From an uncultured archaeon (GTDB lineage: Archaea; Iainarchaeota; Iainarchaeia; Iainarchaeales; VGJJ01), in the NCBI GenBank assembly GCA_964358055.1, contig CAYHNT010000001.1, forward strand, positions 3,308-67,307: a stretch of 64,000 nt of DNA, in the 5' to 3' direction. How positions within the stretch are numbered: the first letter of the stretch is position 1; each line of letters begins with the position of its first letter. The position numbers and the translations under genes were made by a program. Shown here piece after piece: positions 1 through 64,000 of this stretch. A model generated the notes under the pieces. It had not been told where the DNA came from and did no database searches. It was given only the letters and a program-made list of their open reading frames with translations.

Positions 1-178
1 CCGCATTACGAACGCCGGCACGGGTATTAGGGGCTGCATCCACTAAAAGTCCTTTTTTGTATCGTTCCAATAATGGCCCCTCTAGTTGAGTCCAAAAGGG
101 ATGGTGGTCTCTCTTATCAAACATGATTTTGTGAGAGTATTCGAGATAATCCAGGACTGTTAAATAGGTCTTCCACAT
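1..178 (-). CDS. Partial CDS (N-terminal 59 aa; continues past the window edge); hypothetical protein
   Basis: Hand translation of the minus strand from ATG at 178-176 gives MWKTYLTVLDYLEYSHKIMFDKRDHHPFWTQLEGPLLERYKKGLLVDAAPNTRAGVRNA with no stop before position 1. No motif recognised. Confidence 0.3.
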   Translation of the reverse strand, partial: MWKTYLTVLDYLEYSHKIMFDKRDHHPFWTQLEGPLLERYKKGLLVDAAPNTRAGVRNA

Positions 179-368
179 CACTTTTTTGGGGAGTTTTTGC
201 CACAATTGGCGGATGGAATAGTCTCCTCCCGATTTTCGAATGGCATCTTCTATCATAAGCACGGTATCCAATCGTGGATAGCGGTCGATGGGGTGTTTGA
301 ATATTTGCTCGGTTGCGCGTGCTTTGACCATGCAGATATTGTATATCAATTGATATATAACCTTTTCT

Positions 369-968
369 TCAATTTTTGGACCCTAAATATTTTTCGAGTA
401 TTTTTTCCGGTCCTTCTTTTTGAACGATTTCCCATGCTCGCGCATATGGTTGGTTACTTTGGGCTTTTTGGATATCCCATTCCATACGGTGTTCGCCTCG
501 CTTGGTTTTGTAAATCAATACATGTACTGCGTGAACTAAAATATGAACATACGTTCGAAATGGTTCTGGCGCATAATCTTTTTCGAGTAATTTTAGTGCT
601 TCGCTGTATCGCGGATGTTCAATTAATGCATTATGGATTAACTCGTGTGTTAAATCGTCGATTAAGTGGTCAATATCTCGGACCTTTCCGCGTTCCCAGC
701 AAAGTGAAAGTGTTAACGGTCGAGAAAATACGCCAATGCTGAGACTGACCATCCATACTTCAATTTCCTTTCTACTCCATTCAATTCCTAATATTCGTGT
801 TATATCTCGTAAATATTCTTGAAATAATTGTTTCCGTGCGCGAATTTTATTGACGCTTTGCAGAAATTGTTCTTCATTTATTTTTGGAGGTTTTGTGAGT
901 CTAAAGTCCCACCACTTACCTTCATAAACGGGGCTAGTGTAGAATTTTATTTCCGGGATGCGCGTCAT
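369..968 (-). CDS. Predicted zinc-dependent hydrolase, DUF45/COG1451 (YgjP/SprT-like) family
   Basis: 199 aa. HELIHNALIEH gives the HExxH-x5-H spacing characteristic of DUF45/WLM-like metal hydrolases. Confidence 0.5.
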   Translation of the reverse strand: MTRIPEIKFYTSPVYEGKWWDFRLTKPPKINEEQFLQSVNKIRARKQLFQEYLRDITRILGIEWSRKEIEVWMVSLSIGVFSRPLTLSLCWERGKVRDIDHLIDDLTHELIHNALIEHPRYSEALKLLEKDYAPEPFRTYVHILVHAVHVLIYKTKRGEHRMEWDIQKAQSNQPYARAWEIVQKEGPEKILEKYLGSKN

Positions 969-992
969 GCTATTATCTAAAATGGGATTGAA

Positions 993-2198
993 TTAAAATC
1001 CCGCGTTCTCCAATCGTTCAAATGCTTCTTTTATTTTTTCTTTTTTAGTGGCATAGGAGATGCGTACGAATCCTTCTCCTTTTTTTCCGAATTCGTTTCC
1101 GGGGACCATCAGCACTTTGGCTTTTTTGAGCATGGAGTGAACGAATTCCGAGGATTTTTGCTTGTTTGTGATGCGTGGAAACACATAGAATGCTCCTTCC
1201 GGATTCACTTCCACGTGTAAAGAGGGAGTGTTTTTCAATAAGTTGAGTGTGAGCTTTCTTCTTTCATCATACGATCGGCGCATTTTCTCGGTGTAGGATT
1301 TTTTCATGCGCAATGCCGCGAGTGCGCCGTATTGGTTCGCGGTGCTGGCAGCCAAGCTGGTGAATATGTGTATTTTGCTTATTTCGCGTACGAGTTCAGG
1401 ATGCCCTGCCACGTATCCTAGTCGAAAGCCTGGCATGGCGTAGGATTTGGAAAACGAATGGCAGGTGAGTACGTGGTCGTGCATGCCGTTTAACGATGCC
1501 ATGCTTACGTGTTTGCTTTTGCCGAATACGAACTTTTCATATGCCTCATCCGAGAACACAATCAGGTCGTGCTCCACGGCAATATCCGCAATGTCTTCGA
1601 GCACTTTCTTGGACAATACGGTTCCTGTAGGATTAGAGGGCGTGTTAAGAATAATGGCCTTGGTTCGATTGGTTATTTTTTCTTCCAAGTCTTCCGGGTG
1701 GATTTGAAACCCGTCCTTGTCGGTGAGGTTGTAAGGTAAGGGTTCTCCCGTCACTAAATCCACCATGGGTTCATAGGCTAAAAATGAAGGATTGGGCACC
1801 AGCACCTCTTCTCCTGCATCCACGATGCTCAATAATCCCATCAATAGGGCTTCCGTGCTTCCTGCAGTCACACACACTTGATGATCAGGGTCATCGAGTG
1901 TAATGTGGTTTTCTTTCTTGAGTTTTCGTGCGATTTCCTCACGTAATTCTTTCAAACCGGGGATTGCGGAGTAGTGTGTTTTTCCATTCTTTAGTGCGTT
2001 GATCGTCGCGTTGACAATGGGTGCGGGCGCATCAAAATCAGGTTCTCCGGGTCCCAACGAAACCACGTCGTGGTCTTCTTTGGCCACGCGCATGATCTCT
2101 TCAAATTCGGAATCGGGCAGTTCCTCTACGCGCTTGGAAAGGATGTGCTGCCATCGCGGCTTTCGGTTGCTTCTTTTTCCGTGGAGGAAGTGGTGCAT
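993..2198 (-). CDS. Class I/II PLP-dependent aminotransferase (aspartate aminotransferase-like)
   Basis: 401 aa. SFSKSYAMPGFRLGY PLP-lysine motif. GPGEPDF near the N-terminus, typical of AAT fold type I. Confidence 0.85.
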   Translation of the reverse strand: MHHFLHGKRSNRKPRWQHILSKRVEELPDSEFEEIMRVAKEDHDVVSLGPGEPDFDAPAPIVNATINALKNGKTHYSAIPGLKELREEIARKLKKENHITLDDPDHQVCVTAGSTEALLMGLLSIVDAGEEVLVPNPSFLAYEPMVDLVTGEPLPYNLTDKDGFQIHPEDLEEKITNRTKAIILNTPSNPTGTVLSKKVLEDIADIAVEHDLIVFSDEAYEKFVFGKSKHVSMASLNGMHDHVLTCHSFSKSYAMPGFRLGYVAGHPELVREISKIHIFTSLAASTANQYGALAALRMKKSYTEKMRRSYDERRKLTLNLLKNTPSLHVEVNPEGAFYVFPRITNKQKSSEFVHSMLKKAKVLMVPGNEFGKKGEGFVRISYATKKEKIKEAFERLENAGF

Positions 2199-2239
2199 GC
2201 TTGGAGGAATTTTGTTTTCCTATTTAAGGGTCGCGCTTG

Positions 2240-2935
2240 CTAGAAGTGGGGGATCCAGTACGTGGGTTTTTGGGCCATGATTTCTTCTTCCGTATGGCTT
2301 CCGGTTCCCACTCCAATGGAGTCCATTTGTGCGGCGCGTGCGGCCAGAATGTCATTGGGCGTGTCTCCCACCACGATGCAATCCTTTCGTGTAAGGGAGG
2401 GGTCTTTTTTCACTGCTTTTTCGAATGCGATTTCAAGCATTTGGCTTCGCTGCTTTATTTTTTTTCCATGATAAAGGTCATCAGAGAAAATGGTTTCGTC
2501 CAAGTAAGGGAGGAGTTTGGTTTGCTCAAGTATGTGTGTGGACATCTTGCGTGTTCCTCCAGTGATGGTCATGATTGTCTTGTGGTCTTTTTTCAGTTTG
2601 GTAAGAAGTGGAGTCACGCCGGGAATCACGTTTCCGGTTGCGATTTCATGTGCGCGTGCAGCTATTTTTTCAAAGTGATAATCCACAATATTATGAATCA
2701 TTTTTTCGTCGTGAGTAATTTTATTTTCCGTGAGAAAATTGCGCGCCATTTCATGGGTGGGCACTCCAAAGTGTTTAGATACTTCCCTATTATTTCGTGG
2801 TTTGATTCCCGCGTGCTCATGGTACGCGTCCGCGAGGATGTCGATGTGCATTTGGAGAATGTTCACGAGCGTCCCGTCAATGTCAAACAGGATGAGTTTC
2901 TTGGATCCAAAAACAGCACGATAATCAAACGTCAT
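2240..2935 (-). CDS. HAD-superfamily hydrolase (phosphatase/beta-phosphoglucomutase-like)
   Basis: 231 aa. LILFDIDGTLV (DxDGT motif I) plus a downstream GDTPNDI-like motif IV. Confidence 0.75.
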   Translation of the reverse strand: MTFDYRAVFGSKKLILFDIDGTLVNILQMHIDILADAYHEHAGIKPRNNREVSKHFGVPTHEMARNFLTENKITHDEKMIHNIVDYHFEKIAARAHEIATGNVIPGVTPLLTKLKKDHKTIMTITGGTRKMSTHILEQTKLLPYLDETIFSDDLYHGKKIKQRSQMLEIAFEKAVKKDPSLTRKDCIVVGDTPNDILAARAAQMDSIGVGTGSHTEEEIMAQKPTYWIPHF

Positions 2936-2973
2936 ACTGATTATTTTTTCCTGCCACGCACTTAAAAATCGGA

Positions 2974-3615
2974 CTATTCGATGATGCGCACGTCCACGGC
3001 TTCTACTTTGGTGGATGTGGCAATCACGGGATTCAAATCCAATTCTTTTATTTTCTCCCCACTCATGAGTTGTGAAACACCTTTAAGTATTTTTTTCAAA
3101 TCCGTAAAATTGATTCCTTTTTGTCCGCGCGTCCCCATGAGTATGGGGTAAATTTTCAGCTCGTGAATCATTTCTTCCATATCAGTATCCGAGAGTGGGG
3201 CAATACGTATGCTCGCGTCCTTGAATACTTCCGTGTACACGCCGCCCATTCCTAATAGTACTGTAGGGCCAAACTGCGAGTCCATTTTTCCACCCACAAT
3301 TAACTCGATTCCCTTTCGCATGGGCTGCACCACCACATATTCGCAACCATTAATCTTTTTCATTGTCTTGAATGCGCTTTGTGCCTCGTTTTCATTTTGA
3401 ATGTTGAGCTTCACTCCCCCCACATCTGTTTTGTGGATGAGTTTTTTTCCAATGGCCTTCATGGCCCATGGGAAGGGGATTTTTTTACTGGTTGAGTGTA
3501 ATTGTTTTTCGTTTTTTATTCCCGTGCTGGGGGCAAATGGTATGTGCATGCGTTGGACTTTCTTCATGGACTGGATGAAGTCCTGTTGAACATGAGTTGT
3601 TTTTGCTTCGAGCAT
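2974..3615 (-). CDS. ATP-grasp domain protein resembling the beta/ATP-grasp part of ADP-forming acetyl-CoA synthetase
   Basis: 213 aa. HKTDVGGVKLNI, IELIVGG and LDLNPV resemble the ACD/succinyl-CoA-synthetase-like ATP-grasp. Confidence 0.5.
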   Translation of the reverse strand: MLEAKTTHVQQDFIQSMKKVQRMHIPFAPSTGIKNEKQLHSTSKKIPFPWAMKAIGKKLIHKTDVGGVKLNIQNENEAQSAFKTMKKINGCEYVVVQPMRKGIELIVGGKMDSQFGPTVLLGMGGVYTEVFKDASIRIAPLSDTDMEEMIHELKIYPILMGTRGQKGINFTDLKKILKGVSQLMSGEKIKELDLNPVIATSTKVEAVDVRIIE

Positions 3616-3645
3616 GATGGTTTCATTCTTTTTTGGTTTATAATT

Positions 3646-4185
3646 TCACCTGAGTCTACGTCGCTGTCTCCAGGAGCGTTGGCTGTGGATGATGTATTTT
3701 TTTGTTTTCTGAATAGCCTCCTCTATCGTGGGCTTGGGCCATAAGGTGATGCCACGTTTGTCATAGTGGCGTTCCCTCGAGGGGTTGTCATCCATGGTGG
3801 ATGTGAAATGAAAGCGAGGGTGTTTTTTCTGGAGCTCCTTGAGTACGACAAGTTCGGCCAGGGAGCCGAGTCCGGTGTCGCGAAAGGGTGTTTGTGATAC
3901 GCCGCCGGGCTCAAACCAGGGAGCGGCGATGTCATGGGAGCGGTGGCTGATTTGGTAGGTGACTCGTCCTATCGTTTGACCATTCTTGTATCCTAATATT
4001 GCGATGCGCTGGCGAATAGCGGGATTAGAGGCAAACAGGATGCCCTTCTGTTGCATTCCTCGCACGCGATGCCCAATAAGGGTGGTGTATCCCACGTTTT
4101 CACTGCGGGTTGCTTCTTCTCCTATGGTGTAATAGTAGATGGCATTCGGAACGAGGAGGATTCCAATCGGGGAACGGGTGGCCAT
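3646..4185 (-). CDS. GNAT-family N-acetyltransferase (putative)
   Basis: 179 aa. FRDTGLGSLAELVVL fits GNAT motif A (R/Q-x-x-G-x-G/A) and is preceded by beta-strand-like segments. Confidence 0.4.
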   Translation of the reverse strand: MATRSPIGILLVPNAIYYYTIGEEATRSENVGYTTLIGHRVRGMQQKGILFASNPAIRQRIAILGYKNGQTIGRVTYQISHRSHDIAAPWFEPGGVSQTPFRDTGLGSLAELVVLKELQKKHPRFHFTSTMDDNPSRERHYDKRGITLWPKPTIEEAIQKTKKYIIHSQRSWRQRRRLR

Positions 4186-4253
4186 ATGGTCCTGGGGGTT
4201 TTCTTGGATTTAAACCCTATTTGGGGGAACCTTTTTCCTTGCATTTGGGCCCC

Positions 4254-4261
4254 CTTTTATA
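4254..4261. promoter_or_regulatory. Palindromic TATA-like box (TTTATAAA) in the divergent intergenic region
   Basis: Self-complementary TTTATAAA lies between the divergently transcribed genes at 4185(-) and 4416(+). Confidence 0.35.
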
Positions 4262-4415
4262 AAGGCCTTGTCCCCCTATTTGATAGAAACTAAGCATTAT
4301 TGAGTGTTTTTTCGTTCCCGTTTTGACCCAGTCGGGGTCTCGTATTAGGTGGGTGCACGCTTGTGCCCGGAACGTTACGAAAAATCCCAGATGCAGGATT
4401 TAGTGAAAAAAAACT

Positions 4416-5690
4416 ATGAGTAATTATACGTTAACCGTGCATGGTGCCGGTAAAGAAATTGGCCGTTCATCCTTTGTGTTGAATGCCGAGAATGAAAACA
4501 TTTTGATGGACTATGGTGTAAAGTTTACGCCTGAAGAAACGGCCTATCCGTTTCCCATCAAGGGAAAGCTAGACGCGACTATTTTGTCGCACGCCCACTT
4601 CGACCACTCGGGTTTCATTCCGCATTTGTTTGTGAACAACCCCAATCCCATCTTCACAACCAAGCCTACGCTTGAGTTGAGTAAGATGTTGTGGGCCGAT
4701 TCGTTGAAGATTGCCGCCCAGGAAGGAGAGATTCCTCCTTACAATCAGTCGCATATTGCGGCAACAGAGACAAGTACGATTGGCACGCACTTTCGTAAGC
4801 CCATTGATATTACCAAGAATGCCCGTCTCGAATTTTTCGATGCCGGACACATCTTAGGGAGTGCGATGGTGAAGGTGGATGTGAAAAATAAGACTTTTTT
4901 GTATTCGGGAGACTTCATGGTCCCTCCGATTCGCCTACACAATGGTGCGGAGATCAAGAAGATTGGTAAAGTGGATTATTTGATGATGGAATCCACGTAC
5001 GGTAATCGTGTCCATCCCAATCGTGAGAAAGTGATTCACGAATTTGTCGCGAAAATTAGGGAAACCTTGGATCGCGGTGGACACTGTGTGATTGCAGCGT
5101 TTGCGATTGGCCGCTCACAAGAAATTTTGGACATTTTGTTCGAATACGGAGTAGACGCACCCGTGTTTGTGGATGGAATGGCACGTAAGGCAACGGAAAT
5201 TTATCATCAGTTTCCCCAATACAATAGCAAGCCTAAGGTTGTGCAGCGAATGTTGGAACAATTAAACTTTGTTCAGCATCCGGGTATTCGTAAGCAAACG
5301 CTGAAACAGCCTTCGGTGATTGTCACGACTGCCGGAATGTTGGAAGGCGGTCCCGTCATGTTCTATTTGGACAAGCTTCACGCGGATGAGCGAAACAGTT
5401 TGCTCATCACGGGATACCAGGTTCAAGGAACTAAAGGACGAACGTTGTTGGAAACGGGTAAAATTGAATTGGACCACGGTGTCGTGGAACCTAAGATGGA
5501 AATCCAGCGATTTGATTTTTCCGCACACTCGGGAAAGGATTCGTTAATGGAAACCATCAATACGCTCTCGCCTGAACACCTCATCCTCATTCACGGGGAC
5601 GAGAAGATCAGCGGACAGTTTACGCAAGAGTTGCGCGAACAGGGATTCAAGGTAAGCAATCCTGGAGTGGGAGAGACGGTCACCCTGTAA
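4416..5690 (+). CDS. beta-CASP metallo-beta-lactamase family ribonuclease (archaeal CPSF-like)
   Basis: 424 aa. HAHFDHSG (HxHxDH) MBL motif, a beta-CASP-like middle region and C-terminal ILIHGDE. Confidence 0.8.
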   Translation: MSNYTLTVHGAGKEIGRSSFVLNAENENILMDYGVKFTPEETAYPFPIKGKLDATILSHAHFDHSGFIPHLFVNNPNPIFTTKPTLELSKMLWADSLKIAAQEGEIPPYNQSHIAATETSTIGTHFRKPIDITKNARLEFFDAGHILGSAMVKVDVKNKTFLYSGDFMVPPIRLHNGAEIKKIGKVDYLMMESTYGNRVHPNREKVIHEFVAKIRETLDRGGHCVIAAFAIGRSQEILDILFEYGVDAPVFVDGMARKATEIYHQFPQYNSKPKVVQRMLEQLNFVQHPGIRKQTLKQPSVIVTTAGMLEGGPVMFYLDKLHADERNSLLITGYQVQGTKGRTLLETGKIELDHGVVEPKMEIQRFDFSAHSGKDSLMETINTLSPEHLILIHGDEKISGQFTQELREQGFKVSNPGVGETVTL

Positions 5691-5733
5691 AAGGGATGAT
5701 TTTTTCTCTTTCATTACCTAAAAGGTATCTCCC

Positions 5734-6495
5734 ATGGCATCCAAGCACACCTCCCATTCCATGTGCCCAAAATGTGGCACGAAAGAGGGGGCATTCGTGG
5801 GAGTATTTTGTCAATCCTGTTTCCTGAAGGACCATCCTAAACTGATTGAGATTCCATCCAAGCTTGAAATAGAAAAATGCAATCGCTGCGGGAAAGTCCG
5901 TGTGCAAGGACAATGGAAAGAATGGGATGATGATTCGGTTCACCGTTGGATTAAGGAAAAAGTAAAAGCAAAAGGAATGCACGACGTTTCCATTCAACTC
6001 GAAATGACCCCGCATCCAAAGGAAGAGAAGGAGTTTCGTGTGAAAATAGCAGTGGATGGAGAAATCGAGCATTCGAAAGTGGATTTGGTTTTGCATTCCA
6101 TCTTATTTATTCGCAATACTATTTGCAATGATGACATGCTCATTTCGAGCGATTATTATGAGGCCATTATTCAAGTTCGTTTCCCCGATCGTACCGTTGA
6201 ACGCGTACGTTCGTTGCAAGATGAATTAGTCAAGGCACTTGCTCCTATTCAGAAGCTCGATTCGAAAGCAGTTGTAGTGAATTGGGCCTTGCAAACCAAT
6301 GGTTTTGATGCCTGGATTGTTTCCAGTAAGGCTGCTAAGGCTGCGGCTGTTTATCTTTCACGCCAACACAAGGGAACGATTTCGGTTTCAAACAAACAAA
6401 TCGGATTGGATACGCACACGAGTAAAACGAAGTATCGTTTTACGTATTTGGTTCGTTTGCCTGAACAAAAAGTAGAAAAAACCGAAAGCGATTAG
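5734..6495 (+). CDS. Nmd3-like ribosomal large-subunit biogenesis protein (N-terminal Cys4 zinc clusters)
   Basis: 253 aa. CPKCG, CQSCF and CNRCG cysteine pairs at the N-terminus resemble the archaeal Nmd3 N-domain. Confidence 0.5.
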   Translation: MASKHTSHSMCPKCGTKEGAFVGVFCQSCFLKDHPKLIEIPSKLEIEKCNRCGKVRVQGQWKEWDDDSVHRWIKEKVKAKGMHDVSIQLEMTPHPKEEKEFRVKIAVDGEIEHSKVDLVLHSILFIRNTICNDDMLISSDYYEAIIQVRFPDRTVERVRSLQDELVKALAPIQKLDSKAVVVNWALQTNGFDAWIVSSKAAKAAAVYLSRQHKGTISVSNKQIGLDTHTSKTKYRFTYLVRLPEQKVEKTESD

Positions 6496-7193
6496 CTTTC
6501 CATTCCTTTCATTACTTCATTTATTTTATCTATGGGTTTTTGTGTGACAATGAGTGGTATTTTTTCGTTCTCTGCGATTCGTTTCGCAATCGGATCTACT
6601 TTTTGGCAGCCGTGCAATACGACAACCGATGGTCGCATGTCGGTGGCGAATCTTCCTACTTTCACTGCAATCATGGGGCTTCTTCCATTTTCTACTTGGG
6701 TGAAAATAAGCGCACGCTCGGGTGTTTTTCCATACATTTGTAAATACTCATGCACGGGCGTGTCCAAAATAACTTTCAAGGAGTCAATGACCGTGTACCC
6801 GTACAAGTTGATTTCTTTCAATCGTAAAGGGTTTGCAATGCATTCGCCTTCAATTTTCTCCATGAACTCTCTCCCGCTAATTCCGCTGGTGAATTCGTGA
6901 ATGTCAAATACTTTTTCTTTGACTCCCTCTTCGCGTGATAATTGGTGCGTGACTTTGGCTCCTCTTCCTTTATCGATTTCAATAAGCGCTTCAACCAAAC
7001 GATTGATGACGGCAATTCCGGGGCTTTTACGTCTTCCCCCTTCGTAGTCGGAAATGGTCGAGGAAGAGACGTGCAAAAACTCGGCTAATTCGGTCTGGGA
7101 GATGCCAAATATTTCTCTCCACTTCTTCATCGACCCACCGGGGTCTTTGGATAGGGTTATTTCGCCGGCTATCGTAACTTTCAATTGGTCCAT
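6492..7193 (-). CDS. XRE-family HTH transcriptional regulator with a C-terminal domain of unknown function
   Basis: 233 aa. ISQTELAEFLHVSSSTISDYEGG is a classic HTH_XRE. A TATA-like TATTTAAAT at 7216-7224 lies about 25 bp upstream. Confidence 0.65.
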   Translation of the reverse strand: MDQLKVTIAGEITLSKDPGGSMKKWREIFGISQTELAEFLHVSSSTISDYEGGRRKSPGIAVINRLVEALIEIDKGRGAKVTHQLSREEGVKEKVFDIHEFTSGISGREFMEKIEGECIANPLRLKEINLYGYTVIDSLKVILDTPVHEYLQMYGKTPERALIFTQVENGRSPMIAVKVGRFATDMRPSVVVLHGCQKVDPIAKRIAENEKIPLIVTQKPIDKINEVMKGMES

Positions 7194-7328
7194 GCTCGGA
7201 ACATCGGTAAACGTCTATTTAAATCTACGTCAAAAAGCGTGGAGGGGTTACGTCAATGAGGTGCGGACTATCAGCATAGTTGGCGGAACACCGACGATTA
7301 GGTTTTTAGGGTAGTGGTAGTGGGTAAG

Positions 7329-7376
7329 TCCAAAGGGAAAAGTGTACCTTGAGGTGCACGCCAAAAAAGCCCTTTG
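7329..7376. other. Nested perfect hairpin (outer 8-bp stem CCAAAGGG/CCCTTTGG; inner 7-bp stem with TTGA loop)
   Basis: Read directly from the sequence. Lies in the intergenic region between 7193 and 7428. Confidence 0.4.
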
Positions 7377-7427
7377 GGTCCACATCTTATTTCCACAGTC
7401 GTTTGGCTGTTTTAATTCGTTTTTCAA

Positions 7428-7823
7428 TCAGTTCGTAGACGGGTATAATTTTGCAAATGTTTTCCCATCGGGTGTTCTACACTGTTCAGGATAGGATTCC
7501 ATGATGGGATATCCTGCGGCAGCGCAATCCTCGAATGAATCAATGTCATTGACTCCTGGAATAATCTGTGTTACCGTTTGCCCATTCGGCCACACGCACT
7601 TGGCGGGGTACGTTTTGAGAATGGGGTTTCCTGCAGCCGCACAGTCTTCATAAGGGGTGTTATACGTCGTCGTTACACTCGTTGGAACGATGAGGAGTAC
7701 GGCGAACACCACAATCAGGACGAGCGCTAGGAGAAACGTCCCTGCTATTTTGAGGAACGTGATTTCCACGGGTTCCTCGTGAACAACTGGATTTCTATTT
7801 TTGATGTTGGTCTTGATGGCCAT
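7428..7823 (-). CDS. Small membrane-anchored secreted protein with an internal tandem repeat
   Basis: 131 aa. N-terminal TM (FLLALVLIVVFAVLLIV). Two ~35-aa repeats each containing EDCAAAG(N/Y)PI. Confidence 0.45.
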   Translation of the reverse strand: MAIKTNIKNRNPVVHEEPVEITFLKIAGTFLLALVLIVVFAVLLIVPTSVTTTYNTPYEDCAAAGNPILKTYPAKCVWPNGQTVTQIIPGVNDIDSFEDCAAAGYPIMESYPEQCRTPDGKTFAKLYPSTN

Positions 7824-7852
7824 ACGTACGTGCCTGTTTTTTTCTTTTTAAT

Positions 7853-8317
7853 GTGCATGGTTTACAAAGGAATTTCTCGGGCAAGCTTATTAGGGGAAAA
7901 AGCCGTTCTCGTGTGATGTCAGCCAAAGAAAAAATGCCTCATTCAGATGAGGAGTGGAAAAAGAAACTTTCTCCTGAACAATACCGTGTGTTGCGTAAGA
8001 AATCCACGGAGATTCCATTCACTGGAAAATACGTTCACACGAAAGATAAGGGAATGTATGCCTGTGCGGCGTGCGGGAATGAATTGTTTGATTCCAGTGC
8101 GAAGTTTGATAGTGGAACAGGATGGCCAAGTTTTGACGAGCCTTCAAATTTGAAAAACATTGAATTGCACGAAGACAAAAGCCTCTTTACGACGCGCATT
8201 GAAGTGACGTGCAAAAAATGCGGTTCGCACTTAGGACATGTGTTTGATGATGGTCCTACGAAAACGGGTAAACGTTTTTGCATTAATAGTTGTGCGCTAG
8301 AATTGATGAAGAAATAG
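7853..8317 (+). CDS. msrB: Peptide-methionine (R)-S-oxide reductase MsrB
   Basis: CAACGNELF...GWPSF...GHVFDDGP...RFCINS are SelR/MsrB motifs. The true start may be an internal Met (7916 or 7934). Confidence 0.85.
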   Translation: MHGLQRNFSGKLIRGKSRSRVMSAKEKMPHSDEEWKKKLSPEQYRVLRKKSTEIPFTGKYVHTKDKGMYACAACGNELFDSSAKFDSGTGWPSFDEPSNLKNIELHEDKSLFTTRIEVTCKKCGSHLGHVFDDGPTKTGKRFCINSCALELMKK

Positions 8318-9329
8318 TTTTTTTGTTTGCAGGATTCCATTCGTCGAAATCTACGTATTTTTGTCTGATTTTGGCTCGATGTCTTTCATTGGATGACCCT
8401 ACTTTTTCGAAGAACTTCCGGACTTCTACTTTGGATGTCACATGTAAATGCTTGCCGTTTCCTAAAACTTTGGATTCAATCCCTAATTCAGTTAGGATTT
8501 GGTTGAGTTGAGTTAGGATGGGGACGTTTATCATTGTAATATCGACTCGCATATAATGTTCTTTGTAGATTTGCCTTTTGTCGAAAAAGACACACCCATC
8601 CGTGTCGAAAACGCCCCTTACAAACGCCGCTTTATTTTCCAGTTTTCCTTTCATTATTTCTTGAGGGACAAGTACCTTGTTCCATTTTTCTCCAGCAGGC
8701 ATTTGAAAACGTTCGGTAATCATTTTATGTAATAGTTTAGAATGAAACGTTACCCACATAGAGTTCTTTTTTCTTCGAATTGTTTGGTGTTTCATGTTAA
8801 AAAACTTTTTAGTGATTGGGATGATTTTTTCTTGATAATAATTCCAGTCAAATCGACTGTCACCTGCAAAACTAGTAAAATGATGTCCATCATAACAATT
8901 TGTGCACCCGTCTCCGGCGAATGCTCCTAAAAATTCACAGATTTCGGAAGTAAGTGGCAAGTTAACATCAAATTGTGATTCAATCTTTTCTTTTGCTCTT
9001 CTGTTAGCAATTGTTCGAGCTTTTAAAATATTATTTGGGTGGCGATAATGTGTGGCGTCTCCACCTTTTCTTGCGCCCCAATTTGCATCGCGTATTATTT
9101 TAATTGTTTGATATTTTTCTCGGATATGCTGTGGCAAAAATTCAATTAGCATTTTGTATTTACTTTCGGTAAGACTCCTTTTTCCAGTTTGAATATACCA
9201 AAAATTTCCGTGGCTTACTTTCAGAAGATGATATATCCCTTGATAACTCGAAAAACCACCTGAAACTTTGATGTCCTTGAAAAAAGCGATAGAATTTTCG
9301 CGATTCCCGACGAAAATTCGGTTTTCCAT
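8283..9329 (-). CDS. Free-standing LAGLIDADG-family homing endonuclease (two motifs)
   Basis: EICEFLGAFAGDGCT and AAFVRGVFDTDGCVF are the two LAGLIDADG motifs. Start trimmed to Met40 so it does not overlap the tRNA. The coding region is markedly AT-richer than its flanks. Confidence 0.6.
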   Translation of the reverse strand: MENRIFVGNRENSIAFFKDIKVSGGFSSYQGIYHLLKVSHGNFWYIQTGKRSLTESKYKMLIEFLPQHIREKYQTIKIIRDANWGARKGGDATHYRHPNNILKARTIANRRAKEKIESQFDVNLPLTSEICEFLGAFAGDGCTNCYDGHHFTSFAGDSRFDWNYYQEKIIPITKKFFNMKHQTIRRKKNSMWVTFHSKLLHKMITERFQMPAGEKWNKVLVPQEIMKGKLENKAAFVRGVFDTDGCVFFDKRQIYKEHYMRVDITMINVPILTQLNQILTELGIESKVLGNGKHLHVTSKVEVRKFFEKVGSSNERHRAKIRQKYVDFDEWNPANKKTISSSILAHNY

Positions 9330-9334
9330 AAATA

Positions 9335-9406
9335 AGCCCGTAGAGGGAATTGAACCCTCAATCTCCAGTTTACGAAACTGGCGCGATACCATTTCGCTAT
9401 ACGGGC
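9335..9406 (-). tRNA. tRNA-Thr (anticodon CGU)
   Basis: Hand-folded cloverleaf: acceptor GCCCGTA/TACGGGC, D-stem GCGA/TCGC, anticodon stem CCAGT/ACTGG with loop TTCGTAA, T-arm GAGGG-TTCAATT-CCCTC. No encoded CCA. Confidence 0.85.
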
Positions 9407-9500
9407 AGTATAGCCTATTCCAACCCCATTTCGCCATTGGTTCCAATGCGTTGGTACCACTATTTCGGTTCGGGAGTGCTTTAAAACGCTGGGGTTGGCT

Positions 9501-10088
9501 TTAGGGGTTTTTGGGAACCAGATTGATAATGGCTTCAATCGCCTGGATTTCTTTCTCTAAACACTTGATTTGGAGGTCGAGCCTTTCTCGCATATCTCGG
9601 CTTCTTCGGATTTTCACCCATTTGAGGGCAGCGCGTCTGTACCCGCGTGCCTCTTGCTGGTCTCTCTTTGGAATTCGTTCAATCACTTGGCTCAACGTTT
9701 CCCCTAGTTCAGGGGCTTCATTCTGTGCAATCCTACTCTTTCTCGGCTTGGGTTGGAGTGCGCGCAATTGTTCCACGCGCGCGCTCAGCAGATTCACCAA
9801 GTATTCTCGCTGGACTGCTAACTGCTTTTGTCTACGCTGGAGACGTCGGGCGGGAGTAGGATATGCGATTAAGAGGATGTCTTCCGGCACGAGTGGTCTC
9901 AGCCCCATTTTTGTTCGAGTTGCATTAAATGTTTTGAGCCTAGCTCGAAATTGATGGTAAAATAGAATGTAATTTTCAGGTTCGTTTTTTTGGATGGTTT
10001 TCAACCGATTGTACTGGTCCGCCAGTTGGCGAATTTCAGGCCTTTTCTCTGCCATTTTTTCTTTGAGGGCGCGTGAAAGGTGTTCCAA
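9501..10088 (-). CDS. Hypothetical basic coiled-coil protein
   Basis: 195 aa, Arg/Lys/Gln-rich. No recognisable motif. Confidence 0.4.
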   Translation of the reverse strand: MEHLSRALKEKMAEKRPEIRQLADQYNRLKTIQKNEPENYILFYHQFRARLKTFNATRTKMGLRPLVPEDILLIAYPTPARRLQRRQKQLAVQREYLVNLLSARVEQLRALQPKPRKSRIAQNEAPELGETLSQVIERIPKRDQQEARGYRRAALKWVKIRRSRDMRERLDLQIKCLEKEIQAIEAIINLVPKNP

Positions 10089-10284
10089 TTGTTTGAGGAT
10101 CGCCCGGGAATCCTTCGTGGAGCATGGGCACGCGCACCCATTTTCTCTTGTTGGGTCCCTCGTTTTCTAAAACTTCCCAATGGCTACCGTTACGTCGAAC
10201 AAATTTATCAGTGTGCTTGAGTTTTTGACCCGAAGAATGCATCGGAGAAATTGTAATCGGCTTGCTTGCTTTAGGGCGAGGCAT
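10036..10284 (-). CDS. Small hypothetical protein; overlaps the downstream ORF by 53 nt in a different frame
   Basis: 82 aa from the ORF track only. Confidence 0.25.
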   Translation of the reverse strand: MPRPKASKPITISPMHSSGQKLKHTDKFVRRNGSHWEVLENEGPNKRKWVRVPMLHEGFPGDPQTIGTPFTRPQRKNGREKA

Positions 10285-10324
10285 TCAAATGGAATCGTTT
10301 TCGGGTATTAAAGTGTGCGTTTTT

Positions 10325-11830
10325 TTAGTCCGCTAAATCGTCGAATGTTTTTCTTCCGGTTGAAAATTTCCAGAACACTTCGTCTAACGCATCTACTGGG
10401 ATGCGTTTCTGTTGCATCGAGTTTCGCTCGCGTAAGGTTACGGTTTGCTCTTTGATGGTGTCATAGTCAATCGTAATTCCATACGGTATTCCTATCTCGT
10501 CCCCACGTGCATAGCGTTTTCCAATGCTTCCACTTTCATCGTAATACGCATTCACGGACATGGATTGGAGTCGTTGGAAAATGCGATACGCTTCCTCGGA
10601 CATTCCATCTTTTTTCATCAAGGGATAAATTCCTACTTTGTAGGGTGCAATGCGATGAGGTAAATCCAGGAAAACGCGCTCTTCTTCTCCGCGTGTTTCT
10701 TTACGATACGATGCATCAAGTGCGGCGATGAATGTTCTGTCGAGTCCCATGGATATTTCGAAAATATGGGGATAGTATTTGGAAATGTCTCCTTCTTCTC
10801 GTACTTGTAAATCCGCTTTGGATGTTTCGGCGTGCGTTTTCAAATCGTGATCCGTGCGATAATTGCATGCGGCGAGTTCCAACCAGTTTCCATCTAAATT
10901 TACTTCAAAGTCCCATGTTTCATGGGAATAGAAAGCCCGTGCTTCTTTTTCGAGTTCGCGGAAGCGCATTTTTCCAAGAGGAAACGACAACATTTCTCCT
11001 AATTGTTGCGTGCGGGCTAAAAAGTAGGCAATGGTTTTTCCTGAAACAATGCTTTGATCTACAGCTTCTTGACACGTCAGCGAATGGATTTCTTTATCGG
11101 AGAGTAAATACAAATTGATTTTGTACTCCTTCACATCGTCCCAGTTTTCCACATGATCAATTTTATCCGGATTGAAGAATATTTCCACATCCATTTGTTC
11201 GAGTTCGCGTTTACGTATCAATCCTTGTCTCGGAGCAATCTCATTTCGGAATGCCTTTCCTACTTGTCCAATTCCTAATGGCAGTTTTACTTTTCCTTGC
11301 TTCCATATTCGGATGAAATCCAAGAAGATGCTTTGACACGCTTCGGGTCGTAAGTACGCAGGATTGGCTTTCATCGCTCCCACATTCGATTGGAGCATCA
11401 TGTTGAACCTGGTTGTGCGTCCGAGGGGCATTTTGTCTTTGGCGCACACAATGTTGTATTCTTTTACTTTTTCGTCGTAGAATTCAAGCGCTGCTCCTTC
11501 GGGTACTTCATGTCCTAATTTTTCTTCCACCAATTTATCCACACGATAAGGTGTCTTGCACGTCTCACATACTACAAGTGGATCGTTGAAGTTTTCTAAG
11601 TGTCCGGAGGCGCGAAACACGCTCTCGGGGAGGATGATGCTTCCGTCTATTTCAATCATCCCTTCACGCTCAACAAGGAATCGTCTCCATAGTTGTACGA
11701 TACGGTGCTTGATGCGCATGCCTTCAGGTCCGTATTCGTAAAAACCCGCGAGTGCATCCGAGTATATTTCGGCGCTCGGAAAAAAGAGTCCTCTGCGTTG
11801 GGCAAGGTTGGTGATTTCGGGTAATGGCAT
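10325..11830 (-). CDS. glyS: Glycyl-tRNA synthetase (archaeal/eukaryotic alpha2 type)
   Basis: RRGLFFPSAEIY..GFYEYGP N-terminal signature. Class II motif 2 GKAFRNEIAPRQGLIRKREL. C-terminal anticodon-binding domain. Confidence 0.85.
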   Translation of the reverse strand: MPLPEITNLAQRRGLFFPSAEIYSDALAGFYEYGPEGMRIKHRIVQLWRRFLVEREGMIEIDGSIILPESVFRASGHLENFNDPLVVCETCKTPYRVDKLVEEKLGHEVPEGAALEFYDEKVKEYNIVCAKDKMPLGRTTRFNMMLQSNVGAMKANPAYLRPEACQSIFLDFIRIWKQGKVKLPLGIGQVGKAFRNEIAPRQGLIRKRELEQMDVEIFFNPDKIDHVENWDDVKEYKINLYLLSDKEIHSLTCQEAVDQSIVSGKTIAYFLARTQQLGEMLSFPLGKMRFRELEKEARAFYSHETWDFEVNLDGNWLELAACNYRTDHDLKTHAETSKADLQVREEGDISKYYPHIFEISMGLDRTFIAALDASYRKETRGEEERVFLDLPHRIAPYKVGIYPLMKKDGMSEEAYRIFQRLQSMSVNAYYDESGSIGKRYARGDEIGIPYGITIDYDTIKEQTVTLRERNSMQQKRIPVDALDEVFWKFSTGRKTFDDLAD

Positions 11831-11884
11831 ATAGGGGAAAAAGGACGGGGGCTCTTTTAAAGCCTACGAGCCCGATTTGACTGT

Positions 11885-12754
11885 ATGTCCCTCGATAAGC
11901 CTTTTTCGGGAGGTAGCCAGATTCATGCGCTGCGAAAGCGACTCATGGAGCAGACCAAATGGAGCATCTCCTCGGAGCTCTCCTCTAAAGACGCCCACGT
12001 GATTCGTGCGGTGCAAACCAGTAAGAATTTGGAGGCCATTTACAATCTTTTATTCGAACAGGCACTCGAATGGTACGCGTTGCATTTCCCTGAGATTCGA
12101 CAACTCGTACGCGACCCCCAAAACGTGTTAGGATTAATCGTCCGCGGCGGTTCGAGAGGAAAAATAACCACGGATGTGCTGAAACAATTCTACACCGACG
12201 AGTATTCCATCACGCGCGTATTAGAAGCCGCCCAAAAAAGTGCGGGTGGAGAAATGGAGGAGCGCGCATTGAAGGCCATTCAGGGGGTAGCTCAAACCGC
12301 GTTGGATATCAAGAAGGAACAACTCAAACTAACGGATTACGTGGTGCGCCAGATGATGGAGATTGCACCCAATTTTTCCGAGCTTGCAACTCCTACGATT
12401 GCCGCGCAATTGTTGAGCAAAGCGGGGAGCTTGAAACACTTAGCTGAGTTGCCCGGTTCCACCATTCAAGTGATGGGTGCCGAGGAAGCGTTATTTTCTC
12501 ATTTGAAAACGAAGACAAAGCCTCCAAAGCATGGATATTTGTTCAATCATCCGTTAGTCAAACCATTGCCCAAGCACGCAAGGGGAAGAATGGCACGCAC
12601 ACTTGCGGGAAAATTAGCTATTTGTATTCGCGTGGACATGTTTGGTAAGAAACGGGTGGTGGAAGAATATTTGCCCAAGCTTCAAGCGCTTTCAAAGAAG
12701 CTCGCTAAAACAAATCCACGTGTACGTAAACCCTTTGTTCCTCGGAGAAAGTAG
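11885..12754 (+). CDS. nop5: Nop5 (Nop56/58) C/D box snoRNP protein, short form
   Basis: NOP domain with ALFSHLKTKTKPPKHGYLFNHPLV and LAGKLAICIRVD. Sits immediately upstream of fibrillarin. Confidence 0.8.
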   Translation: MSLDKPFSGGSQIHALRKRLMEQTKWSISSELSSKDAHVIRAVQTSKNLEAIYNLLFEQALEWYALHFPEIRQLVRDPQNVLGLIVRGGSRGKITTDVLKQFYTDEYSITRVLEAAQKSAGGEMEERALKAIQGVAQTALDIKKEQLKLTDYVVRQMMEIAPNFSELATPTIAAQLLSKAGSLKHLAELPGSTIQVMGAEEALFSHLKTKTKPPKHGYLFNHPLVKPLPKHARGRMARTLAGKLAICIRVDMFGKKRVVEEYLPKLQALSKKLAKTNPRVRKPFVPRRK

Positions 12755-12763
12755 GAAAGTGGT

Positions 12764-13417
12764 ATGAATCCTTCCCTTCGAAAAGATGGAAAGAATTATT
12801 TCACGCGCTCATTAGTGAAGGGACAAAAAGTCTACGGTGAACGCATCGTCACGGAAGGAAAAATAGAATGGAGAGAATGGAATCCTTTTCGTTCAAAGCT
12901 CGCGGCTGCACTGTGTTCGGATTTGAAGGATTTTCCCATTGCATTGGGAAACCACGTGTTGTATTTGGGTTCCGCCGAAGGAACCACAGTTTCACACGTC
13001 TCGGATTTGGTTGGAGAGAATGGACTCATTGTGAGTGTGGATATTTCCCCTAAGGCTATGGCTACTTTTTCCGCGTTGGTTGAGAGTCGAGAAAATATTA
13101 TTCCATTGCTCGCAGATGCAAACCAAGTTGAGCGTGTGAAAAAAGAATTGGGTGATTTTTCCGCGGATGTAATCGTGCAGGATGTTTCGCAGAAAAACCA
13201 AGCGGATATTTTTATCAAAAACATGCAGGCGTTTGGGAAGAAGACTGCACATGGATTGCTTGTCATCAAGGCGCGTTCAGTTGATTCGTCTCTTGCCCCA
13301 GAAATGGTGTTGAAAAATGAGTTGCGTAAAGTGAAGGAAAAACTTCACGTGTTGCAGGTGGTGGATTTAAATAGATTCGAATCCGACCACTATCTCATTC
13401 ACTGCGTAATGTCGTGA
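12764..13417 (+). CDS. flpA: Fibrillarin, rRNA/tRNA 2'-O-methyltransferase
   Basis: KVYGERIV..EWREWNPFRSKLAAAL..VLYLGSAEGTTVSHVSDLVG is the conserved fibrillarin signature. Confidence 0.9.
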   Translation: MNPSLRKDGKNYFTRSLVKGQKVYGERIVTEGKIEWREWNPFRSKLAAALCSDLKDFPIALGNHVLYLGSAEGTTVSHVSDLVGENGLIVSVDISPKAMATFSALVESRENIIPLLADANQVERVKKELGDFSADVIVQDVSQKNQADIFIKNMQAFGKKTAHGLLVIKARSVDSSLAPEMVLKNELRKVKEKLHVLQVVDLNRFESDHYLIHCVMS

Positions 13418-13426
13418 ACTCCCCTT

Positions 13427-14011
13427 ATGAAGAAAAAAACGGAAAGTGCGGTTCCCCTCGTTGAAAGGGAAATGGTTCGACAGATGATTCATTTGGGATT
13501 AGGACTCTCCCTTGCGTCCGTGTTGTACACTACTAATATTGTTTTCTTTCGTCAGTTTTTGATTGGCCTGCTTCTCATTGGAGCGGTTTTTTCGTACATC
13601 GCCATGACCAAGAAATGGAAATGGTTGAATAGAGTACTTGCAAGCGTTGAGCGTCCAACCGAAACGGTGCCTGGACAGAGTGCATTCATGTTTGTGTCAG
13701 GGGTAATGATTCCTGCTTTTTTGTTTTCGAATCCCATGGCCGTATTTTTGAGCATCATTGGATTAAGCTTGCAGGATGCGTTTTCCGCATTGATTGGGAT
13801 TCGTTTTGGTAAAACAAAAATATTACCCACTAAATCGGTCGAGGGTTCGCTTGCCGGATTTGTAGTGTGTTTGATGGGCTTTGCTTTGTTTCTTCCCTTC
13901 TATCCTGCTTTCCTATTGGCACTCTCCGCTGCGGTAGTGGAGCTGTTTCCCTTTGATGATTCGCTTAGCATTCCTGTCTTTGTCGCCTTCATGGCCCATG
14001 CCTTCGTATAA
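13427..14011 (+). CDS. CTP-dependent polyprenol/dolichol kinase / CdsA-like membrane protein
   Basis: Multi-TM protein. DAFSALIGIRFGKTKILPTKSVEGSLAG matches the cytidylyltransferase/DUF92 motif. Confidence 0.5.
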   Translation: MKKKTESAVPLVEREMVRQMIHLGLGLSLASVLYTTNIVFFRQFLIGLLLIGAVFSYIAMTKKWKWLNRVLASVERPTETVPGQSAFMFVSGVMIPAFLFSNPMAVFLSIIGLSLQDAFSALIGIRFGKTKILPTKSVEGSLAGFVVCLMGFALFLPFYPAFLLALSAAVVELFPFDDSLSIPVFVAFMAHAFV

Positions 14012-14055
14012 GGCGTGTTTTAATGAGTTTTCGTGGGGTTTTAGGTATAACTCCA

Positions 14056-14133
14056 GGGCCCGTAGCTCAGCCTGGACTTCAGAGCACTTCCGTCCTAAGG
14101 AAGGGGTCGTGGGTTCGAATCCCACCGGGCTCG
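14056..14133 (+). tRNA. tRNA-Arg (anticodon CCU), with an unusually long 13-nt D-loop
   Basis: Acceptor GGGCCCG/CGGGCTC, D-stem GCTC/GAGC, anticodon stem CTTCC/GGAAG with loop GTCCTAA, T-arm GTGGG-TTCGAAT-CCCAC. Confidence 0.6.
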
Positions 14134-14141
14134 TATTGTTT

Positions 14142-15656
14142 TTACGTGGTCACAATTACATTGATGGGATCGTTTTGCGTAACGTCCCCGGTCTTCGGAT
14201 CCAAATAGGATATTTGCACTAAACAGTTTTGCGTGGATGCAGGTAAAGCAGTAAGGGGTGCGGTGATTTGTAAGGTAGTCGTTTTCGTGCTTCCTGTTTT
14301 TCCTTTCTCTGCGAGTTCTAAATTCAAAAAGAAGTCCGTATCCAAGAGTTTGATGTAATCATCACAGCCGCCCGTGTCCATGAGGATGTTTTCAATGGGC
14401 AATGCACTTTGATTATCTAATCGTAATAACGCGTTCTTGGTTTCATAATTCCCTGCCGCTTCTTTCGTCAATGAATAGGTTTTAGTTGTAGCCGAATTGT
14501 CAATCGTGACACGCAATTCAACCTTGGCTTCCGTCAAGTTGAGCGTAAATGGGACAATCTGGGACCAAAATCCGGTAAAGAAACGAATTTCTCCCGTGAT
14601 TGTATCGCTTAATGCGGAGGGTGGAGTCATGAGTTGCATTTGCACGGGCAAGCTTTCTCCTTTTTTGAGTGCGTTGAATGGAACCGAGGGACTCCACGTG
14701 AACCAGGTTGGAATTTCCGTGATGGTGTTTTCCTGCGTACTTTTGATGGTAACCTCTGCTTGAACGGCCTCACTTGAATCCGCCCCTGAAGTATTGCGTA
14801 AAGTGAATGTTTTGGTGAATAGTTTATTCGCCGTCACGGCAAACGATTGGGGAGTTTTAGGATTCACGTCTAAACTGAATGTTTTGAATAACGTAAAGGG
14901 GGATTTTTTTTCATTATTCGTGTATTTGATTCGAACAGTCCCTGTTTTGGAATCCCCAGTCTTTGTATTGCCCACTTTGATGGTGGAGGGAACCGAAAAC
15001 GTGATGGAAACGGGAACAACGCCTCCTGAGACGCCTGAAATGATAGCAGGTTGCACCGTAATGTCCATGGTGGCGAATCCATCTTCAAATACTAATTCAA
15101 TCGGTTGTGCTTGCGTACCAAAGCGAACCGTAACAGTTCCTTGTGCGTTTTGTTGTCCCGCTACAAACGTTTGGGGGAGTTCTACACTTTCAATGCTTGC
15201 GTCAATTTCTTTTTCCACTTCAACGGTTTGAGTGAATCCCGCTTCTTTGTCTTCAGAAGAAATAGTAAAAGGAATGGTCCCTGGATCTGCGTATTCGCTT
15301 CCACCCGCGTTCACCTCTACACGATACTCTCCTGGGCGCAAACTTGCGGTGTGTGTGCCGGAGAATGTGGTAATGGGTGTGGTTGAGCTTCCTTCGAACA
15401 GGCGTGCGTCCAAAACCCCAAGTGTTTTGTTTTCCGTGTCCGTAATACGAATGGTCGTGTTTACGAGTGAGCCTACGAAATAATCATAGATGAAAAAACC
15501 AACCACGGCCACCACTAATACAACTAGGATTGATTTTCCATTCTTTTGAATGAAGTCCTTGGCCTGGTCCATTGGGGAAGGTTGCGGATTATAGTCTCCT
15601 CCAAAGGGTCCTGAGTATTCCGAGGGTCCATCGTTGGATGCGGAGGGATCGTACAT
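14142..15656 (-). CDS. N-terminally anchored cell-surface protein (hypothetical)
   Basis: 504 aa. Pro/Gly/Ser-rich cytoplasmic N-tail, one TM (ILVVLVVAVVGFFIY), then Thr/Ser-rich beta-rich ectodomain. Confidence 0.5.
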   Translation of the reverse strand: MYDPSASNDGPSEYSGPFGGDYNPQPSPMDQAKDFIQKNGKSILVVLVVAVVGFFIYDYFVGSLVNTTIRITDTENKTLGVLDARLFEGSSTTPITTFSGTHTASLRPGEYRVEVNAGGSEYADPGTIPFTISSEDKEAGFTQTVEVEKEIDASIESVELPQTFVAGQQNAQGTVTVRFGTQAQPIELVFEDGFATMDITVQPAIISGVSGGVVPVSITFSVPSTIKVGNTKTGDSKTGTVRIKYTNNEKKSPFTLFKTFSLDVNPKTPQSFAVTANKLFTKTFTLRNTSGADSSEAVQAEVTIKSTQENTITEIPTWFTWSPSVPFNALKKGESLPVQMQLMTPPSALSDTITGEIRFFTGFWSQIVPFTLNLTEAKVELRVTIDNSATTKTYSLTKEAAGNYETKNALLRLDNQSALPIENILMDTGGCDDYIKLLDTDFFLNLELAEKGKTGSTKTTTLQITAPLTALPASTQNCLVQISYLDPKTGDVTQNDPINVIVTT

Positions 15657-15706
15657 GTTTTTTTCACCGAGTTGGGGCTCTTAAAGGTTTAGTGCGTGTA
15701 GAGAAT

Positions 15707-16171
15707 ATGCAATCCCCCCTGGACGATGTTCCTGCGCACAAAGATGCGCTCGTTGAGCGTGATTCGGTACGAATACTCGTGGTATTCACCCTCGTCATGT
15801 TGGCCTTTGCACTGGGATATTTGATTATTTTCCCTAATCGCGAGGCCGCTAGTTTTAGTGACGTGCAGTGGGCACATTATCCTTCGTTGGTGAAAGAGGA
15901 CACCTCGCAGCGCGTGGATTATTCCATTCTCCTTCGTTCGTTTGAGAAGGAAACCACTTCCTATCTCGTCACCGTGTTTTTTGACGGACAAACGAATCTC
16001 ACCAAAAAAGTGAGCCTGTTGCCGGGCGGAACGAAGATACTTGATTTTTCGACACCTATTGAAGGAGAACTCGTTGAACAGACGCAAGTAAAGGTTGTAA
16101 TCACACGCCCGAATGAAGATACGAATGCATCCCCTCGCGAGGCGCTTGAATTAGTAGGATATGTTCCGTGA
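15707..16171 (+). CDS. Membrane-anchored hypothetical protein
   Basis: Start trimmed to Met46 to avoid overlapping the convergent gene. One TM (ILVVFTLVMLAFALGYLIIF). Confidence 0.35.
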   Translation: MQSPLDDVPAHKDALVERDSVRILVVFTLVMLAFALGYLIIFPNREAASFSDVQWAHYPSLVKEDTSQRVDYSILLRSFEKETTSYLVTVFFDGQTNLTKKVSLLPGGTKILDFSTPIEGELVEQTQVKVVITRPNEDTNASPREALELVGYVP

Positions 16172-16172
16172 A

Positions 16173-17255
16173 TTAGCTGACCATTTTTTTGGCCCGTTGC
16201 GTAATTTCTTTTCGTTCTTTTTCGGGTAATTTTTCCGCGATGCGCGCCACCTGTCTTTCTTTCTCTCGTGCAAGTGCATCCAGCTCGCGAATGAGCTGTT
16301 CCTGTTCGCGTGTTTTCTTTTCTAGAGTAGAAATTTTCTGTCGATGCTTCTCTTCAATCTCTTGCTTGAGTGCGTGCTTCTTCTCATCCAACGTTAACAG
16401 TTCTTTGGAATAGAGGGCGCGTATCGAGGCAGTCTCCCCTTCCATGTCTAATGCAAGCTTTCGTGCAAAGTCTCGTTCTTTTTTGAGTGCCCCTGCAATG
16501 CTGATGTGTTTCTTTTGTAAATCGTGGACCATTTGCTCCATTTTCTTGGTTTTGTGCTCCAAGTGCATGTGGTGAGTAGAGTATTCTTCGAGTTTTTTCT
16601 TCCCTTGTTCCAAATGATCGAACATTCCGTGTTTTTCAATCGCAAAACGCTGCAATAATTCCTGCAATTCGTTCTCTGCATCCGTGAGAGAGAATTTTTC
16701 GTGGGGTCCAAAGTATTTTTCTCTTTTGAGAACATCTCTTTCTTGTTTGAGTTTTTGGATTTCTTCCTCTTTCGTTTTAACGAGTGAAAATAGTTCCCCT
16801 TCAATGGCCTTGGCATTAGTTGGATTCACCATGCTTTGGCGTAAGGCAATGGATAATTGTTCGTGGGCACGGTGCAAGGCTAACCATTGCCTATGCATGC
16901 GGGCTTCCAATTCTGCCCCTAGTGCGGGCGTGGTGACTTTTTCCGTTAAGTCAATTTTTCGATTGGTTTTGTCTTTTTCAAAATTAAGATTGCGTCCTAA
17001 CACTTCGTCTGTTTTTTGTAGGAACGTTTCGGCTTCGCGTAAATTAATGTCTTTTAATTCCGGGTATTTCATTTGCTCCATTTGAAGGAGGGTAAGCAAT
17101 TCTTTGCTTTGCTTGGTGTGCGTGTGCCATTGCTTGAGTTTTTCCACCAATTGTGCACGGTTGGCATTCTCCCAGGGCACGAAGGAGAGCGATTTGAATC
17201 GCGTCAATTCCTCTTGGAGCTGGTCCAGGAGTAGTAAGGCTTCACTCATGCGCAA
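16173..17255 (-). CDS. Coiled-coil protein (Glu/Lys-rich), hypothetical
   Basis: 360 aa with long heptad-like E/K/L/Q stretches. Confidence 0.5.
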   Translation of the reverse strand: MRMSEALLLLDQLQEELTRFKSLSFVPWENANRAQLVEKLKQWHTHTKQSKELLTLLQMEQMKYPELKDINLREAETFLQKTDEVLGRNLNFEKDKTNRKIDLTEKVTTPALGAELEARMHRQWLALHRAHEQLSIALRQSMVNPTNAKAIEGELFSLVKTKEEEIQKLKQERDVLKREKYFGPHEKFSLTDAENELQELLQRFAIEKHGMFDHLEQGKKKLEEYSTHHMHLEHKTKKMEQMVHDLQKKHISIAGALKKERDFARKLALDMEGETASIRALYSKELLTLDEKKHALKQEIEEKHRQKISTLEKKTREQEQLIRELDALAREKERQVARIAEKLPEKERKEITQRAKKMVS

Positions 17256-17418
17256 GTTGAGTATTTCGTCTATTTATGCGTTTGGCCTGGGGTTAAGGCT
17301 CCCATGGCAAAAGAAGCCATTTACGGGTTTCTTTTCTCTTTTCGTTCTCGGCGGAAAATTCTACATAGGTATTTAATCGAGTCACCCATGTTAGGCGTTA
17401 GGTTGGGAGGGAGAGGAC

Positions 17419-18054
17419 ATGAGGGTTGAGAAAAACATATTGGTAATCGGAATACTCATTTTAGGAATGAGTGGAATATGGGCCGCGAGCAATTGGCTGA
17501 CACCCACTGAGTCGAATTTTATTTCAACAACTTCTCCAAACAATACCAATCCCACTTATTTCTCCAGCCCCACTTCAATTGGTTATACGGATCTCTCCCA
17601 TAATTCAATTCAGACCAAAATGAGTTTGCAAGGAAAAGTAACGGACTTTAATGGTAATTTAGTAGATGATGCAAATTTAGGAGTAAAAATTAGTGATGCA
17701 AACTCCTGTACAACGAATGTGTTCTATGATTACACCTTCCCAAATTTGATCCAGGATGGATTCTTCAACGTGTTATTAGGACAAAACGAATTATTGAAAC
17801 TCAATTTTAATCAAGACTACTTCATGTGTCTGTATGTTAACAACGAACAGCTCTCCGGTCCCCAAGTGTTTCGTGGTGGACAAGGAGAGGTTCATTCAGA
17901 TGCATTATTTGATGGAAACGCGACAACTCCTTTAGATGTGAATTATTTGAACGTCAAGAATGATTTGAATGTTACAGGCAACCTCAAGTTTGGTTGTGGT
18001 AAGATTTATTGGAATGATTCGAATCAAACCCTCGTAATCCAGGTGAGCTGCTAA
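17419..18054 (+). CDS. Secreted hypothetical protein with signal peptide (operon gene 1)
   Basis: Signal peptide MRVEKNILVIGILILGMSGIWAASNW. GGAGGGAGAGG RBS-like element 8 nt upstream. TAATG overlap with the next gene. Confidence 0.5.
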   Translation: MRVEKNILVIGILILGMSGIWAASNWLTPTESNFISTTSPNNTNPTYFSSPTSIGYTDLSHNSIQTKMSLQGKVTDFNGNLVDDANLGVKISDANSCTTNVFYDYTFPNLIQDGFFNVLLGQNELLKLNFNQDYFMCLYVNNEQLSGPQVFRGGQGEVHSDALFDGNATTPLDVNYLNVKNDLNVTGNLKFGCGKIYWNDSNQTLVIQVSC

Positions 18055-18824
18055 TGCGAGAAATCACGATAGTATGCGTGTTCGTGATGGCGCTCTTCTT
18101 CGCAGGAGGAGTGTACAGCCAGTTTGCGCAAGGTAACGAGGTGCAGGAAAGTATCTCGCGCGGCCTTGCGTATTTGGAATCACGACCCCAGTATGACAGT
18201 GAGCTGTTAGTGATGCATATGATTCAAGCGAAAGGAAATCATCCTGAAGTAGGAACAGCCATTTCAAGTAAATCGTCAAAAACGGATGATTTTCATTATC
18301 CGATTAAGCAGTTTGTTTCGAATGAGCCGATTGAAATGGGGTCTGTTTCCAAAGAAACATTAGAAGCGCCATTTTACTCCGATTTTATTAAATATTTCAA
18401 ATGCGAACCATTATCTCAAGAGTGGATTAATTCTCTTTCAAATCTTTCAGACACAGAAGACGAACCTTACAACGGCGCGCATGCTCTGTGGATTCTTTCG
18501 TTGATTCGTCAAGATTATTTGGGTGGTCGTTGCGGGGATCATTCTGCTTTTGCTGAATCGTTAAATGTTGCTATTGATGCCAAAGCGATAGAATTGGAAT
18601 CGCGTTTAGAAGATAAGAAGAATTTTGATGCATGGGTCGAGCGAATCGCAGTTTTAGGTTTTGCAGGCCATTCGATTTCTCAAGAAAATGTCGAGTATAT
18701 TGTTTCAATGCAGGCTGAGAATGGCGGCTGGGCTCCTCAATTATTTGAGGGTGAGACATTGAATGAAGAACGTTCTCATACGACGGCTCTTGCTGTTTGG
18801 GCCTTGGTGGAGGCATCTTCATGA
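18054..18824 (+). CDS. Secreted protein with prenyltransferase/terpene-cyclase-like alpha/alpha-toroid repeat (operon gene 2)
   Basis: Signal peptide. QAENGGWA....SHTTALAVWAL resembles the PF00432-type repeat. Confidence 0.4.
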   Translation: MREITIVCVFVMALFFAGGVYSQFAQGNEVQESISRGLAYLESRPQYDSELLVMHMIQAKGNHPEVGTAISSKSSKTDDFHYPIKQFVSNEPIEMGSVSKETLEAPFYSDFIKYFKCEPLSQEWINSLSNLSDTEDEPYNGAHALWILSLIRQDYLGGRCGDHSAFAESLNVAIDAKAIELESRLEDKKNFDAWVERIAVLGFAGHSISQENVEYIVSMQAENGGWAPQLFEGETLNEERSHTTALAVWALVEASS

Positions 18825-19588
18825 ATTTCAAATTTTTTTTGGTCGGCTTTGCCCTGGTTGTTTTTTCGTTCTCGGCTTGGGCAGATTCCTGTGCGGATCC
18901 TTCTATTTCGATTGTGGTTGGCACGGACCGATGGTCTATTGGAAATACGTTGGATGTGAATCTCACGTTTTCGGCGAACCCCTCTCCTTCCTCTCTTTGT
19001 CATTGTTTAGAGACAGCTGACTGCGGGATGGAGTGGCAGTCGGATCACAATGGTTCGTGGAATAAAATTCCCAAGAATACCAATTCCGCCATTGATTTGA
19101 ATTGTTCTGACGTTGAATGTTGGACTGGTCGGAGTCATCCGACTGAGGATTTAATGCAAACTCGTTCAATTTCATGCATTGATCAAAATACTTTTCACAT
19201 TCGAGGGCATCATAAGTTTACGAATACGAGTAGTGCGGTAGTAACTGTGTACTGTTATCCTTCTCCAGCATGTACGCCTCCTGTGAGTGGAAATTTTACG
19301 GTGAATCAATCCTGCACATTCATCGCCGTTCCTGTCTTAGTGGACGGGAATTATTATATTGGTTCGAGTGGGTATGTAAAGCACAATGATTCGGATGTTA
19401 ATTTCTTTTCGAATGGTGCAAAGTATTTGAATATTCAGGATGGTGGAAGAATTGATTTGAATCATAGCATGATTTTCGCGGGATTGAGTTTTGAGCAAGG
19501 TTTATTGGGTGGGTTTCTTGGTTTGATTGGCATTTCTTTAGCTGGAGCTTATTCTTTTTTTATTCGAAGAAAGGGGGCGTTGGCGTGA
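18821..19588 (+). CDS. Cys-rich secreted protein with a C-terminal TM anchor (operon gene 3)
   Basis: Start at Met9 gives an ATGA overlap with the previous stop. Signal peptide, about 20 Cys, C-terminal GGFLGLIGISLAGAYSFFIRRKG anchor. Confidence 0.5.
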   Translation: MNFKFFLVGFALVVFSFSAWADSCADPSISIVVGTDRWSIGNTLDVNLTFSANPSPSSLCHCLETADCGMEWQSDHNGSWNKIPKNTNSAIDLNCSDVECWTGRSHPTEDLMQTRSISCIDQNTFHIRGHHKFTNTSSAVVTVYCYPSPACTPPVSGNFTVNQSCTFIAVPVLVDGNYYIGSSGYVKHNDSDVNFFSNGAKYLNIQDGGRIDLNHSMIFAGLSFEQGLLGGFLGLIGISLAGAYSFFIRRKGALA

Positions 19589-22350
19589 GGTCGTTTCTTT
19601 TTCTTTTCATTTTTTTGTTTTTTTCTTCTGTGGTTTTTGCTCAGTCATATCCTTTGATTTCGGATGGTTCTTTTGAGGAAAATTGTGCATTATCTAAGTG
19701 TGATTATAATGTTTCTCAAACGATTGGGGACGATTGGATTTTTTCCAAGAATGGTGCGGCGAATGTTCAGGAGTTTACGATTACTCAAGACTTGAATAGT
19801 TCAGATGGTTGGCCTTCTCATGGCAGTTATTATGGAAAGCTGGATGCGAATTCTATTGGTGGTTTTGCTCAGATTCAAAGCACGTTTGTTTTCAATGGTG
19901 GAATTATTTACTATGATGTGAACCATTATGGAGGGGCTCCTTCTTTTCCGAATCCTCCTTTTTCAGGTGCACATTTCCAAATTACCTATACCTATGAAGA
20001 TGGCAGTGGTGAGGTCACATTATTGGACTCTAACACGAATTTGATTGGTCTAGACAGAAATGTGGTATTGCCAAATCATCCTGGGAAGGTTTCTTTCAAA
20101 TTGACGAATCAGTTTCAGCAGCAGCATAATACGATTGTTTTTGACAATTTGCGCTGGCGACGTCTTCCCGTGATTGAAACAGATTCGTATCCTTTTGATT
20201 CGCATGTTTATACGGGTCAAAGCTTTTTTGTTGATATCAATTTTTCTACGGGAGCCTCTTGCCAACTTAAAGATGATAGCACAGGACAATCTTATTCAGC
20301 TACGTACATTGGGAATGGTATTTACCGTTCGAGTGGTTTGTCTTTTTCGAGTACTGGGTCGAGTCTGGTGAAGAATTTTAGTGCGATTTGTAATAGCGAG
20401 ACCAATGATGATTCTTTTTACTTGTTGAAGTTGAATAGGGATGGGTTGATTTCACAAAACGGTGGCTTTGATGTAAATGGAACGCCGTCCACGACTACTA
20501 GCACAAACACAAAGTTTCAGGATTGGAATGTGGGAAGAAGTGGAACAGGCTCGTTTGCCGTGATTATAGATAATTCATCGAGTAAGATTGCAGCAGATGG
20601 TCTTCATTATGGAATAATGACAGCAACGGGAATTGGGAGTGCAACGGATATTACTTCCCAGAGTCTTTTGCAAGGTGGAACCGTATTCTTTGATGTGAAT
20701 CGGATAACCGGACCAACGCTTGGTGATTCAAACTTCCAAGTGATTTATTTCCCATTGTCAGGCGGTTCTACGGTGTTGTTGAACCTTTCTTTCACCATTC
20801 AATCCAGTCAAATCGTTGGGTCTGACAAAAATGTGAGCATCCCTAATCAATTGGGTCATCTCCTTTTTCGTGTTCAAAACGTTGGAGTTGGACAAAACGC
20901 GCAACTGTATTTGGATAATGTACGATATTCAAGTCCAAAATTTTCTGAAAACACATCCTGTAAACAAGTTATTTACAAAGGGGACTCATCACAAAAGATT
21001 GATTTAGTCTTTGTTGGAAGTGGATTTGAAGACCAAAATCAATTTGAATCAACGATACGATTCGTGATAAATGAAGATGGCGACCAGAACGGATTATTTT
21101 CATTTGAACCATTCAAATCAAATATTAACAAATTCAATATATGGATGGTGGATGAATACAAAACATATACACTTCACCATCTGGACGTGTCGCCAATTAT
21201 CGATAAATGGACATTTGGTCCTTTTCCATTGATTGATGCGACGATAGCATGTCCATTTGGAAATGAATTTGCGCTATTATCACTTTATCCGCGATTCCGA
21301 TCTTACGTTGATGCTGACGCTAATTCAGCTTCATATACAGGTAAGCCTGCTCATTTTGCCCATGTCGGGTTGGGTGGCGAAATAGTTGGTGACTTGAATT
21401 ATCCTATTGACGTGGGTATTACTGATCCGTATGATCAAAATTGTCAAGGGAATGGACAATGGCCTGCGTGTGGGATTTCCGCCTATGATCCTAATGATTC
21501 ACAAAGGCTTTTCGCTCACGAATTTGGCCACAGTTTTGGTGGATTATTTGATGAATATAATAATGGAAGTTCCAGTAATGGAAGAGATACTGGGACACTA
21601 GCGAATTGTGATGCAACAAATATTTGTCCTAAATTCTCAGGATATTCAGGGATTGATTGTAATGCAGTATGTGGTTTTACAAACTGGTATCGTCCATATG
21701 CCGAAAACACTTTGATGGGGGATCACAGAAAACAAAAGATCGATTATGAGGAAGTAAGTGAAGACAGACTAACTGCCATTACTAATGGTTATTCAACTGC
21801 AACCATTTATGATCAAACAATTGATATTTTTCACACTTTCATCTTGAATGGGGCAATTGGGGCTGGCAATATGGACCTAAGCTCCGTGAATTTCGTTCCG
21901 GGAGCAGCTCCAGAGATGGTATTACCTACGAACCCACGCTACATGCTAAAAGAATTTTCGAGCACAAATGATGTGCTATATGATTACAACTTCGACATCC
22001 CCTCTGCTATTAATTTTGATCTTTTAAGTGGGGATGATGCAAATGGCAGTTATTCATTAATCGAGGATAGCAATACTCTGATCGATCTAGTAGATGTAAA
22101 CTTTTCTGTTAGAGCACCGTATTTACCCGGAGCAGTGAGAATAATTATTTATGACATAAATGGAACGCAGTTACTAGAAATCAGTACCTTGCCATTCACG
22201 ACTAATTTGTCGACTAGTATCGGATATGGCGGTGGATTTGTTACTTCGGCCAATTATAAAGTTGGATATAGTTTATTGCAACAACCTACAGTCGACCTCA
22301 ACAGTTCGAGTTATAAAGTACAATTGGGGTGGAATGCATATTATGACTAA
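19585..22350 (+). CDS. Secreted zinc metallopeptidase, M64 (IgA-peptidase)-like (operon gene 4)
   Basis: GTG start in a GTGA overlap. Signal peptide MRSFLFLFIFLFFSSVVFA. AHEFGHSFGGLFDEY (HExxH...DEY) at nt 21514-21558. KIDLVFVGSGFED resembles the M64 N-terminal motif. Confidence 0.55.
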   Translation: MRSFLFLFIFLFFSSVVFAQSYPLISDGSFEENCALSKCDYNVSQTIGDDWIFSKNGAANVQEFTITQDLNSSDGWPSHGSYYGKLDANSIGGFAQIQSTFVFNGGIIYYDVNHYGGAPSFPNPPFSGAHFQITYTYEDGSGEVTLLDSNTNLIGLDRNVVLPNHPGKVSFKLTNQFQQQHNTIVFDNLRWRRLPVIETDSYPFDSHVYTGQSFFVDINFSTGASCQLKDDSTGQSYSATYIGNGIYRSSGLSFSSTGSSLVKNFSAICNSETNDDSFYLLKLNRDGLISQNGGFDVNGTPSTTTSTNTKFQDWNVGRSGTGSFAVIIDNSSSKIAADGLHYGIMTATGIGSATDITSQSLLQGGTVFFDVNRITGPTLGDSNFQVIYFPLSGGSTVLLNLSFTIQSSQIVGSDKNVSIPNQLGHLLFRVQNVGVGQNAQLYLDNVRYSSPKFSENTSCKQVIYKGDSSQKIDLVFVGSGFEDQNQFESTIRFVINEDGDQNGLFSFEPFKSNINKFNIWMVDEYKTYTLHHLDVSPIIDKWTFGPFPLIDATIACPFGNEFALLSLYPRFRSYVDADANSASYTGKPAHFAHVGLGGEIVGDLNYPIDVGITDPYDQNCQGNGQWPACGISAYDPNDSQRLFAHEFGHSFGGLFDEYNNGSSSNGRDTGTLANCDATNICPKFSGYSGIDCNAVCGFTNWYRPYAENTLMGDHRKQKIDYEEVSEDRLTAITNGYSTATIYDQTIDIFHTFILNGAIGAGNMDLSSVNFVPGAAPEMVLPTNPRYMLKEFSSTNDVLYDYNFDIPSAINFDLLSGDDANGSYSLIEDSNTLIDLVDVNFSVRAPYLPGAVRIIIYDINGTQLLEISTLPFTTNLSTSIGYGGGFVTSANYKVGYSLLQQPTVDLNSSSYKVQLGWNAYYD

Positions 22351-22687
22351 TTTAACGCTTGGTCTCACAGTGATTGGTGTACTTTTATTTATTTTTGGGC
22401 TGAACGGGGTCATTGTTTCTTTTTCGAATTATTCAACATCGGCCGGATTGGAAAATACGTTTCCAAGTCCTACAGCATATTTTTGGGCTGGTATCGGGTC
22501 AATTTTGATTGTGATTTCTTCAATAACAATTACGCCTATTTATGAAAAATTCTTTAAGAAAAATAAATTCTTAATGAATATCTATATGAGATCGGTTATT
22601 TTTATTTTGCTTTTGTTGATTGGGTATTCAATTATTTTTCTCACGATGCAATTCCAAACAACTCCGGCGTTATATCCTGTACAGTGA
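22334..22687 (+). CDS. Small polytopic membrane protein (hypothetical)
   Basis: About 118 aa with 3-4 hydrophobic segments. Start overlaps the peptidase stop. Confidence 0.4.
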   Translation: MHIMTNLTLGLTVIGVLLFIFGLNGVIVSFSNYSTSAGLENTFPSPTAYFWAGIGSILIVISSITITPIYEKFFKKNKFLMNIYMRSVIFILLLLIGYSIIFLTMQFQTTPALYPVQ

Positions 22688-23001
22688 TTTTTCCAATGAA
22701 TATTGAAAAAATTAAAACAGTAATCGGTGTTGGAGTCTCTTTAATTAGCCTTTATTTTTTTTATTTGATGGCTTTATGGCTCCCGACAACCGGCGGGACT
22801 AATCCTACTCGCGAATTTTACATGAATATTTTGGGCCCTTTCTTGTTACTCTTGTCTGGATTATTGTGGATTAGTTCTATTAGAAAAAATATTCCATTTT
22901 TCAAACAATTTAATGATGGTAGTCAAGTAATAATATCTGTTCTTCTTCTCATTGTAGGATTTTTGTTTATGTTTGCGATGTCACCTTTAAGTGGGATTTG
23001 A
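22684..23001 (+). CDS. Small polytopic membrane protein (hypothetical)
   Basis: 105 aa with 3 hydrophobic segments. 4-nt overlap with the previous gene. Confidence 0.4.
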   Translation: MIFPMNIEKIKTVIGVGVSLISLYFFYLMALWLPTTGGTNPTREFYMNILGPFLLLLSGLLWISSIRKNIPFFKQFNDGSQVIISVLLLIVGFLFMFAMSPLSGI

Positions 23002-23367
23002 AATGATATTTGAAAAGAATAAAATCCAATTTAATTATCTGTATAAACCTGTTTGTAAACTCGACGGGGAATATTATGTCCAAGGATAAACAAATTTCTA
23101 TTTTTGCCGATTCTGGCGGTAATTATGCTTGCTATAGTAGTTTGGCTCTTAATGCCAATTTCACCATCCTCCAATCATATTGGACTTACTGGATACACTT
23201 GTACAGTAAGACCCAAATATTGGATAAATACGAATAAGTTTGTTTGTTTTCCATTGTCGGCTTCGTGACTCTTTGAGGATTTGACAGGCGATTTCGGCAC
23301 TTCCCCACCCATCTCGTTTTTATTGCGCCTTTTCATTCTGCCTGAAGTCAAAGAAGAGGTTTTTTTC

Positions 23368-24372
23368 ATGCAAGTGTTTGAGGATCGTGGAGTGATGATT
23401 CGGGGTTCAGAGCGTCTTTTAGTGGACCCTTCTCATCGAAAGGTGGATGCAGACAAAGTGTTTGTGACGCATGCGCACTCCGATCATACTATTATTGGGG
23501 CCAAAAACGAATTCCCCTATTTCATGAGCACGCAAACCCATGGAATGATTGAGGAAAAGATTCCAAAGAAAGCCGTTACTAGAAAAATGGATTTTGCTAA
23601 AAAGTATCGCGCGGGAAACGAGCGTGTTTCACTGGTGAATGCGGGACACATTTTGGGTTCGTCGCAGGTAGTAGTAGAAGGGGATCAGAAAGTAGTGGTT
23701 ACGAGTGATTTCAAATTGCAGGATTCCATTGTAATGAAAGGCGCGGAAGTGGTGCCGTGTGATATTTTAGTGATTGAGTCCACTTTCGGACAAAAACAAT
23801 TTGCATTCCCCCCACGTGAAAGTGTGTATGAGGAAATTGGAAACTGGGTAAAAGAAGCGAAGAAAAATAACATGCTTCCCATTCTCGCAGGATATGCAAC
23901 TGGGAAAACGCAGGAGTTAACTAAAGTCGTGAATGAATACGCAGGTGTTACTCCGTATGTCCATGAAAGTATTTTTGATAAAAACAAATTGCATGAAAAG
24001 TTTGGCGGAAAATTAGGAGACTATGTGAAGTTGGATCATAATTTGAAAGAAGCCGAGTTGCTCATTCTCCCACAGAGTTTGTGCGCCCCGCACGTGTTGC
24101 ACGCGATTAGTGTTTCGGCTAAAAAATCAATTGCCTCCGCCAAGTGTACAGGTTGGGTGTGGAAGGAAAGCTATGATCGTAATTTTGCATTAAGTGATCA
24201 CGCGGATTACAATCAATTGATGCAATACGTTCAGGAAGCGCGACCCAAGCAAGTGTACACTCATCATGGTTTTGAGCGTGAATTATCGTTATCCATTACT
24301 AAAGAATTGGGCATTCTATCCAAACCTATTGGGGAAGCGAAACAGAAAGCATTGGCCTCGTTTGTTCATTAA
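23368..24372 (+). CDS. beta-CASP metallo-beta-lactamase family nuclease (short paralog)
   Basis: Start at Met30. VFVTHAHSDHT (HxHxDH), NAGHILGS, C-terminal SDHAD...THHG. Confidence 0.7.
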   Translation: MQVFEDRGVMIRGSERLLVDPSHRKVDADKVFVTHAHSDHTIIGAKNEFPYFMSTQTHGMIEEKIPKKAVTRKMDFAKKYRAGNERVSLVNAGHILGSSQVVVEGDQKVVVTSDFKLQDSIVMKGAEVVPCDILVIESTFGQKQFAFPPRESVYEEIGNWVKEAKKNNMLPILAGYATGKTQELTKVVNEYAGVTPYVHESIFDKNKLHEKFGGKLGDYVKLDHNLKEAELLILPQSLCAPHVLHAISVSAKKSIASAKCTGWVWKESYDRNFALSDHADYNQLMQYVQEARPKQVYTHHGFERELSLSITKELGILSKPIGEAKQKALASFVH

Positions 24373-24399
24373 ACGGGATTTACCGAATCATATTTATAA

Positions 24400-27300
24400 A
24401 TGAAGAAAAACCTGCTTCCGAGTATGAGCGTCTTAGATTCACTCAAGAATGTTTATTTTGAGCTTGAGGACAAATATTACGCTTTTTTGGACAAACTTCA
24501 AACCAAACTCCCCGTGTATTCAGTCGTTGATCCGGTGGATAAAATACTCCCCAGTTTTGGTATTCTCCTTGCCCTTGTGGTAGCAATTTTGGGCTTTGGT
24601 TTGTTCTCCGCGCTGGCAGGAGTGGGCGGGGGATTTGAGACGGTTGTTGAATTCAATGACACGCAAGGAAACCCCTTGGAAGGCGTGCAGGTTTCATTTG
24701 AACGTGATGGAAAATTAATCGAAACACTCTTTACGAAAGAAGATGGTTCTGCAACCACGAGCGTGGGGGCAGGAACTTATTTTATTACGGCCTCCAAAGA
24801 AGGCTATGTCGAATTAGTGGAAGAAGTGGAAATCAATTCCGCATTCACTCGAATTTTTACGCTTTCAAGCGCGACCCCTGAAACCACGCAGCGTGCGTTG
24901 TTGATTCAGGATGCACAGCAAGGAATTGTGGGAATGCTTTCACCGGTGGCCATCTCTCTTGCGTTCTCCTGTCAATCGGGAACGCCTCCTTCGAATCAAA
25001 CCGTGTACAATGGAAATGTTTCATTTTTGCAGCCCGGTGACTGTACCGGATTGAGTGTAACGATTTCAGCCAATGGTTTCCTGACTAAAACACAATCAAT
25101 CTTAGGCGACACTACCATTGTCGTGTTGCAATCCACTGCCGCATTTGAGCCCCCTCCTGAAACGGAACAACCCGATGCGGGAAGTGTAGAAATCATTGCA
25201 GTGGAGACCGGCGGTGCACCCTTGGAACAAGCACAAATAAAATTATACAAAATTCCAAGTGTAGGTTCTAACATTCTTGCAGACCAAGGATTGTCCGACC
25301 CGAATGGATTGTCTACGTTTTCAAACGTTACTCCCGGAAAGCACATCGTGATTGTGTCCAAGGCCGGATATAAACAAACTCAGAGTGCGGAATTCCAAGT
25401 CAATGCGGGGGAGAAAGCCACGTTGAATGTGGAAGTCGCCAAAAGCAGTTCTAAACGAAAAGTGTTTGTGAAAATTTTGAGTAGCGCCAATCAAATTATT
25501 GTTCTAGGCTCGAGTGTTTCATTGTTCGTGCAAACCGCGGGTGGAAAATACATTGAGTACGAGTCCTTCACCAGCGACACGAATGGAATAGTAAGCGCAC
25601 CCCTTGCGGATTTCAATGGGAACACCCAACTTGTCGTAACGCACGGAGATTTTGTCACCAAAATTTTACTCAACACGGGGATTGTTTCGGAAGACGCAGT
25701 GAGTCCCATTCCTATCTTACTCGATCCCTTAGCCGCACCCGGTTCAAACGGTAGCAGTTCGAACGCCGTTGTGGCAGATGTGAAAGTAATAGACGAAGTA
25801 GGATTGAGCGTGGTGAATGCGACTGTTCACTTGTACACGCCGGATGCAAATGGGGTGTTAGTTGGAACGCTTCAAACGAATACCCTTGGAATTGCACGAT
25901 TTACCAATCTTCCCGCCGGCACTTACCAAGCCACTGCCTCTACAAGCGTAGGCGATGGGGCAAGTCCTAAAATACAAGGAGATTTGGGTAAGATTATTGT
26001 ACTCCCTGTAAGCTTGTCTCTCGGAAACGCATTGGTGCAAGTGACAGTGAAAGATGAATTAGGTAAAGTAGTGACGGATGCGAATGTTTTCATTTATTCA
26101 TTTGTTGAAAACACCCTTCAATCTGCAAGTAAAACAAACGCACAAGGGTTGGCACAATTGGGTGTGATAACCGGACAAAAGGTGTATGTAAAAGTCGAGA
26201 AGGCTACCTATCTTCCTTTTTCATCTGTGCCGTTTGACGTGATCAAGGATAACACGCACATTATTCAGCTTGAAGTTAGTCTTACGAGCGCCTCGCAGGG
26301 AGTGGATGTTTCATTAACGAGTATTTACGAGCTCTCTGCGACGCAGGGACCAATTCTCGCACAAGCATTAGTGCCGGGTAACACGTATGCTTTCCATTTT
26401 GCAGTCAAAACGCCCGTGCAACAAACAGGAATGAAAGCAGTGGTGCGCGTGAACAAAGATTCTCCTGCTGCACAAGGCGCAACGGATGTGGGTAGCATTG
26501 TAGGTGGAAGCACGGCCAAAGGTGGCGTGGCGTTTTACACGACGTATAATTCAAATGATGAATTTTCTCCCTTGATTCCTGCAGACTCAGGAGTTCCCTC
26601 GAAAGTGGCATTGAATACGCTTGGAGATGTGAACGGTGCCAGTTCGTTTGAGTATATTGTGAATGTTAAAATTAATCCCGCTGCGCTACCCAACACGGAC
26701 AAGTTGGATGTGAAGTTCCAATCTAAAGGCGGCACGCAAGTTTCGCCCTTGTATTTTGAATCCTTCACCATCGGCGCACCTCTCCCTGGGCAAGGGGATT
26801 TTTCATTTGTCTTTTTCGTTTCCACGCAAGGAGGGACAAAGACTCAGGTGAGCTCGTCTGTTCCTTTGGTGATGTTCGCCCAGCAAGACTATGTGTTAGA
26901 CTACGTGATAACGAATACCTCGGGTAGCAACTTCCCCAGCGCCACCATGCTCCTCACTACGAATACTCCCGCGTCATTCACCGCCGCACCCAATCAGGTC
27001 TCGTTACCCGGATTCAACAATAGTTCTTCCGTGAGCGGGAGCATCACCATCAAGAGCACGCAAGAGTGTAGCAGTTCTCAAACGCAGTGTTCTACTCTCA
27101 CAGCAAACTTGAGTGGGGTAGGAACAGGAAATTCACCCACGAATTATCCCTTGTCCATTTTCACTTCTCCCGAGAAACAACTCGCGATGAATATTACTCC
27201 TTCCTATTTGATTCCGGCTCAAACACAATTAGTGCAAGTAGTAGTAACGGATCAATTGAGTAATCTTGCAGGGACATCTAAAGGAGTACAAGTGGAAGGC

Positions 27301-30300
27301 CAATTGGAAAACTCCTCCGGCGCCCCTCTTGGAAGTTCTATTCTTTTTACGGAATCAACCAATGCATTGTTTTTTGCTTCCATTCCTGCCGCGAGTGAGG
27401 TAAGCCAATTGCGCGTCACGGCATCCGCGGCAGGCTACGTATCAGATGTGGTAGTTCTTCCAGTTTCCAATCAGATTTTGTTGAATTATTCGCAGGACTT
27501 TAGTTGCGTGAGTTTGAATCCAAATCCTTTGTCTTTCAACTTGGGCGCATCCGGCTCGTTGAGCGTGCAAACCATTAGTTGCCCAGAGGACATTGATCTT
27601 TACACCACGGGCTTCTCTGAGAATAGCACTGTGATTCAATTGGCCGTGAAGAATGGTTCGAATACCATCACCTCGAGCAACCCCTTGTCCTTGAATGAGA
27701 GTGAATCCAAAACGTTAAGCGTGCAATCTCCTTCGTATTTTGGACAATACCCTTTGTACGTGTATGCTAAGTACAAGAGTCAGTCTACTTATTCCTTAGT
27801 CAAGAATGTCGATGTGATTGTCAATCCTCTTGCAGGAAGTTCCACGTGTTTAAATTTGTCCAAGTACGCGTTTGACGTGAAAGACGGTAGCGACAATGCA
27901 ACCGTAGTCAACAATTGTAATCCCGGCGTCCACGATGCGTTTTTGCCCCGTGCTGTGGTGAATGTGAATGGGGTATACGGTCATGCCATTCCTCCTGTAC
28001 TCACTCCTGAGATGCAAAACCCTGGTAGTTTGGTTCCCTTTTCATACCGTGTGAGTATGGATTATGATAATTCAACTAATTTGGATGTCAATCACGATGA
28101 TTTTCCTCAGTTTTTCACGGCATCCAATTGGAACCGATATGCTATCACTAATCCTGCTAAGTTTTTTACCCTGAAAAGCGAATTTGCTGGAGTCACTCCT
28201 GTTTTGATTAATGATGATCATTACAATGGTAGCGATTTCATTCTTGAAAGTCCAAACGATCCCCAAACCCCGTGGGCGGCTCCTGCAAGCGTGCGTTCGG
28301 TGTTGTTTGAAACCACCTTTGTCACGAGAAATGAAGTCACGCTCGATGAACTTTGTTTTACCTCCACCAATATCGATGCTATTCTGGTTCGAATTGATGG
28401 GGTGGATGTGCAGACCGCCCACTCTCCCAAATGTGCAATCCCCAATTATCTTTTTTCACCCGGGCCCCATGCGATTCAGATTTTCATGTATGCGGTAGAA
28501 GGTCAGAACTATACGCTGACTGTCAAATACAAAGACGCCCCTGCCACCACCGTTGGAAGCAATACGGGTGGATACGCTCCTCTTTCGGATGGTAAAAACA
28601 AGGGATTCTTTGTGAGTCCCTTGTATGGTATTCTATACAGCAATGACACCAAGAAGAACGGCCCCCTGTTACACGGTCCCTTTTCCAATGGAGTCATTCC
28701 CTCTACCAATAGTGTAACGCCTAAGTACATTGACAATGTAGGCGGGAATATTCAGTCGATTATTCGTAACAAAGCCGGTGGAATGGAGCACTTGAAGCAG
28801 TCCTATCTGCATATTTCCTCCACCAACCCCTCCGTGCGTACCTTCATGCATCACACGGATGCATATGCCCAATACGTTGGGTTCGACGACGCGACGGGAC
28901 AACAAGATATTGTATTTGAGAACTTGGGAATGGAAGGAGAAAAGTACGGTCTTCTTACGTTAACCGATTATTCACTCCCCACCAGTGCGTCGGGTAAAAC
29001 ACTCGATGTTGGGATTCTCTTGGATTCGTCTCCTTCTATTATTTTGAATGAGAATGATGAAACCTCCTCTTCAAGCGGAACCGTGTATCAGGAAGGACTA
29101 TGTAAGACGTTAATTGACATTAAGCGCGGATTGGAGTATTATTCCAACGCCACCATCAACATGCAAGTCGCATTGATGCACGACGTGAGTGATACGTATC
29201 ATGCGTCCTCGAATCAAGCACAAAATCTCCCGTGTTTAGCACAGTTTCCCAACATCACGGAGTTATTCCCTGGGCAATTTCCTGGTTACACGGAAGGCAC
29301 GCATAATTTGGATGAAGCCTGGGCATGGGGTGCACAAAAGTTTGCCTCGCATGCGTTTTGGAAAAACTCGACCAAATTAATGATTGTTGTCACGGACAAT
29401 AAGCCCACGGGATTGGGAAACGGAAAACTCACGACGGATTGGCAAGGGAGTATTGAGGAGTTGCACGTGAATAATGCGGCAACCGAATTAAATAATCGTG
29501 GAATTCGTGGAGTGGTATTGTACAAGTATCCTTTGGAATCTTCTTCGGAAGCAAACCACCCGGCAGGAAGCGATACCAAGCAGGATGCCGTGGAAATGTA
29601 TGAGTTGTTTGCCCAGCAAACGAATGGTTTCACGGAGGCATTAGACTTTTCGGAGCTCATCAACAATAACAACCCCCATTCCTTTGATCAGGCCGAATAC
29701 AATAAGGTGGCCATTCGTTTGTTACAACATGCGTTTCCTACTAAACAGGAAACCATTGTGGTGAAACTGGTCTCGCATCCCTTAGACGCGTGTATTGGGG
29801 AGAATGGGGAAGTGGGTGTTACTGGAAGCTCCGCGTTGCCTAAGGTTTCCTACAATTGGCAATGGGGTTCCACGCAACAAAACATGTGTGATTTCAAAAC
29901 AAACGATCCTACGAACTTCCGTTACTGTGACGCCACCCAATTCATGATTACGCTTACGCAAAAATTGTTTGCATTGGAACAAGCCTATGCACCGGGTGCC
30001 ACCCCTGCACAGCAAGCCCAAATCCCTTCCCTCACAAGTTTTGATGTGTACGTGATGCGCGACGCATTGAATGATGATTTTAGGAATGACTTTGTGGAGT
30101 TCTTTGTGAACAGCAGCTTCACCGACGCTCCTGCGTATTTCAAAAGCGCATTGGGCGGAGCATGGAAAGACTATGTAAACCCCGCATTCAACAAACTTAC
30201 GTTTGAAATTGATGGAAACCCCACTAATTCAATTGTGTCAGCGGGATTGTATCGTGCGCAAATTCAAGTCACGTGGGAAAGTGACGTGGGCACGTTCTTC

Positions 30301-31704
30301 GTGGCGAGTTCTCCTTCCGCACAAATTACAGTTAAGCTGACCAAGCTCGGAGATGCAAGTGGACTTTCAGGTTATTCTGAATTCCTCGAGCTTCCCTTGG
30401 ATGGCCTAATTGGTTTGGATGATTCCTCTCTGACATTCCATCGCAATGGGTACGGTACTGCTTTCACCGGACAAACCTTGGACTTAGTTCCCACTCCCGG
30501 CTTAACGTTACGAACGTATCCCAGTCAGCCCGGGCAAACGGCGTTGAACACGGTCAACGTGCCCGCGCTTCCTGCATTCAAAGAGTTGAACACGCAGAAT
30601 AGGGGTGAATTGGTGAGCTTCAACAAGAGCAGCGGAACGCTTTCCCTGCGTCCAAGTGTCCCCGCTCCCGTGTTAGGAAAATGGTCAAGCAATTCCTCAG
30701 GACAAGGACACCTATATTATGGGATTAGCGAAACTTCTTCTCAAGGCGGACAGAGCTACGTTTCTCATTCAACGGACACTGGAACACCCTTATCTAAATG
30801 GGTTCCCATTGCATCGGATTTAACCCAGAGCACATTCGGTTGCACCACCCCTAATTGTGATATTTGTTTGGATGCCGGAGGAAACGCCTTTGTTTCTTCG
30901 CTCAAGTTTGATTTAAACCCGGGAACAGGTGCATGCGGGTTACGTCCTCCTCTTACAAAAAATACGGCGTTTGGTTTTACGTCAACGGGTAGCGTGAGTA
31001 ATGAGTCGTATTTGAGTACGGTGTTCTATCGTGTCCCTGGAAATGATTATTCCATTATTTTAGGATGTAACGATTCGTCCTCCCAACAAATTGGAGCGAT
31101 TGCCACCCATTCAAGTGTGATTTCGAACGGTGGCGCATCCGTTGCGGGATTGGATTTAGGCTCGTCTTCGTTAGAGGATCAACTTGACAATGCGGTTTCG
31201 TTATACGGCATGCTTAATTTGATGGAAAGCAACTACACCTGTATCAACAACACGGCAGGCACGAGTCGCGTGTATTGGAATGCTCCGCGTTTGCGCGAGG
31301 ACTTGGCGAATGCAAAACCCTCATTTGGTCACATAGGAAATTCGTGTGTGGCAACTGGTAATCCATTAGGTGCAGCCGGAACGTTCACCTTGCTCTCCAA
31401 GAATGGAATCATTTCTCAGTCTCAAACCACGTTGGGGATGTGTCCGTTGTACAACAATAATAATGCCCAGAATGGGTATTATGCAAAACTTGGTGTGCCT
31501 TTTCCGGTTGGCACGCAGATTCGTTTCTTAGGATCAGGTGCCATTACGGATGACCCCTTGAATGGGGTGGTGCAGTATCGTTCGAATGCTACTAATTGTA
31601 CGCAGTTGACTTCATTGAATTGTCCGGGTCCAGGAACTCCGTTTGATTTTTGCTCCGCAAACACGGAAAGGTATTGGTCGGGCACTCCTGCAATTAACCC
31701 GTAA
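24400..31704 (+). CDS. Giant (2434 aa) N-terminally anchored surface protein with CarboxypepD_reg/Ig-like repeats and a vWA (MIDAS) domain
   Basis: N-terminal TM ILLALVVAILGFGLFSALAGV. Repeated G(T/K)Y.I.ASK.GY modules. DSSPS (DxSxS) at about nt 29015-29030 and MIVVTDNKPTG at about nt 29380. No C-terminal anchor. Confidence 0.75.
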   Translation: MKKNLLPSMSVLDSLKNVYFELEDKYYAFLDKLQTKLPVYSVVDPVDKILPSFGILLALVVAILGFGLFSALAGVGGGFETVVEFNDTQGNPLEGVQVSFERDGKLIETLFTKEDGSATTSVGAGTYFITASKEGYVELVEEVEINSAFTRIFTLSSATPETTQRALLIQDAQQGIVGMLSPVAISLAFSCQSGTPPSNQTVYNGNVSFLQPGDCTGLSVTISANGFLTKTQSILGDTTIVVLQSTAAFEPPPETEQPDAGSVEIIAVETGGAPLEQAQIKLYKIPSVGSNILADQGLSDPNGLSTFSNVTPGKHIVIVSKAGYKQTQSAEFQVNAGEKATLNVEVAKSSSKRKVFVKILSSANQIIVLGSSVSLFVQTAGGKYIEYESFTSDTNGIVSAPLADFNGNTQLVVTHGDFVTKILLNTGIVSEDAVSPIPILLDPLAAPGSNGSSSNAVVADVKVIDEVGLSVVNATVHLYTPDANGVLVGTLQTNTLGIARFTNLPAGTYQATASTSVGDGASPKIQGDLGKIIVLPVSLSLGNALVQVTVKDELGKVVTDANVFIYSFVENTLQSASKTNAQGLAQLGVITGQKVYVKVEKATYLPFSSVPFDVIKDNTHIIQLEVSLTSASQGVDVSLTSIYELSATQGPILAQALVPGNTYAFHFAVKTPVQQTGMKAVVRVNKDSPAAQGATDVGSIVGGSTAKGGVAFYTTYNSNDEFSPLIPADSGVPSKVALNTLGDVNGASSFEYIVNVKINPAALPNTDKLDVKFQSKGGTQVSPLYFESFTIGAPLPGQGDFSFVFFVSTQGGTKTQVSSSVPLVMFAQQDYVLDYVITNTSGSNFPSATMLLTTNTPASFTAAPNQVSLPGFNNSSSVSGSITIKSTQECSSSQTQCSTLTANLSGVGTGNSPTNYPLSIFTSPEKQLAMNITPSYLIPAQTQLVQVVVTDQLSNLAGTSKGVQVEGQLENSSGAPLGSSILFTESTNALFFASIPAASEVSQLRVTASAAGYVSDVVVLPVSNQILLNYSQDFSCVSLNPNPLSFNLGASGSLSVQTISCPEDIDLYTTGFSENSTVIQLAVKNGSNTITSSNPLSLNESESKTLSVQSPSYFGQYPLYVYAKYKSQSTYSLVKNVDVIVNPLAGSSTCLNLSKYAFDVKDGSDNATVVNNCNPGVHDAFLPRAVVNVNGVYGHAIPPVLTPEMQNPGSLVPFSYRVSMDYDNSTNLDVNHDDFPQFFTASNWNRYAITNPAKFFTLKSEFAGVTPVLINDDHYNGSDFILESPNDPQTPWAAPASVRSVLFETTFVTRNEVTLDELCFTSTNIDAILVRIDGVDVQTAHSPKCAIPNYLFSPGPHAIQIFMYAVEGQNYTLTVKYKDAPATTVGSNTGGYAPLSDGKNKGFFVSPLYGILYSNDTKKNGPLLHGPFSNGVIPSTNSVTPKYIDNVGGNIQSIIRNKAGGMEHLKQSYLHISSTNPSVRTFMHHTDAYAQYVGFDDATGQQDIVFENLGMEGEKYGLLTLTDYSLPTSASGKTLDVGILLDSSPSIILNENDETSSSSGTVYQEGLCKTLIDIKRGLEYYSNATINMQVALMHDVSDTYHASSNQAQNLPCLAQFPNITELFPGQFPGYTEGTHNLDEAWAWGAQKFASHAFWKNSTKLMIVVTDNKPTGLGNGKLTTDWQGSIEELHVNNAATELNNRGIRGVVLYKYPLESSSEANHPAGSDTKQDAVEMYELFAQQTNGFTEALDFSELINNNNPHSFDQAEYNKVAIRLLQHAFPTKQETIVVKLVSHPLDACIGENGEVGVTGSSALPKVSYNWQWGSTQQNMCDFKTNDPTNFRYCDATQFMITLTQKLFALEQAYAPGATPAQQAQIPSLTSFDVYVMRDALNDDFRNDFVEFFVNSSFTDAPAYFKSALGGAWKDYVNPAFNKLTFEIDGNPTNSIVSAGLYRAQIQVTWESDVGTFFVASSPSAQITVKLTKLGDASGLSGYSEFLELPLDGLIGLDDSSLTFHRNGYGTAFTGQTLDLVPTPGLTLRTYPSQPGQTALNTVNVPALPAFKELNTQNRGELVSFNKSSGTLSLRPSVPAPVLGKWSSNSSGQGHLYYGISETSSQGGQSYVSHSTDTGTPLSKWVPIASDLTQSTFGCTTPNCDICLDAGGNAFVSSLKFDLNPGTGACGLRPPLTKNTAFGFTSTGSVSNESYLSTVFYRVPGNDYSIILGCNDSSSQQIGAIATHSSVISNGGASVAGLDLGSSSLEDQLDNAVSLYGMLNLMESNYTCINNTAGTSRVYWNAPRLREDLANAKPSFGHIGNSCVATGNPLGAAGTFTLLSKNGIISQSQTTLGMCPLYNNNNAQNGYYAKLGVPFPVGTQIRFLGSGAITDDPLNGVVQYRSNATNCTQLTSLNCPGPGTPFDFCSANTERYWSGTPAINP

Positions 31705-31773
31705 GTAGAGCGTCACCTCGGCGGTCCCTCAGGGGCCCAACTTAAATATCACAAACCTCGTTTAACGTGTGGG

Positions 31774-32364
31774 TTGAGTATGGGTATTTTAGAAAAAGGA
31801 TTAGTTCACGTCTACACGGGCGATGGAAAAGGAAAAACCACTGCCTCCTTAGGATTAGCCATCCGTGGAGTAGGACATGGGATGAATGTATTCATGGTCC
31901 AGTTCATGAAAATAGGATACACGGGAGAGGCCATGGCCCTGAAAAAGTTTGGTTTGCCTATTACGTTTGAATCATTCAACGTGCAATGCAAGAACCAATC
32001 CGATCATGATGAGGAAATAACGAAAGGAACATTTGCGGGTTATTGTCGTGAATGTTTTGTTCCCAATGCGTATGACAATCCCATGGCCGTGAAAGCATTT
32101 AATGAGGGAAAGAAAGCCGTGGAGAGTGGGAAATATGATTTGGTTATTTTTGACGAGTTAAACGTGGCACTGAACATGAAAATTTTGCCAGTAGAGCCGG
32201 TTGTGAAAATGGTGGAAGACAAACCCGTGCACACGGAAATCGTATTCACGGGGAGAAATGCCCCGGAAGAATTATTGAAAGTGGCGGATTACATTACCAT
32301 TATGGGATTGAAGAAACATCCTTACATGAAGCAGATTTATGCGCGAAAGGGAATTGAGTTCTAG
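31774..32364 (+). CDS. cobA: Cob(I)alamin adenosyltransferase, CobA/BtuR (CobO) type
   Basis: VHVYTGDGKGKTTASLGLAIRGVGHGMNVFMVQFMK is the P-loop signature of this family. Confidence 0.8.
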   Translation: MSMGILEKGLVHVYTGDGKGKTTASLGLAIRGVGHGMNVFMVQFMKIGYTGEAMALKKFGLPITFESFNVQCKNQSDHDEEITKGTFAGYCRECFVPNAYDNPMAVKAFNEGKKAVESGKYDLVIFDELNVALNMKILPVEPVVKMVEDKPVHTEIVFTGRNAPEELLKVADYITIMGLKKHPYMKQIYARKGIEF

Positions 32365-32885
32365 CGTTTTCTTCTTTGACCTGCTTTTTTTACCCCTGCT
32401 GGAACTTCCTTTTCAATGTAATTACGCCAAGTGCCATGTTCAAAAAACTTAGCATTTTGCAAGGTCTTAATCACCCCTCTGAGTCCGCTTGTTCTCGCCC
32501 AATACCCGCTTTTCAAGGGTGTATCTTTTGTGCGTGCGATAACAAAACTTCGAAGGGACTCACGAGAATGTTGCAGGGGCAAAAAATAGTTACCAACCAT
32601 TCGATGCGGAACCACTCCGATTTCTACGCGCAGAAATTCATTCCAAGTGGGTTGTCCAAGAAAATGGGCTTCATGCGCTCGCTTGTAAAGCCGGTTGAGC
32701 AGGGGTTGTTTGATCCAATAGTTACTGCTCCCAGGATAGCCTGCATTAAAGGCCGCACGGATGCATTCAATCAATCGCTCGTTGTACCCTGGAGTGCCTT
32801 TTTTCCCCAATGCGCGATAAAGTTTTTCAAAATACTCCTTTTGTTCCGGCGATGCATACTTGCTTATTTTTTTATCCATATTCAA
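32361..32885 (-). CDS. Hypothetical basic protein
   Basis: 174 aa with a Lys/Arg-rich C-terminus. No confident motif; RAHEAH is only weakly suggestive of an Rx4H pattern. Confidence 0.35.
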   Translation of the reverse strand: MNMDKKISKYASPEQKEYFEKLYRALGKKGTPGYNERLIECIRAAFNAGYPGSSNYWIKQPLLNRLYKRAHEAHFLGQPTWNEFLRVEIGVVPHRMVGNYFLPLQHSRESLRSFVIARTKDTPLKSGYWARTSGLRGVIKTLQNAKFFEHGTWRNYIEKEVPAGVKKAGQRRKR

Positions 32886-32975
32886 GGAATTATTTTCCCG
32901 TTCTTATTTCTTTGGTGTCTCTCCCTGGTTTTCAATTTCAATTAAAAACCCTTTGAAGGAGTTTGTGGAGTATCT

Positions 32976-33617
32976 ATGACCATTTACGTGGATACGGCTA
33001 ATATTCTTGAAGCTGAAAGATGGCTTAAGCAGCCCTTTGTGAAGGGTATTACCACGAATCCACTGCTCCTGGCCCAAATTAAGACCAAGGATCGTTTTGA
33101 GCATTTGAAAAAGCTCAATATGCTGTTGAATAAGGAGCAAATCCTCATGGTGCAGGCGGTTGGTGAAACGCCCGATGAATTATTAGAAGATGCGCGCACC
33201 ATTCATGAGATTCTCCCTCAAGCCGTAATTAAGATTCCCGCGGACAAGAATGGTTTCTCTATTGCCCCTACATTAAACCACGATGAGATTGAACTTTGTT
33301 TTACGGCTATTTTTTCGGCCGCACAAGGAATCATTGCCGCGTTTGCGGGCGGACACTATGTCGCCCCGTATGTAGGTAGAATGCAGGACGTCAACATTGA
33401 TCCGTGGGGAGAAATTGAGGACATGATGGATGCATTTGACGCCCACGAATTAGACGCCCATGTGTTGGCGGCCTCTTTGAGATCTCCTGAAGATGTAGCT
33501 AAGGCCTTTGCATTGGGATGCCATGTCACCGCTAAACCCTCCGTGTTGGAACAATCCATTTCCCCTGAACATACGGATAAAATGGTCAAAGAGTTCAACA
33601 AGGCTCGATTATTATAA
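32976..33617 (+). CDS. tal: Transaldolase / fructose-6-phosphate aldolase (Tal/FSA family)
   Basis: MTIYVDTANILEAERW...GITTNPLL and AVIKIP (Schiff-base Lys) match the short Tal family. Confidence 0.85.
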   Translation: MTIYVDTANILEAERWLKQPFVKGITTNPLLLAQIKTKDRFEHLKKLNMLLNKEQILMVQAVGETPDELLEDARTIHEILPQAVIKIPADKNGFSIAPTLNHDEIELCFTAIFSAAQGIIAAFAGGHYVAPYVGRMQDVNIDPWGEIEDMMDAFDAHELDAHVLAASLRSPEDVAKAFALGCHVTAKPSVLEQSISPEHTDKMVKEFNKARLL

Positions 33618-33647
33618 GTGTAAATTAAATACTCTGCTTTTTTTCTT

Positions 33648-34172
33648 TTGTTCATGCGTGAAGTGGAAATCAAGATTTTGGAAGTCAACGTTTCCTCTCT
33701 TGTTGCAAAGCTGAAAAAATTGGGGGCGAAAAAAGTATTTGAGGGGGAGATGATTGGGTACGCCTATGATTTTCCGGATGGGCGATTGAAAAAGAATGGT
33801 TCGTTTCTGCGTTTGCGTTCAAAAGGGGATCATTTTGAGTTGACGTTCAAAAAAAGCATTCAAAGCAAGAAAGCGAAGATTGCCGAAGAGTATCAGGTCT
33901 CATTGAAGGAAGGCAAAGCGGCCCAAAAAATAGTGCAGTCATTGGGCTTGAAGCAAATTCGAAAGGGGACTAAAAAAAGAATATCGTATTCATTAGGGAA
34001 AATCAATTTCGATATTGACAAATACGATGAAATTCCCGCCCTTTTGGAAATTGAAGCGCCTGATGTAAAGACCCTCCATCATTGGGTGAAAAAAATTGGT
34101 TTTTCCCTCACGGACATGAAGCTGTGGAATGGGAAGCAAGTATTCAAGTATTATGGGAAAAAGCAGGATTGA
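33648..34172 (+). CDS. CYTH-domain protein (triphosphate tunnel metalloenzyme)
   Basis: N-terminal EVEIK (ExExK) motif. Size of 174 aa and the Lys/Arg/Glu pattern match CYTH. Confidence 0.7.
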   Translation: MFMREVEIKILEVNVSSLVAKLKKLGAKKVFEGEMIGYAYDFPDGRLKKNGSFLRLRSKGDHFELTFKKSIQSKKAKIAEEYQVSLKEGKAAQKIVQSLGLKQIRKGTKKRISYSLGKINFDIDKYDEIPALLEIEAPDVKTLHHWVKKIGFSLTDMKLWNGKQVFKYYGKKQD

Positions 34173-34217
34173 GTCTCCTTGTTCCTCATTTTTAATCCTT
34201 CTTTCAAGGTTTAACAT

Positions 34218-35411
34218 ATGTTGATTGGATTTGTAGGAAAGCCCTCATCAGGGAAAAGCACCATCTTCGCCGCCGCTACTCTGATTGACGTGGCGCGTGC
34301 ATCGTATCCCTTTACCACCATCGAACCCAATCGTGGAATGGGATTTGTACGCGTGGAGTGTGTGGATAAGGAATTCAATGTGCAGTGTAACCCCCGTTCA
34401 GGTTTTTGTGTAAACCACACGCGCTTTGTTCCGGTTGAACTGTTGGACGTCGCAGGATTAGTCCCCGGTGCCCATGAAGGAAAGGGATTGGGGAACAAGT
34501 TTTTGGACGATTTGAGACAGGCGGATGTACTCATTCACGTGGTGGATGCAAGTGGGAGTACGAATGAAAAGGGAGAAGCAGTGGAGAGCGGTTCCCATGA
34601 CCCTAGCAAAGACGTGAAGTTTTTGGAAGAGGAACTAGAATTATGGATGTTAGGAATATTGGAAAATAATTGGGCCAAGTTTGCTAGGCAACCCTTGAGT
34701 AGCAAACAGCAAATTATTGATGCGGTTTCCAAAGGACTTTCGGGGTTGGGAATTAATGATATGCAGGTGGATGCTGGGCTTACCAAATCTAAGCTCATGG
34801 AGAAGCGCTTGAACGATTGGACCGTGGAAGACAAGCGTGCGTTTGTTCATCAGTTGCGTTTGATTTCAAAGCCCATGGTGATTGCAGCCAACAAATACGA
34901 CTTGCCTCATTCCAAAGAAAATGTGGAGCGAATGAAAAAGGAATTTCCTCATTTGAAAATTTATCCCTGTTCAGGCGAAGCAGAATTGACGCTAAAGAAG
35001 GCCGCCAAGGCGGGGGTAATTGATTACGTTCAAGGAAACAGTTCATTTGAAATGAAGAAAGAACTAAACGATGCACAAAAAGCCGGACTGCATTACATTC
35101 AGGAAAATGTCCTGAAGAAATTGGGTTCTACCGGCGTACAAGAGGCATTGGATAAGACCGTGTTTGAGGCCCTGGGATACATGGCTATTTTCCCGGGTGG
35201 AACAAAGGGTCTTGCCGATGCGAAGGGAAATATAATTCCTGATTGCTTCCTCATGCCCCGTAATTCAACCTCTCTTGATTTTGCTTTTCGTTTGCACACG
35301 GACTTTGGAAAGAACTTCATTAAGGCCATTGATGTGAAAACGCGCATGCTATTAGGAAAGGACCACTTGCTCAAGAATAGGGACGTGATTGAGATTGTCT
35401 CCAACAAATAG
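34218..35411 (+). CDS. OBG-HflX-like GTPase with C-terminal TGS domain (Drg/COG1163-like)
   Basis: P-loop GFVGKPSSGKST, G3 DVAGLV, NKYD G4. C-terminal DFAFRLHTDFGKNFIKA...DVIEI is TGS-like. Confidence 0.75.
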   Translation: MLIGFVGKPSSGKSTIFAAATLIDVARASYPFTTIEPNRGMGFVRVECVDKEFNVQCNPRSGFCVNHTRFVPVELLDVAGLVPGAHEGKGLGNKFLDDLRQADVLIHVVDASGSTNEKGEAVESGSHDPSKDVKFLEEELELWMLGILENNWAKFARQPLSSKQQIIDAVSKGLSGLGINDMQVDAGLTKSKLMEKRLNDWTVEDKRAFVHQLRLISKPMVIAANKYDLPHSKENVERMKKEFPHLKIYPCSGEAELTLKKAAKAGVIDYVQGNSSFEMKKELNDAQKAGLHYIQENVLKKLGSTGVQEALDKTVFEALGYMAIFPGGTKGLADAKGNIIPDCFLMPRNSTSLDFAFRLHTDFGKNFIKAIDVKTRMLLGKDHLLKNRDVIEIVSNK

Positions 35412-35432
35412 GCATTTATTTTAGTCCTGTTT

Positions 35433-35879
35433 TTGTTTGGAATGAAAACGATAATGGTAGTAGTAGGATTTTTAGTTGTCCTTTCCTCCGGCTGCCTTTA
35501 TTCATCCACTTCCCTCCCCCCTCAAGCGTGTTTTGGTGAGGATTGTTTTTTCATTGAAATTGCCGACACGTCTGAGGAACGTGCTTTAGGATTGATGGGA
35601 CGTGAATCCCTTTCAGCCAATCAGGGAATGCTGTTCGTTTTTGAGAGTGAGTCCATTCATGGTTTTTGGATGAAAAACACGTTGATTTCATTGGATGCGA
35701 TTTGGATCAATGCGCAAAATCAAGTGGTGGATGTGAAAACCATGGTTCCGTGTGAGAAAGACCCTTGTCACGTGTACAATCCAAACGGTAGTTCATTGTT
35801 TGTGTTGGAGATAAACGCTGGGCTTGCAAATGAGTATACTATTCAGCCCGGCGACGTGGTTCACATTTCGGGCGTATGA
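35433..35879 (+). CDS. DUF192 (COG1430) family protein with an N-terminal membrane anchor
   Basis: ALGLMGRESL..GMLFVFESE...FWMKNTLISLDAIW matches DUF192. Confidence 0.7.
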   Translation: MFGMKTIMVVVGFLVVLSSGCLYSSTSLPPQACFGEDCFFIEIADTSEERALGLMGRESLSANQGMLFVFESESIHGFWMKNTLISLDAIWINAQNQVVDVKTMVPCEKDPCHVYNPNGSSLFVLEINAGLANEYTIQPGDVVHISGV

Positions 35880-36484
35880 TGCGTAAGCACATGCGTGCTT
35901 TCGTCTGGGGGTGCTAAGCTTTGCGTGAGTTCCACAAAGTTGTCCACGGCCTGATCCAAGAAGCTTTGTTTGAAAGTAACTAATATTTTCTGTGCCTCAT
36001 GAGGACTACTCAGCGTGAAGAAGCTCTTTCTTCCTGCGCGCTCTTTTTTCAACACGCCTGCTTCAACGAGTTTATCCAAGTGCCAGCTTGTGGTAGAGGG
36101 AGAAAGGTTGATTTCTTGGGCAATCCGTTCGTTATTCGCACGTTTTTCATTCAGTAAAAATAAAATGATTTTTCTCGTTGATTCGTGGCGTAAAAAGGCC
36201 ATCGTATTTTGCCCCGAAGAAAACTGCTCCCCTTCCCCCACTTGGGGTCCGCGCACGGAATAATAGCGTACAAACTTTCCTTCTTTCTGGGTGCGGATAA
36301 TGTGGTGTTTTTGCAAGTAATCTAAATGGTATTGTAGACTTCCCACGGCCAAACTCGTGCGTCGTTGGATCTCCCTGAAGTGTAATCCGGGCGACTGTTC
36401 AATTTCGGAGTATATTTTTTTCCTTACTCCTAATTGGAGTGCCTTTTCAAATCCTGCGTCATCAGCCATGAGGAATACACTCAC
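35861..36484 (-). CDS. Transcriptional regulator with two winged-helix (ArsR/TrmB-like) domains
   Basis: Two ~90-aa repeats, each with an HTH-like segment (REIQRRTSLAVGSLQYHLDYLQKHHII; NERIAQEINLSPSTTSWHLDKLVEAGVL). Confidence 0.6.
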   Translation of the reverse strand: MSVFLMADDAGFEKALQLGVRKKIYSEIEQSPGLHFREIQRRTSLAVGSLQYHLDYLQKHHIIRTQKEGKFVRYYSVRGPQVGEGEQFSSGQNTMAFLRHESTRKIILFLLNEKRANNERIAQEINLSPSTTSWHLDKLVEAGVLKKERAGRKSFFTLSSPHEAQKILVTFKQSFLDQAVDNFVELTQSLAPPDESTHVLTHHTPEM

Positions 36485-36487
36485 GTG

Positions 36488-36889
36488 TTATTTTTCTCTC
36501 CGTGGAGAAAAGATGGCGAATGCAATCATGGCGAGGCTGGCGAGCTCGAGTACGTTTTCCGCGTGATCGGGGAAAAATTGTCCCGTGCTCACGAACAAAT
36601 CCATGACTTTGAGCAACCATTTGAATGCAATAAAACCAAATGCAATGGCAATCCACTTGACGCGAGAAGAGGGGTTTCGTTTCCAGGCGAGGAACCCTAT
36701 CACAAAAATGGCAACCGAGAATACAAACACGATGATACGTGTGGCGTAGTCGAACTGCTGCGCCTCATTCGTGAGAATACGTAATGGGTTGGTAAAGAAT
36801 CCTATTGCCTCGTTGGCGTGAACCATTGGAATCAAAAGTAGTACAATCCATAGAAGGATGAATTTTTTAGTCATATTTCCACCTCTCAC
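36488..36889 (-). CDS. Small polytopic membrane protein (hypothetical)
   Basis: 133 aa with 4 hydrophobic segments. Confidence 0.45.
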   Translation of the reverse strand: MRGGNMTKKFILLWIVLLLIPMVHANEAIGFFTNPLRILTNEAQQFDYATRIIVFVFSVAIFVIGFLAWKRNPSSRVKWIAIAFGFIAFKWLLKVMDLFVSTGQFFPDHAENVLELASLAMIAFAIFSPRREK

Positions 36890-36923
36890 GACTCAATGGT
36901 AAAACTGGCCTTAAAAAAAGGAT

Positions 36924-36950
36924 GGGAAAGGCCATTCGTGGCCCTTTCCC
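36924..36950. other. Stable hairpin with TTCG tetraloop (11-bp stem, one bulge)
   Basis: GGGAAAGGCCA-TTCG-TGGCCCTTTCCC lies in the divergent intergenic region upstream of the pilin-like genes. Confidence 0.45.
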
Positions 36951-37096
36951 TATGTTCTTGCTTGTGAGGAGAGTTATTTTCTACTAGAATTTGTTATTTT
37001 CTTTTAATAGGAGTTTTGGTATGCCCCTCGATGAATGGTACATCCTTCCACGCGTGAGGGGGATTAAAAAAGGAAAAAGAAATCTCCTGGCATAGG

Positions 37097-38458
37097 ATGT
37101 ACGGACTTAGACGGGCGCAGAGCTCATTGGAATACTTGCTTCTCATTGGGGGGGTCGTGCTGATTGCGGCCGTGGTGATGCTGGTTATTTTTACAAATGT
37201 GATTCCTGCGGGAGAAGGGATTTTACAAAATAACTTAGTTCAATCCGGAAATGAAATTACGGCATCCGGATACAAATGTGGAAACGGTTCGTTGGACGCC
37301 GGAGAGGCCTGCGATCCTGTTGGTTTTGCGTGTGTGAATGGAAATGCGTGTCAGAATAATTGTTCATGCGGTAGTCCTCCTTCTGCGTACGGGGGTCCCA
37401 TTTCATTGGATTGGGGAACTATTGCGCATACGGATTATGCGGAACTGGTTAGCACTGCACAAAAAAGTGTGAGTGGTTTCAAAATTAAAAACGATGGAAC
37501 TTCTCCTATTGTGATTGAAAAAATATCCGTGTTTTATTCGTTCGCCAGTCCGCACCCCGCACTGTACCTTCCCCTTCCTTCTTCTCTTTCTACTCTTTCG
37601 TTTCGCGACTCCTTTTCAGCGAATGTGCTGACGCTCAACAACGTTGCATCGGGATCAATCATCACGCTCATGAATCCCATTACGCTTGGCGCGGGAGAAG
37701 AGTGGACCGGTTCACTTGTTTTTAATCAACCCATTTTCCCTATTTATCAAGTGGATGCAGGAGGGGGCGTTTTTCATTATTTTCCCGCTGCGGGGTCCCA
37801 CTTCATGCAGGTGCAATTCACGGATGATGCGGGAGCCCTTCATCGTCCACCTTCATTGAATGATTTTTTGTCCTATGAGAAAGGAGATGGTTTAGGTGGA
37901 TTGGACCCCTACATTAACGTCTGCAATGCCGGAGCGAGTATTCCCTCCGGAGACGTGTTTGGGGTTGCCACTGACTTGTGTGACGGGGAACCCTGCGCGT
38001 ACACGAAGGACTTCGGATACTCCACCGTGTTTCAATTCCCCTTTCCTCTTCCCGTTTCATTTGATACTATTCATTCCCAGTTTTTTGCCACGCAGGATAA
38101 CGCCATTGTGGTGGGGGCAGGGCAGTATGGTGATGCCGACCCCTATTCGTTTGTGAAAGGAGGCGTTAGTTGTGACCCGATCATCTTTGATGATGTCGAG
38201 GAAACGGGAAACACTCCTGGAATCACTGCCTCTCCCGTGGATGCCGATGGGGTCTTTCCTGAAGTCAAGTATTTTGATGTAGATGGGCTCATTTCCCCTG
38301 GAGAAGACCGTGTATTCTTTTCCCTGGTGGGGGCCGACTCTCCTTCGTATGGGATGGATAGTCAAGGCTGGAGATGGTGGCGTTCGGGACACTATTTGGG
38401 GCCAGTGGATGGGTATCCGTTTCCTTTCTTTCTATTTCGATATAGCGTTCCTGGGTGA
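37097..38458 (+). CDS. Archaeal type IV pilin-like protein (class III signal peptide) with one Cys-rich repeat
   Basis: MYGLRRA|QSSLEYLLLIGGVVLIAAVVMLVIF is a prepilin-type signal. CGNGSLDAGEACD is a Myxococcus-type Cys-rich repeat. Confidence 0.65.
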   Translation: MYGLRRAQSSLEYLLLIGGVVLIAAVVMLVIFTNVIPAGEGILQNNLVQSGNEITASGYKCGNGSLDAGEACDPVGFACVNGNACQNNCSCGSPPSAYGGPISLDWGTIAHTDYAELVSTAQKSVSGFKIKNDGTSPIVIEKISVFYSFASPHPALYLPLPSSLSTLSFRDSFSANVLTLNNVASGSIITLMNPITLGAGEEWTGSLVFNQPIFPIYQVDAGGGVFHYFPAAGSHFMQVQFTDDAGALHRPPSLNDFLSYEKGDGLGGLDPYINVCNAGASIPSGDVFGVATDLCDGEPCAYTKDFGYSTVFQFPFPLPVSFDTIHSQFFATQDNAIVVGAGQYGDADPYSFVKGGVSCDPIIFDDVEETGNTPGITASPVDADGVFPEVKYFDVDGLISPGEDRVFFSLVGADSPSYGMDSQGWRWWRSGHYLGPVDGYPFPFFLFRYSVPG

Positions 38459-38522
38459 CGTGACTCTATATTTATAAAGCAAGGAAGGATGGTCAACATG
38501 GATTAAGGGGAATTGGGAAAGC

Positions 38523-39611
38523 ATGCATTCAACACTAAAACGTAATTCAGGTCAGGGTGCACTGGAATACTTATTATTAATCGGCGGTGCTGTGCTGATT
38601 GCCACCATCATTATGGTGATTGCTCTTACTCAAATTTTTCCCGCAAGTAGTGATATTGTGAATGATAATCTTAGTCAATATCAAAACCAGATTACTTTGA
38701 ACGCATTCGGTTTGGGCGGGGGATCAGGAAGTGGTTCTGTTTGTGGAAATGATATTGCGGAATCCGGGGAAGTCTGCGATGGTGTTGATTTGGATGGAGA
38801 AACGTGCGTGTCCCAATCATTCGCGGGCGGAACATTGGCCTGTGCTTCTAATTGCTTGAGTTTTGATACCAGTAGTTGTACGTCCCCCCCTACTTGCGGT
38901 AATGGAACCATTGGTAGCGGCGAAACATGCGACGATGGTGCGGCCCTTTCAGGTGATGGATGTAGTTCATCGTGCCAAGTTGAAGCCGGATGGAACTGTT
39001 CAGGTGAACCAAGTACTTGTACTTCAATATGTGGAGATGCACTTGTGGTAGGAACCGAAGTGTGTGATGGTGCTAATTTGAACGGACAATCGTGTACGAC
39101 ATTGGGATCGGGATATACGGGTGGGACTCTCTCTTGTGCAGGCACCTGTAACACATTTGTTACTTCATCCTGTAATCAGACTGTTTTGTTTGAAGTGGAA
39201 AATTATGCTTCACTAGGTGCGGGATTGCAAGTAGATAGTGCTACGTACTCTCCTGAATCCGTGGTGACGTTCTTAACGGGATGTACGGCAGCAAATAACA
39301 CCAATACGTATTCAAACTTCAATGTCCCAGTTGCGGGTAACTACAACGTGTGGGTGAAAGCGGACAACGTCGCAGGAGTAGCAGTTTCGTTTAATACAAC
39401 AGTCATTACAGCCGCCGGCTCTACGATTATCCCTGTTCCAAGCTCAGCCACTATTGCCACATGGTCGGGAGGCACTACTGTCGCATTACCTGTGGGTGCT
39501 TCGACTCGCAATGTGCAGATTCAGTGTAATGCCAACCTGCGCGTGGACAAAGTGATGATTACCAACAACACCACGTGTACGCCTACTGGAAACGGCTCGA
39601 ACTGTTCGTAA
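38523..39611 (+). CDS. Archaeal type IV pilin-like protein with three Myxococcus-type cysteine-rich repeats
   Basis: SG|QGALEYLLLIGGAVLIA signal. Three CG(N/D)..G.GE.CD...GD/GE.C repeats at about nt 38740-39100. Confidence 0.65.
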   Translation: MHSTLKRNSGQGALEYLLLIGGAVLIATIIMVIALTQIFPASSDIVNDNLSQYQNQITLNAFGLGGGSGSGSVCGNDIAESGEVCDGVDLDGETCVSQSFAGGTLACASNCLSFDTSSCTSPPTCGNGTIGSGETCDDGAALSGDGCSSSCQVEAGWNCSGEPSTCTSICGDALVVGTEVCDGANLNGQSCTTLGSGYTGGTLSCAGTCNTFVTSSCNQTVLFEVENYASLGAGLQVDSATYSPESVVTFLTGCTAANNTNTYSNFNVPVAGNYNVWVKADNVAGVAVSFNTTVITAAGSTIIPVPSSATIATWSGGTTVALPVGASTRNVQIQCNANLRVDKVMITNNTTCTPTGNGSNCS

Positions 39612-39630
39612 AGCCATTTTTTTTATGGCT

Positions 39631-40935
39631 TTACGGAACAATCCTATTCATGGTTCTGGGGAAACCTACCGTGTCGCGAATGTGTTCCATTTTGAACAAC
39701 CACATGGTGAGGCGAGACAAACCGAGTCCTCCTCCTGTGTGGGGAACGCTACCATATTTTCGTAAGTCTACGTACCACTGATAATCTTTCTCTTTGAGTT
39801 TGGCCGCTTTCATACGTGTAATTAGTTCCTCGTATTTCCAGCAGCGTTCCCCGCTACCAATGATTTCCCCATACCCTTCGGGTGCGAGCATGTCCACACA
39901 CATCACGGTTTCGGGCTTCTTTGGATCGGGACGATGATAGAAGGGCTTCAATACGGTGGGATAGTGGTGCACCATGATGGGTACATCAAAGTCCTTGGTG
40001 ATTTCCCTTTCCTGTGCTTCTCCCAAATCGTCTCCCCATTTGAGTTCGGGAAATTTCTTTTGAGCAATGGCAAACGCCTCGTCATACGTGACGCGTTTGA
40101 ATTTTGACTTAATTACTTTCTCTAAATCTTCTTTCTTTCGACCGAAATATTCGAGTTGTGCGGGGGCGTGTTCAAGTACGTATTTCGCCACGTGCTTAAT
40201 CATGCGTTCTTCCCAGTCCATTAATTCATCTAAACTCGAAAAGGCAGTCTCCCATTCGGCGTGCCAGAATTCAGTTAAGTGTCTTCGCGTACGTGAAGGT
40301 TCGGCACGGAAAGAGGGTGCCACCGTGTACACTTTTTCTAATGCGTGGGCATACACTTCCAAATAGAACTGCGAACTCTGCGTGAGGAATGCTTTTTTAC
40401 CAAAATAATCCACCTCAAATAATTCGCTTCCACCCTCAACGGCACCACTCACAAACATCGGGCATTGTACTTCCAAATAGCCGTCTTTTTTACAAAAATC
40501 GTGGAATGCTTCAAATACAACGGCAGAGGCGCGAAGCCCTTGTTGCATTTTGGTTGAACGTAACCATAAGTGGCGGACGTCCAACAGGAATTCCTCACTC
40601 AAATCCTTCCCAATGGGAAACTCATCCCCTGCGTGAATAATGTCCACTTTACTCACTTGGATTTCTTTTCCACCGGGCGCACGGGGGTCCTCTTTGATGG
40701 TTCCTTCAATTTCAATCGAGCTTTCCATTAATGCCTTGCGTGCGTGCTCGTAGGATTTTTTGTCCGTGATGCTTTCGCTCGAAAGAACGGCCTGCATTTC
40801 TCCGCTTCCGTCTCGTACGAGCCAGATTAAGGTTCCCTTGAAGTCGCGCTTGCGCTTGATCCATCCCTTAATGTGGGCTTTCTCCCCTTTCGTGTGTAAC
40901 ACTTCGTGAATTGTTTTTCGTTCCATATCTCCCAT
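39631..40935 (-). CDS. asnS: Class IIb aminoacyl-tRNA synthetase, most likely asparaginyl-tRNA synthetase
   Basis: Start trimmed to Met43; a TATA-like TATTTTTTTAAG lies about 40 nt upstream. Class II motifs and C-terminal GGGLGLSRL..IRDTVGFPR. The AsnS versus AspS-paralog call is from N-terminal similarity only. Confidence 0.6.
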   Translation of the reverse strand: MGDMERKTIHEVLHTKGEKAHIKGWIKRKRDFKGTLIWLVRDGSGEMQAVLSSESITDKKSYEHARKALMESSIEIEGTIKEDPRAPGGKEIQVSKVDIIHAGDEFPIGKDLSEEFLLDVRHLWLRSTKMQQGLRASAVVFEAFHDFCKKDGYLEVQCPMFVSGAVEGGSELFEVDYFGKKAFLTQSSQFYLEVYAHALEKVYTVAPSFRAEPSRTRRHLTEFWHAEWETAFSSLDELMDWEERMIKHVAKYVLEHAPAQLEYFGRKKEDLEKVIKSKFKRVTYDEAFAIAQKKFPELKWGDDLGEAQEREITKDFDVPIMVHHYPTVLKPFYHRPDPKKPETVMCVDMLAPEGYGEIIGSGERCWKYEELITRMKAAKLKEKDYQWYVDLRKYGSVPHTGGGLGLSRLTMWLFKMEHIRDTVGFPRTMNRIVP

Positions 40936-41169
40936 CTCCCTGCGTGTTTGTTGGATTGATAACTGACTTAAAAAAATAGGCCTCGGAGGGACCCTCGCAT
41001 AGGGAGCCCCTGGAAGGGTAAAATTAGGAACGATTGGAGTTGATGCGTACAAGTAAAGCAATAGGCGAAACGCGCGATTGCATGGTCAATAAGGTACGCA
41101 TCTAGAGAAACAATGGGCCTGAACTCGTTTAAAACCTATCCTTGGGGGGTTCTTTTTTTTAGAAACATA

Positions 41170-41562
41170 TCACGTCTTCTGTGCGAACTGTATTTCGATT
41201 GATTTGAAGGGGGTGGTGACGAGTACATTTTTTCCTAGTTTTTTGAGTTCTACTAGGTTCATGGTGGCTAATTGATGCAAATCGCGAGAGATAGCGGTTT
41301 GTTTTCGATTCGTTTTTTGGGCAATAGCACCTACTTCTTTTGCTTCCGATGGATTGTATGACATGAGTTGTTTCAATAAATCCAGTTTGGCTGGGGAAAG
41401 CAAACGGTGTAGTTGTTCGTAACTATTCACATAGAAAACATTCCGGGGGTGAGTTTTCCAAGCATGGGGGTCGGTGAATAATCGATCTTCATCGTCCTCC
41501 ATGTTTCCCCCGACAATAATGGTCAAAATAGTGCTTGGACGTTTTTGTTTCATCATAAACAA
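41170..41562 (-). CDS. Putative winged-helix transcriptional regulator
   Basis: 130 aa. LLKQLMSYNPSEAKEVGAIAQKTNRKQTAISRDLHQLATMNLVE is HTH-like. Confidence 0.45.
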   Translation of the reverse strand: MFMMKQKRPSTILTIIVGGNMEDDEDRLFTDPHAWKTHPRNVFYVNSYEQLHRLLSPAKLDLLKQLMSYNPSEAKEVGAIAQKTNRKQTAISRDLHQLATMNLVELKKLGKNVLVTTPFKSIEIQFAQKT

Positions 41563-41591
41563 GTAACCTCTATGTTATATATTAATCTTCT

Positions 41592-41939
41592 CTACCTCAA
41601 CTCCTTTGGAAGATAACGTATGCAAAATTGGATCATGCGTTCTTCCCAATTGGCTCTTGTTTCATTTCGAGCGTGCTGATATAACCCATAGGATAATGGA
41701 ATTTCTGGTTTTTCGATTCGATTGGTATGACCTAAATAGTTTCGATGGATATTGTAACAGCCATGCGAAAAATCGTGTTTGATAATCTCATGAGTGTGTT
41801 CATCCGTATCAATAAATAGCTGGATTACTGCAAAATTGATTAGCTCCTTCGTGTGCGCGTCATACACAATGTTGGTCCGAAGGACATTTCGTTCCTTCAG
41901 ATCGAGATACTTCTGACTTTTCTGCACAATAATTGGCAT
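41592..41939 (-). CDS. Hypothetical protein, co-directional with and 29 nt upstream of the HTH gene
   Basis: 115 aa. No motif recognised. Confidence 0.35.
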   Translation of the reverse strand: MPIIVQKSQKYLDLKERNVLRTNIVYDAHTKELINFAVIQLFIDTDEHTHEIIKHDFSHGCYNIHRNYLGHTNRIEKPEIPLSYGLYQHARNETRANWEERMIQFCIRYLPKELR

Positions 41940-42012
41940 GATACATTCAACAAATCGGTACTGTTTTAAAACTAGGGAAAATTTTTCAACGATTGAAAAT
42001 TCATTAGAGTTC

Positions 42013-43335
42013 CTACGGCGTCAATCGTTCCGGATCTCTTGGAAGCAAAATGGCTTCTTTGACGTTTTCCAAATTCAGCATTTGTTTGACAATACGATCC
42101 ATTCCTAACCCCACTCCTCCGTGAGGAGGGGCACCATATCGGAAAATATCGCGGTAGAATGTCATTTGATTGAAGTCAATTCCTTTCTCCTCGCATTGGG
42201 CCATGAGGATGGGTAAGCGGTGTTCGCGTTGGGCGCCGGTTCCTATTTCCACTCCCTTGTACAACAAGTCAAATGATTTGGTGACCTTTTTGTCGTTCTC
42301 CGGGCGCATGTGATAAAACGGTCTTTTTTCCCATGGATAATCCAGCATGAACACGAAATCGCTCTGGTATTTTTCCTTCACGTATTCCCCCATCATTTTT
42401 TCCCCTTCCGCATCCAAGTCGTCGTCCTCGGGGATGGTTTTTACCTTCGTTGAGAGTATTTTTCGTGCCTCGTGCAAGGAAAGCTTTGGTATTTCGTGTG
42501 GGACAATAATTTCGATCCCCATCTTGTCTAATTCAGGTTGACACTCGGCTTTGATTCCGCTCAATAAGATGTGGAAGTATTTCTCAATCACCTTCATGAC
42601 GTCAAACTCACTTTCAATGAATCCCATCTCAAAGTCAATGCCCGTGAACTCGGTTAAGTGTCTTGTTGTATGTGATTTTTCTGCGCGGAAGATGGGTTCA
42701 ATGGAATACACTTTTTCCAATCCTCCCACTACAAACATTTGTTTGTAGATTTGAGGACTCTGTGCAAGCGAGGCCGTTTTTCCAAAATAAGGGAGCTTGA
42801 ATTCCTCTGCACCGCTTTCAACCCCTGCGGCTGTTAATTTGGGCGTTTGAATGTTTACAAACCCTTCTTTTTCAAAAAAGTCAACTGTCTTGGAGAATAT
42901 TTTGCTTCGAAGGATGAAAATGTTCTTTACTTTTTCTCTGCGTACATCCAGGAAGCGATAATCTAATCGCTTGTCTATTCCTGTCGTAGTTTCCGTTGTA
43001 AGTTCGATAGGTAATGGTTGTTCGGCTTCATTTAGAATGGTGATTTCGGATGCCTCTAGTTCAACTTCACCCGTGGGAATTTCCGCGCGCACTTGGTTTG
43101 CGGGTCGCTTGTTGACTTTTCCTTTGATGCGTATGACGGATTCATTTTTGAGTGCGTGTTTGTTTGTTGACGTGAGTTCCTTGTTGACAAAAACTTGAGT
43201 TATTCCCGTGCGGTCGCGCAACAAAACAAAGGATATTTTTCCCGTCTCCCTAAATGTATCCACCCACCCTTCTAGAGTGACTTCGTGCCCGGCATGAGTT
43301 GAGCGTAGCTCCCCACACGTGTGTGTGCGTATCAT
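42013..43335 (-). CDS. aspS: Aspartyl-tRNA synthetase (archaeal type)
   Basis: N-terminal MIRTHTCGELRSTHAGHEVTLEGWV..FVLLRDRTGITQVF. C-terminal GGVGLGMDRIV...LLPRDPERLTP. Confidence 0.8.
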   Translation of the reverse strand: MIRTHTCGELRSTHAGHEVTLEGWVDTFRETGKISFVLLRDRTGITQVFVNKELTSTNKHALKNESVIRIKGKVNKRPANQVRAEIPTGEVELEASEITILNEAEQPLPIELTTETTTGIDKRLDYRFLDVRREKVKNIFILRSKIFSKTVDFFEKEGFVNIQTPKLTAAGVESGAEEFKLPYFGKTASLAQSPQIYKQMFVVGGLEKVYSIEPIFRAEKSHTTRHLTEFTGIDFEMGFIESEFDVMKVIEKYFHILLSGIKAECQPELDKMGIEIIVPHEIPKLSLHEARKILSTKVKTIPEDDDLDAEGEKMMGEYVKEKYQSDFVFMLDYPWEKRPFYHMRPENDKKVTKSFDLLYKGVEIGTGAQREHRLPILMAQCEEKGIDFNQMTFYRDIFRYGAPPHGGVGLGMDRIVKQMLNLENVKEAILLPRDPERLTP

Positions 43336-43410
43336 ATTCTGATGGGGTCAAATCCTTGTTTTAAAGGTACCCGTGCAAGCCTATTTATTCCAGGTTTTCA
43401 TTCCCATAGA

Positions 43411-44088
43411 ATGCCTCCTTCTTTCTCCAAAAAATCTTCTTCCCGGAAACGCGTCCCGAGTATGGGCAGAATAGGGGAGACCCTGTTGCGTCATGAGGCG
43501 AAGGGGCGCAGGCGAGACCGATCGCTAAATGAGCTGGTTCGCCTGGAAGTACTTTTTCCTGGATTTGCTGAATACCTGCGCGGAGGAGGAGGCCTCCTTA
43601 ATGATTATGGTCGGACGCTTCCACATTATGCACCCGTTCATCGTTTGCTGTTAAAATATGGCTCGGGTTTGCGTGGGAAAAAATTAGTGCACATTGCTTC
43701 CTCCCTAGGGCTCTATACCCAATTTTTACAGAGTCTTGGCGTTAAGGCCATCGGGCTTGACATGAATACGGCAGCATTAAACGTAGCAAAGAAAATAGGT
43801 AACCGTCGTGGAGTAAGAGGGGATGCACAATTTCTACCAGTACGCAATAACGCATTGGACTATGTTTTGGCTGACCATTTTCTTCTTGCCAATTATGGGC
43901 CCATCCGTGGCGTTGAGAGGGAATTTTTTGCTCAAATTCATCGTGTATTACGGCCTGGCGGCATTCTTATTGTTTCGTCTATTAGCAAGTTGGGGCTAAG
44001 AATATATCCAGACGTACTGACTGGGTTAGGTTTCAAGGTGCTTCAGCGTCCCAAAGTATATGGAAATATGGTTTTACAAAAAATATGA
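43411..44088 (+). CDS. SAM-dependent methyltransferase-like protein (degenerate motif I)
   Basis: LRPGGILIVSS is a post-I/motif II-like segment. Start chosen at the Met with TATTTATT 21 bp upstream. Low certainty. Confidence 0.4.
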   Translation: MPPSFSKKSSSRKRVPSMGRIGETLLRHEAKGRRRDRSLNELVRLEVLFPGFAEYLRGGGGLLNDYGRTLPHYAPVHRLLLKYGSGLRGKKLVHIASSLGLYTQFLQSLGVKAIGLDMNTAALNVAKKIGNRRGVRGDAQFLPVRNNALDYVLADHFLLANYGPIRGVEREFFAQIHRVLRPGGILIVSSISKLGLRIYPDVLTGLGFKVLQRPKVYGNMVLQKI

Positions 44089-44197
44089 AAAAGAGAGTAA
44101 GGTGGCGAGGCCCCATTTCCAGCATCCCAATCAAATGGTGAACCGGACTTGGAACCCCCTCCACAACCGTAAGAGGGGATTTTTTTTCGTAATCCCA

Positions 44198-46447
44198 CTA
44201 AACGCTGCAGTAGCTATACCCGCAGTCCATGCAGGTGGCGCAACCCTCTTGCATGTGGAGCTTGTTTCCTCCGCACTTCTCGCATTTCTTGGTTTCTCCC
44301 TTTGACAAGTCATGGGCCTTCATGACCTTAGCCTTGAAGTCCTCTTCCACTTGCTTGTTTGATTTTCCTTCCACGTTCAAATTGAGTACCTGGTTTTCGA
44401 ATCCCTTGCTTCCATCCCTGTAAATCGTGACACCTTTGCATCCGAGTTTGTATGCTAGCATGTACACTTCGCGCACCTCGTCTACTCCCGCGTCGTGAGA
44501 GAAATTAACGGTCTTGCTAATCGCGTTGTCCGTGTATTTCTGCCATGCTGCTTGCATGCGGAGATGCCAATAGGGGGTAATGTCATGTGCACATACGAAG
44601 ACGTTGCGCACGTCTTCAGGGATTTCAGTCAAATGATGCAATGTTCCCTGTGCAGCTATTTTTTCCATCAATTCCTCGTTATAGAATCCGCGTTTGATGG
44701 CGGCCTCTTTGAATATCTCATTCACGTACAACAATTCCTGCCCGTCCATCACGCGTTTAACGAATGAAATAGCAAACAATGGTTCGATTCCACCTGAACA
44801 ATCCGCAATCATGGAAATCGTTCCCGTGGGTGCAATCGTTATGCGTGCGCAGTTACGGAAAGTAGGCCCCTCGGGCGTGTCATAGGTGCTTCCTTTGTGG
44901 TGGAGGAAAACGCCTTTCTCTTTTCCTAACTCCTGCGACATGGCATCCGCCTCTTCGCGAATAAACTTGGCCATTTTCTCTGCAAACGAACAACCCTCTT
45001 CCGAGTTGTACGGAATGTTTAATTTAAACAACAAATCGGCCCAGCCCATGACTCCTAATCCAATGCGTCGGTTTCCCTTGTTCATGTGTTCGATTTGGGG
45101 AATCACATACTTGTTCATGTCAATCGTGTTGTCTAAGAAACGAACCGCCGTGCGAACCGTTTCGCGCAAACGAGACCATTCGACTTGTCCATCATGCGTG
45201 ACGTATTTGACGAGGTTGATGATTCCTAAATTACAAGAGTCATACGGACCCAAGGGCTGCTCTCCACAAGGATTCGTGGCTTCAATTTCGTAAATATGTG
45301 AAATGGTATTATCCCTGTTGATTCGGTCAATGAAAATGATTCCCGGATCTCCTGTTTTCCATGCACTCATCACGAGGTCTTCAAACAATAGTTTAGCGTT
45401 CTCTCGGCGCACCACCTGCTGATTGGAGGGATTGATGAGTTCGAAATCCTCATCTTTTTCAACCGCTTCCATGAACTTTTCTGTAATTGCCACGGAGATG
45501 TTGAAGTTGTTGATTTTGGTAATATCGTCCTTACAGTGAATAAATTCGTGAATATCGGGATGATCCACGCGCAGAATACCCATGTTGGCCCCGCGGCGTT
45601 TTCCTCCCTGCTTAATCACTTCAGTTGACGCGTTGTACACGGACATGAATCCCACAGGACCGGTGGCCACTCCCTTCGTGCTTTTCACAATGCTCCCTTT
45701 AGGACGAATACGTGAAAAAGAGAAACCCGTTCCTCCGCCAGACTGGTGGATTAATGCCTGGTGTTTCATCGTCTCGTAAATCGATTCCAAATTGTCCTCA
45801 ATGGGTAAAACAAAGCACGCCGATAATTGTTGCAACGGCGCCCCGGCGTTCATTAATGTGGGTGTATTGGGCATGAATTCCATTTTTTCCATCAAATGAG
45901 AAAATTGTTCAGTCCAATAGTGTACTGTTTCATCCGTTCCCCCATACTTTAATTCGGCCTGCGCAATGTTTCCTGCGACGCGCTTCCAAAGTTGTTCGGG
46001 CGTCTCCTTTACTTTTCCCACTTCGTCCTTCAACAAGTAGCGTTCCTTCAACACGCGTAATTGATTGATTCCCACATTCGTGTCGACGTTCAACCCTAAC
46101 ATCGTGCGCTTGAGGTCGCGTTCTTCGGTTCTTTTTTGTCGGTATAAAATATAGGACTTGGCTACTTTGGTTTCCCCTGTCTTCATCAATTCCTCTTCCA
46201 CAATATCTTGAACGTACTCCACGGAGGGAATGCTTTCCTCGGGGTGCTTCTCTCGTTCCTGGATCAATCGTTCCATGATGCGATCCGAGATACGCAAGGA
46301 GGTGGTTTCGTCGTCCTTTCCTGTGGCGTGGAATGCTTTGGTAATGGCGAGGGTTATTTTGTCCTGATTAAAAGAGACTACGGCCCCGTTTCTTTTTTTG
46401 ATGTTAGGGATTAATGTCTGGATTTGAGCATCATGCATATGTTCCAC
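44198..46447 (-). CDS. nrdJ: Adenosylcobalamin-dependent ribonucleotide reductase (class II, NrdJ) with N-terminal ATP-cone
   Basis: 749 aa. ATP-cone KKRNGAVVSFNQDKI. Class II core. C-terminal CEKCGG...CATCMDCGYSYC zinc-ribbon-like tail. Confidence 0.9.
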   Translation of the reverse strand: MEHMHDAQIQTLIPNIKKRNGAVVSFNQDKITLAITKAFHATGKDDETTSLRISDRIMERLIQEREKHPEESIPSVEYVQDIVEEELMKTGETKVAKSYILYRQKRTEERDLKRTMLGLNVDTNVGINQLRVLKERYLLKDEVGKVKETPEQLWKRVAGNIAQAELKYGGTDETVHYWTEQFSHLMEKMEFMPNTPTLMNAGAPLQQLSACFVLPIEDNLESIYETMKHQALIHQSGGGTGFSFSRIRPKGSIVKSTKGVATGPVGFMSVYNASTEVIKQGGKRRGANMGILRVDHPDIHEFIHCKDDITKINNFNISVAITEKFMEAVEKDEDFELINPSNQQVVRRENAKLLFEDLVMSAWKTGDPGIIFIDRINRDNTISHIYEIEATNPCGEQPLGPYDSCNLGIINLVKYVTHDGQVEWSRLRETVRTAVRFLDNTIDMNKYVIPQIEHMNKGNRRIGLGVMGWADLLFKLNIPYNSEEGCSFAEKMAKFIREEADAMSQELGKEKGVFLHHKGSTYDTPEGPTFRNCARITIAPTGTISMIADCSGGIEPLFAISFVKRVMDGQELLYVNEIFKEAAIKRGFYNEELMEKIAAQGTLHHLTEIPEDVRNVFVCAHDITPYWHLRMQAAWQKYTDNAISKTVNFSHDAGVDEVREVYMLAYKLGCKGVTIYRDGSKGFENQVLNLNVEGKSNKQVEEDFKAKVMKAHDLSKGETKKCEKCGGNKLHMQEGCATCMDCGYSYCSV

Positions 46448-46684
46448 CGCCTTCCATTTTAGGGTAAAATTGACTCTTTCTAACTCAACGCTTACTTTCT
46501 TTTTAATTCCAAGAGAAAATTTTTTTCTCCGGCGCGGATTGGGAATACTCCTGACGCTTGGAGAGTATTAAAACATATTTCAGGCCCCCAAATTTCCAAC
46601 CCATTCACGCAAACAAGGGAGTTAGCGCGCATTGTTGGACGCGCGCACGAACCTCCTTTAAGTACATCCTTTCTTTTTGGAAGA

Positions 46685-47632
46685 ATGGCCCCCTTTTCTG
46701 CCCGATTGCTTGAACGATACAAGGAACTCCTTCCTGAAAAAGAAGACTATGATTCCTTCCTCAGCGTCTCTAAAACGCGTTGGCCCAAAACCATCCGCAC
46801 CAACACCCTCAAGGCAAACGATGAGTGGATTGAGTCGCGTCTCCGCGAGCGTGGCATTTCCTATGAACGGCACCCCTCCATTCCTCACGCCTTTACCTTG
46901 CACCAGCTTTCCGTGCTCCTGGGTGGACTTTGGGAGACCCAACAAGGGTTCTGGCAGCCCCAAGAACTCTCCTCTCAACTCCCTCCCTTCGTACTCAAGC
47001 CCCTCCCGGGAGAGCGCGTACTGGATATGGCTGCGGCGCCCGGTAACAAAACCATTCAGCTTGCTTCCGCGATGAAGAATACTGGACAGCTGGTGGCCTG
47101 CGAGCCCAACAAAGAAAGGGCAAAGGCATTGCGTTTTGTTCTAGGAAAAGGAGGCGTGTCAAACGCAGGGGTGGCGTTACAAGACGCGTTAACGCTTCCT
47201 GAATCATTGATGTTCGATAAAATTTTGTTGGATGCCCCGTGCTCCGGGGAAGGGCTCCTGCGTAAGAAACCCCAGACGTTGAAAAGCTGGTCCGAAAAAT
47301 ACGTGGTGCACAAAGCGCAGCTCCAAACGAAGCTCATACTAAAAGCCGCGGATTTGTTGAAAGAAGGCGGAGAAATGGTGTACAGCGTATGCACGCTTTC
47401 CCCGGAAGAATGCGAGGGCGTACTCACCACGCTTTTACATGAGCGAAAAGAAATGAAACTGACGGACATTGATTTATTCGGACTCAAAACGCGCCCCGGC
47501 TTGAGCGCGTTTCGTAATCGGACATTCAGTAAGGGCATGGAAAAGACCCATCGTATTTATCCCCAAGATAATAACACCCAATCCTTTTTCATTGCCGCAC
47601 TCAAAAAAACAAAAAGTGAGGGAGCCAAATGA
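46685..47632 (+). CDS. NOL1/NOP2/Sun-family RNA (cytosine-C5) methyltransferase
   Basis: VLDMAAAPGNKT (motif I), LLDAPCSGEG (motif IV with PC), and a TC-containing motif near the C-terminus. Confidence 0.85.
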   Translation: MAPFSARLLERYKELLPEKEDYDSFLSVSKTRWPKTIRTNTLKANDEWIESRLRERGISYERHPSIPHAFTLHQLSVLLGGLWETQQGFWQPQELSSQLPPFVLKPLPGERVLDMAAAPGNKTIQLASAMKNTGQLVACEPNKERAKALRFVLGKGGVSNAGVALQDALTLPESLMFDKILLDAPCSGEGLLRKKPQTLKSWSEKYVVHKAQLQTKLILKAADLLKEGGEMVYSVCTLSPEECEGVLTTLLHERKEMKLTDIDLFGLKTRPGLSAFRNRTFSKGMEKTHRIYPQDNNTQSFFIAALKKTKSEGAK

Positions 47633-48102
47633 AAATCACGTTTTGCACGCCGGAAGAAAAAAAGCGATACGTGAATTATTTAGTTTCACGATATGGGATT
47701 TCTATTTCCATACTAAATGAGTGTGCGTGGATCACGTATGGGTTGAGCGTATTTATGATTAGTAAGACATGGGAGAAAATTCTAATTGAAAAAGAACTCA
47801 ATCTTTTTTCAGTAGGAATCCAAGCGTTCACGAATGGCAAGGAATTCCAACCCACCGCCAATTTTATTACACTCATGGGAGAACATATTACGCAAAACTG
47901 CATGGAATTGCCCGAAGGAAAGCTACTGTCTTTCTTTCAGGGGAAAAGCCTCTCTAAAACGGAAGCCAAATCCATTCGTGTTCTTTCCGACGGCTGGGTA
48001 GCGGTTTCATCTAAAGGAAAAGTCGTGGGTTCCGCTTCCCTGAAAGGAAACCATTTAATTCCCAATCTCCCGGGGCATGTTCATGCAAGCGAAAGCGAGT
48101 AA
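47629..48102 (+). CDS. Putative PUA-like RNA-binding protein, a stand-alone partner of the Nop2/Sun MTase
   Basis: ATGA overlap with the MTase stop. C-terminal GWVAVSSKGKVVGSASLKGNHLIPNL is PUA-like. Confidence 0.35.
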   Translation: MKITFCTPEEKKRYVNYLVSRYGISISILNECAWITYGLSVFMISKTWEKILIEKELNLFSVGIQAFTNGKEFQPTANFITLMGEHITQNCMELPEGKLLSFFQGKSLSKTEAKSIRVLSDGWVAVSSKGKVVGSASLKGNHLIPNLPGHVHASESE

Positions 48103-48730
48103 AAAAACAAAAGCAAAAATCCCTCCTACGAAAGGAGAGCGTCCCTTTTGGTTAGTCTTAGACGTTCACGGCGTACTGATTCAAAGTTCGGAGCGCTGGA
48201 TCATGACCTTGCTCTCCAAGCGCACGCACCAGCCTAAATGGTTGATGTATCTGCGATGGATGGCCAATATTCGTTTGGCACAGAAAGGAAAGATGCAGGC
48301 CAAAGCGTTTTACGAAAAAGTATTGGACCAAAAACTAACGCAGAAAGAATTCAATGAATGGGTGATGAAGGGATACGCCATGCGCGGAGACATTCCTTTT
48401 CTTATCATGAAAGAATTGATACGATTGAAAAAAGAAGGATGGAAGCTCGCCATTCTCTCGGATATGAATACAGCACAGGCAGAGTTTCATCGTAACAAAA
48501 AACATTTTTCTATTTTTGATGAGGTATTCATTTCCTGCGAAACGGGATTGATGAAGCCTTATCCGGGTGCTTTTTCTGCATTTGAAAAACGACTCAAAAC
48601 GAGGAAGGACCACATTGTGTTCTGCGATGACTTGTGGTTCAATTCCTTCGGTGCAATGTTGCATGGATGGAGAGCCGTCACCATCAAAGGACATAAGCAA
48701 TTGGAACATTTCCTCAAAGATCTACACTAG
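48077..48730 (+). CDS. HAD-like hydrolase with atypical motif I (DxH instead of DxD)
   Basis: VLDVHGVL (motif I variant), ILSD (II), GLMKPYP (III Lys), FCDD (IV). Confidence 0.5.
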   Translation: MFMQAKASKKTKAKIPPTKGERPFWLVLDVHGVLIQSSERWIMTLLSKRTHQPKWLMYLRWMANIRLAQKGKMQAKAFYEKVLDQKLTQKEFNEWVMKGYAMRGDIPFLIMKELIRLKKEGWKLAILSDMNTAQAEFHRNKKHFSIFDEVFISCETGLMKPYPGAFSAFEKRLKTRKDHIVFCDDLWFNSFGAMLHGWRAVTIKGHKQLEHFLKDLH

Positions 48731-48788
48731 TCCTTTTTTTAGGACGAACAACCCATACCTGGTATCGTTTTAGTGGAGCGTGATTGTA

Positions 48789-48983
48789 ATGGTTCGTATT
48801 GTAATGAAAACAGCCCATGGTCCGGTGGAAGTAAAGGTAGGCGATGAGAGCAAATGGATCTGTCAATGCGGACTCACCACGAATCCACCCTTTTGCAGCG
48901 GAATGCACAAGAAAACACTGGATGAGAAAGAAGGAAAAGTGTACGTGTATCACCCCGATGGAACACGTACGGAATTAGCGTAA
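48789..48983 (+). CDS. CDGSH-type iron-sulfur domain protein (variant CSGMH)
   Basis: CQCGLTTNPPFCSGMH fits C-x-C-x2-(S/T)-x3-P-x-C-D-G-(S/A/T)-H with D replaced by S. Confidence 0.5.
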   Translation: MVRIVMKTAHGPVEVKVGDESKWICQCGLTTNPPFCSGMHKKTLDEKEGKVYVYHPDGTRTELA

Positions 48984-48987
48984 ATTT

Positions 48988-49548
48988 TTACTTGCGGTGC
49001 TTCTGCACCGTAGTATTCATTTTTTCTCTATGTGCATCGCTGGGCTTCTCAATGAGCGTGTTGATTTTCCAGTATTTGTTTTGATGATACGCCAGTGATT
49101 CTTTTTCAAACGCCTGACCATGAACCACTTCCCCAACAAACAAATGATGGTCGCCGTGTTTGACAATGTCGATCAGTTTGCATTCTGCATGCAGTGAACT
49201 TCCTTCCACTAATTGCACGTCCAACTTTTTTCCTTTCGTAAACGTAACGCCTAATTCTTCAAGCGCAGAAACTTTCTTTACGTCTTTCCCGCTGCTGTCC
49301 CCAGCAATGGAGGAAACCCAATTTTGATCTTCGGCGGCCAAACTTACTCCGAACATTTTGGTTTCTACAATGTTTTCGGCCGTGGCTTTATGGGGGCCAA
49401 TTGAGACCACTATAATCGCAGGAGAATAACTCGTCAAATAGGTCCATTCGGCCGCCATGATATTCCTTCCATGAGTGCCGTTGCTCGTGATCAACCCCAC
49501 ATTCGTGACAAACTTTTGATGATATTCGCTTCCCCAGGGAAAATCCAT
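48988..49548 (-). CDS. Flavin reductase-like (FMN-binding split-barrel) protein
   Basis: 186 aa. AAEWTYLTSYSPAIIVVSIG...HHLFVGEVVHGQAF matches the Flavin_Reduct family. Confidence 0.7.
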   Translation of the reverse strand: MDFPWGSEYHQKFVTNVGLITSNGTHGRNIMAAEWTYLTSYSPAIIVVSIGPHKATAENIVETKMFGVSLAAEDQNWVSSIAGDSSGKDVKKVSALEELGVTFTKGKKLDVQLVEGSSLHAECKLIDIVKHGDHHLFVGEVVHGQAFEKESLAYHQNKYWKINTLIEKPSDAHREKMNTTVQKHRK

Positions 49549-49943
49549 TTTTTTTCACGCTCCACTAAGAAGTAGGTATCGGACATACGATATTAAAAAG
49601 AGATTCGGCAACCCGTTATAAAAAGTCAAACGTATGTTTGGTGTATGACTGATAAATTACAAAAAAAAGCAAGAAAAAAAATCAATAAGAAACCGAAAAG
49701 TATGTTCGGAGTTTTGAAAGGAAAATTGGGTCCTTTTACGCGCGAAGACAGATGGAACGATCGAGAATGACTTAGTGCTAATTTCCCCCCTGTTTGATAG
49801 TTCAACCACTTAACCATTCCTTGGCTTTTTTTCATCGCGTTTGATTTCGAAAAGTGGTATTTTTTCACGGAACTTTAGCTTCCAAAGCTTTTTATTTCGC
49901 AATTATTATATACGTGTTCCCACATAAGTGCTATGTGGTGTTT

Positions 49944-50192
49944 ATGCCGAATATGACCCTCTCCTTCCCACCTGAAACGAAGAAGCGTATGGAACAGCAT
50001 CCGCATGTGCGCTGGTCAAATGTAGTACGTACTATCATTGAACAAAAATTAGACGATTTTGAGGAAGCGGAGCGACTGGCTAAAAAGAGCCGCTTAACTC
50101 AAAAGGATGTGGATGAACTTACTGCAAAGGTGAATCAGGGCATGCGGAAGCGCGCGGAGGCGATGTTGCATGAACATCACCGTCGACGCTAA
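49944..50192 (+). CDS. vapB: Putative VapB-like antitoxin (RHH/CopG-like)
   Basis: 83 aa overlapping the PIN gene by 23 nt. Charged helical C-terminus. A 7-bp inverted repeat (49920-49938) lies 6 nt upstream of the ATG. Confidence 0.4.
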   Translation: MPNMTLSFPPETKKRMEQHPHVRWSNVVRTIIEQKLDDFEEAERLAKKSRLTQKDVDELTAKVNQGMRKRAEAMLHEHHRRR

Positions 50193-50580
50193 TGTTCTCT
50201 TTTCAGCACTCTTGAAAGATAGCGGTACTCGTCATCTCTGGTTTAATCCGGAGTTCACCTTATTTGCCCCCGCTTATTTGCGGATCGAATTCACCAAATA
50301 TGAAGGGGAATTGCGCAGAAAATTTACAGGCACGGATAAGGAATTTATAGAATGGGCTGCCAAATTCTTTGCACAAATCCGATTTATTCAAGATGAAGAG
50401 TTAGCCCCCTTTCTTCCGGCAGCCGCTTCTCTGATTCATGATCCTAAAGACTGGCTTTATTTGGCATGTGCACTAAAGGAAAATACCATTATTTGGAGCC
50501 AGGATAAAGGATTCAAAGAACAGAAACGAATTTCGATAAAAACGACGAACGAATTGATGGAAGAATTTGGAGGACTTTGA
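50170..50580 (+). CDS. vapC: PIN-domain ribonuclease (VapC-like toxin)
   Basis: MNITVDANVLFSAL with conserved Asp6, later DPKD and SQDKGF acidic residues. 136 aa. Confidence 0.6.
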   Translation: MNITVDANVLFSALLKDSGTRHLWFNPEFTLFAPAYLRIEFTKYEGELRRKFTGTDKEFIEWAAKFFAQIRFIQDEELAPFLPAAASLIHDPKDWLYLACALKENTIIWSQDKGFKEQKRISIKTTNELMEEFGGL

Positions 50581-50669
50581 GAAGGTCACGAATGAACACT
50601 TAAAAGGGAAAAATACGGTACAATTGCGTTGAGAATTATCTTTCAATTCCTTTTTTATGTCGCTTATTT

Positions 50670-51644
50670 TCAGGTTGTCGTATTTTCCCAATGTAAATTT
50701 TTAATTGGTCTTTTTTCGGCCATATCAAACCATTCCCGGAAGAAATCAGCCGTGCTATCACCTCTATTGGCGAGAAGAATATTGCCTCCAAAAATACGTC
50801 GAATTCGGCTTACTGCAGTGTTGTCATTTCCTTTGCATGTTCCAAATATTTCCTTACCTAAATAGTCAGCGATGTTCAACCGCTCCATGTTTAATTTATG
50901 GTATCCAAATCCAATGAAGCAGATGACATCAGCATCTTTTAATGCGAGCTGAGCTCTTTCAAATTCGCTAAATCTATCATCCTCTTCATGGATTACTCTA
51001 ATCCCCTGATATGCGCTCTTTATCGCAGGAAGCTGTTCTTCAATGGTTATCGGCCAACCATATTCTCTGCCGTTCTCTTCCTGCCAATCGAGAGGTCCAA
51101 GCTTTCCATGTACATGTATGATTGGAATATTTTTTAGTTTTTCTTCGCATTTTTCTTTCGTCATTTTCTGGGACGAGTGCATCAGTGCTTGATGGAGGAA
51201 GTGTTCAAGGGAACGGTCGTAATTGAACGTGATTATTGATATGTTGCTATTGTTGAAATTTTCGGGCCCATCCTTATTGAATTCTCTAAAGAGCGTGCTG
51301 TAAAATTGCGATTTTTTGCTGAGATCTGTATCTCTTTCTCTTTTCATTAAGATTGCGGCGATGCATGCTTTTCCCATTTCAGCATAGTCTGGGAATTCTT
51401 TCAGATATGCGTCGATAGAAGTTTCTTGTGAGAATCGAAGTGATTCCCTGAATGGCGCCATTTTGTGAGAATCAGTATCGAACTCAAGTTTTTCTAGGTA
51501 TTTGATGAGGCTTCCGTTTGGGTCTATCCCTTCTTGGATTTCTTTCTTGACTGCATCTCCAGTAGGATAACTTAAATCCGCACTGACTCCTGCCCCCAGA
51601 ACAAGTGTTAATTTTCGTTGAACCATTCTTCTCTCTCCATGCAC
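50670..51644 (-). CDS. Stand-alone SIR2-like (SIR2_2 family) protein, a putative NADase/defence effector
   Basis: KLTLVLGAGVS, IITFNYDRSLEHFL and IIHVHGKLG correspond to the GAGxS / TxNYD / HG motifs of the SIR2_2 family. Confidence 0.55.
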   Translation of the reverse strand: MHGERRMVQRKLTLVLGAGVSADLSYPTGDAVKKEIQEGIDPNGSLIKYLEKLEFDTDSHKMAPFRESLRFSQETSIDAYLKEFPDYAEMGKACIAAILMKRERDTDLSKKSQFYSTLFREFNKDGPENFNNSNISIITFNYDRSLEHFLHQALMHSSQKMTKEKCEEKLKNIPIIHVHGKLGPLDWQEENGREYGWPITIEEQLPAIKSAYQGIRVIHEEDDRFSEFERAQLALKDADVICFIGFGYHKLNMERLNIADYLGKEIFGTCKGNDNTAVSRIRRIFGGNILLANRGDSTADFFREWFDMAEKRPIKNLHWENTTT

Positions 51645-51695
51645 TTTGAAGTAATCTCCTACAGCATAACGGGAGACGTATCGAAAGTCAACTAG

Positions 51696-51769
51696 TGCAC
51701 CGGGGAGGATTTGAACCTCCGACCTTCCGATTATCAGTCGGATGCTCTACCAGGCTAAGCTACCAGTGC
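51696..51769 (-). tRNA. tRNA-Ile (anticodon GAU)
   Basis: Hand-folded: acceptor GCACTGG/CCGGTGC (one G-U), anticodon stem TCCGA/TCGGA with loop CTGATAA, T-arm GGAGG-TTCAAAT-CCTCC. Confidence 0.85.
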
Positions 51770-51826
51770 GTCTAGCAAAGATGGCAATGGAATGCTTTTA
51801 AAGACTCTTTTGGGGGCAACCATCAT

Positions 51827-52765
51827 ATGAGCATTGTAAAGTATGCCGGTCTCCGTCTCTCTTCCCCTGCCGTATTAGCCCCCATGTCAGGTGTTTCGAC
51901 GTTGCCCTTTCGTTTACTCTGTAAAGAGCTGGGCGCCGGTTTAACGTACACCGAATTTGCCTCGGCCATTGCCATTGCGCGAAACCTCGCAAATAGGGCG
52001 AGCAATAATAAGGTGTTTGCGCGCGTGGAAACCGTGAAAGAGGAACATCCTGTCGGGGTGCAGTTGTTTGCTCCCAATGAAAAAGACTTGGGAACGGCCA
52101 TCGAATACGTCGAGAAAGATTTTGATTTGGTGGACATTAATTTCGGCTGCCCTTCCCCTAAAATTACAGGAGGGGGGTGCGGGGCGTTCTTGTTGAGAGA
52201 ACCGGAGAAACTTATTTCACTCATTAAAGCCGCCGTGTCCGTTTCGAGCAAGCCCGTGACGTGCAAGTTACGCATGGGCTGGGACAAGCCCGTATTGCAT
52301 GAGTTTGTGGAAAAAATCCAGGACGCAGGAGTGCAGGGAATCGCAGTGCATGCACGCACAGCATTGCAAGGATATAGCGGTAAGGCCGATTGGGAATACA
52401 TCAAAAAAATAAAATCACTCATCAGCATTCCTGTAATTGGAAATGGAGACATTGGAAATGCAAACGATCTGTTTGATAAAATTCAAAATAATTACTGCGA
52501 TGTGGTCATGGTGGGAAGAGCCGCGTGGAATAATCCAAGTATTTTTTCCGAAGTAGCCGGGTTAAACGTTCCCTCACGAAATGAAGTATTGCAAAAATAT
52601 TTTTCATTGTGCCAAAAACATCCTGTTACGGATTTAATCGATGTCAAGGCACAAGTTTCAGGAATTTTTTCCGGAATGCCCAATGCGAAGAAAGTACGGG
52701 TTGAAATGATGCAGGCCCAGAGTTTGGAAAACGTTCAGGCGATTGCATTGGGAAATGTGATATAG
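51827..52765 (+). CDS. dus: tRNA-dihydrouridine synthase (Dus family, FMN-dependent)
   Basis: VLAPMSGVSTLPFR, INFGCPSPKI, and the GxxAxxxG and KxR regions typical of Dus. Confidence 0.8.
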   Translation: MSIVKYAGLRLSSPAVLAPMSGVSTLPFRLLCKELGAGLTYTEFASAIAIARNLANRASNNKVFARVETVKEEHPVGVQLFAPNEKDLGTAIEYVEKDFDLVDINFGCPSPKITGGGCGAFLLREPEKLISLIKAAVSVSSKPVTCKLRMGWDKPVLHEFVEKIQDAGVQGIAVHARTALQGYSGKADWEYIKKIKSLISIPVIGNGDIGNANDLFDKIQNNYCDVVMVGRAAWNNPSIFSEVAGLNVPSRNEVLQKYFSLCQKHPVTDLIDVKAQVSGIFSGMPNAKKVRVEMMQAQSLENVQAIALGNVI

Positions 52766-52766
52766 A

Positions 52767-53384
52767 GTGTTAGAAGACCAGAAAGAAAATGCCGATTCGT
52801 ACAATCGAGACCCCAATTACTACGAGGCTAAATTCAAGAAGCATTTTCAGCAGTATGCCCTTCCGGATGCGGAGCGTTTTATTTCCGAGCTTAAGGGTAA
52901 AAAAATCCTTGACGTGGGTTGCGGTCCAGGGGTATATTTGGATTATTTTAGGGAAAAAGAATTGGATGCACTTGGAATTGATTTGTCGAATACTTTTTTG
53001 GATCGTTGCGAGTCAAAAGGATTGAATGTGCGCAAGATGGATATGGAGCAGCCCTTGCTTTATCCGTATTCCTTTGATGGTATCTGGGCGACTGCTGCGA
53101 TATTGCACGTGCCACGCGAACGTGTTCCCAAATTGATTGAAACATGGGCCAAGCTTCTCAAACCCCGCGGCCTACTGTGGGTGACCGTAAAAGAAGGAGA
53201 AAAAGAAGGATTCGAGCCTGCGGAGAATGGAGATTCAAGCAAACGTTGGTTTACTTACTTTACTGAAGACGAATTAAAAAAAATAGTTGGAACACGATTT
53301 GACGTGGTGTACGGCTACAAGCAGGTCACAGATAATCAGAAAACATGGATTAAGTATTTGTTTCGTTTGAAACCAGCAAAATAA
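52767..53384 (+). CDS. Class I SAM-dependent methyltransferase
   Basis: KILDVGCGPGVYLDYF (motif I) and LKPRGLLWVTV (motif II-like). Confidence 0.75.
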   Translation: MLEDQKENADSYNRDPNYYEAKFKKHFQQYALPDAERFISELKGKKILDVGCGPGVYLDYFREKELDALGIDLSNTFLDRCESKGLNVRKMDMEQPLLYPYSFDGIWATAAILHVPRERVPKLIETWAKLLKPRGLLWVTVKEGEKEGFEPAENGDSSKRWFTYFTEDELKKIVGTRFDVVYGYKQVTDNQKTWIKYLFRLKPAK

Positions 53385-53442
53385 AGAGTAGGAATGATCC
53401 ATGAATCCGGGCCTTGTGCGTGGCCCGAACTCTCGGATGTTG

Positions 53443-53736
53443 TTAGGGGAGTTTCTCTTCGATGACTGGTTTTTTCTCCGGTACTTCTCTAATGATTTCG
53501 TGTACAACCTCGCGGACTACGATGGTGTTTACCGCGCTAGGTTCGGGGAATATATTATCCAACACGACCACGGGAACAAGAGATGCGCCACAGTGCGTCC
53601 CCGGGTCTTTGGATAGGAATCCGCAAAAGTTGCACTTGTATGCATTTTTGTACATACGAGGCCTCCTTCGCAAAAGGAATGCCTCTTTTCGAGTGTAAAA
53701 GGTCTCGCTTTGCCTGTTTAGGTTGTTAAAAAGCAT
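53443..53736 (-). CDS. Small hypothetical protein with a CxxC..HC motif
   Basis: 97 aa. YKCNFCG...THCG is a possible zinc ribbon. Competes with the overlapping +strand ORF 53401..53616. Confidence 0.25.
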   Translation of the reverse strand: MLFNNLNRQSETFYTRKEAFLLRRRPRMYKNAYKCNFCGFLSKDPGTHCGASLVPVVVLDNIFPEPSAVNTIVVREVVHEIIREVPEKKPVIEEKLP

Positions 53737-53757
53737 TCCTCTTGTTGCGCGTTCGGG

Positions 53758-54174
53758 CTACAAATCAAATCCAATGAGGAGCGTGGCCTCGTCTCCCTCT
53801 ACGCGCACTTTCTTGGACAGCCATCCGTGAATTTCAATCCCTGGTGAAGAAGAAACCACATTGTGTGCGGGCACCTCAGGAAAAACAACGGGTGGAAAAA
53901 CGATTTCCCCGTTTTCTTTTTTCACGATGTTCTGCACCGGCTCCCTCCAATTGGAGTCGTGAATTAAACACACGCAGTATTGTCGTCTCGCTGCTTCCAA
54001 TACCCCTAAATTATTCGCATCCTCATGTGCCGTGACGTGTTTTTTTTCGTCTGCAGAAAGCAAATAGTAGCGTGTAATCCCCTGCAACAGGGAAAGCTGG
54101 TGGATAATATGTTTGACCTCGCGGGGGACATCCATACGGGTAATAGAGGGCTTTTCCTTATATTTGGTCAGCAT
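53758..54174 (-). CDS. Hypothetical protein
   Basis: 138 aa. No motif recognised. Confidence 0.4.
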   Translation of the reverse strand: MLTKYKEKPSITRMDVPREVKHIIHQLSLLQGITRYYLLSADEKKHVTAHEDANNLGVLEAARRQYCVCLIHDSNWREPVQNIVKKENGEIVFPPVVFPEVPAHNVVSSSPGIEIHGWLSKKVRVEGDEATLLIGFDL

Positions 54175-54199
54175 GAATCTTGCTTAAAATGAAAAACAA

Positions 54200-55963
54200 T
54201 CATGTTTTTTTGAGCAGGGCGAGCTTTTTCTCTAGGATAGTAAATCCTTTTCTCCAGCTTTGCTTTTGATTGGGATCAAACCCTATTTCGTTGAGCATTT
54301 TTTCAGGAGATTCACTCCCTCCATAGGAGAGGAATTTCAAATAGCGCGGAATGAAATCCTTCCCTTCTTTCTGGTACATCTCCCATAATGCAAGCACGAG
54401 TAGTTGTCCAAATGCATACGCGTACACGTAAAATGGCGAATGAAAAAAGTGCGATATCATCCCCCATTCGTATTTCGTATGGGCAGGCAATTGCATTTTT
54501 TTTCCGAACTGCAAACGAAGGTTTTGGGCGTATAACTCATTTAATTCAGGAATCGATTTTCCCTCACGAATGGCATTGAATGCATCCACTTCGAATAATG
54601 AAAAGAAGGATTGACGTTGAATTGAAGCGTACGCCTCGTCTAATTGATATGCGAGAATATGTCGTTGCATTTCTTCATTGGGATTTTCTTCAAGCATTCG
54701 TTCGAGCACCAGCATTTCCCCAAACGTAGACGCGGTCTCCGCTAAGGGAAGGCCGGCTTGTTGGAGAAAAATAGAATGGTGCCCCGACACATGATCGTGC
54801 ACCGCGTGTCCCAATTCGTGTGCGAGCGTGGTGACGTCGTGTAAGTGATTGGTCCAATTGAGCATAACAAAAGCGGTTTCTTTTCCTGAAACACCGGCGC
54901 AAAATGCGCCTCCTTGTTTTCCTTTTCTCGTGGGAACATCGAGTCGTTTTTCTTTCAATACGCGATGGGCCTGCTCTTTGAAGTGGGGAGAAAATTGCTC
55001 ATAGGTATCCATTACGTAGGAATATCCCTCATTGAATGTCCATTTTTTCTCCTTATGAGGAAGAGGCGCGTACACGTGATAACGAGAATAGGGCACGCGC
55101 AGCGTTTTCATTTTCCATTCCATGTATCCTTGGAAAATGGAGGTGTTTTTTCTACACACCTCAAGGAAGTTTTCCACTAATTCATCCGGCAAATCATTTG
55201 AAAGATTGCGTACGGAAATAGGATGTTTGTACTTGCGAAGGGACACGCCTTCATTCCAATGATCTAATGCGATATGGGTGTAAATTTCGCCTATCTTTCC
55301 ATTATGCTCCTTGAATTTATTCCATATCATATCATAGGCCTTGATTCGAATGGCAGGATTAGCATCCCTCACGTTTGAGCGAAGCTCCTCTTCGGTTATC
55401 ATCTCTGTTTTCTTTCCTTTCTTCCAAGGAAACGTAAATTCGTTCGTGAGAAGGTCGTAGATTTTAATTAACGCATTTTCTCCCGTGCTATCCTTGAGAT
55501 TGATGAGCTGTTCTTCTTTTTCGGAAAGCAAGTGTTTCTTGTATTTTCGCATCTCAATAAGCGCCCGGGCATGCTCTTTATTTTTTGGCAAAAATTTGCG
55601 CGCGGTTTTATCCTCTAGATTTTTCCACCACAGCCCAAAGAACAATGTCTTATTCCCCATGCGCGTGAAGAATTGATTCACATTTGTTTCAATGGCTTTC
55701 GCTTCCTCATTCATGGTGTTTTGGGCAAAAAAGAGATGAGAATATGTGCCAATACGATGGCCCTTTTCAGCCATACGTTCATTGAGCTCCATGAGCTTGC
55801 CAACTAGTTCTTTTGTTGGACGTGTTTCGAGTGCTTTTCGATACGAGGCGAACTCGTTAATCTTTTTTTCATAGGGCTTGAGCTCGCCGAGAACATGACG
55901 GGAAGTAGGATAGAGTTGGTTGAGGTTCCACTCGGGAAGTTTGGGAGAGCCTTTCATATTCAC
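54200..55963 (-). CDS. pepF: Oligoendopeptidase F (M3B family metallopeptidase)
   Basis: 587 aa. HELGHAVH zinc motif and the overall PepF-like length and pattern. Confidence 0.85.
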   Translation of the reverse strand: MNMKGSPKLPEWNLNQLYPTSRHVLGELKPYEKKINEFASYRKALETRPTKELVGKLMELNERMAEKGHRIGTYSHLFFAQNTMNEEAKAIETNVNQFFTRMGNKTLFFGLWWKNLEDKTARKFLPKNKEHARALIEMRKYKKHLLSEKEEQLINLKDSTGENALIKIYDLLTNEFTFPWKKGKKTEMITEEELRSNVRDANPAIRIKAYDMIWNKFKEHNGKIGEIYTHIALDHWNEGVSLRKYKHPISVRNLSNDLPDELVENFLEVCRKNTSIFQGYMEWKMKTLRVPYSRYHVYAPLPHKEKKWTFNEGYSYVMDTYEQFSPHFKEQAHRVLKEKRLDVPTRKGKQGGAFCAGVSGKETAFVMLNWTNHLHDVTTLAHELGHAVHDHVSGHHSIFLQQAGLPLAETASTFGEMLVLERMLEENPNEEMQRHILAYQLDEAYASIQRQSFFSLFEVDAFNAIREGKSIPELNELYAQNLRLQFGKKMQLPAHTKYEWGMISHFFHSPFYVYAYAFGQLLVLALWEMYQKEGKDFIPRYLKFLSYGGSESPEKMLNEIGFDPNQKQSWRKGFTILEKKLALLKKT

Positions 55964-55991
55964 ACTGGGTCATGGCTTGAATAAATAGCTA

Positions 55992-57746
55992 CTAGGTGTC
56001 ATTCCCATTTCCCTGTTGTTCTCTCCAGTAGGCATAATAGAGTCCTTTCTTGCGCACCAGTTGGGCGTGGGTGCCATCCTCGATGACGCGTCCTTTTTCG
56101 AGGACATAAATGCTATCCGCATGCGTAATGGTAGAGAGTCGGTGTGCAATTAATACGAAGATAATCTCAGGACGATTCTTCTTCAGTTCATGAATCGTCT
56201 CCGTGATGGATTTTTCGGTAATTGAGTCCAATGAACTAGTTGCTTCATCGAATATCAAAATGTCCGGGTCGCGTAAGAGTGCGCGGGCAATTGCCAATCG
56301 CTGCTTTTCCCCACCTGAGAGTTTGATTCCCCCTTCTCCAATCTTATTGTTCAATCCTTTTTCTCCCCGTATAATGAGATGTTGCGCGTTGGCGTACTTG
56401 AGTGCGTCAATCATTTCCTTTTCACTTGCGTGGGGATTTACAAACAATAGATTTTCACGAATGGTCCCGGCAAACAACTGTGTTTCCTGTGCCACGATCC
56501 CAATGCGCTTGCGCAGCGCTTCCGTGTCTAGCTTCTTCACGTCCATCCCATTAATGGTGATTTTTCCTTGCGTGGGGGAATACAATCCCGTGAGGAGCTT
56601 GATGAGAGTGGATTTTCCACTCCCACTGGCACCTGCAAATGCGACGGTTTCCCCTGCACTAATTTCAATATTGATCTCATTCACAGAGGGGATTTGATTC
56701 GAGGAATAGTGAAATGAGACGTTCTCGTAATTGATATGTTTAATTTTAGTCAAGGGAGAAGGATTCTTGGGCTTGGCCTCTGGAGGAAGTGCGAGGATTT
56801 CCTCTAATGCATCCAATGAAGCACGGGCTTCCTGGTAGCGCTGTGCCACTGTCCCTAATTCGGAAAGTGGTCCAAATATGAAGAAGGAATAGAAGAGTAG
56901 TGAAAACAGCGCACCCAGTGTTATTTCTCCAGTGAACACGAGCCAGAGCATCAATCCTAATAGCCCGGTGCGCAGCGCATTGATGAGGGTTCCTTGTACG
57001 AATGCAAGTAGTCGCACCAGCTTGACCTTGGTGAGTTCTAATGTGAGTATTTTTTCATTCACCTGATTTAAACGAGCAATTTCCTGTCCTTCAAGTCCCA
57101 TGCTCTTGACTAATTCGACATTTCGAATAGTTTCGGTAGTACTCCCTGCAAGTTCAGCGGTTTCCGACACAATGGCCTTTTGGGCAGTCTTGATACGTGA
57201 GGAAAGCGTGTAGGTAATAATTCCAATCAACGGCATCATCACCAAATACGCGGCCGCCACGGCCCAGTGAACGGTGTACGCGTAAATGAGGACAAATACA
57301 ATCCCCACCACTGAGAAAAATAATACCCCAATCATGATTTCGATAAAACCCTGCATGTCCGTGCGTGCTTTTTGGAGTTTCTGCAATATCTCTCCTGAGC
57401 GTCGATCCTCAAACACGGCATACGGGAGAGAAAACGTGTGCTCTACACTCCGTGCGTACATTTCAGTCCCCACCCGTTGCGTGATGACGTTGACGAAATA
57501 TTCCTGGAACGTTTTGGCGGTGCGCGAAACGAATGCCACGGCCATAGATCCTAACAAGAGTAGGGTGACTCCTTGCAAAAATTGATCCGTGGTTAACTCC
57601 CCTACTTTCGTGGCATAATCATCGATGACAAACCTAAAAATGAGGGGGTCCATCAGGGAGAATATTTGGTTGATGGCCGCGAGTAACAACGCAAGTGCGA
57701 TGGTTCGCTTATGGTTTCGCAGGAACTTCCATCCGGGGAGAATCAT
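55992..57746 (-). CDS. ABC transporter, fused permease/ATP-binding exporter (MsbA/MdlB-like)
   Basis: 584 aa. Six-TM N-domain. GASGSGKST (Walker A), LSGGEKQRLAIARAL (signature), ILIFDEATSSLD (Walker B). Confidence 0.9.
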   Translation of the reverse strand: MILPGWKFLRNHKRTIALALLLAAINQIFSLMDPLIFRFVIDDYATKVGELTTDQFLQGVTLLLLGSMAVAFVSRTAKTFQEYFVNVITQRVGTEMYARSVEHTFSLPYAVFEDRRSGEILQKLQKARTDMQGFIEIMIGVLFFSVVGIVFVLIYAYTVHWAVAAAYLVMMPLIGIITYTLSSRIKTAQKAIVSETAELAGSTTETIRNVELVKSMGLEGQEIARLNQVNEKILTLELTKVKLVRLLAFVQGTLINALRTGLLGLMLWLVFTGEITLGALFSLLFYSFFIFGPLSELGTVAQRYQEARASLDALEEILALPPEAKPKNPSPLTKIKHINYENVSFHYSSNQIPSVNEINIEISAGETVAFAGASGSGKSTLIKLLTGLYSPTQGKITINGMDVKKLDTEALRKRIGIVAQETQLFAGTIRENLLFVNPHASEKEMIDALKYANAQHLIIRGEKGLNNKIGEGGIKLSGGEKQRLAIARALLRDPDILIFDEATSSLDSITEKSITETIHELKKNRPEIIFVLIAHRLSTITHADSIYVLEKGRVIEDGTHAQLVRKKGLYYAYWREQQGNGNDT

Positions 57747-57898
57747 TCATATATCGGGTGTCCGATGAGTTTTTTAAGCTCGCGGGGAAACACCGAATGA
57801 GGGAGTGTGGGGACTCCTTGTTTAGAGGCCCACTTTTTCGCTCAACGCATTATAGAGCCAGGCAAATAGTCCAGCAAGAATGGATTTATTTTCCAGCT

Positions 57899-60118
57899 TC
57901 ATTTGTGTTTCTTCTCCTCTCTACTGGATGAAAGTTTGGTTCCTCTCAATAAAAGAGCATTGCTCACCACGCTCACACTGCTCAGGGCCATGGCTCCTCC
58001 TGCTAGAATGGGGGAGAGCAGCCATCCCGTAAATGGATAGAGAATTCCCGCCGCGATGGGGATGCCTAATACATTGTAGATGAGTGCCCAGAACATTCCT
58101 TGTTTTATTTTGTCCATGGTAGCCTTTCCGAGTTTGAGGGCATTCACCACATCGTAGGGGTCGCCTTTCATGAGGACGATGTCCCCGGCTTCGATGGCAA
58201 TGTCCGTTCCTGAACCCATGGCGATGCCCAAGTCCGCCTGTGCGAGTGCGGGCGCGTCATTCACGCCGTCTCCCACAAACGCGACCTTTTTTCCTTGGGC
58301 TTGGAGTTTTTTTACATACGCTGCTTTTTCTTCCGGCAGCACGTGAGCGAAAACGTTGGGGATGCCGGCTTGTTTAGCAATGGCTTTGGCCGTGCGTTCA
58401 TTGTCTCCGGTAATCATCCAGGTTTCTTTTTTCCACTCATGCAACGTACGAATGGTGTGCATGGCGCTCTCTTTGAGGACATCGGCCACACCCAACACGG
58501 CGAGTGCTTTTTTTTGGCTGGATAATACAACGACTGTTTTTCCTTGATTCTCCCACTCCTCAATCATGTCCTCGTATGCGGTAAGGGAAATTTTTTGTTC
58601 TTCCATCCAGCGAATGTTTCCGAGTTTGTATTCGACTCCATTGTTTTTTCCCTGGACTCCCTTTCCAAAGGTTGCTTTGAATGATTCGATTTTCACAGGG
58701 GTTATTTTTTGGTGTGAAACGTACTGCGTAATGGCCTGTGCGAGAGGATGCTCTGATTTTTCTTCGAGCCCGCGCAAGAGGCCTAGTATTTCCTTCTCGC
58801 TCACGCGGGGGGCAAATTCAACATTAGTGACTTGGGGTTTTCCTTTCGTGATGGTTCCCGTTTTGTCAAAAATAATGGTGTCAATCGCATGCATGGTCTC
58901 CAATGCCTCGGCTCCTTTAATGAGGATGCCATTCTCCGCCCCCACGCCTGTTCCCACCATTATTGCGGTAGGGGTGGCGAGTCCAAGTGCGCACGGGCAC
59001 GCAATCACGAGCACGGAAACACTTGTAACGAGTGCAAACGCGAGCGTGGATTGTCCCAATGTCACCCATCCCCCAAAAGTTAAGATGGCGATGACGATAA
59101 CAATGGGCACGAACACGGCGGAGATTTGGTCAGCGAATCGTTGGATGTCCGCTTTTCCGCCCTGCGCTTCCTCCACCAATTGCACAATGCGTGCCAGCAC
59201 GGTATTTTTTCCAATTCCTCGAGCCTTGAATGTGATGTTCCCGTTTAGGTTGATGGTTCCCCCAACCACGGTGTCTCCTTTTTTCTTTTCAGCGGGAATG
59301 CTTTCTCCCGTAATCATGCTTTCATCAATGCTCGTTTGTCCCTCTACAATGATGCCATCCACCGGAATGCGCTCCCCTGGACGTACGACAATGAGGTCGT
59401 TCAATTTGACGGAGGCCACAGGCACCTCCACTTCTTTTTTTCCCCGTAGTACGCGTGCCATCTTGGAGCTTAAGTCCATGAGCTTGCGTATCGCGTCCCC
59501 CGTTTTTCGCTTGGCGATGGCTTCCAAATATTTTCCAAAAATAACCAGTGTAATGAGAATGGCTCCCACTTCAAAGTATTGTTCCTCCACCAAACCAAAC
59601 AAGGAGGCCACGCTATAGAAATAGGCCGCGCTGGTTCCTAGTGCGATGAGCGTGTCCATGCTGGCAGTCTTGTTAAGCAGTGCCGTCCATGCCCCCAAGT
59701 AAAAATGCCTTCCCACGTAGAATTGGACAGGAGTTGCGAGCACAAACAATACCCATTCACGGTAAGGAAAATCCATGAATATCATTCCGATGAGTAGGGC
59801 AGGAAAACTGAAGATGGCTCCGAGAATGAGTTGTTGTTTTAATTGTCTAATTTCGTGCTCGCGTAGTTGTTGTTCGCGCTGCGGAGAAACATCCAGGTTT
59901 GCCGTGTATCCTCTTTTTTTTACGGCCTCCATTAAATCGTTTTCATTGGCGAGTTTTTCATCAAACTCCACGTGTGCTTTTTGGGTCCCATAATTCACGT
60001 TGGCGGTTTTGACTCCGGGGATTTTCTCCAATGACTTCGTGATGAGCACGGCGCAGCTGGCGCAGTGCATTCCATCAATGGCCATTTCAATTTTTTTCAT
60101 GTTAAAACAATCCCCCAC
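57899..60118 (-). CDS. copA: Copper-translocating P1B-type ATPase (CopA-like)
   Basis: N-terminal [14 protein letters not shown] in TM6, [15 protein letters not shown]. 739 aa. Confidence 0.9.
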
Positions 60119-61026
60119 GCGATGCTGGACTTGGGTCCAAATAAAATCAGTGCAAGCACGGCCAAGAAGAGGAGAGTATTCATCAGGGCGAATGGGATGA
60201 AATCCACGTGTTTTTTTTCCTCTTGAATAAGACCCACCTCCTTTACGATGAAATAGCTCATTCCCCCTAAGATAAGGATGCAGGCCCCAAATAGGATATA
60301 GAGGAATAGAATCAGGTTATCGGACAGCATCATCACGCTCAACATGGCCCCCATGGTCCCGGCCATGAGTCCGGCCATCATTCCTTCTAACACGCCCATG
60401 ATGCCGGTCTTGCGCACCGCATAGGCACTGGCGCTCATTCCAATGGTCATTCCTGTAAGGGAGCCCATGAACATGCCATTGGTGGCTCCTATCAGGGCGC
60501 CGCTCATGAATCCGGATATCATCCCCACAATCATTCCTGTCATCATCCCATTCGTACAGTTGAAATGCTGTCGCACGTTTCGGACGTGCAATAATGCACC
60601 TGCATTAACGGCTATTCCGAGGGGAAGCAAAATCAGAATGGGGGACAACTTGTAAAAAATTTCCATTTGGCTGAACCAAAAAAAATACGCTCCTCCGAGC
60701 ACGAGAAGGAGGAGGGTGAAGATGCCCATTGTTTGCGTGAACAGTTCGTGTTCGGCCTCGTAGCCGGGCTGGTTTCCCAGGATGCGTTTCATGACATAGG
60801 AGAAGTGCGGCTGGTTATTTTTTTCTTCATTCAAGTAGTTGTATTCGCGAAGCCTATTTTTGATTTGAGGCAAATCCTCTGCGTAGCAAGAAAGGGTCAA
60901 TGTTGTGGCGTCACTGGAGATGGATTCGATTTTGGCCTGGCTGTATCTGCGAAGTATTCTTCCGATGACCTTCTCGCATGCGTCGCATGAAACATTACGA
61001 ATGGGCAATTGGGTGGTGTGGGTCAT
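60097..61026 (-). CDS. HMA-domain membrane protein with Met/Gly-rich TMs (putative copper-handling transporter/CopD-like)
   Basis: N-terminal CDAC HMA-like region. C-terminal TMs rich in GM repeats ([17 protein letters not shown]...). Overlaps the copA start by 22 nt. Confidence 0.45.
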
Positions 61027-61047
61027 ATTTTTTTTCCTTTGACTCCC

Positions 61048-61245
61048 TTATGCCATCGTGTATCCTTCTTTTTCGATTGCTTTTTTGATGGCGGGTATTT
61101 CGTTATCGCTTTTAACATCGACTACTATTTCTCCTTTTTGGTGGTTGGCTGAAATCACTTTTCTTCCGTCCTCCTCGATGGCCTCTTTCAATAATATTTC
61201 ACAGCTCGTGCAGTGCATGCCCTTAATTTTGAGTGTTTTTTTCAT
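61048..61245 (-). CDS. copZ: Copper chaperone CopZ (HMA domain)
   Basis: 65 aa. KIKGMHCTSCE is the GMxCxxC motif. Confidence 0.8.
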   Translation of the reverse strand: MKKTLKIKGMHCTSCEILLKEAIEEDGRKVISANHQKGEIVVDVKSDNEIPAIKKAIEKEGYTMA

Positions 61246-61652
61246 TCAATCACCTCGATGATTCCATTGAACATTTTCATGGAGCAATGATAGGGGAATC
61301 TCCCTGTGCGTGTGGGAGTAAACTCGATGAGCGCCTCGCCTTGAGAAGGGGCGAGCTTTCGTATCTTGAATTCGGGGAAAATCACTTCCCTGCCGCACCC
61401 CGCATACTCGTCGGAGGAATAATGGATACGCACGGGAATGTCTTTCTTAACTTTCAAGTATGTTGGATTGTATACTCCTGCCTGCGTGGCCTTGAGATAG
61501 AGGTCTTGTTTTCCATCCACCATAGGGGGAAATGAAGTGTTGGGTGGAATGGTAATGGCTTTTCCCGTGGGGTTGGCCGATGCCCCAGTAATGAAAATAA
61601 ACCCAACGAGGGTCAGTCCGGCCATAAGTCCAACAATCAAAAGGTTATTCAT
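61242..61652 (-). CDS. Secreted cupredoxin-like domain protein (putative copper-binding)
   Basis: Start at Met26 (MNNLLIVGLMAG signal/TM). C-terminal FPYHCSMKMFNGIIEV is cupredoxin-like with Cys/His/Met ligands. 4-nt overlap with copZ. Confidence 0.4.
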   Translation of the reverse strand: MNNLLIVGLMAGLTLVGFIFITGASANPTGKAITIPPNTSFPPMVDGKQDLYLKATQAGVYNPTYLKVKKDIPVRIHYSSDEYAGCGREVIFPEFKIRKLAPSQGEALIEFTPTRTGRFPYHCSMKMFNGIIEVIE

Positions 61653-61662
61653 CGTATCACCA

Positions 61663-61727
61663 TATGTTTCATGCGTTGAAACAATATATATAAATGGATG
61701 AAACAGTGTTTCAGTTATATGAAACAT
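61663..61727. promoter_or_regulatory. Array of TGAAACA/TGTTTCA half-sites (two inverted repeats plus a single half-site) and TATA box in the cop divergent promoter
   Basis: TGTTTCA-tgcgt-TGAAACA (61665-61683), TATATATAAAT (61685-61696), TGAAACA-g-TGTTTCA (61699-61713), TGAAACA (61720-61726). Confidence 0.6.
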
Positions 61728-62246
61728 CCCTTATTTCGCCCCATTTCCATGCGCAAGCGGATGGGTCTCTGGCTGGTGCTGTCGGTTCTTTTTCTGGGGG
61801 TATTGACCCTTACCACTATTTCCTATTTTGCTCCCTCCTCCAACGGGTTCATTGGTTTTTTTGTCCAGTATCATTTTGAGGCCATGGTGTTGATTGGCCT
61901 GTTGGGCATTGGGATTGGCATGGCGAGCTCTTACTTGCTTTCAAAGGAATTGCAGGCCTCTCATGAGACGGTTCAAAGCCAGTCGGCCCTACTATTGTCT
62001 TTTTTGACCCCCTTGGAGAAAGAATGCGTATTATTCTTAGTCCAAAACAACGGGGAAACGTTTCAATCCGATTTGTCCAGACTTTCCGGGATGACTCGGT
62101 TGAAGGCGCATCGGATTGTGAGTAAATTACATGAGCGAAAAATTATCCATATCTCCTCTCACGGCAAGGCCAACAAAATCGTGTTGAGTGAGGAGTGGAA
62201 AAATGGCTTGATGGAGGGCCGCATAAAACGCGCAGACAGTGTATGA
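61698..62246 (+). CDS. Membrane-anchored winged-helix transcriptional regulator (candidate copper-responsive regulator)
   Basis: N-terminal TM ([18 protein letters not shown]), second TM, C-terminal wHTH ([31 protein letters not shown]). Start is ambiguous (61698, 61719 or 61749). Confidence 0.5.
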
Positions 62247-62863
62247 CGTCCGAACAAAACGAACTGTGTAAAGAACTGTTTGATTGTGGCGCAGTAAAAT
62301 TTGGATTATTCACACTCAAATCGGGACTGAAGAGTCCTATTTACATTGATTTACGCGTCCTCGTCTCGCATCCACCCATCCTCAAACGAGTGGCGCACTT
62401 GCTTCAACACTTGGCCTCCTCGTTACGATTTGATCGAATTGCTGCCATTCCATATGCTGCAATGCCCATTGGCACTGCATTAAGTTTAGAAACAGGGTGG
62501 CCCATGGTGTATGCGCGAAAAGAAATGAAAGAATATGGGACCAAGAAACAAATTGAAGGAAAATACAACGCAGGAGAAACCATCCTGGTGATTGACGATT
62601 TGATTACCACTGGAGAAAGTAAATTCGAAGCAATTAATCCTTTGATACAAGCCGAACTCGTGGTGCGTGATATTGTAGTGTTAATTGATCGTGAGCAGGG
62701 AGGAAAAAAAGAACTGGCCAGAAAAGGATACACTTTGCACTCAGTACTTACTATTTCTGAAATAATAAACGGACTAAAAGAAATTGGAAAAATATCTGAA
62801 ACACAATACGCCGATATTCAAACTTATCTTATGAGTCCTGAAAAATGGATTGAAGGAAAATAA
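62243..62863 (+). CDS. pyrE: Orotate phosphoribosyltransferase
   Basis: [21 protein letters not shown] and [17 protein letters not shown] motif. ATGA overlap with the regulator stop. Confidence 0.85.
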
Positions 62864-62867
62864 CCGT

Positions 62868-63113
62868 ATGTCTTTCGTCGTGTATTTACTTTCATGCGCG
62901 GACCGCTCGCTCTATTGCGGGTATACGAATGATATCGCTACGCGCGTAACTAAGCATAATGCTGGAAAGGCCAGTAAATACACACGTTCACGATTGCCCG
63001 TCAGGCTGGTACACAAAGAGAAATTTTCTACCCAACGCGAGGCCATGCAGCGTGAGGCGTTTATCAAAAAACTTTCGAGGAAAAAGAAACTAGAATTGGT
63101 TAAAGGAAATTAA
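62868..63113 (+). CDS. GIY-YIG nuclease domain protein (UPF0213/Slx1-like)
   Basis: FVVYLLSCADRSLYCGYTND..RV.KHN is the GIY-YIG core. 82 aa. Confidence 0.7.
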   Translation: MSFVVYLLSCADRSLYCGYTNDIATRVTKHNAGKASKYTRSRLPVRLVHKEKFSTQREAMQREAFIKKLSRKKKLELVKGN

Positions 63114-64000
63114 TTGTCGTCGTTTTTCTTGGCGTGCTTCAATCCGAAGTGCTTCACAATAGGAAAATCCTTCTGAGCATAGGCACCGGGTTTGTTTCCG
63201 AACTTTTTGAATCCAGGCTTACCAAATGGCTTCTTTCCATACGTCGAGTGTTTCTCAAACGGCTTTCGTTTCTCGAAACCATGTGATTTGTTTTTGGAAA
63301 AGAAGGGCTTTCCGGATGCTTCTTGCTGCGAAAACGAACCTTCTCCCGTTGCGCGACGGGGAGCAAAGTTGCCGGGCTTGAATCCATGTGAGGGGCGATT
63401 TCCATACGCGGGTCGAGCATGAGGACGGGGTCCTGAAGACACTTCATGTTCACGTGCAGGCTTTCCTTTTCCGGTTGTATACTGTTCGTTTGCTAATTCA
63501 TTCAACGGAACTTCCGTGATCTCGTGTGATTTATCCTTGATGATGGAGCGGAAATACGCATAGTCTGGGGGAGCCAGTAATGAAATGATTTTTCCTTCCT
63601 CTCCTGCTCGTGCTGTGCGTCCTGAGCGATGAATGTAGTCGCTGGGTGTGCGTGAAATGTCATAGTTGATGATGTGTGAAACGTTCTTGATGTCAAGACC
63701 GCGTGCGGCTACGTCACTCGCAACAAGTACGTGGAATCGTCCGCTATGAAAATCTTCGAGCGTGCGCTTGCGCTGATTCTGTGACAATCCACCGTGAATG
63801 GCTTCAGCTTTGATTCCATTCGCATTCAAATTTCGTTCAATCTTATCGACGTTTCTTCGTGTGCCACAGAAAATAATGGCCAATGGGGGTTTTTCTTCCT
63901 TCAAAATGTGCATGAGCAATCCAAATTTCTGATCAGACTTCTTGTCTAAGTCGTAATACATTTGGGAAAGCTTCCCTTTGTCTACGTACACTTCTGCCTT
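63110..64000 (-). CDS. DEAD-box RNA helicase (C-terminal part; N-terminus lies beyond the window)
   Basis: HRSGRTARAG (motif VI) and the RecA2 domain, followed by a Gly/Lys/Phe-rich low-complexity tail. ORF open to the window edge. Confidence 0.8.
   Translation of the reverse strand, partial: KAEVYVDKGKLSQMYYDLDKKSDQKFGLLMHILKEEKPPLAIIFCGTRRNVDKIERNLNANGIKAEAIHGGLSQNQRKRTLEDFHSGRFHVLVASDVAARGLDIKNVSHIINYDISRTPSDYIHRSGRTARAGEEGKIISLLAPPDYAYFRSIIKDKSHEITEVPLNELANEQYTTGKGKPAREHEVSSGPRPHARPAYGNRPSHGFKPGNFAPRRATGEGSFSQQEASGKPFFSKNKSHGFEKRKPFEKHSTYGKKPFGKPGFKKFGNKPGAYAQKDFPIVKHFGLKHAKKNDDN

Follow-up and report, generated by a model that had tools for sequence, protein, structure and literature searches.

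Genomic Organization of the Locus

The window, i.e., the whole 64,000-nucleotide stretch of archaeal DNA analysed here, carries on its minus strand a tRNA-Thr(CGU) gene followed almost directly by a LAGLIDADG open reading frame, the 3' end of which overlaps msrB on the opposite strand. The features of this locus are the following:

7853–8317, plus strand: msrB
8283–9329, minus strand: coding sequence of the predicted HTH-LAGLIDADG homing endonuclease (ORF list, conserved MENR start, homologues, AlphaFold2 model)
8283–8317, minus strand: last 11 codons and stop of this frame, antisense overlap with the msrB 3' end (ORF list, comparison with relative L097)
8355–8957, minus strand: double-motif monomeric LAGLIDADG core, about residues 125–325 (Pfam, Foldseek, PDB sequence profile)
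8595–8621, minus strand: LAGLIDADG motif 2, VRGVFDTDG, putative catalytic D244 (sequence, alignment)
8907–8933, minus strand: LAGLIDADG motif 1, FLGAFAGDG, putative catalytic D140 (sequence, alignment)
8970–9329, minus strand: predicted N-terminal accessory DNA-binding domain with XRE/Cro-C1-type HTH, residues 1 to about 120
9330–9334, minus strand: 5-nt spacer 'tattt' between tRNA discriminator base and start codon (sequence)
9335–9406, minus strand: tRNA-Thr(CGU), complete, CCA not encoded (ARAGORN, Rfam RF00005)

The neighbourhood of tRNA-Thr(CGU) and LAGLIDADG frame, which the original prediction had proposed, was confirmed by ARAGORN and by Rfam, where RF00005 reached 73.9 bits (gathering score 29) and covered model positions 1–71; the tRNA is identical to that of relative L003. 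The ORF finder had reported a frame at 8283–9446 (minus strand) that reads through the tRNA. Reading the sequence directly, the first ATG outside the tRNA lies at 9329–9327, behind the spacer, and homologues share this start (MENR...). With this conserved start, the true product has 348 amino acids, ending with a TAA stop at 8283–8285, and its N-terminal extension comprises about 125 residues and not the 150 originally assumed. The first methionine outside the tRNA is thus indeed close to the tRNA 3' end, as had been stated; the accompanying statement that the only Met-initiated frame enters the tRNA needs rewording, as upstream ATGs exist, but all of them fall within the tRNA or ahead of it and show no conservation at the protein level.

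Full-length homologues show 28–69% identity to the product. With a GC content of 0.364 and a GC3 of 0.328, the gene is AT-richer than the neighbouring genes (GC 0.42–0.50; GC3 0.43–0.56 for most), as had been noticed before, and in 69 of the 73 related loci it is likewise AT-richer than its flanks. It was also correctly described as free-standing: the tRNA ahead of it is complete and uninterrupted, and neither exons nor an intein host surround the frame. At the other end, the empty site of L097 displays the tRNA, then 9 nt, then the msrB stop, and, judged from this comparison, positions 8283–8317 represent the right-hand junction of the insertion. Neither a second endonuclease copy nor a tRNA-Thr fragment was found elsewhere in the window. 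NCBIfam revealed no dedicated model for the family; weak matches to endonuclease regions within intein-containing proteins were all that it returned. A scan of viral contigs yielded zero relatives, leaving a viral vector without support.

Predicted Structure of the Endonuclease

The N-terminal XRE-type HTH is followed by two long linker helices and the LAGLIDADG core. Both motifs of the original prediction, FLGAFAGDG and VRGVFDTDG, were read directly in the sequence, each with an acidic residue followed by a glycine, and among 31 sequences G135, G139, D140, and G141 of the first as well as R238, G239, D242, D244, and G245 around the second are invariant. Failure at HMM thresholds had been named as a possible objection; Pfam LAGLIDADG_3 (PF14528) was passed with 42.1 bits against a cutoff of 22.5, though by the second domain only, while the first domain was unmatched. 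We accepted the first domain because of its four invariant residues and the predicted fold.

The AlphaFold2 model of the protein has a mean pLDDT of 93 and, together with Foldseek, revealed the pseudo-symmetric, two-lobed alpha-beta-beta-alpha-beta-beta-alpha fold. Foldseek matched, each with a probability of 1.00, the TliVMA intein endonuclease (1e-10), I-DmoI (2e-9), and I-Tsp061I (3e-8), and the PDB sequence profile matched PI-PfuI (5e-9). These four enzymes, the best structural and sequence matches, have the same two-lobed fold and keep the acidic residue in both motifs. In contrast to the window gene, which stands free beside a tRNA, they are encoded within rRNA introns or inteins, and they lack the additional N-terminal domain of about 120 residues with its XRE-type HTH. 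Based on the model, the product would be an I-DmoI-like monomeric LAGLIDADG nuclease extended by an N-terminal XRE-type HTH, and cleavage activity is predicted for it.

A Family Associated with tRNA-Thr in DPANN Archaea

Altogether 81 loci were examined, consisting of the window and 80 relatives from DPANN archaeal genomes. A full-length tRNA-Thr abuts the frame in about 65 of them, and in about 75 if intron-containing tRNAs are counted, so the association of the family with tRNA-Thr is a specific one. In a neighbour-joining tree, the proteins fall into three clades that coincide with three arrangements. Clade A, to which the window belongs, has tRNA-Thr(CGU) upstream of the endonuclease gene; in clade B the 3' end of the gene lies antisense to tRNA-Thr(GGU/UGU); and in clade C the gene runs into the 5' end of tRNA-Thr(GGU) on the same strand. 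Arrangement and isoacceptor set are thereby constant within each clade. One MAG even carries two copies at different tRNA-Thr genes (L008 and L059).

Within the Iainarchaeum-like relatives, the identity of the endonuclease roughly tracks that of the neighbouring GlyRS, which indicates that much of the inheritance there is vertical, any single horizontal homing event being putative. The identity of tRNA-Thr(CGU), on the other hand, is discordant with that of the adjacent GlyRS (GlyRS/tRNA 90%/72%, 67%/95%, and 62%/100%; rho 0.36). Searches of full-text literature revealed no description of a tRNA-Thr-dedicated, DPANN-wide endonuclease family with isoacceptor-specific sub-lineages and displaced half-tRNAs, and the family, although widespread, is apparently undescribed. 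The tRNA-Thr specificity of the whole family, together with the displaced tRNA halves described below, goes beyond what the original prediction contained.

Displaced tRNA Fragments

In many relatives, the endonuclease gene is located between an intact tRNA-Thr and a displaced, divergent 3' part of a tRNA-Thr. Such a 3' half was detected on the same strand at the end of the frame in 14 (+2) of the 31 (+2) clade-A loci, with E values down to 1e-10, and begins at model position 22–42. The stop codon of the frame coincides with positions 36–38 of the fragment's anticodon loop in 10 loci, being TAA in nine and TAG, at about 37–39, in L009. Compared with the intact tRNA of the same locus, the fragments exhibit compensatory changes in the T-stem and the acceptor stem; it is thus in the relatives that inserted and native copies were seen to differ. 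The fragment of L005 occupies, relative to msrB, exactly the position held by the whole tRNA in the empty L097, and these two loci hardly differ in the 50 nt preceding the tRNA.

No displaced fragment was found in L001–L003, L006, L007, and L012, nor in the window, where Rfam at E<=10 on positions 8150–9500 and nhmmer were used. We read the window as a derived copy that has lost its displaced fragment. In clade B, a clear fragment was present in only one of 19 loci. The weak 5' tRNA fragments seen ahead of clade-C genes did not outscore shuffled controls in pairwise tests and count as tentative.

The ends of some homologues resemble antisense-tRNA peptides (RESNPRP, AGIEPTT), from which the idea arose that the conserved C-terminal 'EWNPA' tail might be a decayed tRNA T-arm. 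This was rejected, as the permissive Rfam scan of 8150–9500 gave no tRNA-like relic and as, in L004 and L005, the real fragment comes only after the motif.

Empty and Decaying Sites

Empty sites were reached via protein searches with the neighbouring GlyRS and contig look-ups; a GlyRS scan of metagenomes gave a single close relative, which was the contig of L003 itself, and otherwise distant archaea. In all seven relatives sampled in this way (L097–L103), GlyRS followed by tRNA-Thr(CGU) is kept and the endonuclease gene is absent, while filled sites occur in the window, L001–L004, L009, L011, and others. The most similar GlyRS among the relatives examined, 78% identical, is that of L097, the site of which is empty. 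L097 and L005 have GlyRS proteins with 90% identity, yet the former site is empty and the latter filled.

Several copies are relics, truncated, or frameshifted. L098 has retained 'tattt' and 24 N-terminal codons, starting 'tattt ATGGAAAAC', and this combination of spacer and gene start is common to the relic, L002, and L003. In-frame deletions affect the N-terminal domain in L005, L006, and L007, and a frameshift was observed in L021. Presence and absence thus vary at the same site among close relatives. Conservation of position combined with host-like composition, which would have spoken against mobility, was not encountered: the gene recurs at this position in relatives, yet its recurrence is patchy, with relics and truncations, and the composition is not host-like. 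The idea of a mobile-element remnant or a tRNA-site endonuclease gains support from the polymorphic site, the family-wide link to tRNA-Thr, the AT-richness, and the lack of an intron or intein host.

Proposed Homing Mechanism and Expression

We assign a probability of roughly 0.7 to the reading that the window harbours an intact, free-standing gene for an HTH and double-LAGLIDADG homing endonuclease, belonging to a family that lives at DPANN tRNA-Thr genes, the cut site and the homing itself being the parts that we infer. The enzyme would cut endonuclease-free tRNA-Thr genes, probably in the region of the D-arm and anticodon stem near nucleotide 30. Repair of the break from an endonuclease-bearing allele would copy in a replacement tRNA part along with the endonuclease gene and would push the native 3' part of the tRNA downstream, where the displaced fragment could then provide, for later rounds of homing, a right-hand homology arm that travels with the element. 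With the fragment lost in the window copy, its further spread would rely on msrB-side homology with close relatives. An intact linked tRNA would also contain the proposed target, so a mechanism of immunity must be assumed.

As for expression, the spacer 'tattt' is too short for a promoter and has no oligo-T terminator, which makes transcription of the window gene from the tRNA promoter most likely; 3' processing of the tRNA would then release a nearly leaderless mRNA. Co-transcription with the tRNA, deduced from the spacing alone, is thus probable. The spacer between tRNA and frame measures 1–6 nt in the window's subclade, and in the Pace/Woese subclade one finds, instead, a TTTAAATA box that is conserved some 26 nt ahead of the ATG.

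Comparison with Known Mobile Genes

Free-standing LAGLIDADG genes are already known, as are mobile frames causing a duplication of the end of the gene they target. The mORFs of fungal mitochondria (Allomyces atp6; Glomus atp6, atp9, cox2, and nad3) are free-standing LAGLIDADG or GIY-YIG frames that have entered a host gene in its 3' part, where they create hybrid genes by bringing a replacement 3' end, can be in phase with the host sequence, and leave the divergent native 3' end downstream (PMC3630166). The proposed displacement of the native tRNA part would follow the same course. At the level of the family, the likeness comprises the intact tRNA, the endonuclease gene, the displaced tRNA 3' half, and the stop codon within the fragment. 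The host gene, however, encodes a mitochondrial protein in the fungal case and a tRNA on an archaeal chromosome here, the window has no displaced fragment, and clades B and C have other geometries.

SegB, encoded in the tRNA gene cluster of phage T4, as well as SegF and MobE spread by 'intronless homing', in which genomes lacking the endonuclease suffer a double-strand break and neighbouring markers are co-converted (PMC13096335, PMC2790892). They share with the present family a free-standing endonuclease gene that adjoins tRNA or other essential genes, but are GIY-YIG or HNH enzymes of phage genomes, none of them is linked to one particular tRNA species, and duplication of half-tRNAs is not reported for them.

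Alternative Explanations

The protein might be a domesticated host factor, kept beside tRNA-Thr by a cellular role such as regulating or protecting the locus. Its catalytic residues and full-length architecture are conserved over deep divergence, the same slot (GlyRS, tRNA-Thr(CGU), frame) recurs where GlyRS is only 47–53% identical, with identities tracking those of GlyRS, and WhiA, a bacterial transcription factor with a degenerate LAGLIDADG scaffold and an HTH, sets a precedent and was matched by Foldseek (8dy9_I, 8dy7_I). Domesticated LAGLIDADG proteins such as WhiA, however, have lost the acidic catalytic residues, and WhiA bears its HTH at the C-terminus and is universal in its lineage, whereas in the present family both D140 and D244 persist and the distribution is patchy. 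Given also the absence of the gene in all seven GlyRS-sampled relatives, L097 included, the relics, in-frame truncations, and one frameshifted copy, the atypical composition in 69 of 73 loci, and three arrangements relative to the tRNA, one of them convergent, which are hard to reconcile with a common unit of transcription or function, we regard domestication as quite improbable. That the window copy derives from a homing element and is by now an immobile, vertically inherited leftover heading for decay is unlikely, too. The missing fragment as potential homology arm, the last 11 codons and stop borrowed from antisense msrB, and the occurrence of every stage of decay among related loci would fit such a fate, but the frame of 348 codons is intact, all family-invariant residues are retained, the fold is predicted with confidence (pLDDT 93), and empty sites of the L097 type exist that share the msrB flank and would permit homing by flank homology.

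A direct repeat of the 3' part of a tRNA around inserted DNA is a classic signature of integration, and tRNA and 3' fragment could accordingly be attL and attR of a tyrosine-recombinase element with the endonuclease as surviving cargo; indeed, L102 has an integrase-like gene and a Y1 transposase behind the same tRNA-Thr(CGU). Across dozens of independent loci, however, the repeats enclose nothing but the endonuclease gene of about 1 kb, no integrase is present there or in the window segment, frame and fragment are fused in phase so that the stop codon lies in the anticodon loop, the repeats are non-identical with compensatory changes, and the association concerns one protein family in three fixed arrangements, all of which renders an integration scar highly improbable. 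Hardly tenable is the view that the frame resides inside a bulge-helix-bulge intron of tRNA-Thr and appears free-standing through an annotation artefact. It draws on archaeal intron enzymes (I-DmoI, I-Tsp061I) being among the closest solved structures, on downstream fragments beginning near the anticodon loop, and on the intron mode of ARAGORN, which proposed tRNAs with 837–1128-nt introns spanning the frame in L021 and L076; these calls were dismissed as artefacts in which an intact tRNA and a fragment had been combined. In the window and most clade-A loci, the tRNA preceding the frame is complete and uninterrupted, and the fragments (22–42 to 73) overlap positions of the intact tRNA and differ from it in sequence, which identifies them as duplicates and not as a missing exon. 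The window, where the frame does not lie between two exon halves and a downstream exon is absent, already contradicts an intron.

Implications for DPANN tRNA Genes

If the homing reading holds, it would account for stray tRNA-Thr fragments and for 'giant-intron' or mis-typed tRNA calls in DPANN annotations, and it would offer a testable mechanism of tRNA gene replacement and possibly of intron gain. The gene would hitch-hike on a tRNA promoter, with the 5' end of its mRNA set by tRNA processing, and the family would supply new meganuclease scaffolds, an HTH with a monomeric LAGLIDADG core, having natural targets in a highly conserved gene.

A more far-reaching proposal, which we consider doubtful, is that these endonucleases attack tRNA genes at about nucleotide 30 and are thereby one of the forces behind disrupted tRNA genes and a rapid turnover of tRNAs in DPANN archaea. 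An anticodon-stem target is suggested by the start of the fragments at 22–42, the ties between clades and anticodons, and introns at 30–32: several endonuclease-linked tRNA-Thr(CGU) genes contain a 12–17-nt non-canonical intron at position 30–32. By interrupting the target, such a mini-intron would confer immunity on the linked tRNA, amounting to 'collaborative homing' with the intron; Zeng, Bonocora and Shub reportedly proposed in 2009 a collaborative homing of a free-standing endonuclease gene and an intron for cyanophage psbA. That archaeal tRNA genes are shielded from mobile elements by their introns and splits is an old idea, and an attack near nucleotide 30 would provide a concrete agent for it. 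The unusually fast, GlyRS-discordant change of tRNA-Thr(CGU) would then reflect an arms race for resistant tRNA variants.

The endonuclease gene and its product

Composition, motifs and tRNA prediction confirmed the original prediction of an AT-rich ORF with both LAGLIDADG motifs abutting a tRNA:

9335-9406, minus strand: complete tRNA-Thr(CGU) (ARAGORN and Rfam in agreement, 73.9 bits)
8283-9446, minus strand: mechanical ORF running through tRNA-Thr(CGU) (ORF listing)
8907-8933, minus strand: LAGLIDADG motif FLGAFAGDG (read from the sequence)
8595-8621, minus strand: LAGLIDADG motif VRGVFDTDG (read from the sequence)

The first ATG beyond the tRNA lies at 9329, behind a 5-nt spacer, 'tattt', as read from the sequence. 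A start here (MENR...) is common to all full-length homologues and yields a product of 348 aa; the N-terminal extension, announced as 150 aa, is thus only about 125 aa long. The ORF has a GC content of 0.364 (64-kb window mean 0.448) and a GC3 of 0.328 (neighbouring genes 0.43-0.56), and its final 11 codons and stop lie antisense to the 3' end of msrB.

With Pfam LAGLIDADG_3 the protein scores 42.1 bits, above the threshold of 22.5 bits. An AlphaFold2 model built with 31 homologues as input reached a mean pLDDT of 93, and a structure search with this model revealed that residues ~125-325 resemble monomeric double-motif LAGLIDADG enzymes, with matches to the TliVMA intein endonuclease (1e-10), I-DmoI (2e-9) and I-Tsp061I; a sequence profile additionally matched PI-PfuI (5e-9). 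The Asp-Gly pair of either motif (D140, D244) is invariant among homologues of 28-69% identity, which fits a still active enzyme. As a LAGLIDADG enzyme the nuclease core is ordinary. What is unusual is that the gene is free-standing, that it encodes a fusion with an XRE-HTH domain and that it is dedicated to a single tRNA species.

Association with tRNA-Thr genes

A protein search returned about 40 relatives, named, where names were given, as LAGLIDADG endonucleases of Diapherotrites/Iainarchaeum and Nanoarchaeota MAGs. A genome scan by two peptide patterns, whose family size and occupancy are therefore lower bounds, gave 154 loci, 80 of which were kept; nearly all are labelled as archaeal MAGs, the majority under DPANN lineage names. 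These 80 loci and the window were surveyed for tRNAs using ARAGORN, run both in intron mode and without it, and a tRNA-Thr profile in nhmmer. A full-length tRNA-Thr directly adjoins the ORF in about 65 of the 81 loci, or about 75 if intron-containing tRNAs are included. Since tRNA-Thr genes are few in a genome of about 1 Mb, this association is far beyond chance. Three tRNA arrangements coincide with three clades of a quick neighbour-joining protein tree:

Clade A: tRNA-Thr(CGU) just upstream, same strand; 31 (+2) loci, window included
Clade B: 3' end of the ORF antisense into tRNA-Thr(GGU or UGU); 19 loci
Clade C: conserved part of the ORF ending exactly at nucleotide 1 of a same-strand tRNA-Thr(GGU); 15 loci and about 8 with intron-containing tRNAs

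The clade C stop codon lies 15-21 nt within tRNA-Thr(GGU). A single MAG carries two copies at different tRNA-Thr genes (loci L008 and L059). No copies were found in a scan of viral contigs, and full-text literature searches yielded no description of the family or of its association with tRNA-Thr.

Displaced tRNA parts

The ORF of 14 (+2) clade A loci is followed immediately, on the same strand, by an incomplete second copy of tRNA-Thr. These fragments span tRNA position 22-42 to 73 (E values as low as 1e-10) and still include an anticodon loop of sequence TTCGTAA together with the T-arm and the 3' strand of the acceptor stem; in ten loci the ORF ends within this loop, its stop codon (TAA in nine, TAG in L009) coinciding with positions 36-38. 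Fragment and intact tRNA of the same locus differ in sequence, with compensatory stem changes among the differences, as for the T-stem of L005 (GAGGG/CCCTC in the intact tRNA, GCGGG/CCCGT in the fragment). Such differences would be expected if the two derived from different functional alleles.

An insertion can best be reconstructed from L097, which lacks the endonuclease gene, and L005, which has it, their GlyRS being 90% identical. The 50 nt before the tRNA are almost identical, and the L005 fragment stands beside msrB at the position of L097's whole tRNA, so the intact tRNA and the endonuclease gene of L005 appear to have been inserted, displacing the native 3' part. Rfam and nhmmer searches detected no fragment in the window, L001-L003, L006, L007 and L012, which we read as derived copies from which it has disappeared.

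In five clade C loci (L053, L054, L067, L068, L069) a short tRNA-Thr-like 3' fragment lies 12-35 nt past the intact tRNA-Thr(GGU or CGU), with no ORF separating the two, and covers model positions 28-43 to 64-73 (E 5e-5 to 0.5); it could be what an earlier insertion left behind, or a T-arm-like terminator hairpin.

Presence, absence and decay

Iainarchaeum-like relatives keep the order Nop, fibrillarin, GlyRS, tRNA-Thr(CGU), endonuclease gene, sometimes msrB, and an HTH_3 regulator. Among them endonuclease identity roughly tracks that of GlyRS, and much of this history is therefore vertical. As loci obtained with an endonuclease query are biased towards presence, relatives were also sampled via GlyRS, and the proposed check of presence or absence revealed a polymorphic site: in all seven GlyRS-sampled contigs (L097-L103; 54-78% GlyRS identity to the window), GlyRS is followed by tRNA-Thr(CGU) without the endonuclease gene, which other relatives possess. 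In L097 the site is cleanly empty, the tRNA being followed after 9 nt by the msrB stop, while L098 carries a relic, 'tattt ATGGAAAAC...' and 24 N-terminal codons followed by a stop. In-frame deletions fuse MENR to the nuclease core in L005, L006 and L007, and the L021 copy is frameshifted. In 69 of 73 loci the AT content of the gene exceeds that of its flanks.

The history of tRNA-Thr(CGU) is discordant with that of the adjacent GlyRS (overall rho 0.36), with GlyRS/tRNA identities, the latter resting on about 72 nt, of 90%/72% for L097-L005, 67%/95% for L097-L002 and 62%/100% for L006-L007. The endonuclease itself is mildly incongruent: 72% for L005-L006 (GlyRS 65%) against 70% for L005-L003 (GlyRS 87%).

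These results support the suspected mobile-element-like gene. Taken together, the findings fit a selfish endonuclease gene in a cycle of gain, decay and loss with co-conversion of its target, and do not agree with a host-factor role. An intron enzyme, already discounted in the original prediction, is ruled out by the contiguous tRNA-Thr(CGU), and an integrase island by the absence of a recombinase. Unlike WhiA, the family keeps its catalytic residues and has a patchy distribution, ruling out a WhiA-like protein as well.

In contig L102 (6517-8023), tRNA-Thr(CGU) is followed, in the endonuclease gene's place, by an integrase-like gene (weak Phage_integrase match) and a Y1 transposase; other mobile elements may also use the 3' side of this tRNA.

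Proposed mechanism, target and expression

The enzyme class, the tie to tRNA-Thr, the polymorphism and the duplicated tRNA parts are observed, whereas cleavage, target site and expression are all inferred from sequence. The enzyme would cut tRNA-Thr genes free of the endonuclease gene, and the filled allele would serve for repair, whereby the replacement tRNA part and the gene would be copied in. The displaced fragment would act as a stretch of homology inside the tRNA on the far side of the gene, and so would let the cassette move between genomes with unrelated flanks. The closest mechanistic analogues are fungal mitochondrial mobile ORFs, which introduce a 3' gene end of foreign origin, the native one remaining downstream (PMC3630166), the same architecture as tRNA, endonuclease gene and displaced tRNA 3' part, together with the free-standing endonucleases of T4, among them SegB, located in the tRNA cluster (PMC13096335), and MobE (PMC2790892).

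The target probably lies in the D-arm/anticodon-stem region, because the fragments begin at tRNA positions 22-42, the clades are each tied to particular anticodons, and several endonuclease-linked tRNA-Thr(CGU) genes, of the Woese-like subclade, are interrupted at position 30-32 by a non-canonical intron of 12-17 nt. Sequence variation or such a mini-intron are candidates for how the adjacent intact tRNA might escape cutting. The position 30-32 intron occurs in L014, L015, L018, L020, L032, L044 and L013 and ends in GCTGAA or GCCGAA; in clade B, the introns of tRNA-Thr(GGU) genes are 14-30 nt long and lie at the canonical 37/38 site.

With its 5-nt spacer devoid of an oligo-T run, and a spacing of 1-6 nt throughout its subclade, the window gene is most likely transcribed together with the tRNA, whose 3' processing would free a nearly leaderless mRNA. 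Archaea translate leaderless mRNAs. The Pace/Woese subclade has a spacer of about 70 nt with a conserved TTTAAATA box about 26 nt ahead of the ATG.

Additional features of the window

A motif, GAATAA(A/G)ACGGTTTTCC, probably the tRNA promoter, is conserved 10-25 nt before the 5' end of tRNA-Thr(CGU) in L001, L002, L005, L006, L007, L097 and L101; in the window and L003 the upstream sequence differs, reading GGAATAGGCTATACT, and is accompanied by an unusual D-arm, GCGAAATGGTATCGC. Further features are:

9501-10088, minus strand: basic ORF of 195 aa, probably coiled-coil, located between GlyRS and the tRNA
14056-14133, plus strand: tRNA-Arg(CCU), from its anticodon loop CGTCCTAAG (Rfam 54.8 bits, missed by ARAGORN)
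19585-22350, plus strand: 921-aa ORF, GC 0.392, GC3 0.328
24400-31704, plus strand: very long ORF of 2434 aa

The 195-aa ORF has a counterpart in none of the syntenic relatives compared. Its slot is empty in L003 and holds unrelated opposite-strand genes of 174-183 aa in L097 and L101, and looks like a second insertion hot spot. A syntenic tRNA-Arg(CCT) was called by ARAGORN in L006, L007, L098, L099 and L103. The 921-aa ORF, whose GC3 equals that of the endonuclease gene and is well under that of the window's other genes, may be another acquired gene.

Follow-up and report, generated by a model that had tools for sequence, protein, structure and literature searches.

A conserved block of overlapping genes around a variable M64-type metallopeptidase: a candidate cell-surface module of Iainarchaeota-type archaea

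Six consecutive genes (g1–g6) occupy positions 17419-23001 on the forward strand of the window, i.e. the whole stretch of 64,000 nucleotides analysed here. We lean towards reading them as a cell-envelope module, conserved and co-transcribed in Iainarchaeota-type (DPANN) archaea, that forms a surface-held protease/adhesin complex. The gene order is kept in relatives but the protease versions differ between close strains, which fits a new candidate module of the cell surface better than a housekeeping operon of the usual kind. DPANN archaea, whose genomes are very small, are presumed to rely on other cells, and their surface machinery for attachment and feeding is largely unknown. Conservation of the module extends across an archaeal lineage. 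It places three unannotated protein families around a poorly characterised protease family, and it adds archaeal members of new domain architecture to the M64/igalysin family. It is a concrete candidate for a locus of substrate or host specificity in uncultured archaea. Its features are as follows.

17348..17418 (+): leader and putative promoter; read from the sequence are a box rich in AT, TATTTAAT, and a Shine-Dalgarno-like motif, GGGAGGGAGAGG
17419..18054 (+): g1, 211 aa; N-terminal signal or anchor, Ser/Thr/Pro-rich linker, strongly conserved globular domain at aa ~53-211
18054..18824 (+): g2, 256 aa; predicted secreted small alpha/alpha-toroid with conserved GGRCG, NGGW and HTTALAVWAL motifs
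18821..19588 (+): g3, 255 aa; signal peptide, Cys-rich ectodomain, C-terminal TM anchor with basic tail
19585..22350 (+): g4, 921 aa; predicted secreted multidomain M64/igalysin-type zinc metallopeptidase, HEFGH at aa 645-649
19657..20169 (+): g4 domain 1, aa ~25-195; CBM/MAM/cleaved-adhesin-type jelly roll
20182..20439 (+): g4 domain 2, aa ~200-285; small beta domain between the jelly rolls (AF2, pLDDT about 80-93)
20452..20934 (+): g4 domain 3, aa ~290-450; second CBM-like jelly roll, from the predicted structure
20947..21804 (+): g4 catalytic domain, aa ~455-740; M64/igalysin fold
21517..21558 (+): g4 zinc-binding motif, H645-E-F-G-H649-S-F-G-G653-L-F-D656-E-Y658
21832..22194 (+): g4 C-terminal beta-sandwich, aa ~750-870 (AF2 model); conserved across the subfamily (profile positions 463-918)
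22204..22347 (+): g4 C-terminal tail, aa 874-921; motif S-x-NY-x-V-x-Y-x-L-x-x-QP...S-x-x-Y-K-x-x-LG
22343..22687 (+): g5, 114 aa; 3-TM membrane protein by hydropathy
22684..23001 (+): g6, 105 aa; 3-TM membrane protein of a small family found directly 3' of the protease gene in most loci
23104..23268 (+): short ORF, 54 aa; TM segment at the N-terminus, contains Cys

Layout, composition and source of the block

All five junctions within the block are start/stop overlaps of 1-8 nt, against 4 of the 26 same-strand junctions elsewhere in the window (hypergeometric test, P-value ~7e-4, own arithmetic). The junctions read TAATG (g1/g2), ATGA (g2/g3, with the g3 ATG at 18821) and GTGA (g5/g6 and g3/g4, the latter with the g4 GTG start at 19585), and the g4/g5 overlap amounts to 8 nt given a g5 ATG at 22343. 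Shine-Dalgarno-like motifs of the GGAGG/GGTG type precede the starts of g1–g5; GGGGTGGA lies 9 nt upstream of the g5 ATG. Two starts in the program-made ORF list, TTG 18797 for g3 and ATG 22226 for g5, were set aside as mechanical and too long; ATG 18821 is preferred for g3, and ATG 22343 is the most likely start of g5. DNA similarity to the sister locus L003 starts at 17348, and the genes further upstream differ; 17348..17418 is, judging from its letters, a putative promoter region. Every product of the block has an N-terminal hydrophobic segment or multiple transmembrane segments, and in g1–g4 an AxA-like site follows the hydrophobic segment (signal peptides and TM segments were called by a hydropathy heuristic and by eye, not by SignalP or another trained predictor).

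The GC content of the block is 39.3% versus 44.8% for the window. This places it among the 7 lowest of 585 same-size windows, and the window-wide GC minimum lies inside it. GC3 of the six genes is likewise low (0.29-0.41 versus 0.484 +/- 0.059 in 44 further ORFs). Amino-acid composition may account for part of the low GC, GC1 being low too, but the GC3 deficit speaks against its accounting for all of it. In 7 of 8 loci the GC content of the module is below that of its flanks, for example 39.8% versus 50.8% GC in L077, the complete Candidatus Iainarchaeum genome CP064981.1.

The sample is the 0.1-um fraction of Hainich groundwater. The window encodes the archaeal markers Nop5, fibrillarin and class III signal peptides, and all g1 relatives with source names are archaea, including Diapherotrites and Iainarchaeum (DPANN). 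An M3 oligopeptidase F gene is also present in the window, and we counted it as pointing to peptide use. An earlier note on this DNA had claimed an overlapping-gene block with these junctions, secreted or membrane-bound products, AT-richness and an archaeal source. These claims are borne out by the gene coordinates, by hydropathy consistent with export and anchoring, by GC and GC3, and by the markers and named relatives.

The encoded proteins

The sequence gives good support to g4 being a metzincin of the M64/igalysin type, predicted to be exported by Sec, whose active-site motif is intact. Its M64-like character, proposed in the earlier note, is supported by HMM, motif and predicted fold. The PF09471 match exceeds the gathering score (30.5 bits for the whole protein versus a cutoff of 26; 34.8 bits for the catalytic fragment alone), with a best-scoring stretch of only ~40 residues around the zinc motif; homologs in L009, L074 and L076 score 31.6-38.8 bits. 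A 'KIDLVFVGSGF...FEPFKSN...FNIW' block and the zinc motif both align to 4df9 and 3p1v, and the predicted fold of the catalytic domain is superposable on solved M64 structures. The M64/igalysin motif is HExxHxxxGxxD, in which one more residue stands ahead of the Gly and the third ligand is Asp; it is accompanied by a Tyr switch two residues past this Asp (Y552 in IgAse) and a Met-turn methionine about 58 residues past it (PMC12237041, PMC12402451). Between Asp ligand and Met-turn, M64 proteins have a structural zinc site of three Cys and Asp. The zinc-motif residues of g4 are invariant in a 5-sequence alignment, and H645, E646, H649 and D656 are conserved at 90% or more in a 30-sequence alignment. 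Y658, at the Tyr-switch position, is conserved to the same degree in both. T709-L710-M711, at the sequence level a candidate Met-turn, lies 55 residues past D656 and is invariant among the 5 sequences (M711 at 90% or more among the 30). Between the Asp ligand and the candidate Met-turn, Cys675, 681, 692 and 696 are invariant among the 5 sequences and conserved at 90% or more among the 30; they could be zinc ligands or form disulfides. In the Bacteroides M64 structures of the BF3526 and BACOVA_00663 type a flap blocks the active-site cleft, and BF3526 only trims N-termini of pre-digested proteins (PMC12237041, PMC12402451); hence an endoprotease role of g4 is not guaranteed. Only ThomasA/IgAse and BF3526, both from gut bacteria, have been assayed in this family (PMC12237041, PMC12402451).

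Structure models give good support to two lectin-like (CBM/cleaved-adhesin type) jelly rolls ahead of the catalytic domain, and to a beta-sandwich and conserved tail behind it. The search assigned no family to the small domain between the jelly rolls. For the monomer, AF2 predicts a disordered tail (pLDDT <50). Of 30 family representatives, 21 carry the tail motif, and every locus that the tail HMM matches has a gene for a g1-core protein as well (0 of 64 distant M64 loci matched). In all tail-bearing loci with upstream DNA, g1 is present, and both g1 and tail are missing from the 64 distant loci. In L084 the motif is found N-terminally on a PKD protein, beside a g1-like gene. The association could be shared ancestry in one clade, L084 being the single independent case.

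The g1 sequence is well described as that of an exported, strongly conserved protein, which starts with a putative signal or anchor and has a stalk rich in Ser/Thr. No other module member is as conserved (59-94% identity across loci for g1); its globular domain holds 4 Cys, and its final residue is Cys. No significant match was found in Pfam, NCBIfam, PHROG or PDB sequences. The g1 homolog of L001 is 393 aa long and ends in a Peptidase_S74 chaperone domain (PF13884, E 4.9e-6). We nevertheless rejected g1 as a Peptidase_S74 fibre protein: neither Pfam nor PHROG gives a match for the window g1, and S74 occurs only in the longer homolog.

In the case of g2, the alpha/alpha toroid is supported by predicted fold only, not by HMM. 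Of the prenyltransferase-repeat families PF00432, PF13243 and PF13249, PF13243 alone gives a hit, which is not significant (E 0.098, 12.1 bits versus a cutoff of 26.1, 29 residues), and NCBIfam returned none. The earlier description of g2 as a prenyltransferase-repeat-like toroid thus holds for the fold by structure prediction but not at the HMM level. Class II cyclases carry a catalytic DxDD motif, and alpha-2-macroglobulin/complement thioester domains carry CGEQ. DxDD is absent from g2 ('KTDDF', which comes closest, lacks conservation among the 10 homologs), and a class II cyclase was rejected on this ground. An A2M/complement thioester domain was rejected as well, because the conserved Cys motif R-C-G-[D/x] has no Gln.

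Its sequence well supports g3 as a putative disulfide-rich type-I membrane protein, in keeping with the Cys-rich, C-terminally anchored protein described earlier. It has 10 Cys, 8 N-x-S/T sequons and, by hydropathy, a transmembrane segment at aa 228-248 followed by RRKG. Cys24, 60, 62, 68, 95, 100 and 165 are invariant in 8 homologs, and Cys151 is present in 7 of the 8. No Pfam, NCBIfam or PDB match was obtained for g3, and searches of Pfam, NCBIfam and PDB sequences gave no known relatives of g1 or g3. We rejected g3 as an archaeosortase (PGF-CTERM type) substrate: the C-terminus, ...FEQGLLGGFLGLIGISLAGAYSFFIRRKGALA, has no PGF, PEF or VPXXXP signature and no NCBIfam CTERM match, and reads as a plain TM anchor.

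The two small overlapping polytopic membrane proteins of the earlier note correspond to g5 and g6, with three TM segments each. The length of g5 matches the L005 gene call, and g5 is a weak paralog of g6 via L006_a. Homologs of g6 lie 3' of g4 in L003, L004, L006 and L002; L009 and L001 have related 3-TM proteins, linked to g6 through L006_a and L002_a. The 54-aa ORF downstream is possibly what is left of another family of small proteins, which relatives encode at this position; direct similarity to that family did not emerge, and its membership in the module is uncertain.

Conserved order and replacement of the protease gene

We found the order g1-g2-g3-M64 in at least 9 other loci (L003, L006, L007/L008, L009, L074, L075, L076, L077), with genomic neighbourhoods that differ between loci. 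Order and overlaps persist down to 28-30% identity of g2 and g3. L080 has g1-?-g3-g4 with no detectable g2, and L001 and L002 contain a minimal set of g1-like, M64 and 3-TM proteins without g2 or g3. The conserved gene order anticipated by the earlier note is therefore present in relatives; an M64 HMM match, a toroid fold, low GC and synteny were all found, and its proposal stands on each of these points. A literature search found no published description of this gene combination, in agreement with its suggestion that this is not a described system.

Conservation is markedly uneven along the module. In close strains g1 is 92-97% identical versus 35-43% for g4. Identities of g1/g2/g3/g4 are 94/91/70/43% between the window and L003 and 92/80/82/35-40% between L006 and L076; L074 and L077 show the reverse discordance. 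Relative to L003, dS climbs from 0.47 (g1) through 0.73 (g2) to 1.86 (g3), and dN/dS of 0.07-0.11 (0.07 for g1, 0.11 for g3) indicates that g1–g3 are real genes. Between L002 and L009, flanks of 2.3 and 2.2 kb (94.3% and 96.1% DNA identity) enclose interiors of 4.6 kb and 5.6 kb that are alignable only at two short islands. Within g4 the only island keeping DNA similarity to other alleles is the start of the catalytic domain (20921-21153; 85% identity to L003, 68-76% to L001, L002 and L004), and the N-terminal architecture of g4 differs between loci. From these comparisons the protease gene looks like the variable element, with diverged alleles exchanged by recombination between close strains and g1–g3 conserved. 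A variable g4 beside constant g1–g3 is what one would expect if diversifying or frequency-dependent selection acted on an exposed protein, and it makes the locus a likely target of strong population-level selection. The protease-gene replacement, the variable neighbourhoods, the AT-richness of the module relative to its flanks across loci and the association of tail and g1 are new here.

Possible function, alternatives and known systems

We infer that the module forms a surface-displayed protease/adhesin complex. One transcript would deliver the six products in fixed proportion, and these would assemble on the membrane's outer face. The jelly rolls may bind glycan-decorated surface or environmental proteins, which the metzincin domain would cut, either feeding a metabolically reduced cell or remodelling the surface of a partner cell. 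Having no membrane anchor of its own, g4 is probably retained via its C-terminal tail by g1 and/or the 3-TM proteins. A more specific version, which we consider speculative and fairly unlikely, is a surface-display system: a stalked adaptor that stays constant and is tethered to the membrane (g1, perhaps joined by the 3-TM proteins and g3) would hold swappable cargo via a short portable motif, S-x-NY...QP...S-x-x-Y-x-x-LG, C-terminal on M64 alleles and N-terminal on the L084 PKD adhesin, the cargo being swapped by recombination. If so, the locus would determine which partner cells or substrates are attached to and digested, or would act as a decoy against viruses.

Alternative readings give the neighbours of g4 other roles. 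The module might centre on glycans, with g2 as a small GH105/GH88-type hydrolase or lyase-like enzyme and the CBM-like domains of g4 targeting the same polysaccharide or glycoprotein, its main task being to strip S-layer or cell-wall glycoconjugates of glycans and peptides. We consider this unlikely: the identity of g2 to such enzymes is only 4-14% with no GH Pfam match, Foldseek E-values are all ≥0.1, mature g2 (~230 aa) is 100+ residues shorter than the matched enzymes, and L001 and L002 do without g2. Moreover, terpene cyclases, transcobalamin and the complement TED score nearly equal, so that g2 shares only the fold with glycoside hydrolases. It is quite improbable that g2 or g3 keeps g4 latent or folds it while the membrane proteins handle export. 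No positive evidence emerged for such a protease-inhibitor/maturation module, which the earlier note had raised: g2 has no CGEQ thioester, and its weak TED matches rank far below the GH and cyclase matches. A tight inhibitor-enzyme pair should co-vary, but g2 and g3 are conserved while the g4 allele falls to about 40% identity, and the L001 and L002 proteases have neither partner.

The block might also be a mere product of genome compaction, with g4 acting on its own as a secreted protease for scavenging and the remaining five being functionally unrelated envelope proteins. Secreted M64 peptidases are indeed listed in DPANN surveys as extracellular peptide degraders (PMC9563170), and overlaps occur at the 4 of 26 junctions elsewhere in the window. 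This is nonetheless distinctly improbable, given an arrangement that survives extensive divergence of g2 and g3 in different neighbourhoods, and g2 homologs that searches found only within g1-g2-g3-M64. The low GC and GC3, the AT-rich modules of other loci, their different genomic positions and the phage-tail-fibre-type S74 domain of the L001 g1 homolog would all suit cargo delivered by a virus, plasmid or integrative element. We regard such delivery as very improbable: searches of the six proteins turned up neither integrase nor transposase nor any further mobility domain, PHROG gave no match for the window proteins, 2.9 million viral contigs yielded no g1 or g2 relatives, and the L002/L009 replacement is shaped like homologous recombination between conserved flanks. 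Of the horizontal acquisition suggested earlier, what remains is a relocating flexible cassette whose protease gene is swapped among related archaea; mobility genes and viral relatives were not found.

The surface-held protease/adhesin complex that we favour has partial counterparts among known systems. Compared with Thomasclavelia ramosa IgAse/ThomasA (9qa6, 9qdh) and with BF3526 and BACOVA_00663 (4df9, 3p1v), g4 is archaeal and only 15-21% identical. It has two CBM/MAM-type jelly rolls at its N-terminus in place of a C-type lectin-like domain, with no IgAse-type wrapping domain or zinc-binding beta domains, and with neither a sortase motif nor a lipoprotein signal. It bears its own C-terminal tail motif and belongs to a conserved operon that also encodes three protein families yet uncharacterised; in groundwater its substrate cannot be IgA, that of IgAse. 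Gingipain-type protease-adhesins (Kgp/HagA cleaved-adhesin domains, 4itc) have no sequence similarity to g4; they are bacterial, T9SS-exported cysteine peptidases (C25), a catalytic class unrelated to metzincins. Six-hairpin toroids (GH105/GH88, class II terpene cyclases, transcobalamin, complement/A2M thioester domains) exceed g2 by 100+ residues and share ≤16% identity with it, with no significant family HMM, and g2 is not placeable in any of them. S74 tail-fibre-like proteins come close to g1 in one respect, its core being 57-63% identical to the N-terminal part of the 393-aa L001 protein, but the window g1 is short, without S74 domain or PHROG match, and has a conserved terminal Cys.

Replacement-type flexible genomic islands in bacteria and archaea encode cell-surface structures. 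The module shares with them near-identical flanks around a replaced, diverged interior, deviating composition, exposed envelope proteins and deeply diverged alleles that co-exist at one site (well H41). It differs in being a small operon of constant g1–g3 and a variable protease rather than a glycosylation or O-antigen cluster.

An overlapping, AT-rich gene block

The earlier note had placed a translationally coupled operon at 17419-23001. Gene limits taken from the ORF listing and from direct reading of the junctions bear this out: six consecutive genes, all on the plus strand, follow one another as listed here.

g1, 17419-18054 (+): predicted secreted protein; TAATG junction with g2
g2, 18054-18824 (+): predicted toroid protein; TAATG junction with g1
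g3, 18821-19588 (+): Cys-rich, predicted anchored protein; ATG start within ATGA
g4, 19585-22350 (+): M64/igalysin-like zinc metallopeptidase, 921 aa; GTG start within GTGA
g5, start most likely ATG 22343 (+): predicted small membrane protein; 8-nt overlap with g4
g6, 22684-23001 (+): predicted small membrane protein; start within GTGA

Overlapping junctions account for 5/5 of those in the block versus 4/26 of the same-strand junctions elsewhere in the window. A longer g3 from a TTG at 18797 is merely mechanical, and the ATG within ATGA was preferred. The sequence GGGGTGGA is found 9 nt upstream of the g5 ATG, and g5 is likewise 114 aa in a gene call made independently on an identical contig. 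We regard this anatomy as solid. Signal and transmembrane (TM) segments were called by heuristic hydropathy, not by a trained signal-peptide predictor; on these calls every protein from g1 to g4 starts with a hydrophobic segment, g3 ends in a plain C-terminal TM anchor followed by RRKG, and g5 and g6 have three TM segments apiece, in agreement with the secreted, anchored and polytopic character first proposed for them.

The block is also AT-rich, as had been noticed by eye (GC 39.3% versus 44.8% for the window), and the window-wide GC minimum for stretches of its length falls inside it. GC3 is 0.29-0.41 in the six genes versus 0.484 +/- 0.059 in 44 other ORFs; hence the GC deficit is not solely an effect of amino-acid composition. 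A scan for sigma-70 promoters and intrinsic terminators, which is ill-suited to archaea, gave counts not above those in shuffled sequence.

Archaeal markers are encoded in the window (class III signal-peptide proteins, Nop5, fibrillarin and tRNA synthetases of archaeal type). The window matches, at 99.95% identity, a 6-kb contig recovered from groundwater of Hainich well H41 (0.1-um filter fraction). Those relatives of g1 that have a source name are labelled archaeon, Candidatus Diapherotrites or Candidatus Iainarchaeum, the latter two being placed in Iainarchaeota, kingdom Nanobdellati, i.e. DPANN.

Several other features of the window were recorded. In the 366-bp gap after g6, a 54-aa ORF (23104-23268, +) has an N-terminal TM segment and Cys residues; it may be a decayed remnant, since a single-TM protein of roughly 130 aa that contains Cys occupies the matching position in three related loci (L009, L001 and L074). 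A metallo-beta-lactamase/RMMBL gene (23368-24372) and the gene for a 2434-aa protein (24400-31704, +) come next. The latter has an N-terminal hydrophobic segment and normal GC (0.467), resembles none of the related loci compared, and appears to lie outside the module. The adjacent genes at 37097-38458 (+) and 38523-39611 (+) encode proteins with class III (type IV pilin-like) signal peptides, the second also with DUF4215 repeats; both add to the surface or pilus-like components of this genome. A 387-aa ORF (8283-9446, -; GC 0.374, GC3 0.345, both low) contains a LAGLIDADG_3 homing-endonuclease domain (aa 271-350). Its mechanical 5' end overruns tRNA-Thr at 9335-9406 (-), and it may be a mobile endonuclease adjoining the tRNA. 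At 14056-14133 (+) Rfam calls a 78-nt tRNA (54.8 bits) that ARAGORN does not; it may be an archaeal tRNA that is atypical or contains an intron. A pair of class II tRNA synthetase paralogs of the Asp/Asn/Lys type is encoded at 39631-41061 (-) and 42013-43335 (-), with about 1 kb between them, and an M3 oligopeptidase F gene is present in the window.

The metallopeptidase and its neighbors

The M64-like assignment of g4 holds: Pfam PF09471 (Peptidase_M64) matches at 30.5 bits (gathering score 26), and the highest-scoring part spans about 40 residues. A profile of five g4 homologs matches the solved Bacteroides M64 proteins 3p1v (E 3e-9) and 4df9 (E 3e-8), and the alignment takes in both the zinc motif and the beginning of the catalytic domain. 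M64 peptidases, or igalysins, belong to the metzincin clan and were defined by the motif HExxHxxxGxxD with a Tyr two positions beyond the Asp, by a Met-turn some 58 residues further on and, between Asp/Tyr and Met-turn, by a structural Cys-rich zinc site (three 2025 papers; PMC12237041, PMC12402451). In g4 we found the zinc motif H645-E-F-G-H649-S-F-G-G653-L-F-D656-E-Y658, conserved Cys at 675, 681, 692 and 696, which may bind zinc or form disulfides, and T709-L-M711 as the candidate Met-turn. All are invariant in close homologs, and most of these residues are at least 90% conserved in 30 family representatives. With every testable feature present, g4 is a member of the M64/igalysin family.

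In the predicted architecture of g4 (AlphaFold2 model, pLDDT 77.5; most domains 75-94) a signal peptide is followed by two jelly rolls with a small beta domain between them, then by the M64 catalytic domain, a beta-sandwich and the tail. The two N-terminal beta-sandwiches, of the CBM/MAM/cleaved-adhesin type, are internal repeats (29% identity, E 5e-17). Searched against Pfam as isolated sub-domains, with E up to 10 allowed, the jelly rolls, the middle domain and the C-terminal region matched no family. A HMMER scan of 1.84 billion representatives returned 1634 relatives at E <= 1e-3, only 52 of them at E <= 1e-30; the catalytic-plus-C-terminal region is common to proteins with other extra domains, e.g. 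NosD/beta-helix and FG-GAP. The g4-related proteins P0034 (1619 aa) and P0066 (1629 aa) share the N-terminal double jelly roll (profile positions ~4-456) and end in a C-terminal TM anchor, and no M64 domain was detected in them; therefore the double jelly roll seems to be a targeting module exchanged among different surface proteins.

The upstream genes g1, g2 and g3 are real genes under purifying selection (dN/dS of 0.07, 0.07 and 0.11 between the window and its sister locus, L003) and are unannotated families. g1 is the most conserved member of the module (59-94% identity across loci). Its signal or anchor is followed by a linker that is variable and rich in Ser/Thr/Pro, and then by a conserved four-Cys domain; the final residue of the short form is invariably Cys, and the homolog in the related locus L001 is longer, with a Peptidase_S74 fibre-chaperone domain at its end. 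Searches of Pfam, PHROG and PDB gave no relative of g1. A type IV pilin was rejected: no [KR]-[GAS] class III cleavage motif was found on reading, and the Pfam Class_IIIsignal model does not match g1, though it matches two other proteins of the window. g3 is Cys-rich as claimed, with seven invariant Cys plus Cys151 in 7/8 homologs, and has eight N-x-S/T sequons; no known relatives were found in Pfam, NCBIfam or PDB. Used as profile queries against PDB, the alignments of g1 and of g3 gave no relatives either. g5 and g6 are 3-TM proteins of roughly 100-120 aa from a family with weak conservation; in most loci one of its members directly follows the protease gene. Nothing meaningful was found for g1, g3, g5 and g6 in Pfam, NCBIfam and PHROGs; sub-threshold matches of g1, g5 and g6 to catechol dioxygenase, Tetraspanin, Ytp1 and TctB were taken as noise.

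For g2, a prenyltransferase-repeat-like toroid had been proposed. The confident, all-alpha model (pLDDT 88.8, pTM 0.84) supports a predicted alpha/alpha toroid fold but membership in a specific family is not supported, because identity to structural matches is 4-16%, the only repeat-family match is weak (PF13243, E 0.098), and neither a DxDD nor a CGEQ thioester motif is present. A Foldseek search against PDB gave no match below E 0.1. A class II cyclase and a thioester-type protease trap were both rejected on the missing motifs.

No membrane anchor was found in g4, and its last 48 residues (aa 874-921) are conserved yet predicted to be disordered. They contain the motif S-x-NY-x-V-x-Y-x-L-x-x-QP...S-x-x-Y-K-x-x-LG, conserved in 21/30 family representatives. 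Searching all ORFs of 84 loci and the window, a tail HMM matched g4 homologs and one other protein only. A g1-core protein is encoded in every tail-bearing locus with upstream DNA, and tail and g1 core are both missing from 64/64 distant M64 loci. The one exception, in L084 (Ga0315289_10000025), is a 539-aa PKD/Big_9 protein with a C-terminal TM anchor, the motif directly after its signal peptide and a g1-like gene immediately upstream. In this more distant archaeon the regions 3090-3965 and 7932-10581 contain two g1-like genes, the second of which precedes the gene for the PKD/Big_9 surface protein. Together, the co-occurrence and the L084 case suggest that the g1 head domain may dock the tail motif; the case is thin, since shared ancestry could account for most of the co-occurrence.

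Conservation, position and divergence of the module

A word-indexed search reached only four g4 relatives, and further loci were reached through g2 and g1 homologs. The gene order proved conserved: a g1 of ~211 aa, g2 of ~256 aa, g3 of ~255 aa and the M64 protein, with overlapping starts, recur in L003, L006, L007/L008, L009, L074, L075, L076 and L077, the last being a complete 1.05-Mb Candidatus Iainarchaeum archaeon genome (CP064981.1). L080, from Hainich well H51, retains g1-?-g3-g4, and a reduced set, made up of a g1-like protein, M64 and a 3-TM protein, is present in L001 and L002. We did not find g1, g2 or g3 beside distant archaeal M64 genes (Woesearchaeota, Pacearchaeota, Nanoarchaeota) or bacterial ones (Bacteroidales, Ignavibacteria). 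Splits of g4 in two loci were not taken as biological: in L003 the break is a scaffold N run (3851-3870, coverage-3 contig), which explains it without a pseudogene or phase variation, and the L006 frameshift lies at a T5 run (2435-2451) of a metagenome contig, where the same two readings were rejected.

The genomic position of the module varies. In L001 it is bordered by homologs of window genes 2974-3615 and 4416-5690, and in L002 and L009 by genes for an RFC-like AAA ATPase and for an Orn/Arg decarboxylase; it adjoins T2SSE/T2SSF genes in L007, follows an exosome/ribosomal gene cluster in L075, and sits between geranylgeranyl reductase and carotenoid genes in L077. The L001 spot, between ATP-grasp and beta-CASP genes, is occupied in the window by a 179-aa ORF (3646-4185, -) of unusually high GC (0.53) with no Pfam match; the spot is a candidate second variable site. 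In L007 the module adjoins assembly genes of the type IV pilus/archaellum type (T2SSE and T2SSF; 4052-6993, -), and in L003 a KaiC/ArlH-like ATPase gene (22-744, -); this proximity could be accidental or reflect a link to surface-filament biogenesis. The module has a lower GC content than its flanks in 7/8 loci with flanks (~37-42% in most loci; host flanks 36% to 51%). A flexible cassette is a better description than the horizontal acquisition first proposed. No integrase, transposase or viral signature was found in Pfam, PHROG and viral-contig scans, and no relatives of g1 or g2 were found in viral contigs.

Between L002 and L009 both DNA flanks are 94-96% identical and the interior is replaced. 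The left breakpoint falls within g1; in L002 g1 is truncated, g2 and g3 are absent, and the g4 allele is 43% identical to that of L009. Similarly, percent identities of g1/g2/g3 versus g4 are 94/91/70 versus 43 for the window and L003 (same well), 92/80/82 versus 35-40 for L006 and L076 (same metagenome; N-terminal architecture differs), and 67/62/63 versus 30-33 for L009 and L077. L074 and L077 show the opposite pattern (66/29/34 versus 44-48). DNA identity between the window and L003 sets in 71 nt ahead of g1, reaches its maximum of 97-98% in the 3' half of that gene, declines through g3 and is gone ~100 nt into g4, except for a 233-bp island where the catalytic domain starts; dS climbs from 0.47 in g1 to 0.73 in g2 and 1.86 in g3. 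This population-genetic pattern is suggestive. We read the module as a replacement-type flexible island, in which homologous recombination shuffles old protease alleles on a conserved g1-g3 backbone.

Possible roles and comparison with known M64 peptidases

The analysis shows the domain identities, the operon structure, the conservation, the allele replacement and, by heuristic calls, the export and anchor features. We infer the function of the module, and with it g4 activity and substrate, complex formation and the selective agent. A surface-held protease/adhesin complex is our somewhat favored explanation. The lectin-like domains of g4 would pick glycan-bearing protein targets and the igalysin domain would cleave them, with peptide scavenging or remodelling of a partner's surface as the possible purpose; a protease so exposed would be subject to diversifying or frequency-dependent selection.

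A glycan-centred module, in which g2 would be the enzyme, is unlikely. We give still less credence to a set for inhibiting or maturing the protease, because neither g2 nor g3 co-varies with g4 and both are missing from L001 and L002. Genome compaction might have joined unrelated neighbors, but the conserved synteny contradicts this, and we hold it to be similarly improbable. That the block is cargo of a mobile element is a very doubtful reading, given the lack of mobility genes and viral matches.

In the literature found, the six-gene arrangement is not described, as the earlier note had supposed, nor is its structure of constant and variable parts. For M64 together with DPANN or archaea the literature yielded a genome-survey mention only: at least one survey lists secreted M64 peptidases in DPANN genomes (PMC9563170). 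Recent structural papers on M64 cover bacterial enzymes only, and the EMBO J paper makes no mention of archaea (PMC12402451). Overall, g4 represents a known family in a new, archaeal architecture.

Follow-up and report, generated by a model that had tools for sequence, protein, structure and literature searches.

The window analysed here, a stretch of 64,000 nucleotides from an uncultured archaeon, contains a 921-aa open reading frame (ORF) with a zinc-binding signature, which raises the questions of which peptidase family its product belongs to, which residue completes the metal site and what the large regions outside the catalytic domain are. The first-pass annotation had read the signature AHEFGHSFGGLFDEY at nt 21514-21558 and had considered the product secreted, and both readings held. 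The segment occupies aa 644-658 and is encoded on the + strand by the codons gct cac gaa ttt ggc cac agt ttt ggt gga tta ttt gat gaa tat. The GTG start of the gene overlaps the stop of upstream gene 3, no competing ORF of ≥80 aa was found on the opposite strand beneath the gene, and gene calling on an independent contig of the same population, from the 0.1 µm filter fraction of Hainich aquifer well H41, yields an identical 921-aa product. The only hydrophobic 19-mer of the protein lies in aa 1-26 (MRSFLFLFIFLFFSSVVFA/QS) and no transmembrane (TM) segment was present beyond it, so that secretion is a reasonable assignment; the predicted signal peptide is likely cleaved after VFA. The protein is acidic (93 D+E vs 48 K+R) and carries 16 N-x-S/T sequons.

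To which family the protein belongs was addressed with profile searches. The best Pfam match was PF09471 (Peptidase_M64), at 30.5 bits against a gathering cut-off of 26 (E = 2.6e-7), and a 909-aa orthologue from an uncultured archaeon (locus L003) scored 38.8 bits with the same profile. The Pfam match of the window protein is confined to two short stretches. When the PDB was searched by phmmer and with a clade profile, the only matches were the solved M64 chains 4DF9/9QDI, 3P1V, 9EKK, 9QDH and 9I4Z. A five-sequence profile of the catalytic core (A2) retrieved 3,566 proteins in a word-index search, and nearly all of the 120 matches listed were pre-annotated as PF09471; in an exhaustive search, it matched 2,015 cluster representatives at 50% identity, 511 of them at E≤1e-10 and 34 at E≤1e-30. 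The M64 assignment, proposed in the first-pass annotation, is thus borne out by a Pfam score above the gathering cut-off and by about 2,000 cluster representatives matching the core profile. A second segment likened to the family, KIDLVFVGSGFED, aligned to 'CIDVAILAEGYT' of BF3526, the M64 enzyme of Bacteroides fragilis.

Two other families were considered, M6 (immune inhibitor A/thuringilysin), whose motif is HExxHxxGxxD, and M12B (adamalysin/reprolysin), whose motif is HExxHxxGxxHD. The NCBIfam M6 domain (TIGR03296) and Reprolysin_2 both scored far under their cut-offs, so neither displaces M64, and the best profile match remained M64 rather than M6 or M12. We consider it likely that the product is a zinc endopeptidase of the M64/igalysin family in the metzincin clan, acidic, composed of several domains and exported by the Sec route, with a proteolytic activity that is predicted from its sequence. 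The protein is a further member of a known family, ordinary in its zinc site and unusual in its add-on domains, which are laid out as follows.

19585..22350, + strand: whole gene for the secreted M64 (igalysin) metallopeptidase, 921 aa, GTG start
19585..19644, + strand: signal peptide, aa 1-20, MRSFLFLFIFLFFSSVVFAQ (sequence inspection; sole hydrophobic segment of the protein)
19654..20166, + strand: A module 1, aa 24-194, jelly-roll of binding type (internal repeat; local HMM of A modules)
20167..20448, + strand: B module, aa 195-288, conserved linker domain with the Cys pair C226/C269 (clade alignment A1)
20449..20940, + strand: A module 2, aa 289-452, jelly-roll of MAM/CBM type with ten beta strands
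20941..21819, + strand: M64 catalytic domain, aa 453-745
21829..22191, + strand: C-terminal beta-sandwich, aa 749-869 (AF2 strands, pLDDT about 90)
22192..22347, + strand: C-terminal tail, aa 870-921, conserved, low model confidence

Because the catalytic domain covers about aa 453-745, the earlier estimate of about 600 aa N-terminal and about 250 aa C-terminal non-catalytic sequence was too large on both sides and is corrected to about 430 aa (aa 21-452) and about 175 aa (aa 746-921). A modules 1 and 2 share 29% identity (E = 3e-16), and these internal repeats became visible only by segment comparison, since self-BLAST of the full proteins returned the identity match alone. In the relative P0002, there are three A modules and the B module is repeated along with them. 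Pfam searches at E up to 10 gave no match for the first 435 aa or for the last 177 aa, the latter including the C-terminal beta-sandwich. When the A-module profile was run as a word-index search against 5.8 billion proteins, a single 104-aa match was returned, so that the module could be linked to no known sequence family; it is essentially without sequence relatives outside a small clade. The C-terminal tail (aa 870-921) contains neither a TM segment nor a known sorting signal.

The MAM/CBM-like jelly-roll fold is a recurrent binding module of secreted hydrolases and proteases. Jelly-roll accessory domains (MAM, cleaved-adhesin or CBM-like) are likewise found on the secreted proteases meprin, enteropeptidase, VesC and gingipain, whose domains share 7-15% identity with the A module, a level at which a sequence relationship is not detectable. 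The C-terminal beta-sandwich is placed like the FN3 'wrapping domain' of IgAse, the M64 enzyme of Thomasclavelia ramosa, which is a positional analogy only. The two jelly-roll modules and the C-terminal β-sandwich would most likely serve to bind or position a cell surface or a macromolecular substrate that is probably glycosylated.

The position of A module 2 bears on the type of cleavage. BF3526, one of only two characterised M64 enzymes, does not cleave intact proteins, because its N-terminal beta-sandwich occludes the cleft and limits it to trimming (PMC12402451). Since BF3526 trims N-terminal segments only, the term endopeptidase is not guaranteed for the window protein either. A beta jelly-roll likewise adjoins its catalytic domain, via the invariant linker SPKFSENTSC, and could cap the non-primed side of the cleft, which would make the protein a restricted N-terminal trimming oligopeptidase whose cleft only short or flexible N-termini could enter. 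However, the A module shows no sequence relationship to PF16217, the N-terminal domain of BF3526, and IgAse has a preceding domain and is nevertheless an endopeptidase (PMC12237041). We therefore regard restricted trimming as rather unlikely, and an endopeptidase remains the preferred reading.

The features on which the predicted activity depends lie in the catalytic domain.

20995..21033, + strand: KIDLVFVGSGFED, aa 471-483, first core beta-strand block (BF3526 alignment; strand 23-30 in the model)
21307..21480, + strand: subclade-specific insertion of ~58 aa (about aa 575-632) with the Cys pair C620/C629
21517..21558, + strand: zinc motif HEFGHSFGGLFDEY, aa 645-658 (roles by homology to BF3526 and IgAse)
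21607..21672, + strand: four conserved Cys, C675, C681, C692 and C696, between D656 and the Met-turn
21709..21717, + strand: Met-turn T709-L710-M711 (the M711 column matches the C-x-M Met of BF3526-type sequences)
21748..21789, + strand: C-terminal helix of the catalytic domain, aa 722-735 (model helix 273-286), lacking CxxC

Two structural papers from 2025 place the M64 enzymes ('igalysins') among the metzincins, with a motif that has one residue more before the Gly than the canonical metzincin HExxHxxGxxH/D and an Asp as third ligand (PMC12237041, PMC12402451). The third ligand of the catalytic zinc is D550 in IgAse and D322 in BF3526, the tyrosine switch is Y552 and Y324, respectively, and in both enzymes the Glu after the Asp binds a separate structural zinc (PMC12237041, PMC12402451). 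The window protein reads H645-E-F-G-H649-S-F-G-G653-L-F-D656, matching HExxHxxxGxxD in register with H311..D322 of BF3526. The HMMER alignment, with BF3526 numbering corrected for a 17-residue chain offset, paired H645/H311, E646/E312, H649/H315, D656/D322, E657/E323 and Y658/Y324, and the IgAse counterparts of these residues are H539, E540, H543, D550, E551 and Y552. By homology, zinc is bound by H645, H649 and, as third ligand, D656; E646 serves as general base, G653 forms the turn, E657 corresponds to the family-specific Glu and Y658 to the tyrosine switch. Across 99 aligned homologues, H645, E646 and H649 were invariant, D656 and E657 were each present in 98, Y658 in 97 and M711 in 95.

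An AlphaFold2 model of aa 450-921 was built from the 99-sequence alignment (mean pLDDT 81.7, catalytic core mostly >90). Its catalytic domain superposes on solved M64 structures, and all 16 Foldseek matches at E≤1e-3 were M64 structures, with the next match at E = 0.057. The model follows the metzincin plan, with a backing helix (aa 484-495), an edge strand (aa 629-633) and an active-site helix (aa 636-652), after which a β-ribbon (aa 693-703) in the connecting segment leads into a coil that holds M711 ahead of the C-terminal helix (aa 722-735). On the active-site helix, H645 and H649 would bind zinc and E646, as general base, would activate the zinc-bound water. The helix, longer by one residue, would be followed by the G653 turn and then by D656 as third ligand, Y658 would be positioned to stabilise the tetrahedral intermediate and M711 would form the Met-turn beneath the metal. 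The zinc site is thus predicted to be built as in the solved bacterial M64 enzymes, that is, as an Asp-ligand metzincin with D656 as third ligand.

The intact site also speaks to whether the protein might be a catalytically dead adhesin or surface protein that has kept the protease fold. The large binding-type accessory modules, the fast divergence of the gene relative to its operon partners (see below) and the loss of catalytic residues in some Pfam M64 members, namely a trypanosomatid cluster (PMC12402451), are consistent with such a protein. Nevertheless, H645, E646, H649, D656, Y658 and M711 are all intact and invariant across the subclade of the window protein, which makes loss of catalysis very improbable.

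The first-pass annotation had instead proposed a gluzincin-like site whose catalytic zinc would take E657, the Glu of DEY, as its third ligand. E657 is 98% conserved and near the HExxH, and Asp is replaced by Glu in some M64 clusters (PMC12402451). In both solved M64 enzymes, however, the Asp is the catalytic-zinc ligand and the next Glu sits on the structural zinc; because the window protein aligns with both in register, the ligand is D656 and the gluzincin-like site is unsupported. In addition, every structural neighbour of the catalytic domain is a metzincin with a Met-turn, and the Met-turn residue M711 is conserved here. In gluzincins, which have no Met-turn, the Glu ligand comes from another helix that lies about 18 or more residues farther downstream; E657, unlike such a ligand, lies just 8 residues past the second His. 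Neither the downstream glutamate helix nor the absence of a Met-turn that mark gluzincins (M4 thermolysin, M1, M13) was found here, and we give this arrangement hardly any credence.

IgA-specific proteolysis, suggested only by the Pfam family name, can practically be dismissed for a protein from an aquifer archaeon, as IgA specificity is limited to the small Bacillota cluster CL-V and its elements are not conserved even in BF3526 (PMC12402451).

The window protein is most readily characterised by its differences from these known enzymes. BF3526 (4DF9/9QDI) and BACOVA_00663 (3P1V), of M64 cluster CL-I, are only 16-21% identical to it. BF3526 combines a PF16217 beta-sandwich N-domain with a structural zinc bound by Glu and three Cys (C398, C409, C412), whereas in the window protein Thr stands in for the Met-turn Cys and CxxC is missing; it has six to eight other Cys, the ~58-aa insertion, two jelly-roll modules, a C-terminal beta-sandwich and double the length. 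IgAse/ThomasA (9QA6, 9QDH, 9I4Z, 9EKK), the founding igalysin and a member of cluster CL-V, has a C-type-lectin-like NTD, an FN3 wrapping domain and Cys/His zinc-binding domains, none homologous to the MAM/CBM-like jelly-rolls of the window protein; it also has a sortase anchor and the structural zinc, and IgA, its substrate, has no bearing on an aquifer archaeon.

The structural zinc site was then compared across the family. The second site of Glu and three Cys is missing from the window protein, which has no Cys after M711, and the first Met-turn position is T709 in place of the zinc-binding Cys of BF3526 and IgAse. The 99-sequence alignment fell into two groups. Bacteroidota-type sequences have Cys at column 709 and a C-x-M Met-turn with a CxxC 9-12 residues further on, at +9/+12 from the Met as in C409/C412 of BF3526. 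The group of the window protein has Ser or Thr at this column (S/T/G-x-M overall), lacks CxxC and conserves the Cys at 459/556 and 675/681/692/696, giving the pattern nC-x(3-6)-C-x-kW … C-xxx-C … yR … s-x-M. The insertion is peculiar to the subclade: 86-90 of the 99 aligned homologues are gapped at H590, G597, E599 and C620. Among species-representative genomes, the CxM+CxxC site was absent from all archaeal and CPR loci recovered, and also from Actinosynnema and a few other bacterial loci, and was present in the great majority of Bacteroidota and Ignavibacteria loci. The archaeal and CPR homologues examined have six to eight other conserved Cys in place of the structural-zinc Cys. Because the site is absent from all of these homologues, the structural zinc is a subgroup trait and does not define M64 membership, so the second zinc of the solved structures should not be extended to the whole family. 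The conserved Cys 459/556, 620/629 and 675/681/692/696 would probably steady the lower subdomain, either as disulfides or as a different metal site. E657 is still 98% conserved although the Cys partners of the structural zinc are gone.

How widely such proteins occur was examined next. The first search returned four full-length relatives at 38-46% identity, and the nearest named relative of the catalytic core, at 60% identity, was P0006 from a Candidatus Woesearchaeota MAG. This relationship, the aquifer contig with the identical protein and the archaeal genes elsewhere in the window (see below) suggest that the DNA has a DPANN/Woesearchaeota origin. Exhaustive searching recovered ~30 cluster representatives with the same contiguous core, in secreted proteins of 640-1,700 aa. 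As only about a dozen of them contain A modules, domains appear to have been shuffled around a conserved core. Short DPANN/CPR members (e.g. P0020, P0033, P0045 and P0049, from Nanoarchaeota, Woesearchaeota and Diapherotrites) are mostly 350-600 aa long and consist of the core alone. These come from a comparable habitat and lineage and share with the window protein the motif, the signal peptide, C459/C556 and the four Cys before an S/T-x-M Met-turn, but have neither the subclade insertion nor the A/B modules or C-terminal domains, and are only 23-30% identical in the core.

M64 cores were found in at least 19 archaeal species-representative genomes (among them Woesearchaeota, Pacearchaeota, Nanoarchaeota and AR20, plus Methanosarcinales MAGs) by a scan that is biased to peptides of the window clade, and the NCBI label 'M64 family metallopeptidase' is already attached to several DPANN proteins. 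The published survey of 6,830 M64 sequences in 15 clusters names no archaeal cluster (PMC12402451), and our literature search for M64 with DPANN or Woesearchaeota found no paper linking them. From these genome counts, labels and literature, M64 in archaea is uncharacterised, as had been supposed, yet the accompanying claim of rarity was overstated: the family is common in DPANN and neither rare nor unannotated. Current understanding is not overturned, given that the family label is already assigned automatically to related archaeal proteins. The present case extends to ultra-small groundwater archaea a family that has been structurally characterised only recently and only from gut bacteria.

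At 17419-23001, six genes follow one another on one strand, with stops that overlap the next start; the M64 gene is one of them, and the other five are listed here.

17419..18054, + strand: upstream gene 1, 211 aa, signal peptide (59% identity to L003, 58% to L002, 93% to L069)
18054..18824, + strand: upstream gene 2, 256 aa, signal peptide (28% to L003, 91% to L069)
18821..19588, + strand: upstream gene 3, Cys-rich, 255 aa when counted from the ATG of the external gene call, with signal peptide and C-terminal TM anchor
22343..23001, + strand: genes for two small three-TM proteins (114 aa and 105 aa), which overlap one another and the stop of the M64 gene

Upstream genes 1, 2 and 3 are homologous and collinear at L003 (59, 28 and 28% identity) and at L069 (93, 91 and 70%), a locus from the same well. 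At L002, the gene 1 orthologue is extended by a tail-fibre-type chaperone domain (Peptidase_S74; Pfam and PHROG matches), and at L068 a single short 110-aa ORF, 40% identical to the N-terminal part of upstream gene 1, lies between an upstream AAA ATPase gene and the M64 gene. Upstream gene 2 had no Pfam match, and a PDB sequence search with two of the upstream proteins gave only non-significant matches (e.g. squalene-hopene cyclase, E about 1). PHROGs matched neither the M64 protein nor its three upstream neighbours, so a viral origin is unsupported.

The comparison with L069 revealed a mosaic pattern. Its DNA is 81% identical to window positions 17348-19688, which end ~100 nt inside the M64 gene; past 19688 the similarity vanishes except for an 85% island at 20921-21153, and the two M64 proteins are only 35-46% identical. 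These data indicate that the protease is far more diverged than its operon partners, which is compatible with cassette exchange or with a surface-exposed protein evolving rapidly. The locus is mildly interesting for this mosaic divergence in a conserved surface-protein operon, for the orphan jelly-rolls and for having lost the Cys set of the structural zinc.

We infer that a DPANN-type archaeon with a small genome probably uses the enzyme to degrade extracellular proteins or to remodel surfaces. Should the secreted protein prove to be an active protease carrying modules of adhesion type, it would be a candidate means by which genome-reduced DPANN archaea gain peptides or act on host surfaces. 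A more specific proposal, which we put forward as decidedly unlikely, is that DPANN archaea share a conserved surface operon of six genes in which M64 is the exchangeable, rapidly evolving 'business end'. The protease would dock onto the envelope of a host or neighbouring cell through the orphan MAM/CBM-like modules and digest the surface proteins there, and its lower subdomain would be steadied by a Cys arrangement absent from the solved M64 structures. If so, it would be a host-interaction or feeding device. Its operon partners would then be a fibre-like protein, a secreted protein with no assigned fold, a membrane-anchored protein rich in Cys and a pair of small membrane proteins. Horizontal transfer was also considered from base composition, and the GC content of the operon (37-42%, against a window mean of ~45%) differs too slightly to argue from. 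Elsewhere, the window carries an aNOP56-fibrillarin pair (11885-13417) and aCPSF-type β-CASP nucleases.

The M64 gene lies in a run of six genes on one strand (17419-23001), in which stops overlap starts. The run includes the following features:

Within 17419-23001, upstream of the M64 protease: three predicted secreted proteins of 211, 256 and 255 aa
Third upstream protein (255 aa): Cys-rich, with a TM anchor at the C-terminus
19585-22350 (+): the 921-aa predicted secreted M64 metallopeptidase
Within 17419-23001, downstream of the M64 protease: a pair of small membrane proteins, each with three TM segments

The three upstream genes matched no family in Pfam or PHROG. Collinear homologues of all three were found both in L003, an uncultured-archaeon locus encoding a 909-aa orthologue of the protease, and in L069, which comes from the same aquifer well (Hainich H41) as the window. 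To compare the two genomes from this well, window 17348-22350 was set against L069 837-5896. The upstream genes showed protein identities of 93, 91 and 70%, and DNA identity was 81% up to position 19688. In contrast, protein identity fell to 35-46% in the M64 protein, and the sole island of DNA identity in its gene (85%) was at 20921-21153. At the sequence level, this contrast looks like replacement of a protease cassette or accelerated evolution of the protease. The M64 gene of L069 is split into two ORFs, which could reflect a frameshift or an assembly error. Horizontal transfer of the M64 operon was also considered from base composition, but the dip in GC across 18000-24000 (37-42% versus ~45% in the rest of the window) was too mild to argue for it.

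The orthologue of the first upstream gene (17419-18054) in another locus, L002 (1436-2617), is longer (393 aa); its extra length includes a 'chaperone of endosialidase' domain, for which Peptidase_S74 scores 27.2 bits (cut-off 22). This orthologue also matches PHROG tail-fibre families, a hint that the first upstream protein may be a trimeric fibre. The window copy has no Peptidase_S74 domain.

M64 cores lacking the structural-zinc cysteines, that is, both the Met-turn Cys (CxM) and the CxxC, were found within large proteins (750-1,500 aa) of Methanosarcinales MAGs (L009 and L013) and likewise in CPR bacteria (Peribacteria and Nomurabacteria; L023 and L039). The absence of the Cys set from these four loci suggests that small-celled lineages from groundwater have this M64 type in common with certain methanogens.

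Downstream of the M64 operon, at a distance of about 2 kb, 24400-31704 encodes a giant predicted surface protein (2,434 aa) with CarboxypepD_reg, SpaA, Big_1 and PEGA-type repeats; a homologue of the ligase-associated beta-CASP exonuclease (23281-24372) lies in between. Elsewhere in the window, a third tRNA at 14056-14133 (+) was detected by the Rfam tRNA model (54.8 bits) and was not reported by ARAGORN; this archaeal tRNA may be atypical or contain an intron. The genes at 39631-41061 and 42013-43335 (-), which lie near each other, encode paralogous aminoacyl-tRNA synthetases of class II, one AsnRS-type and one non-discriminating AspRS-type.
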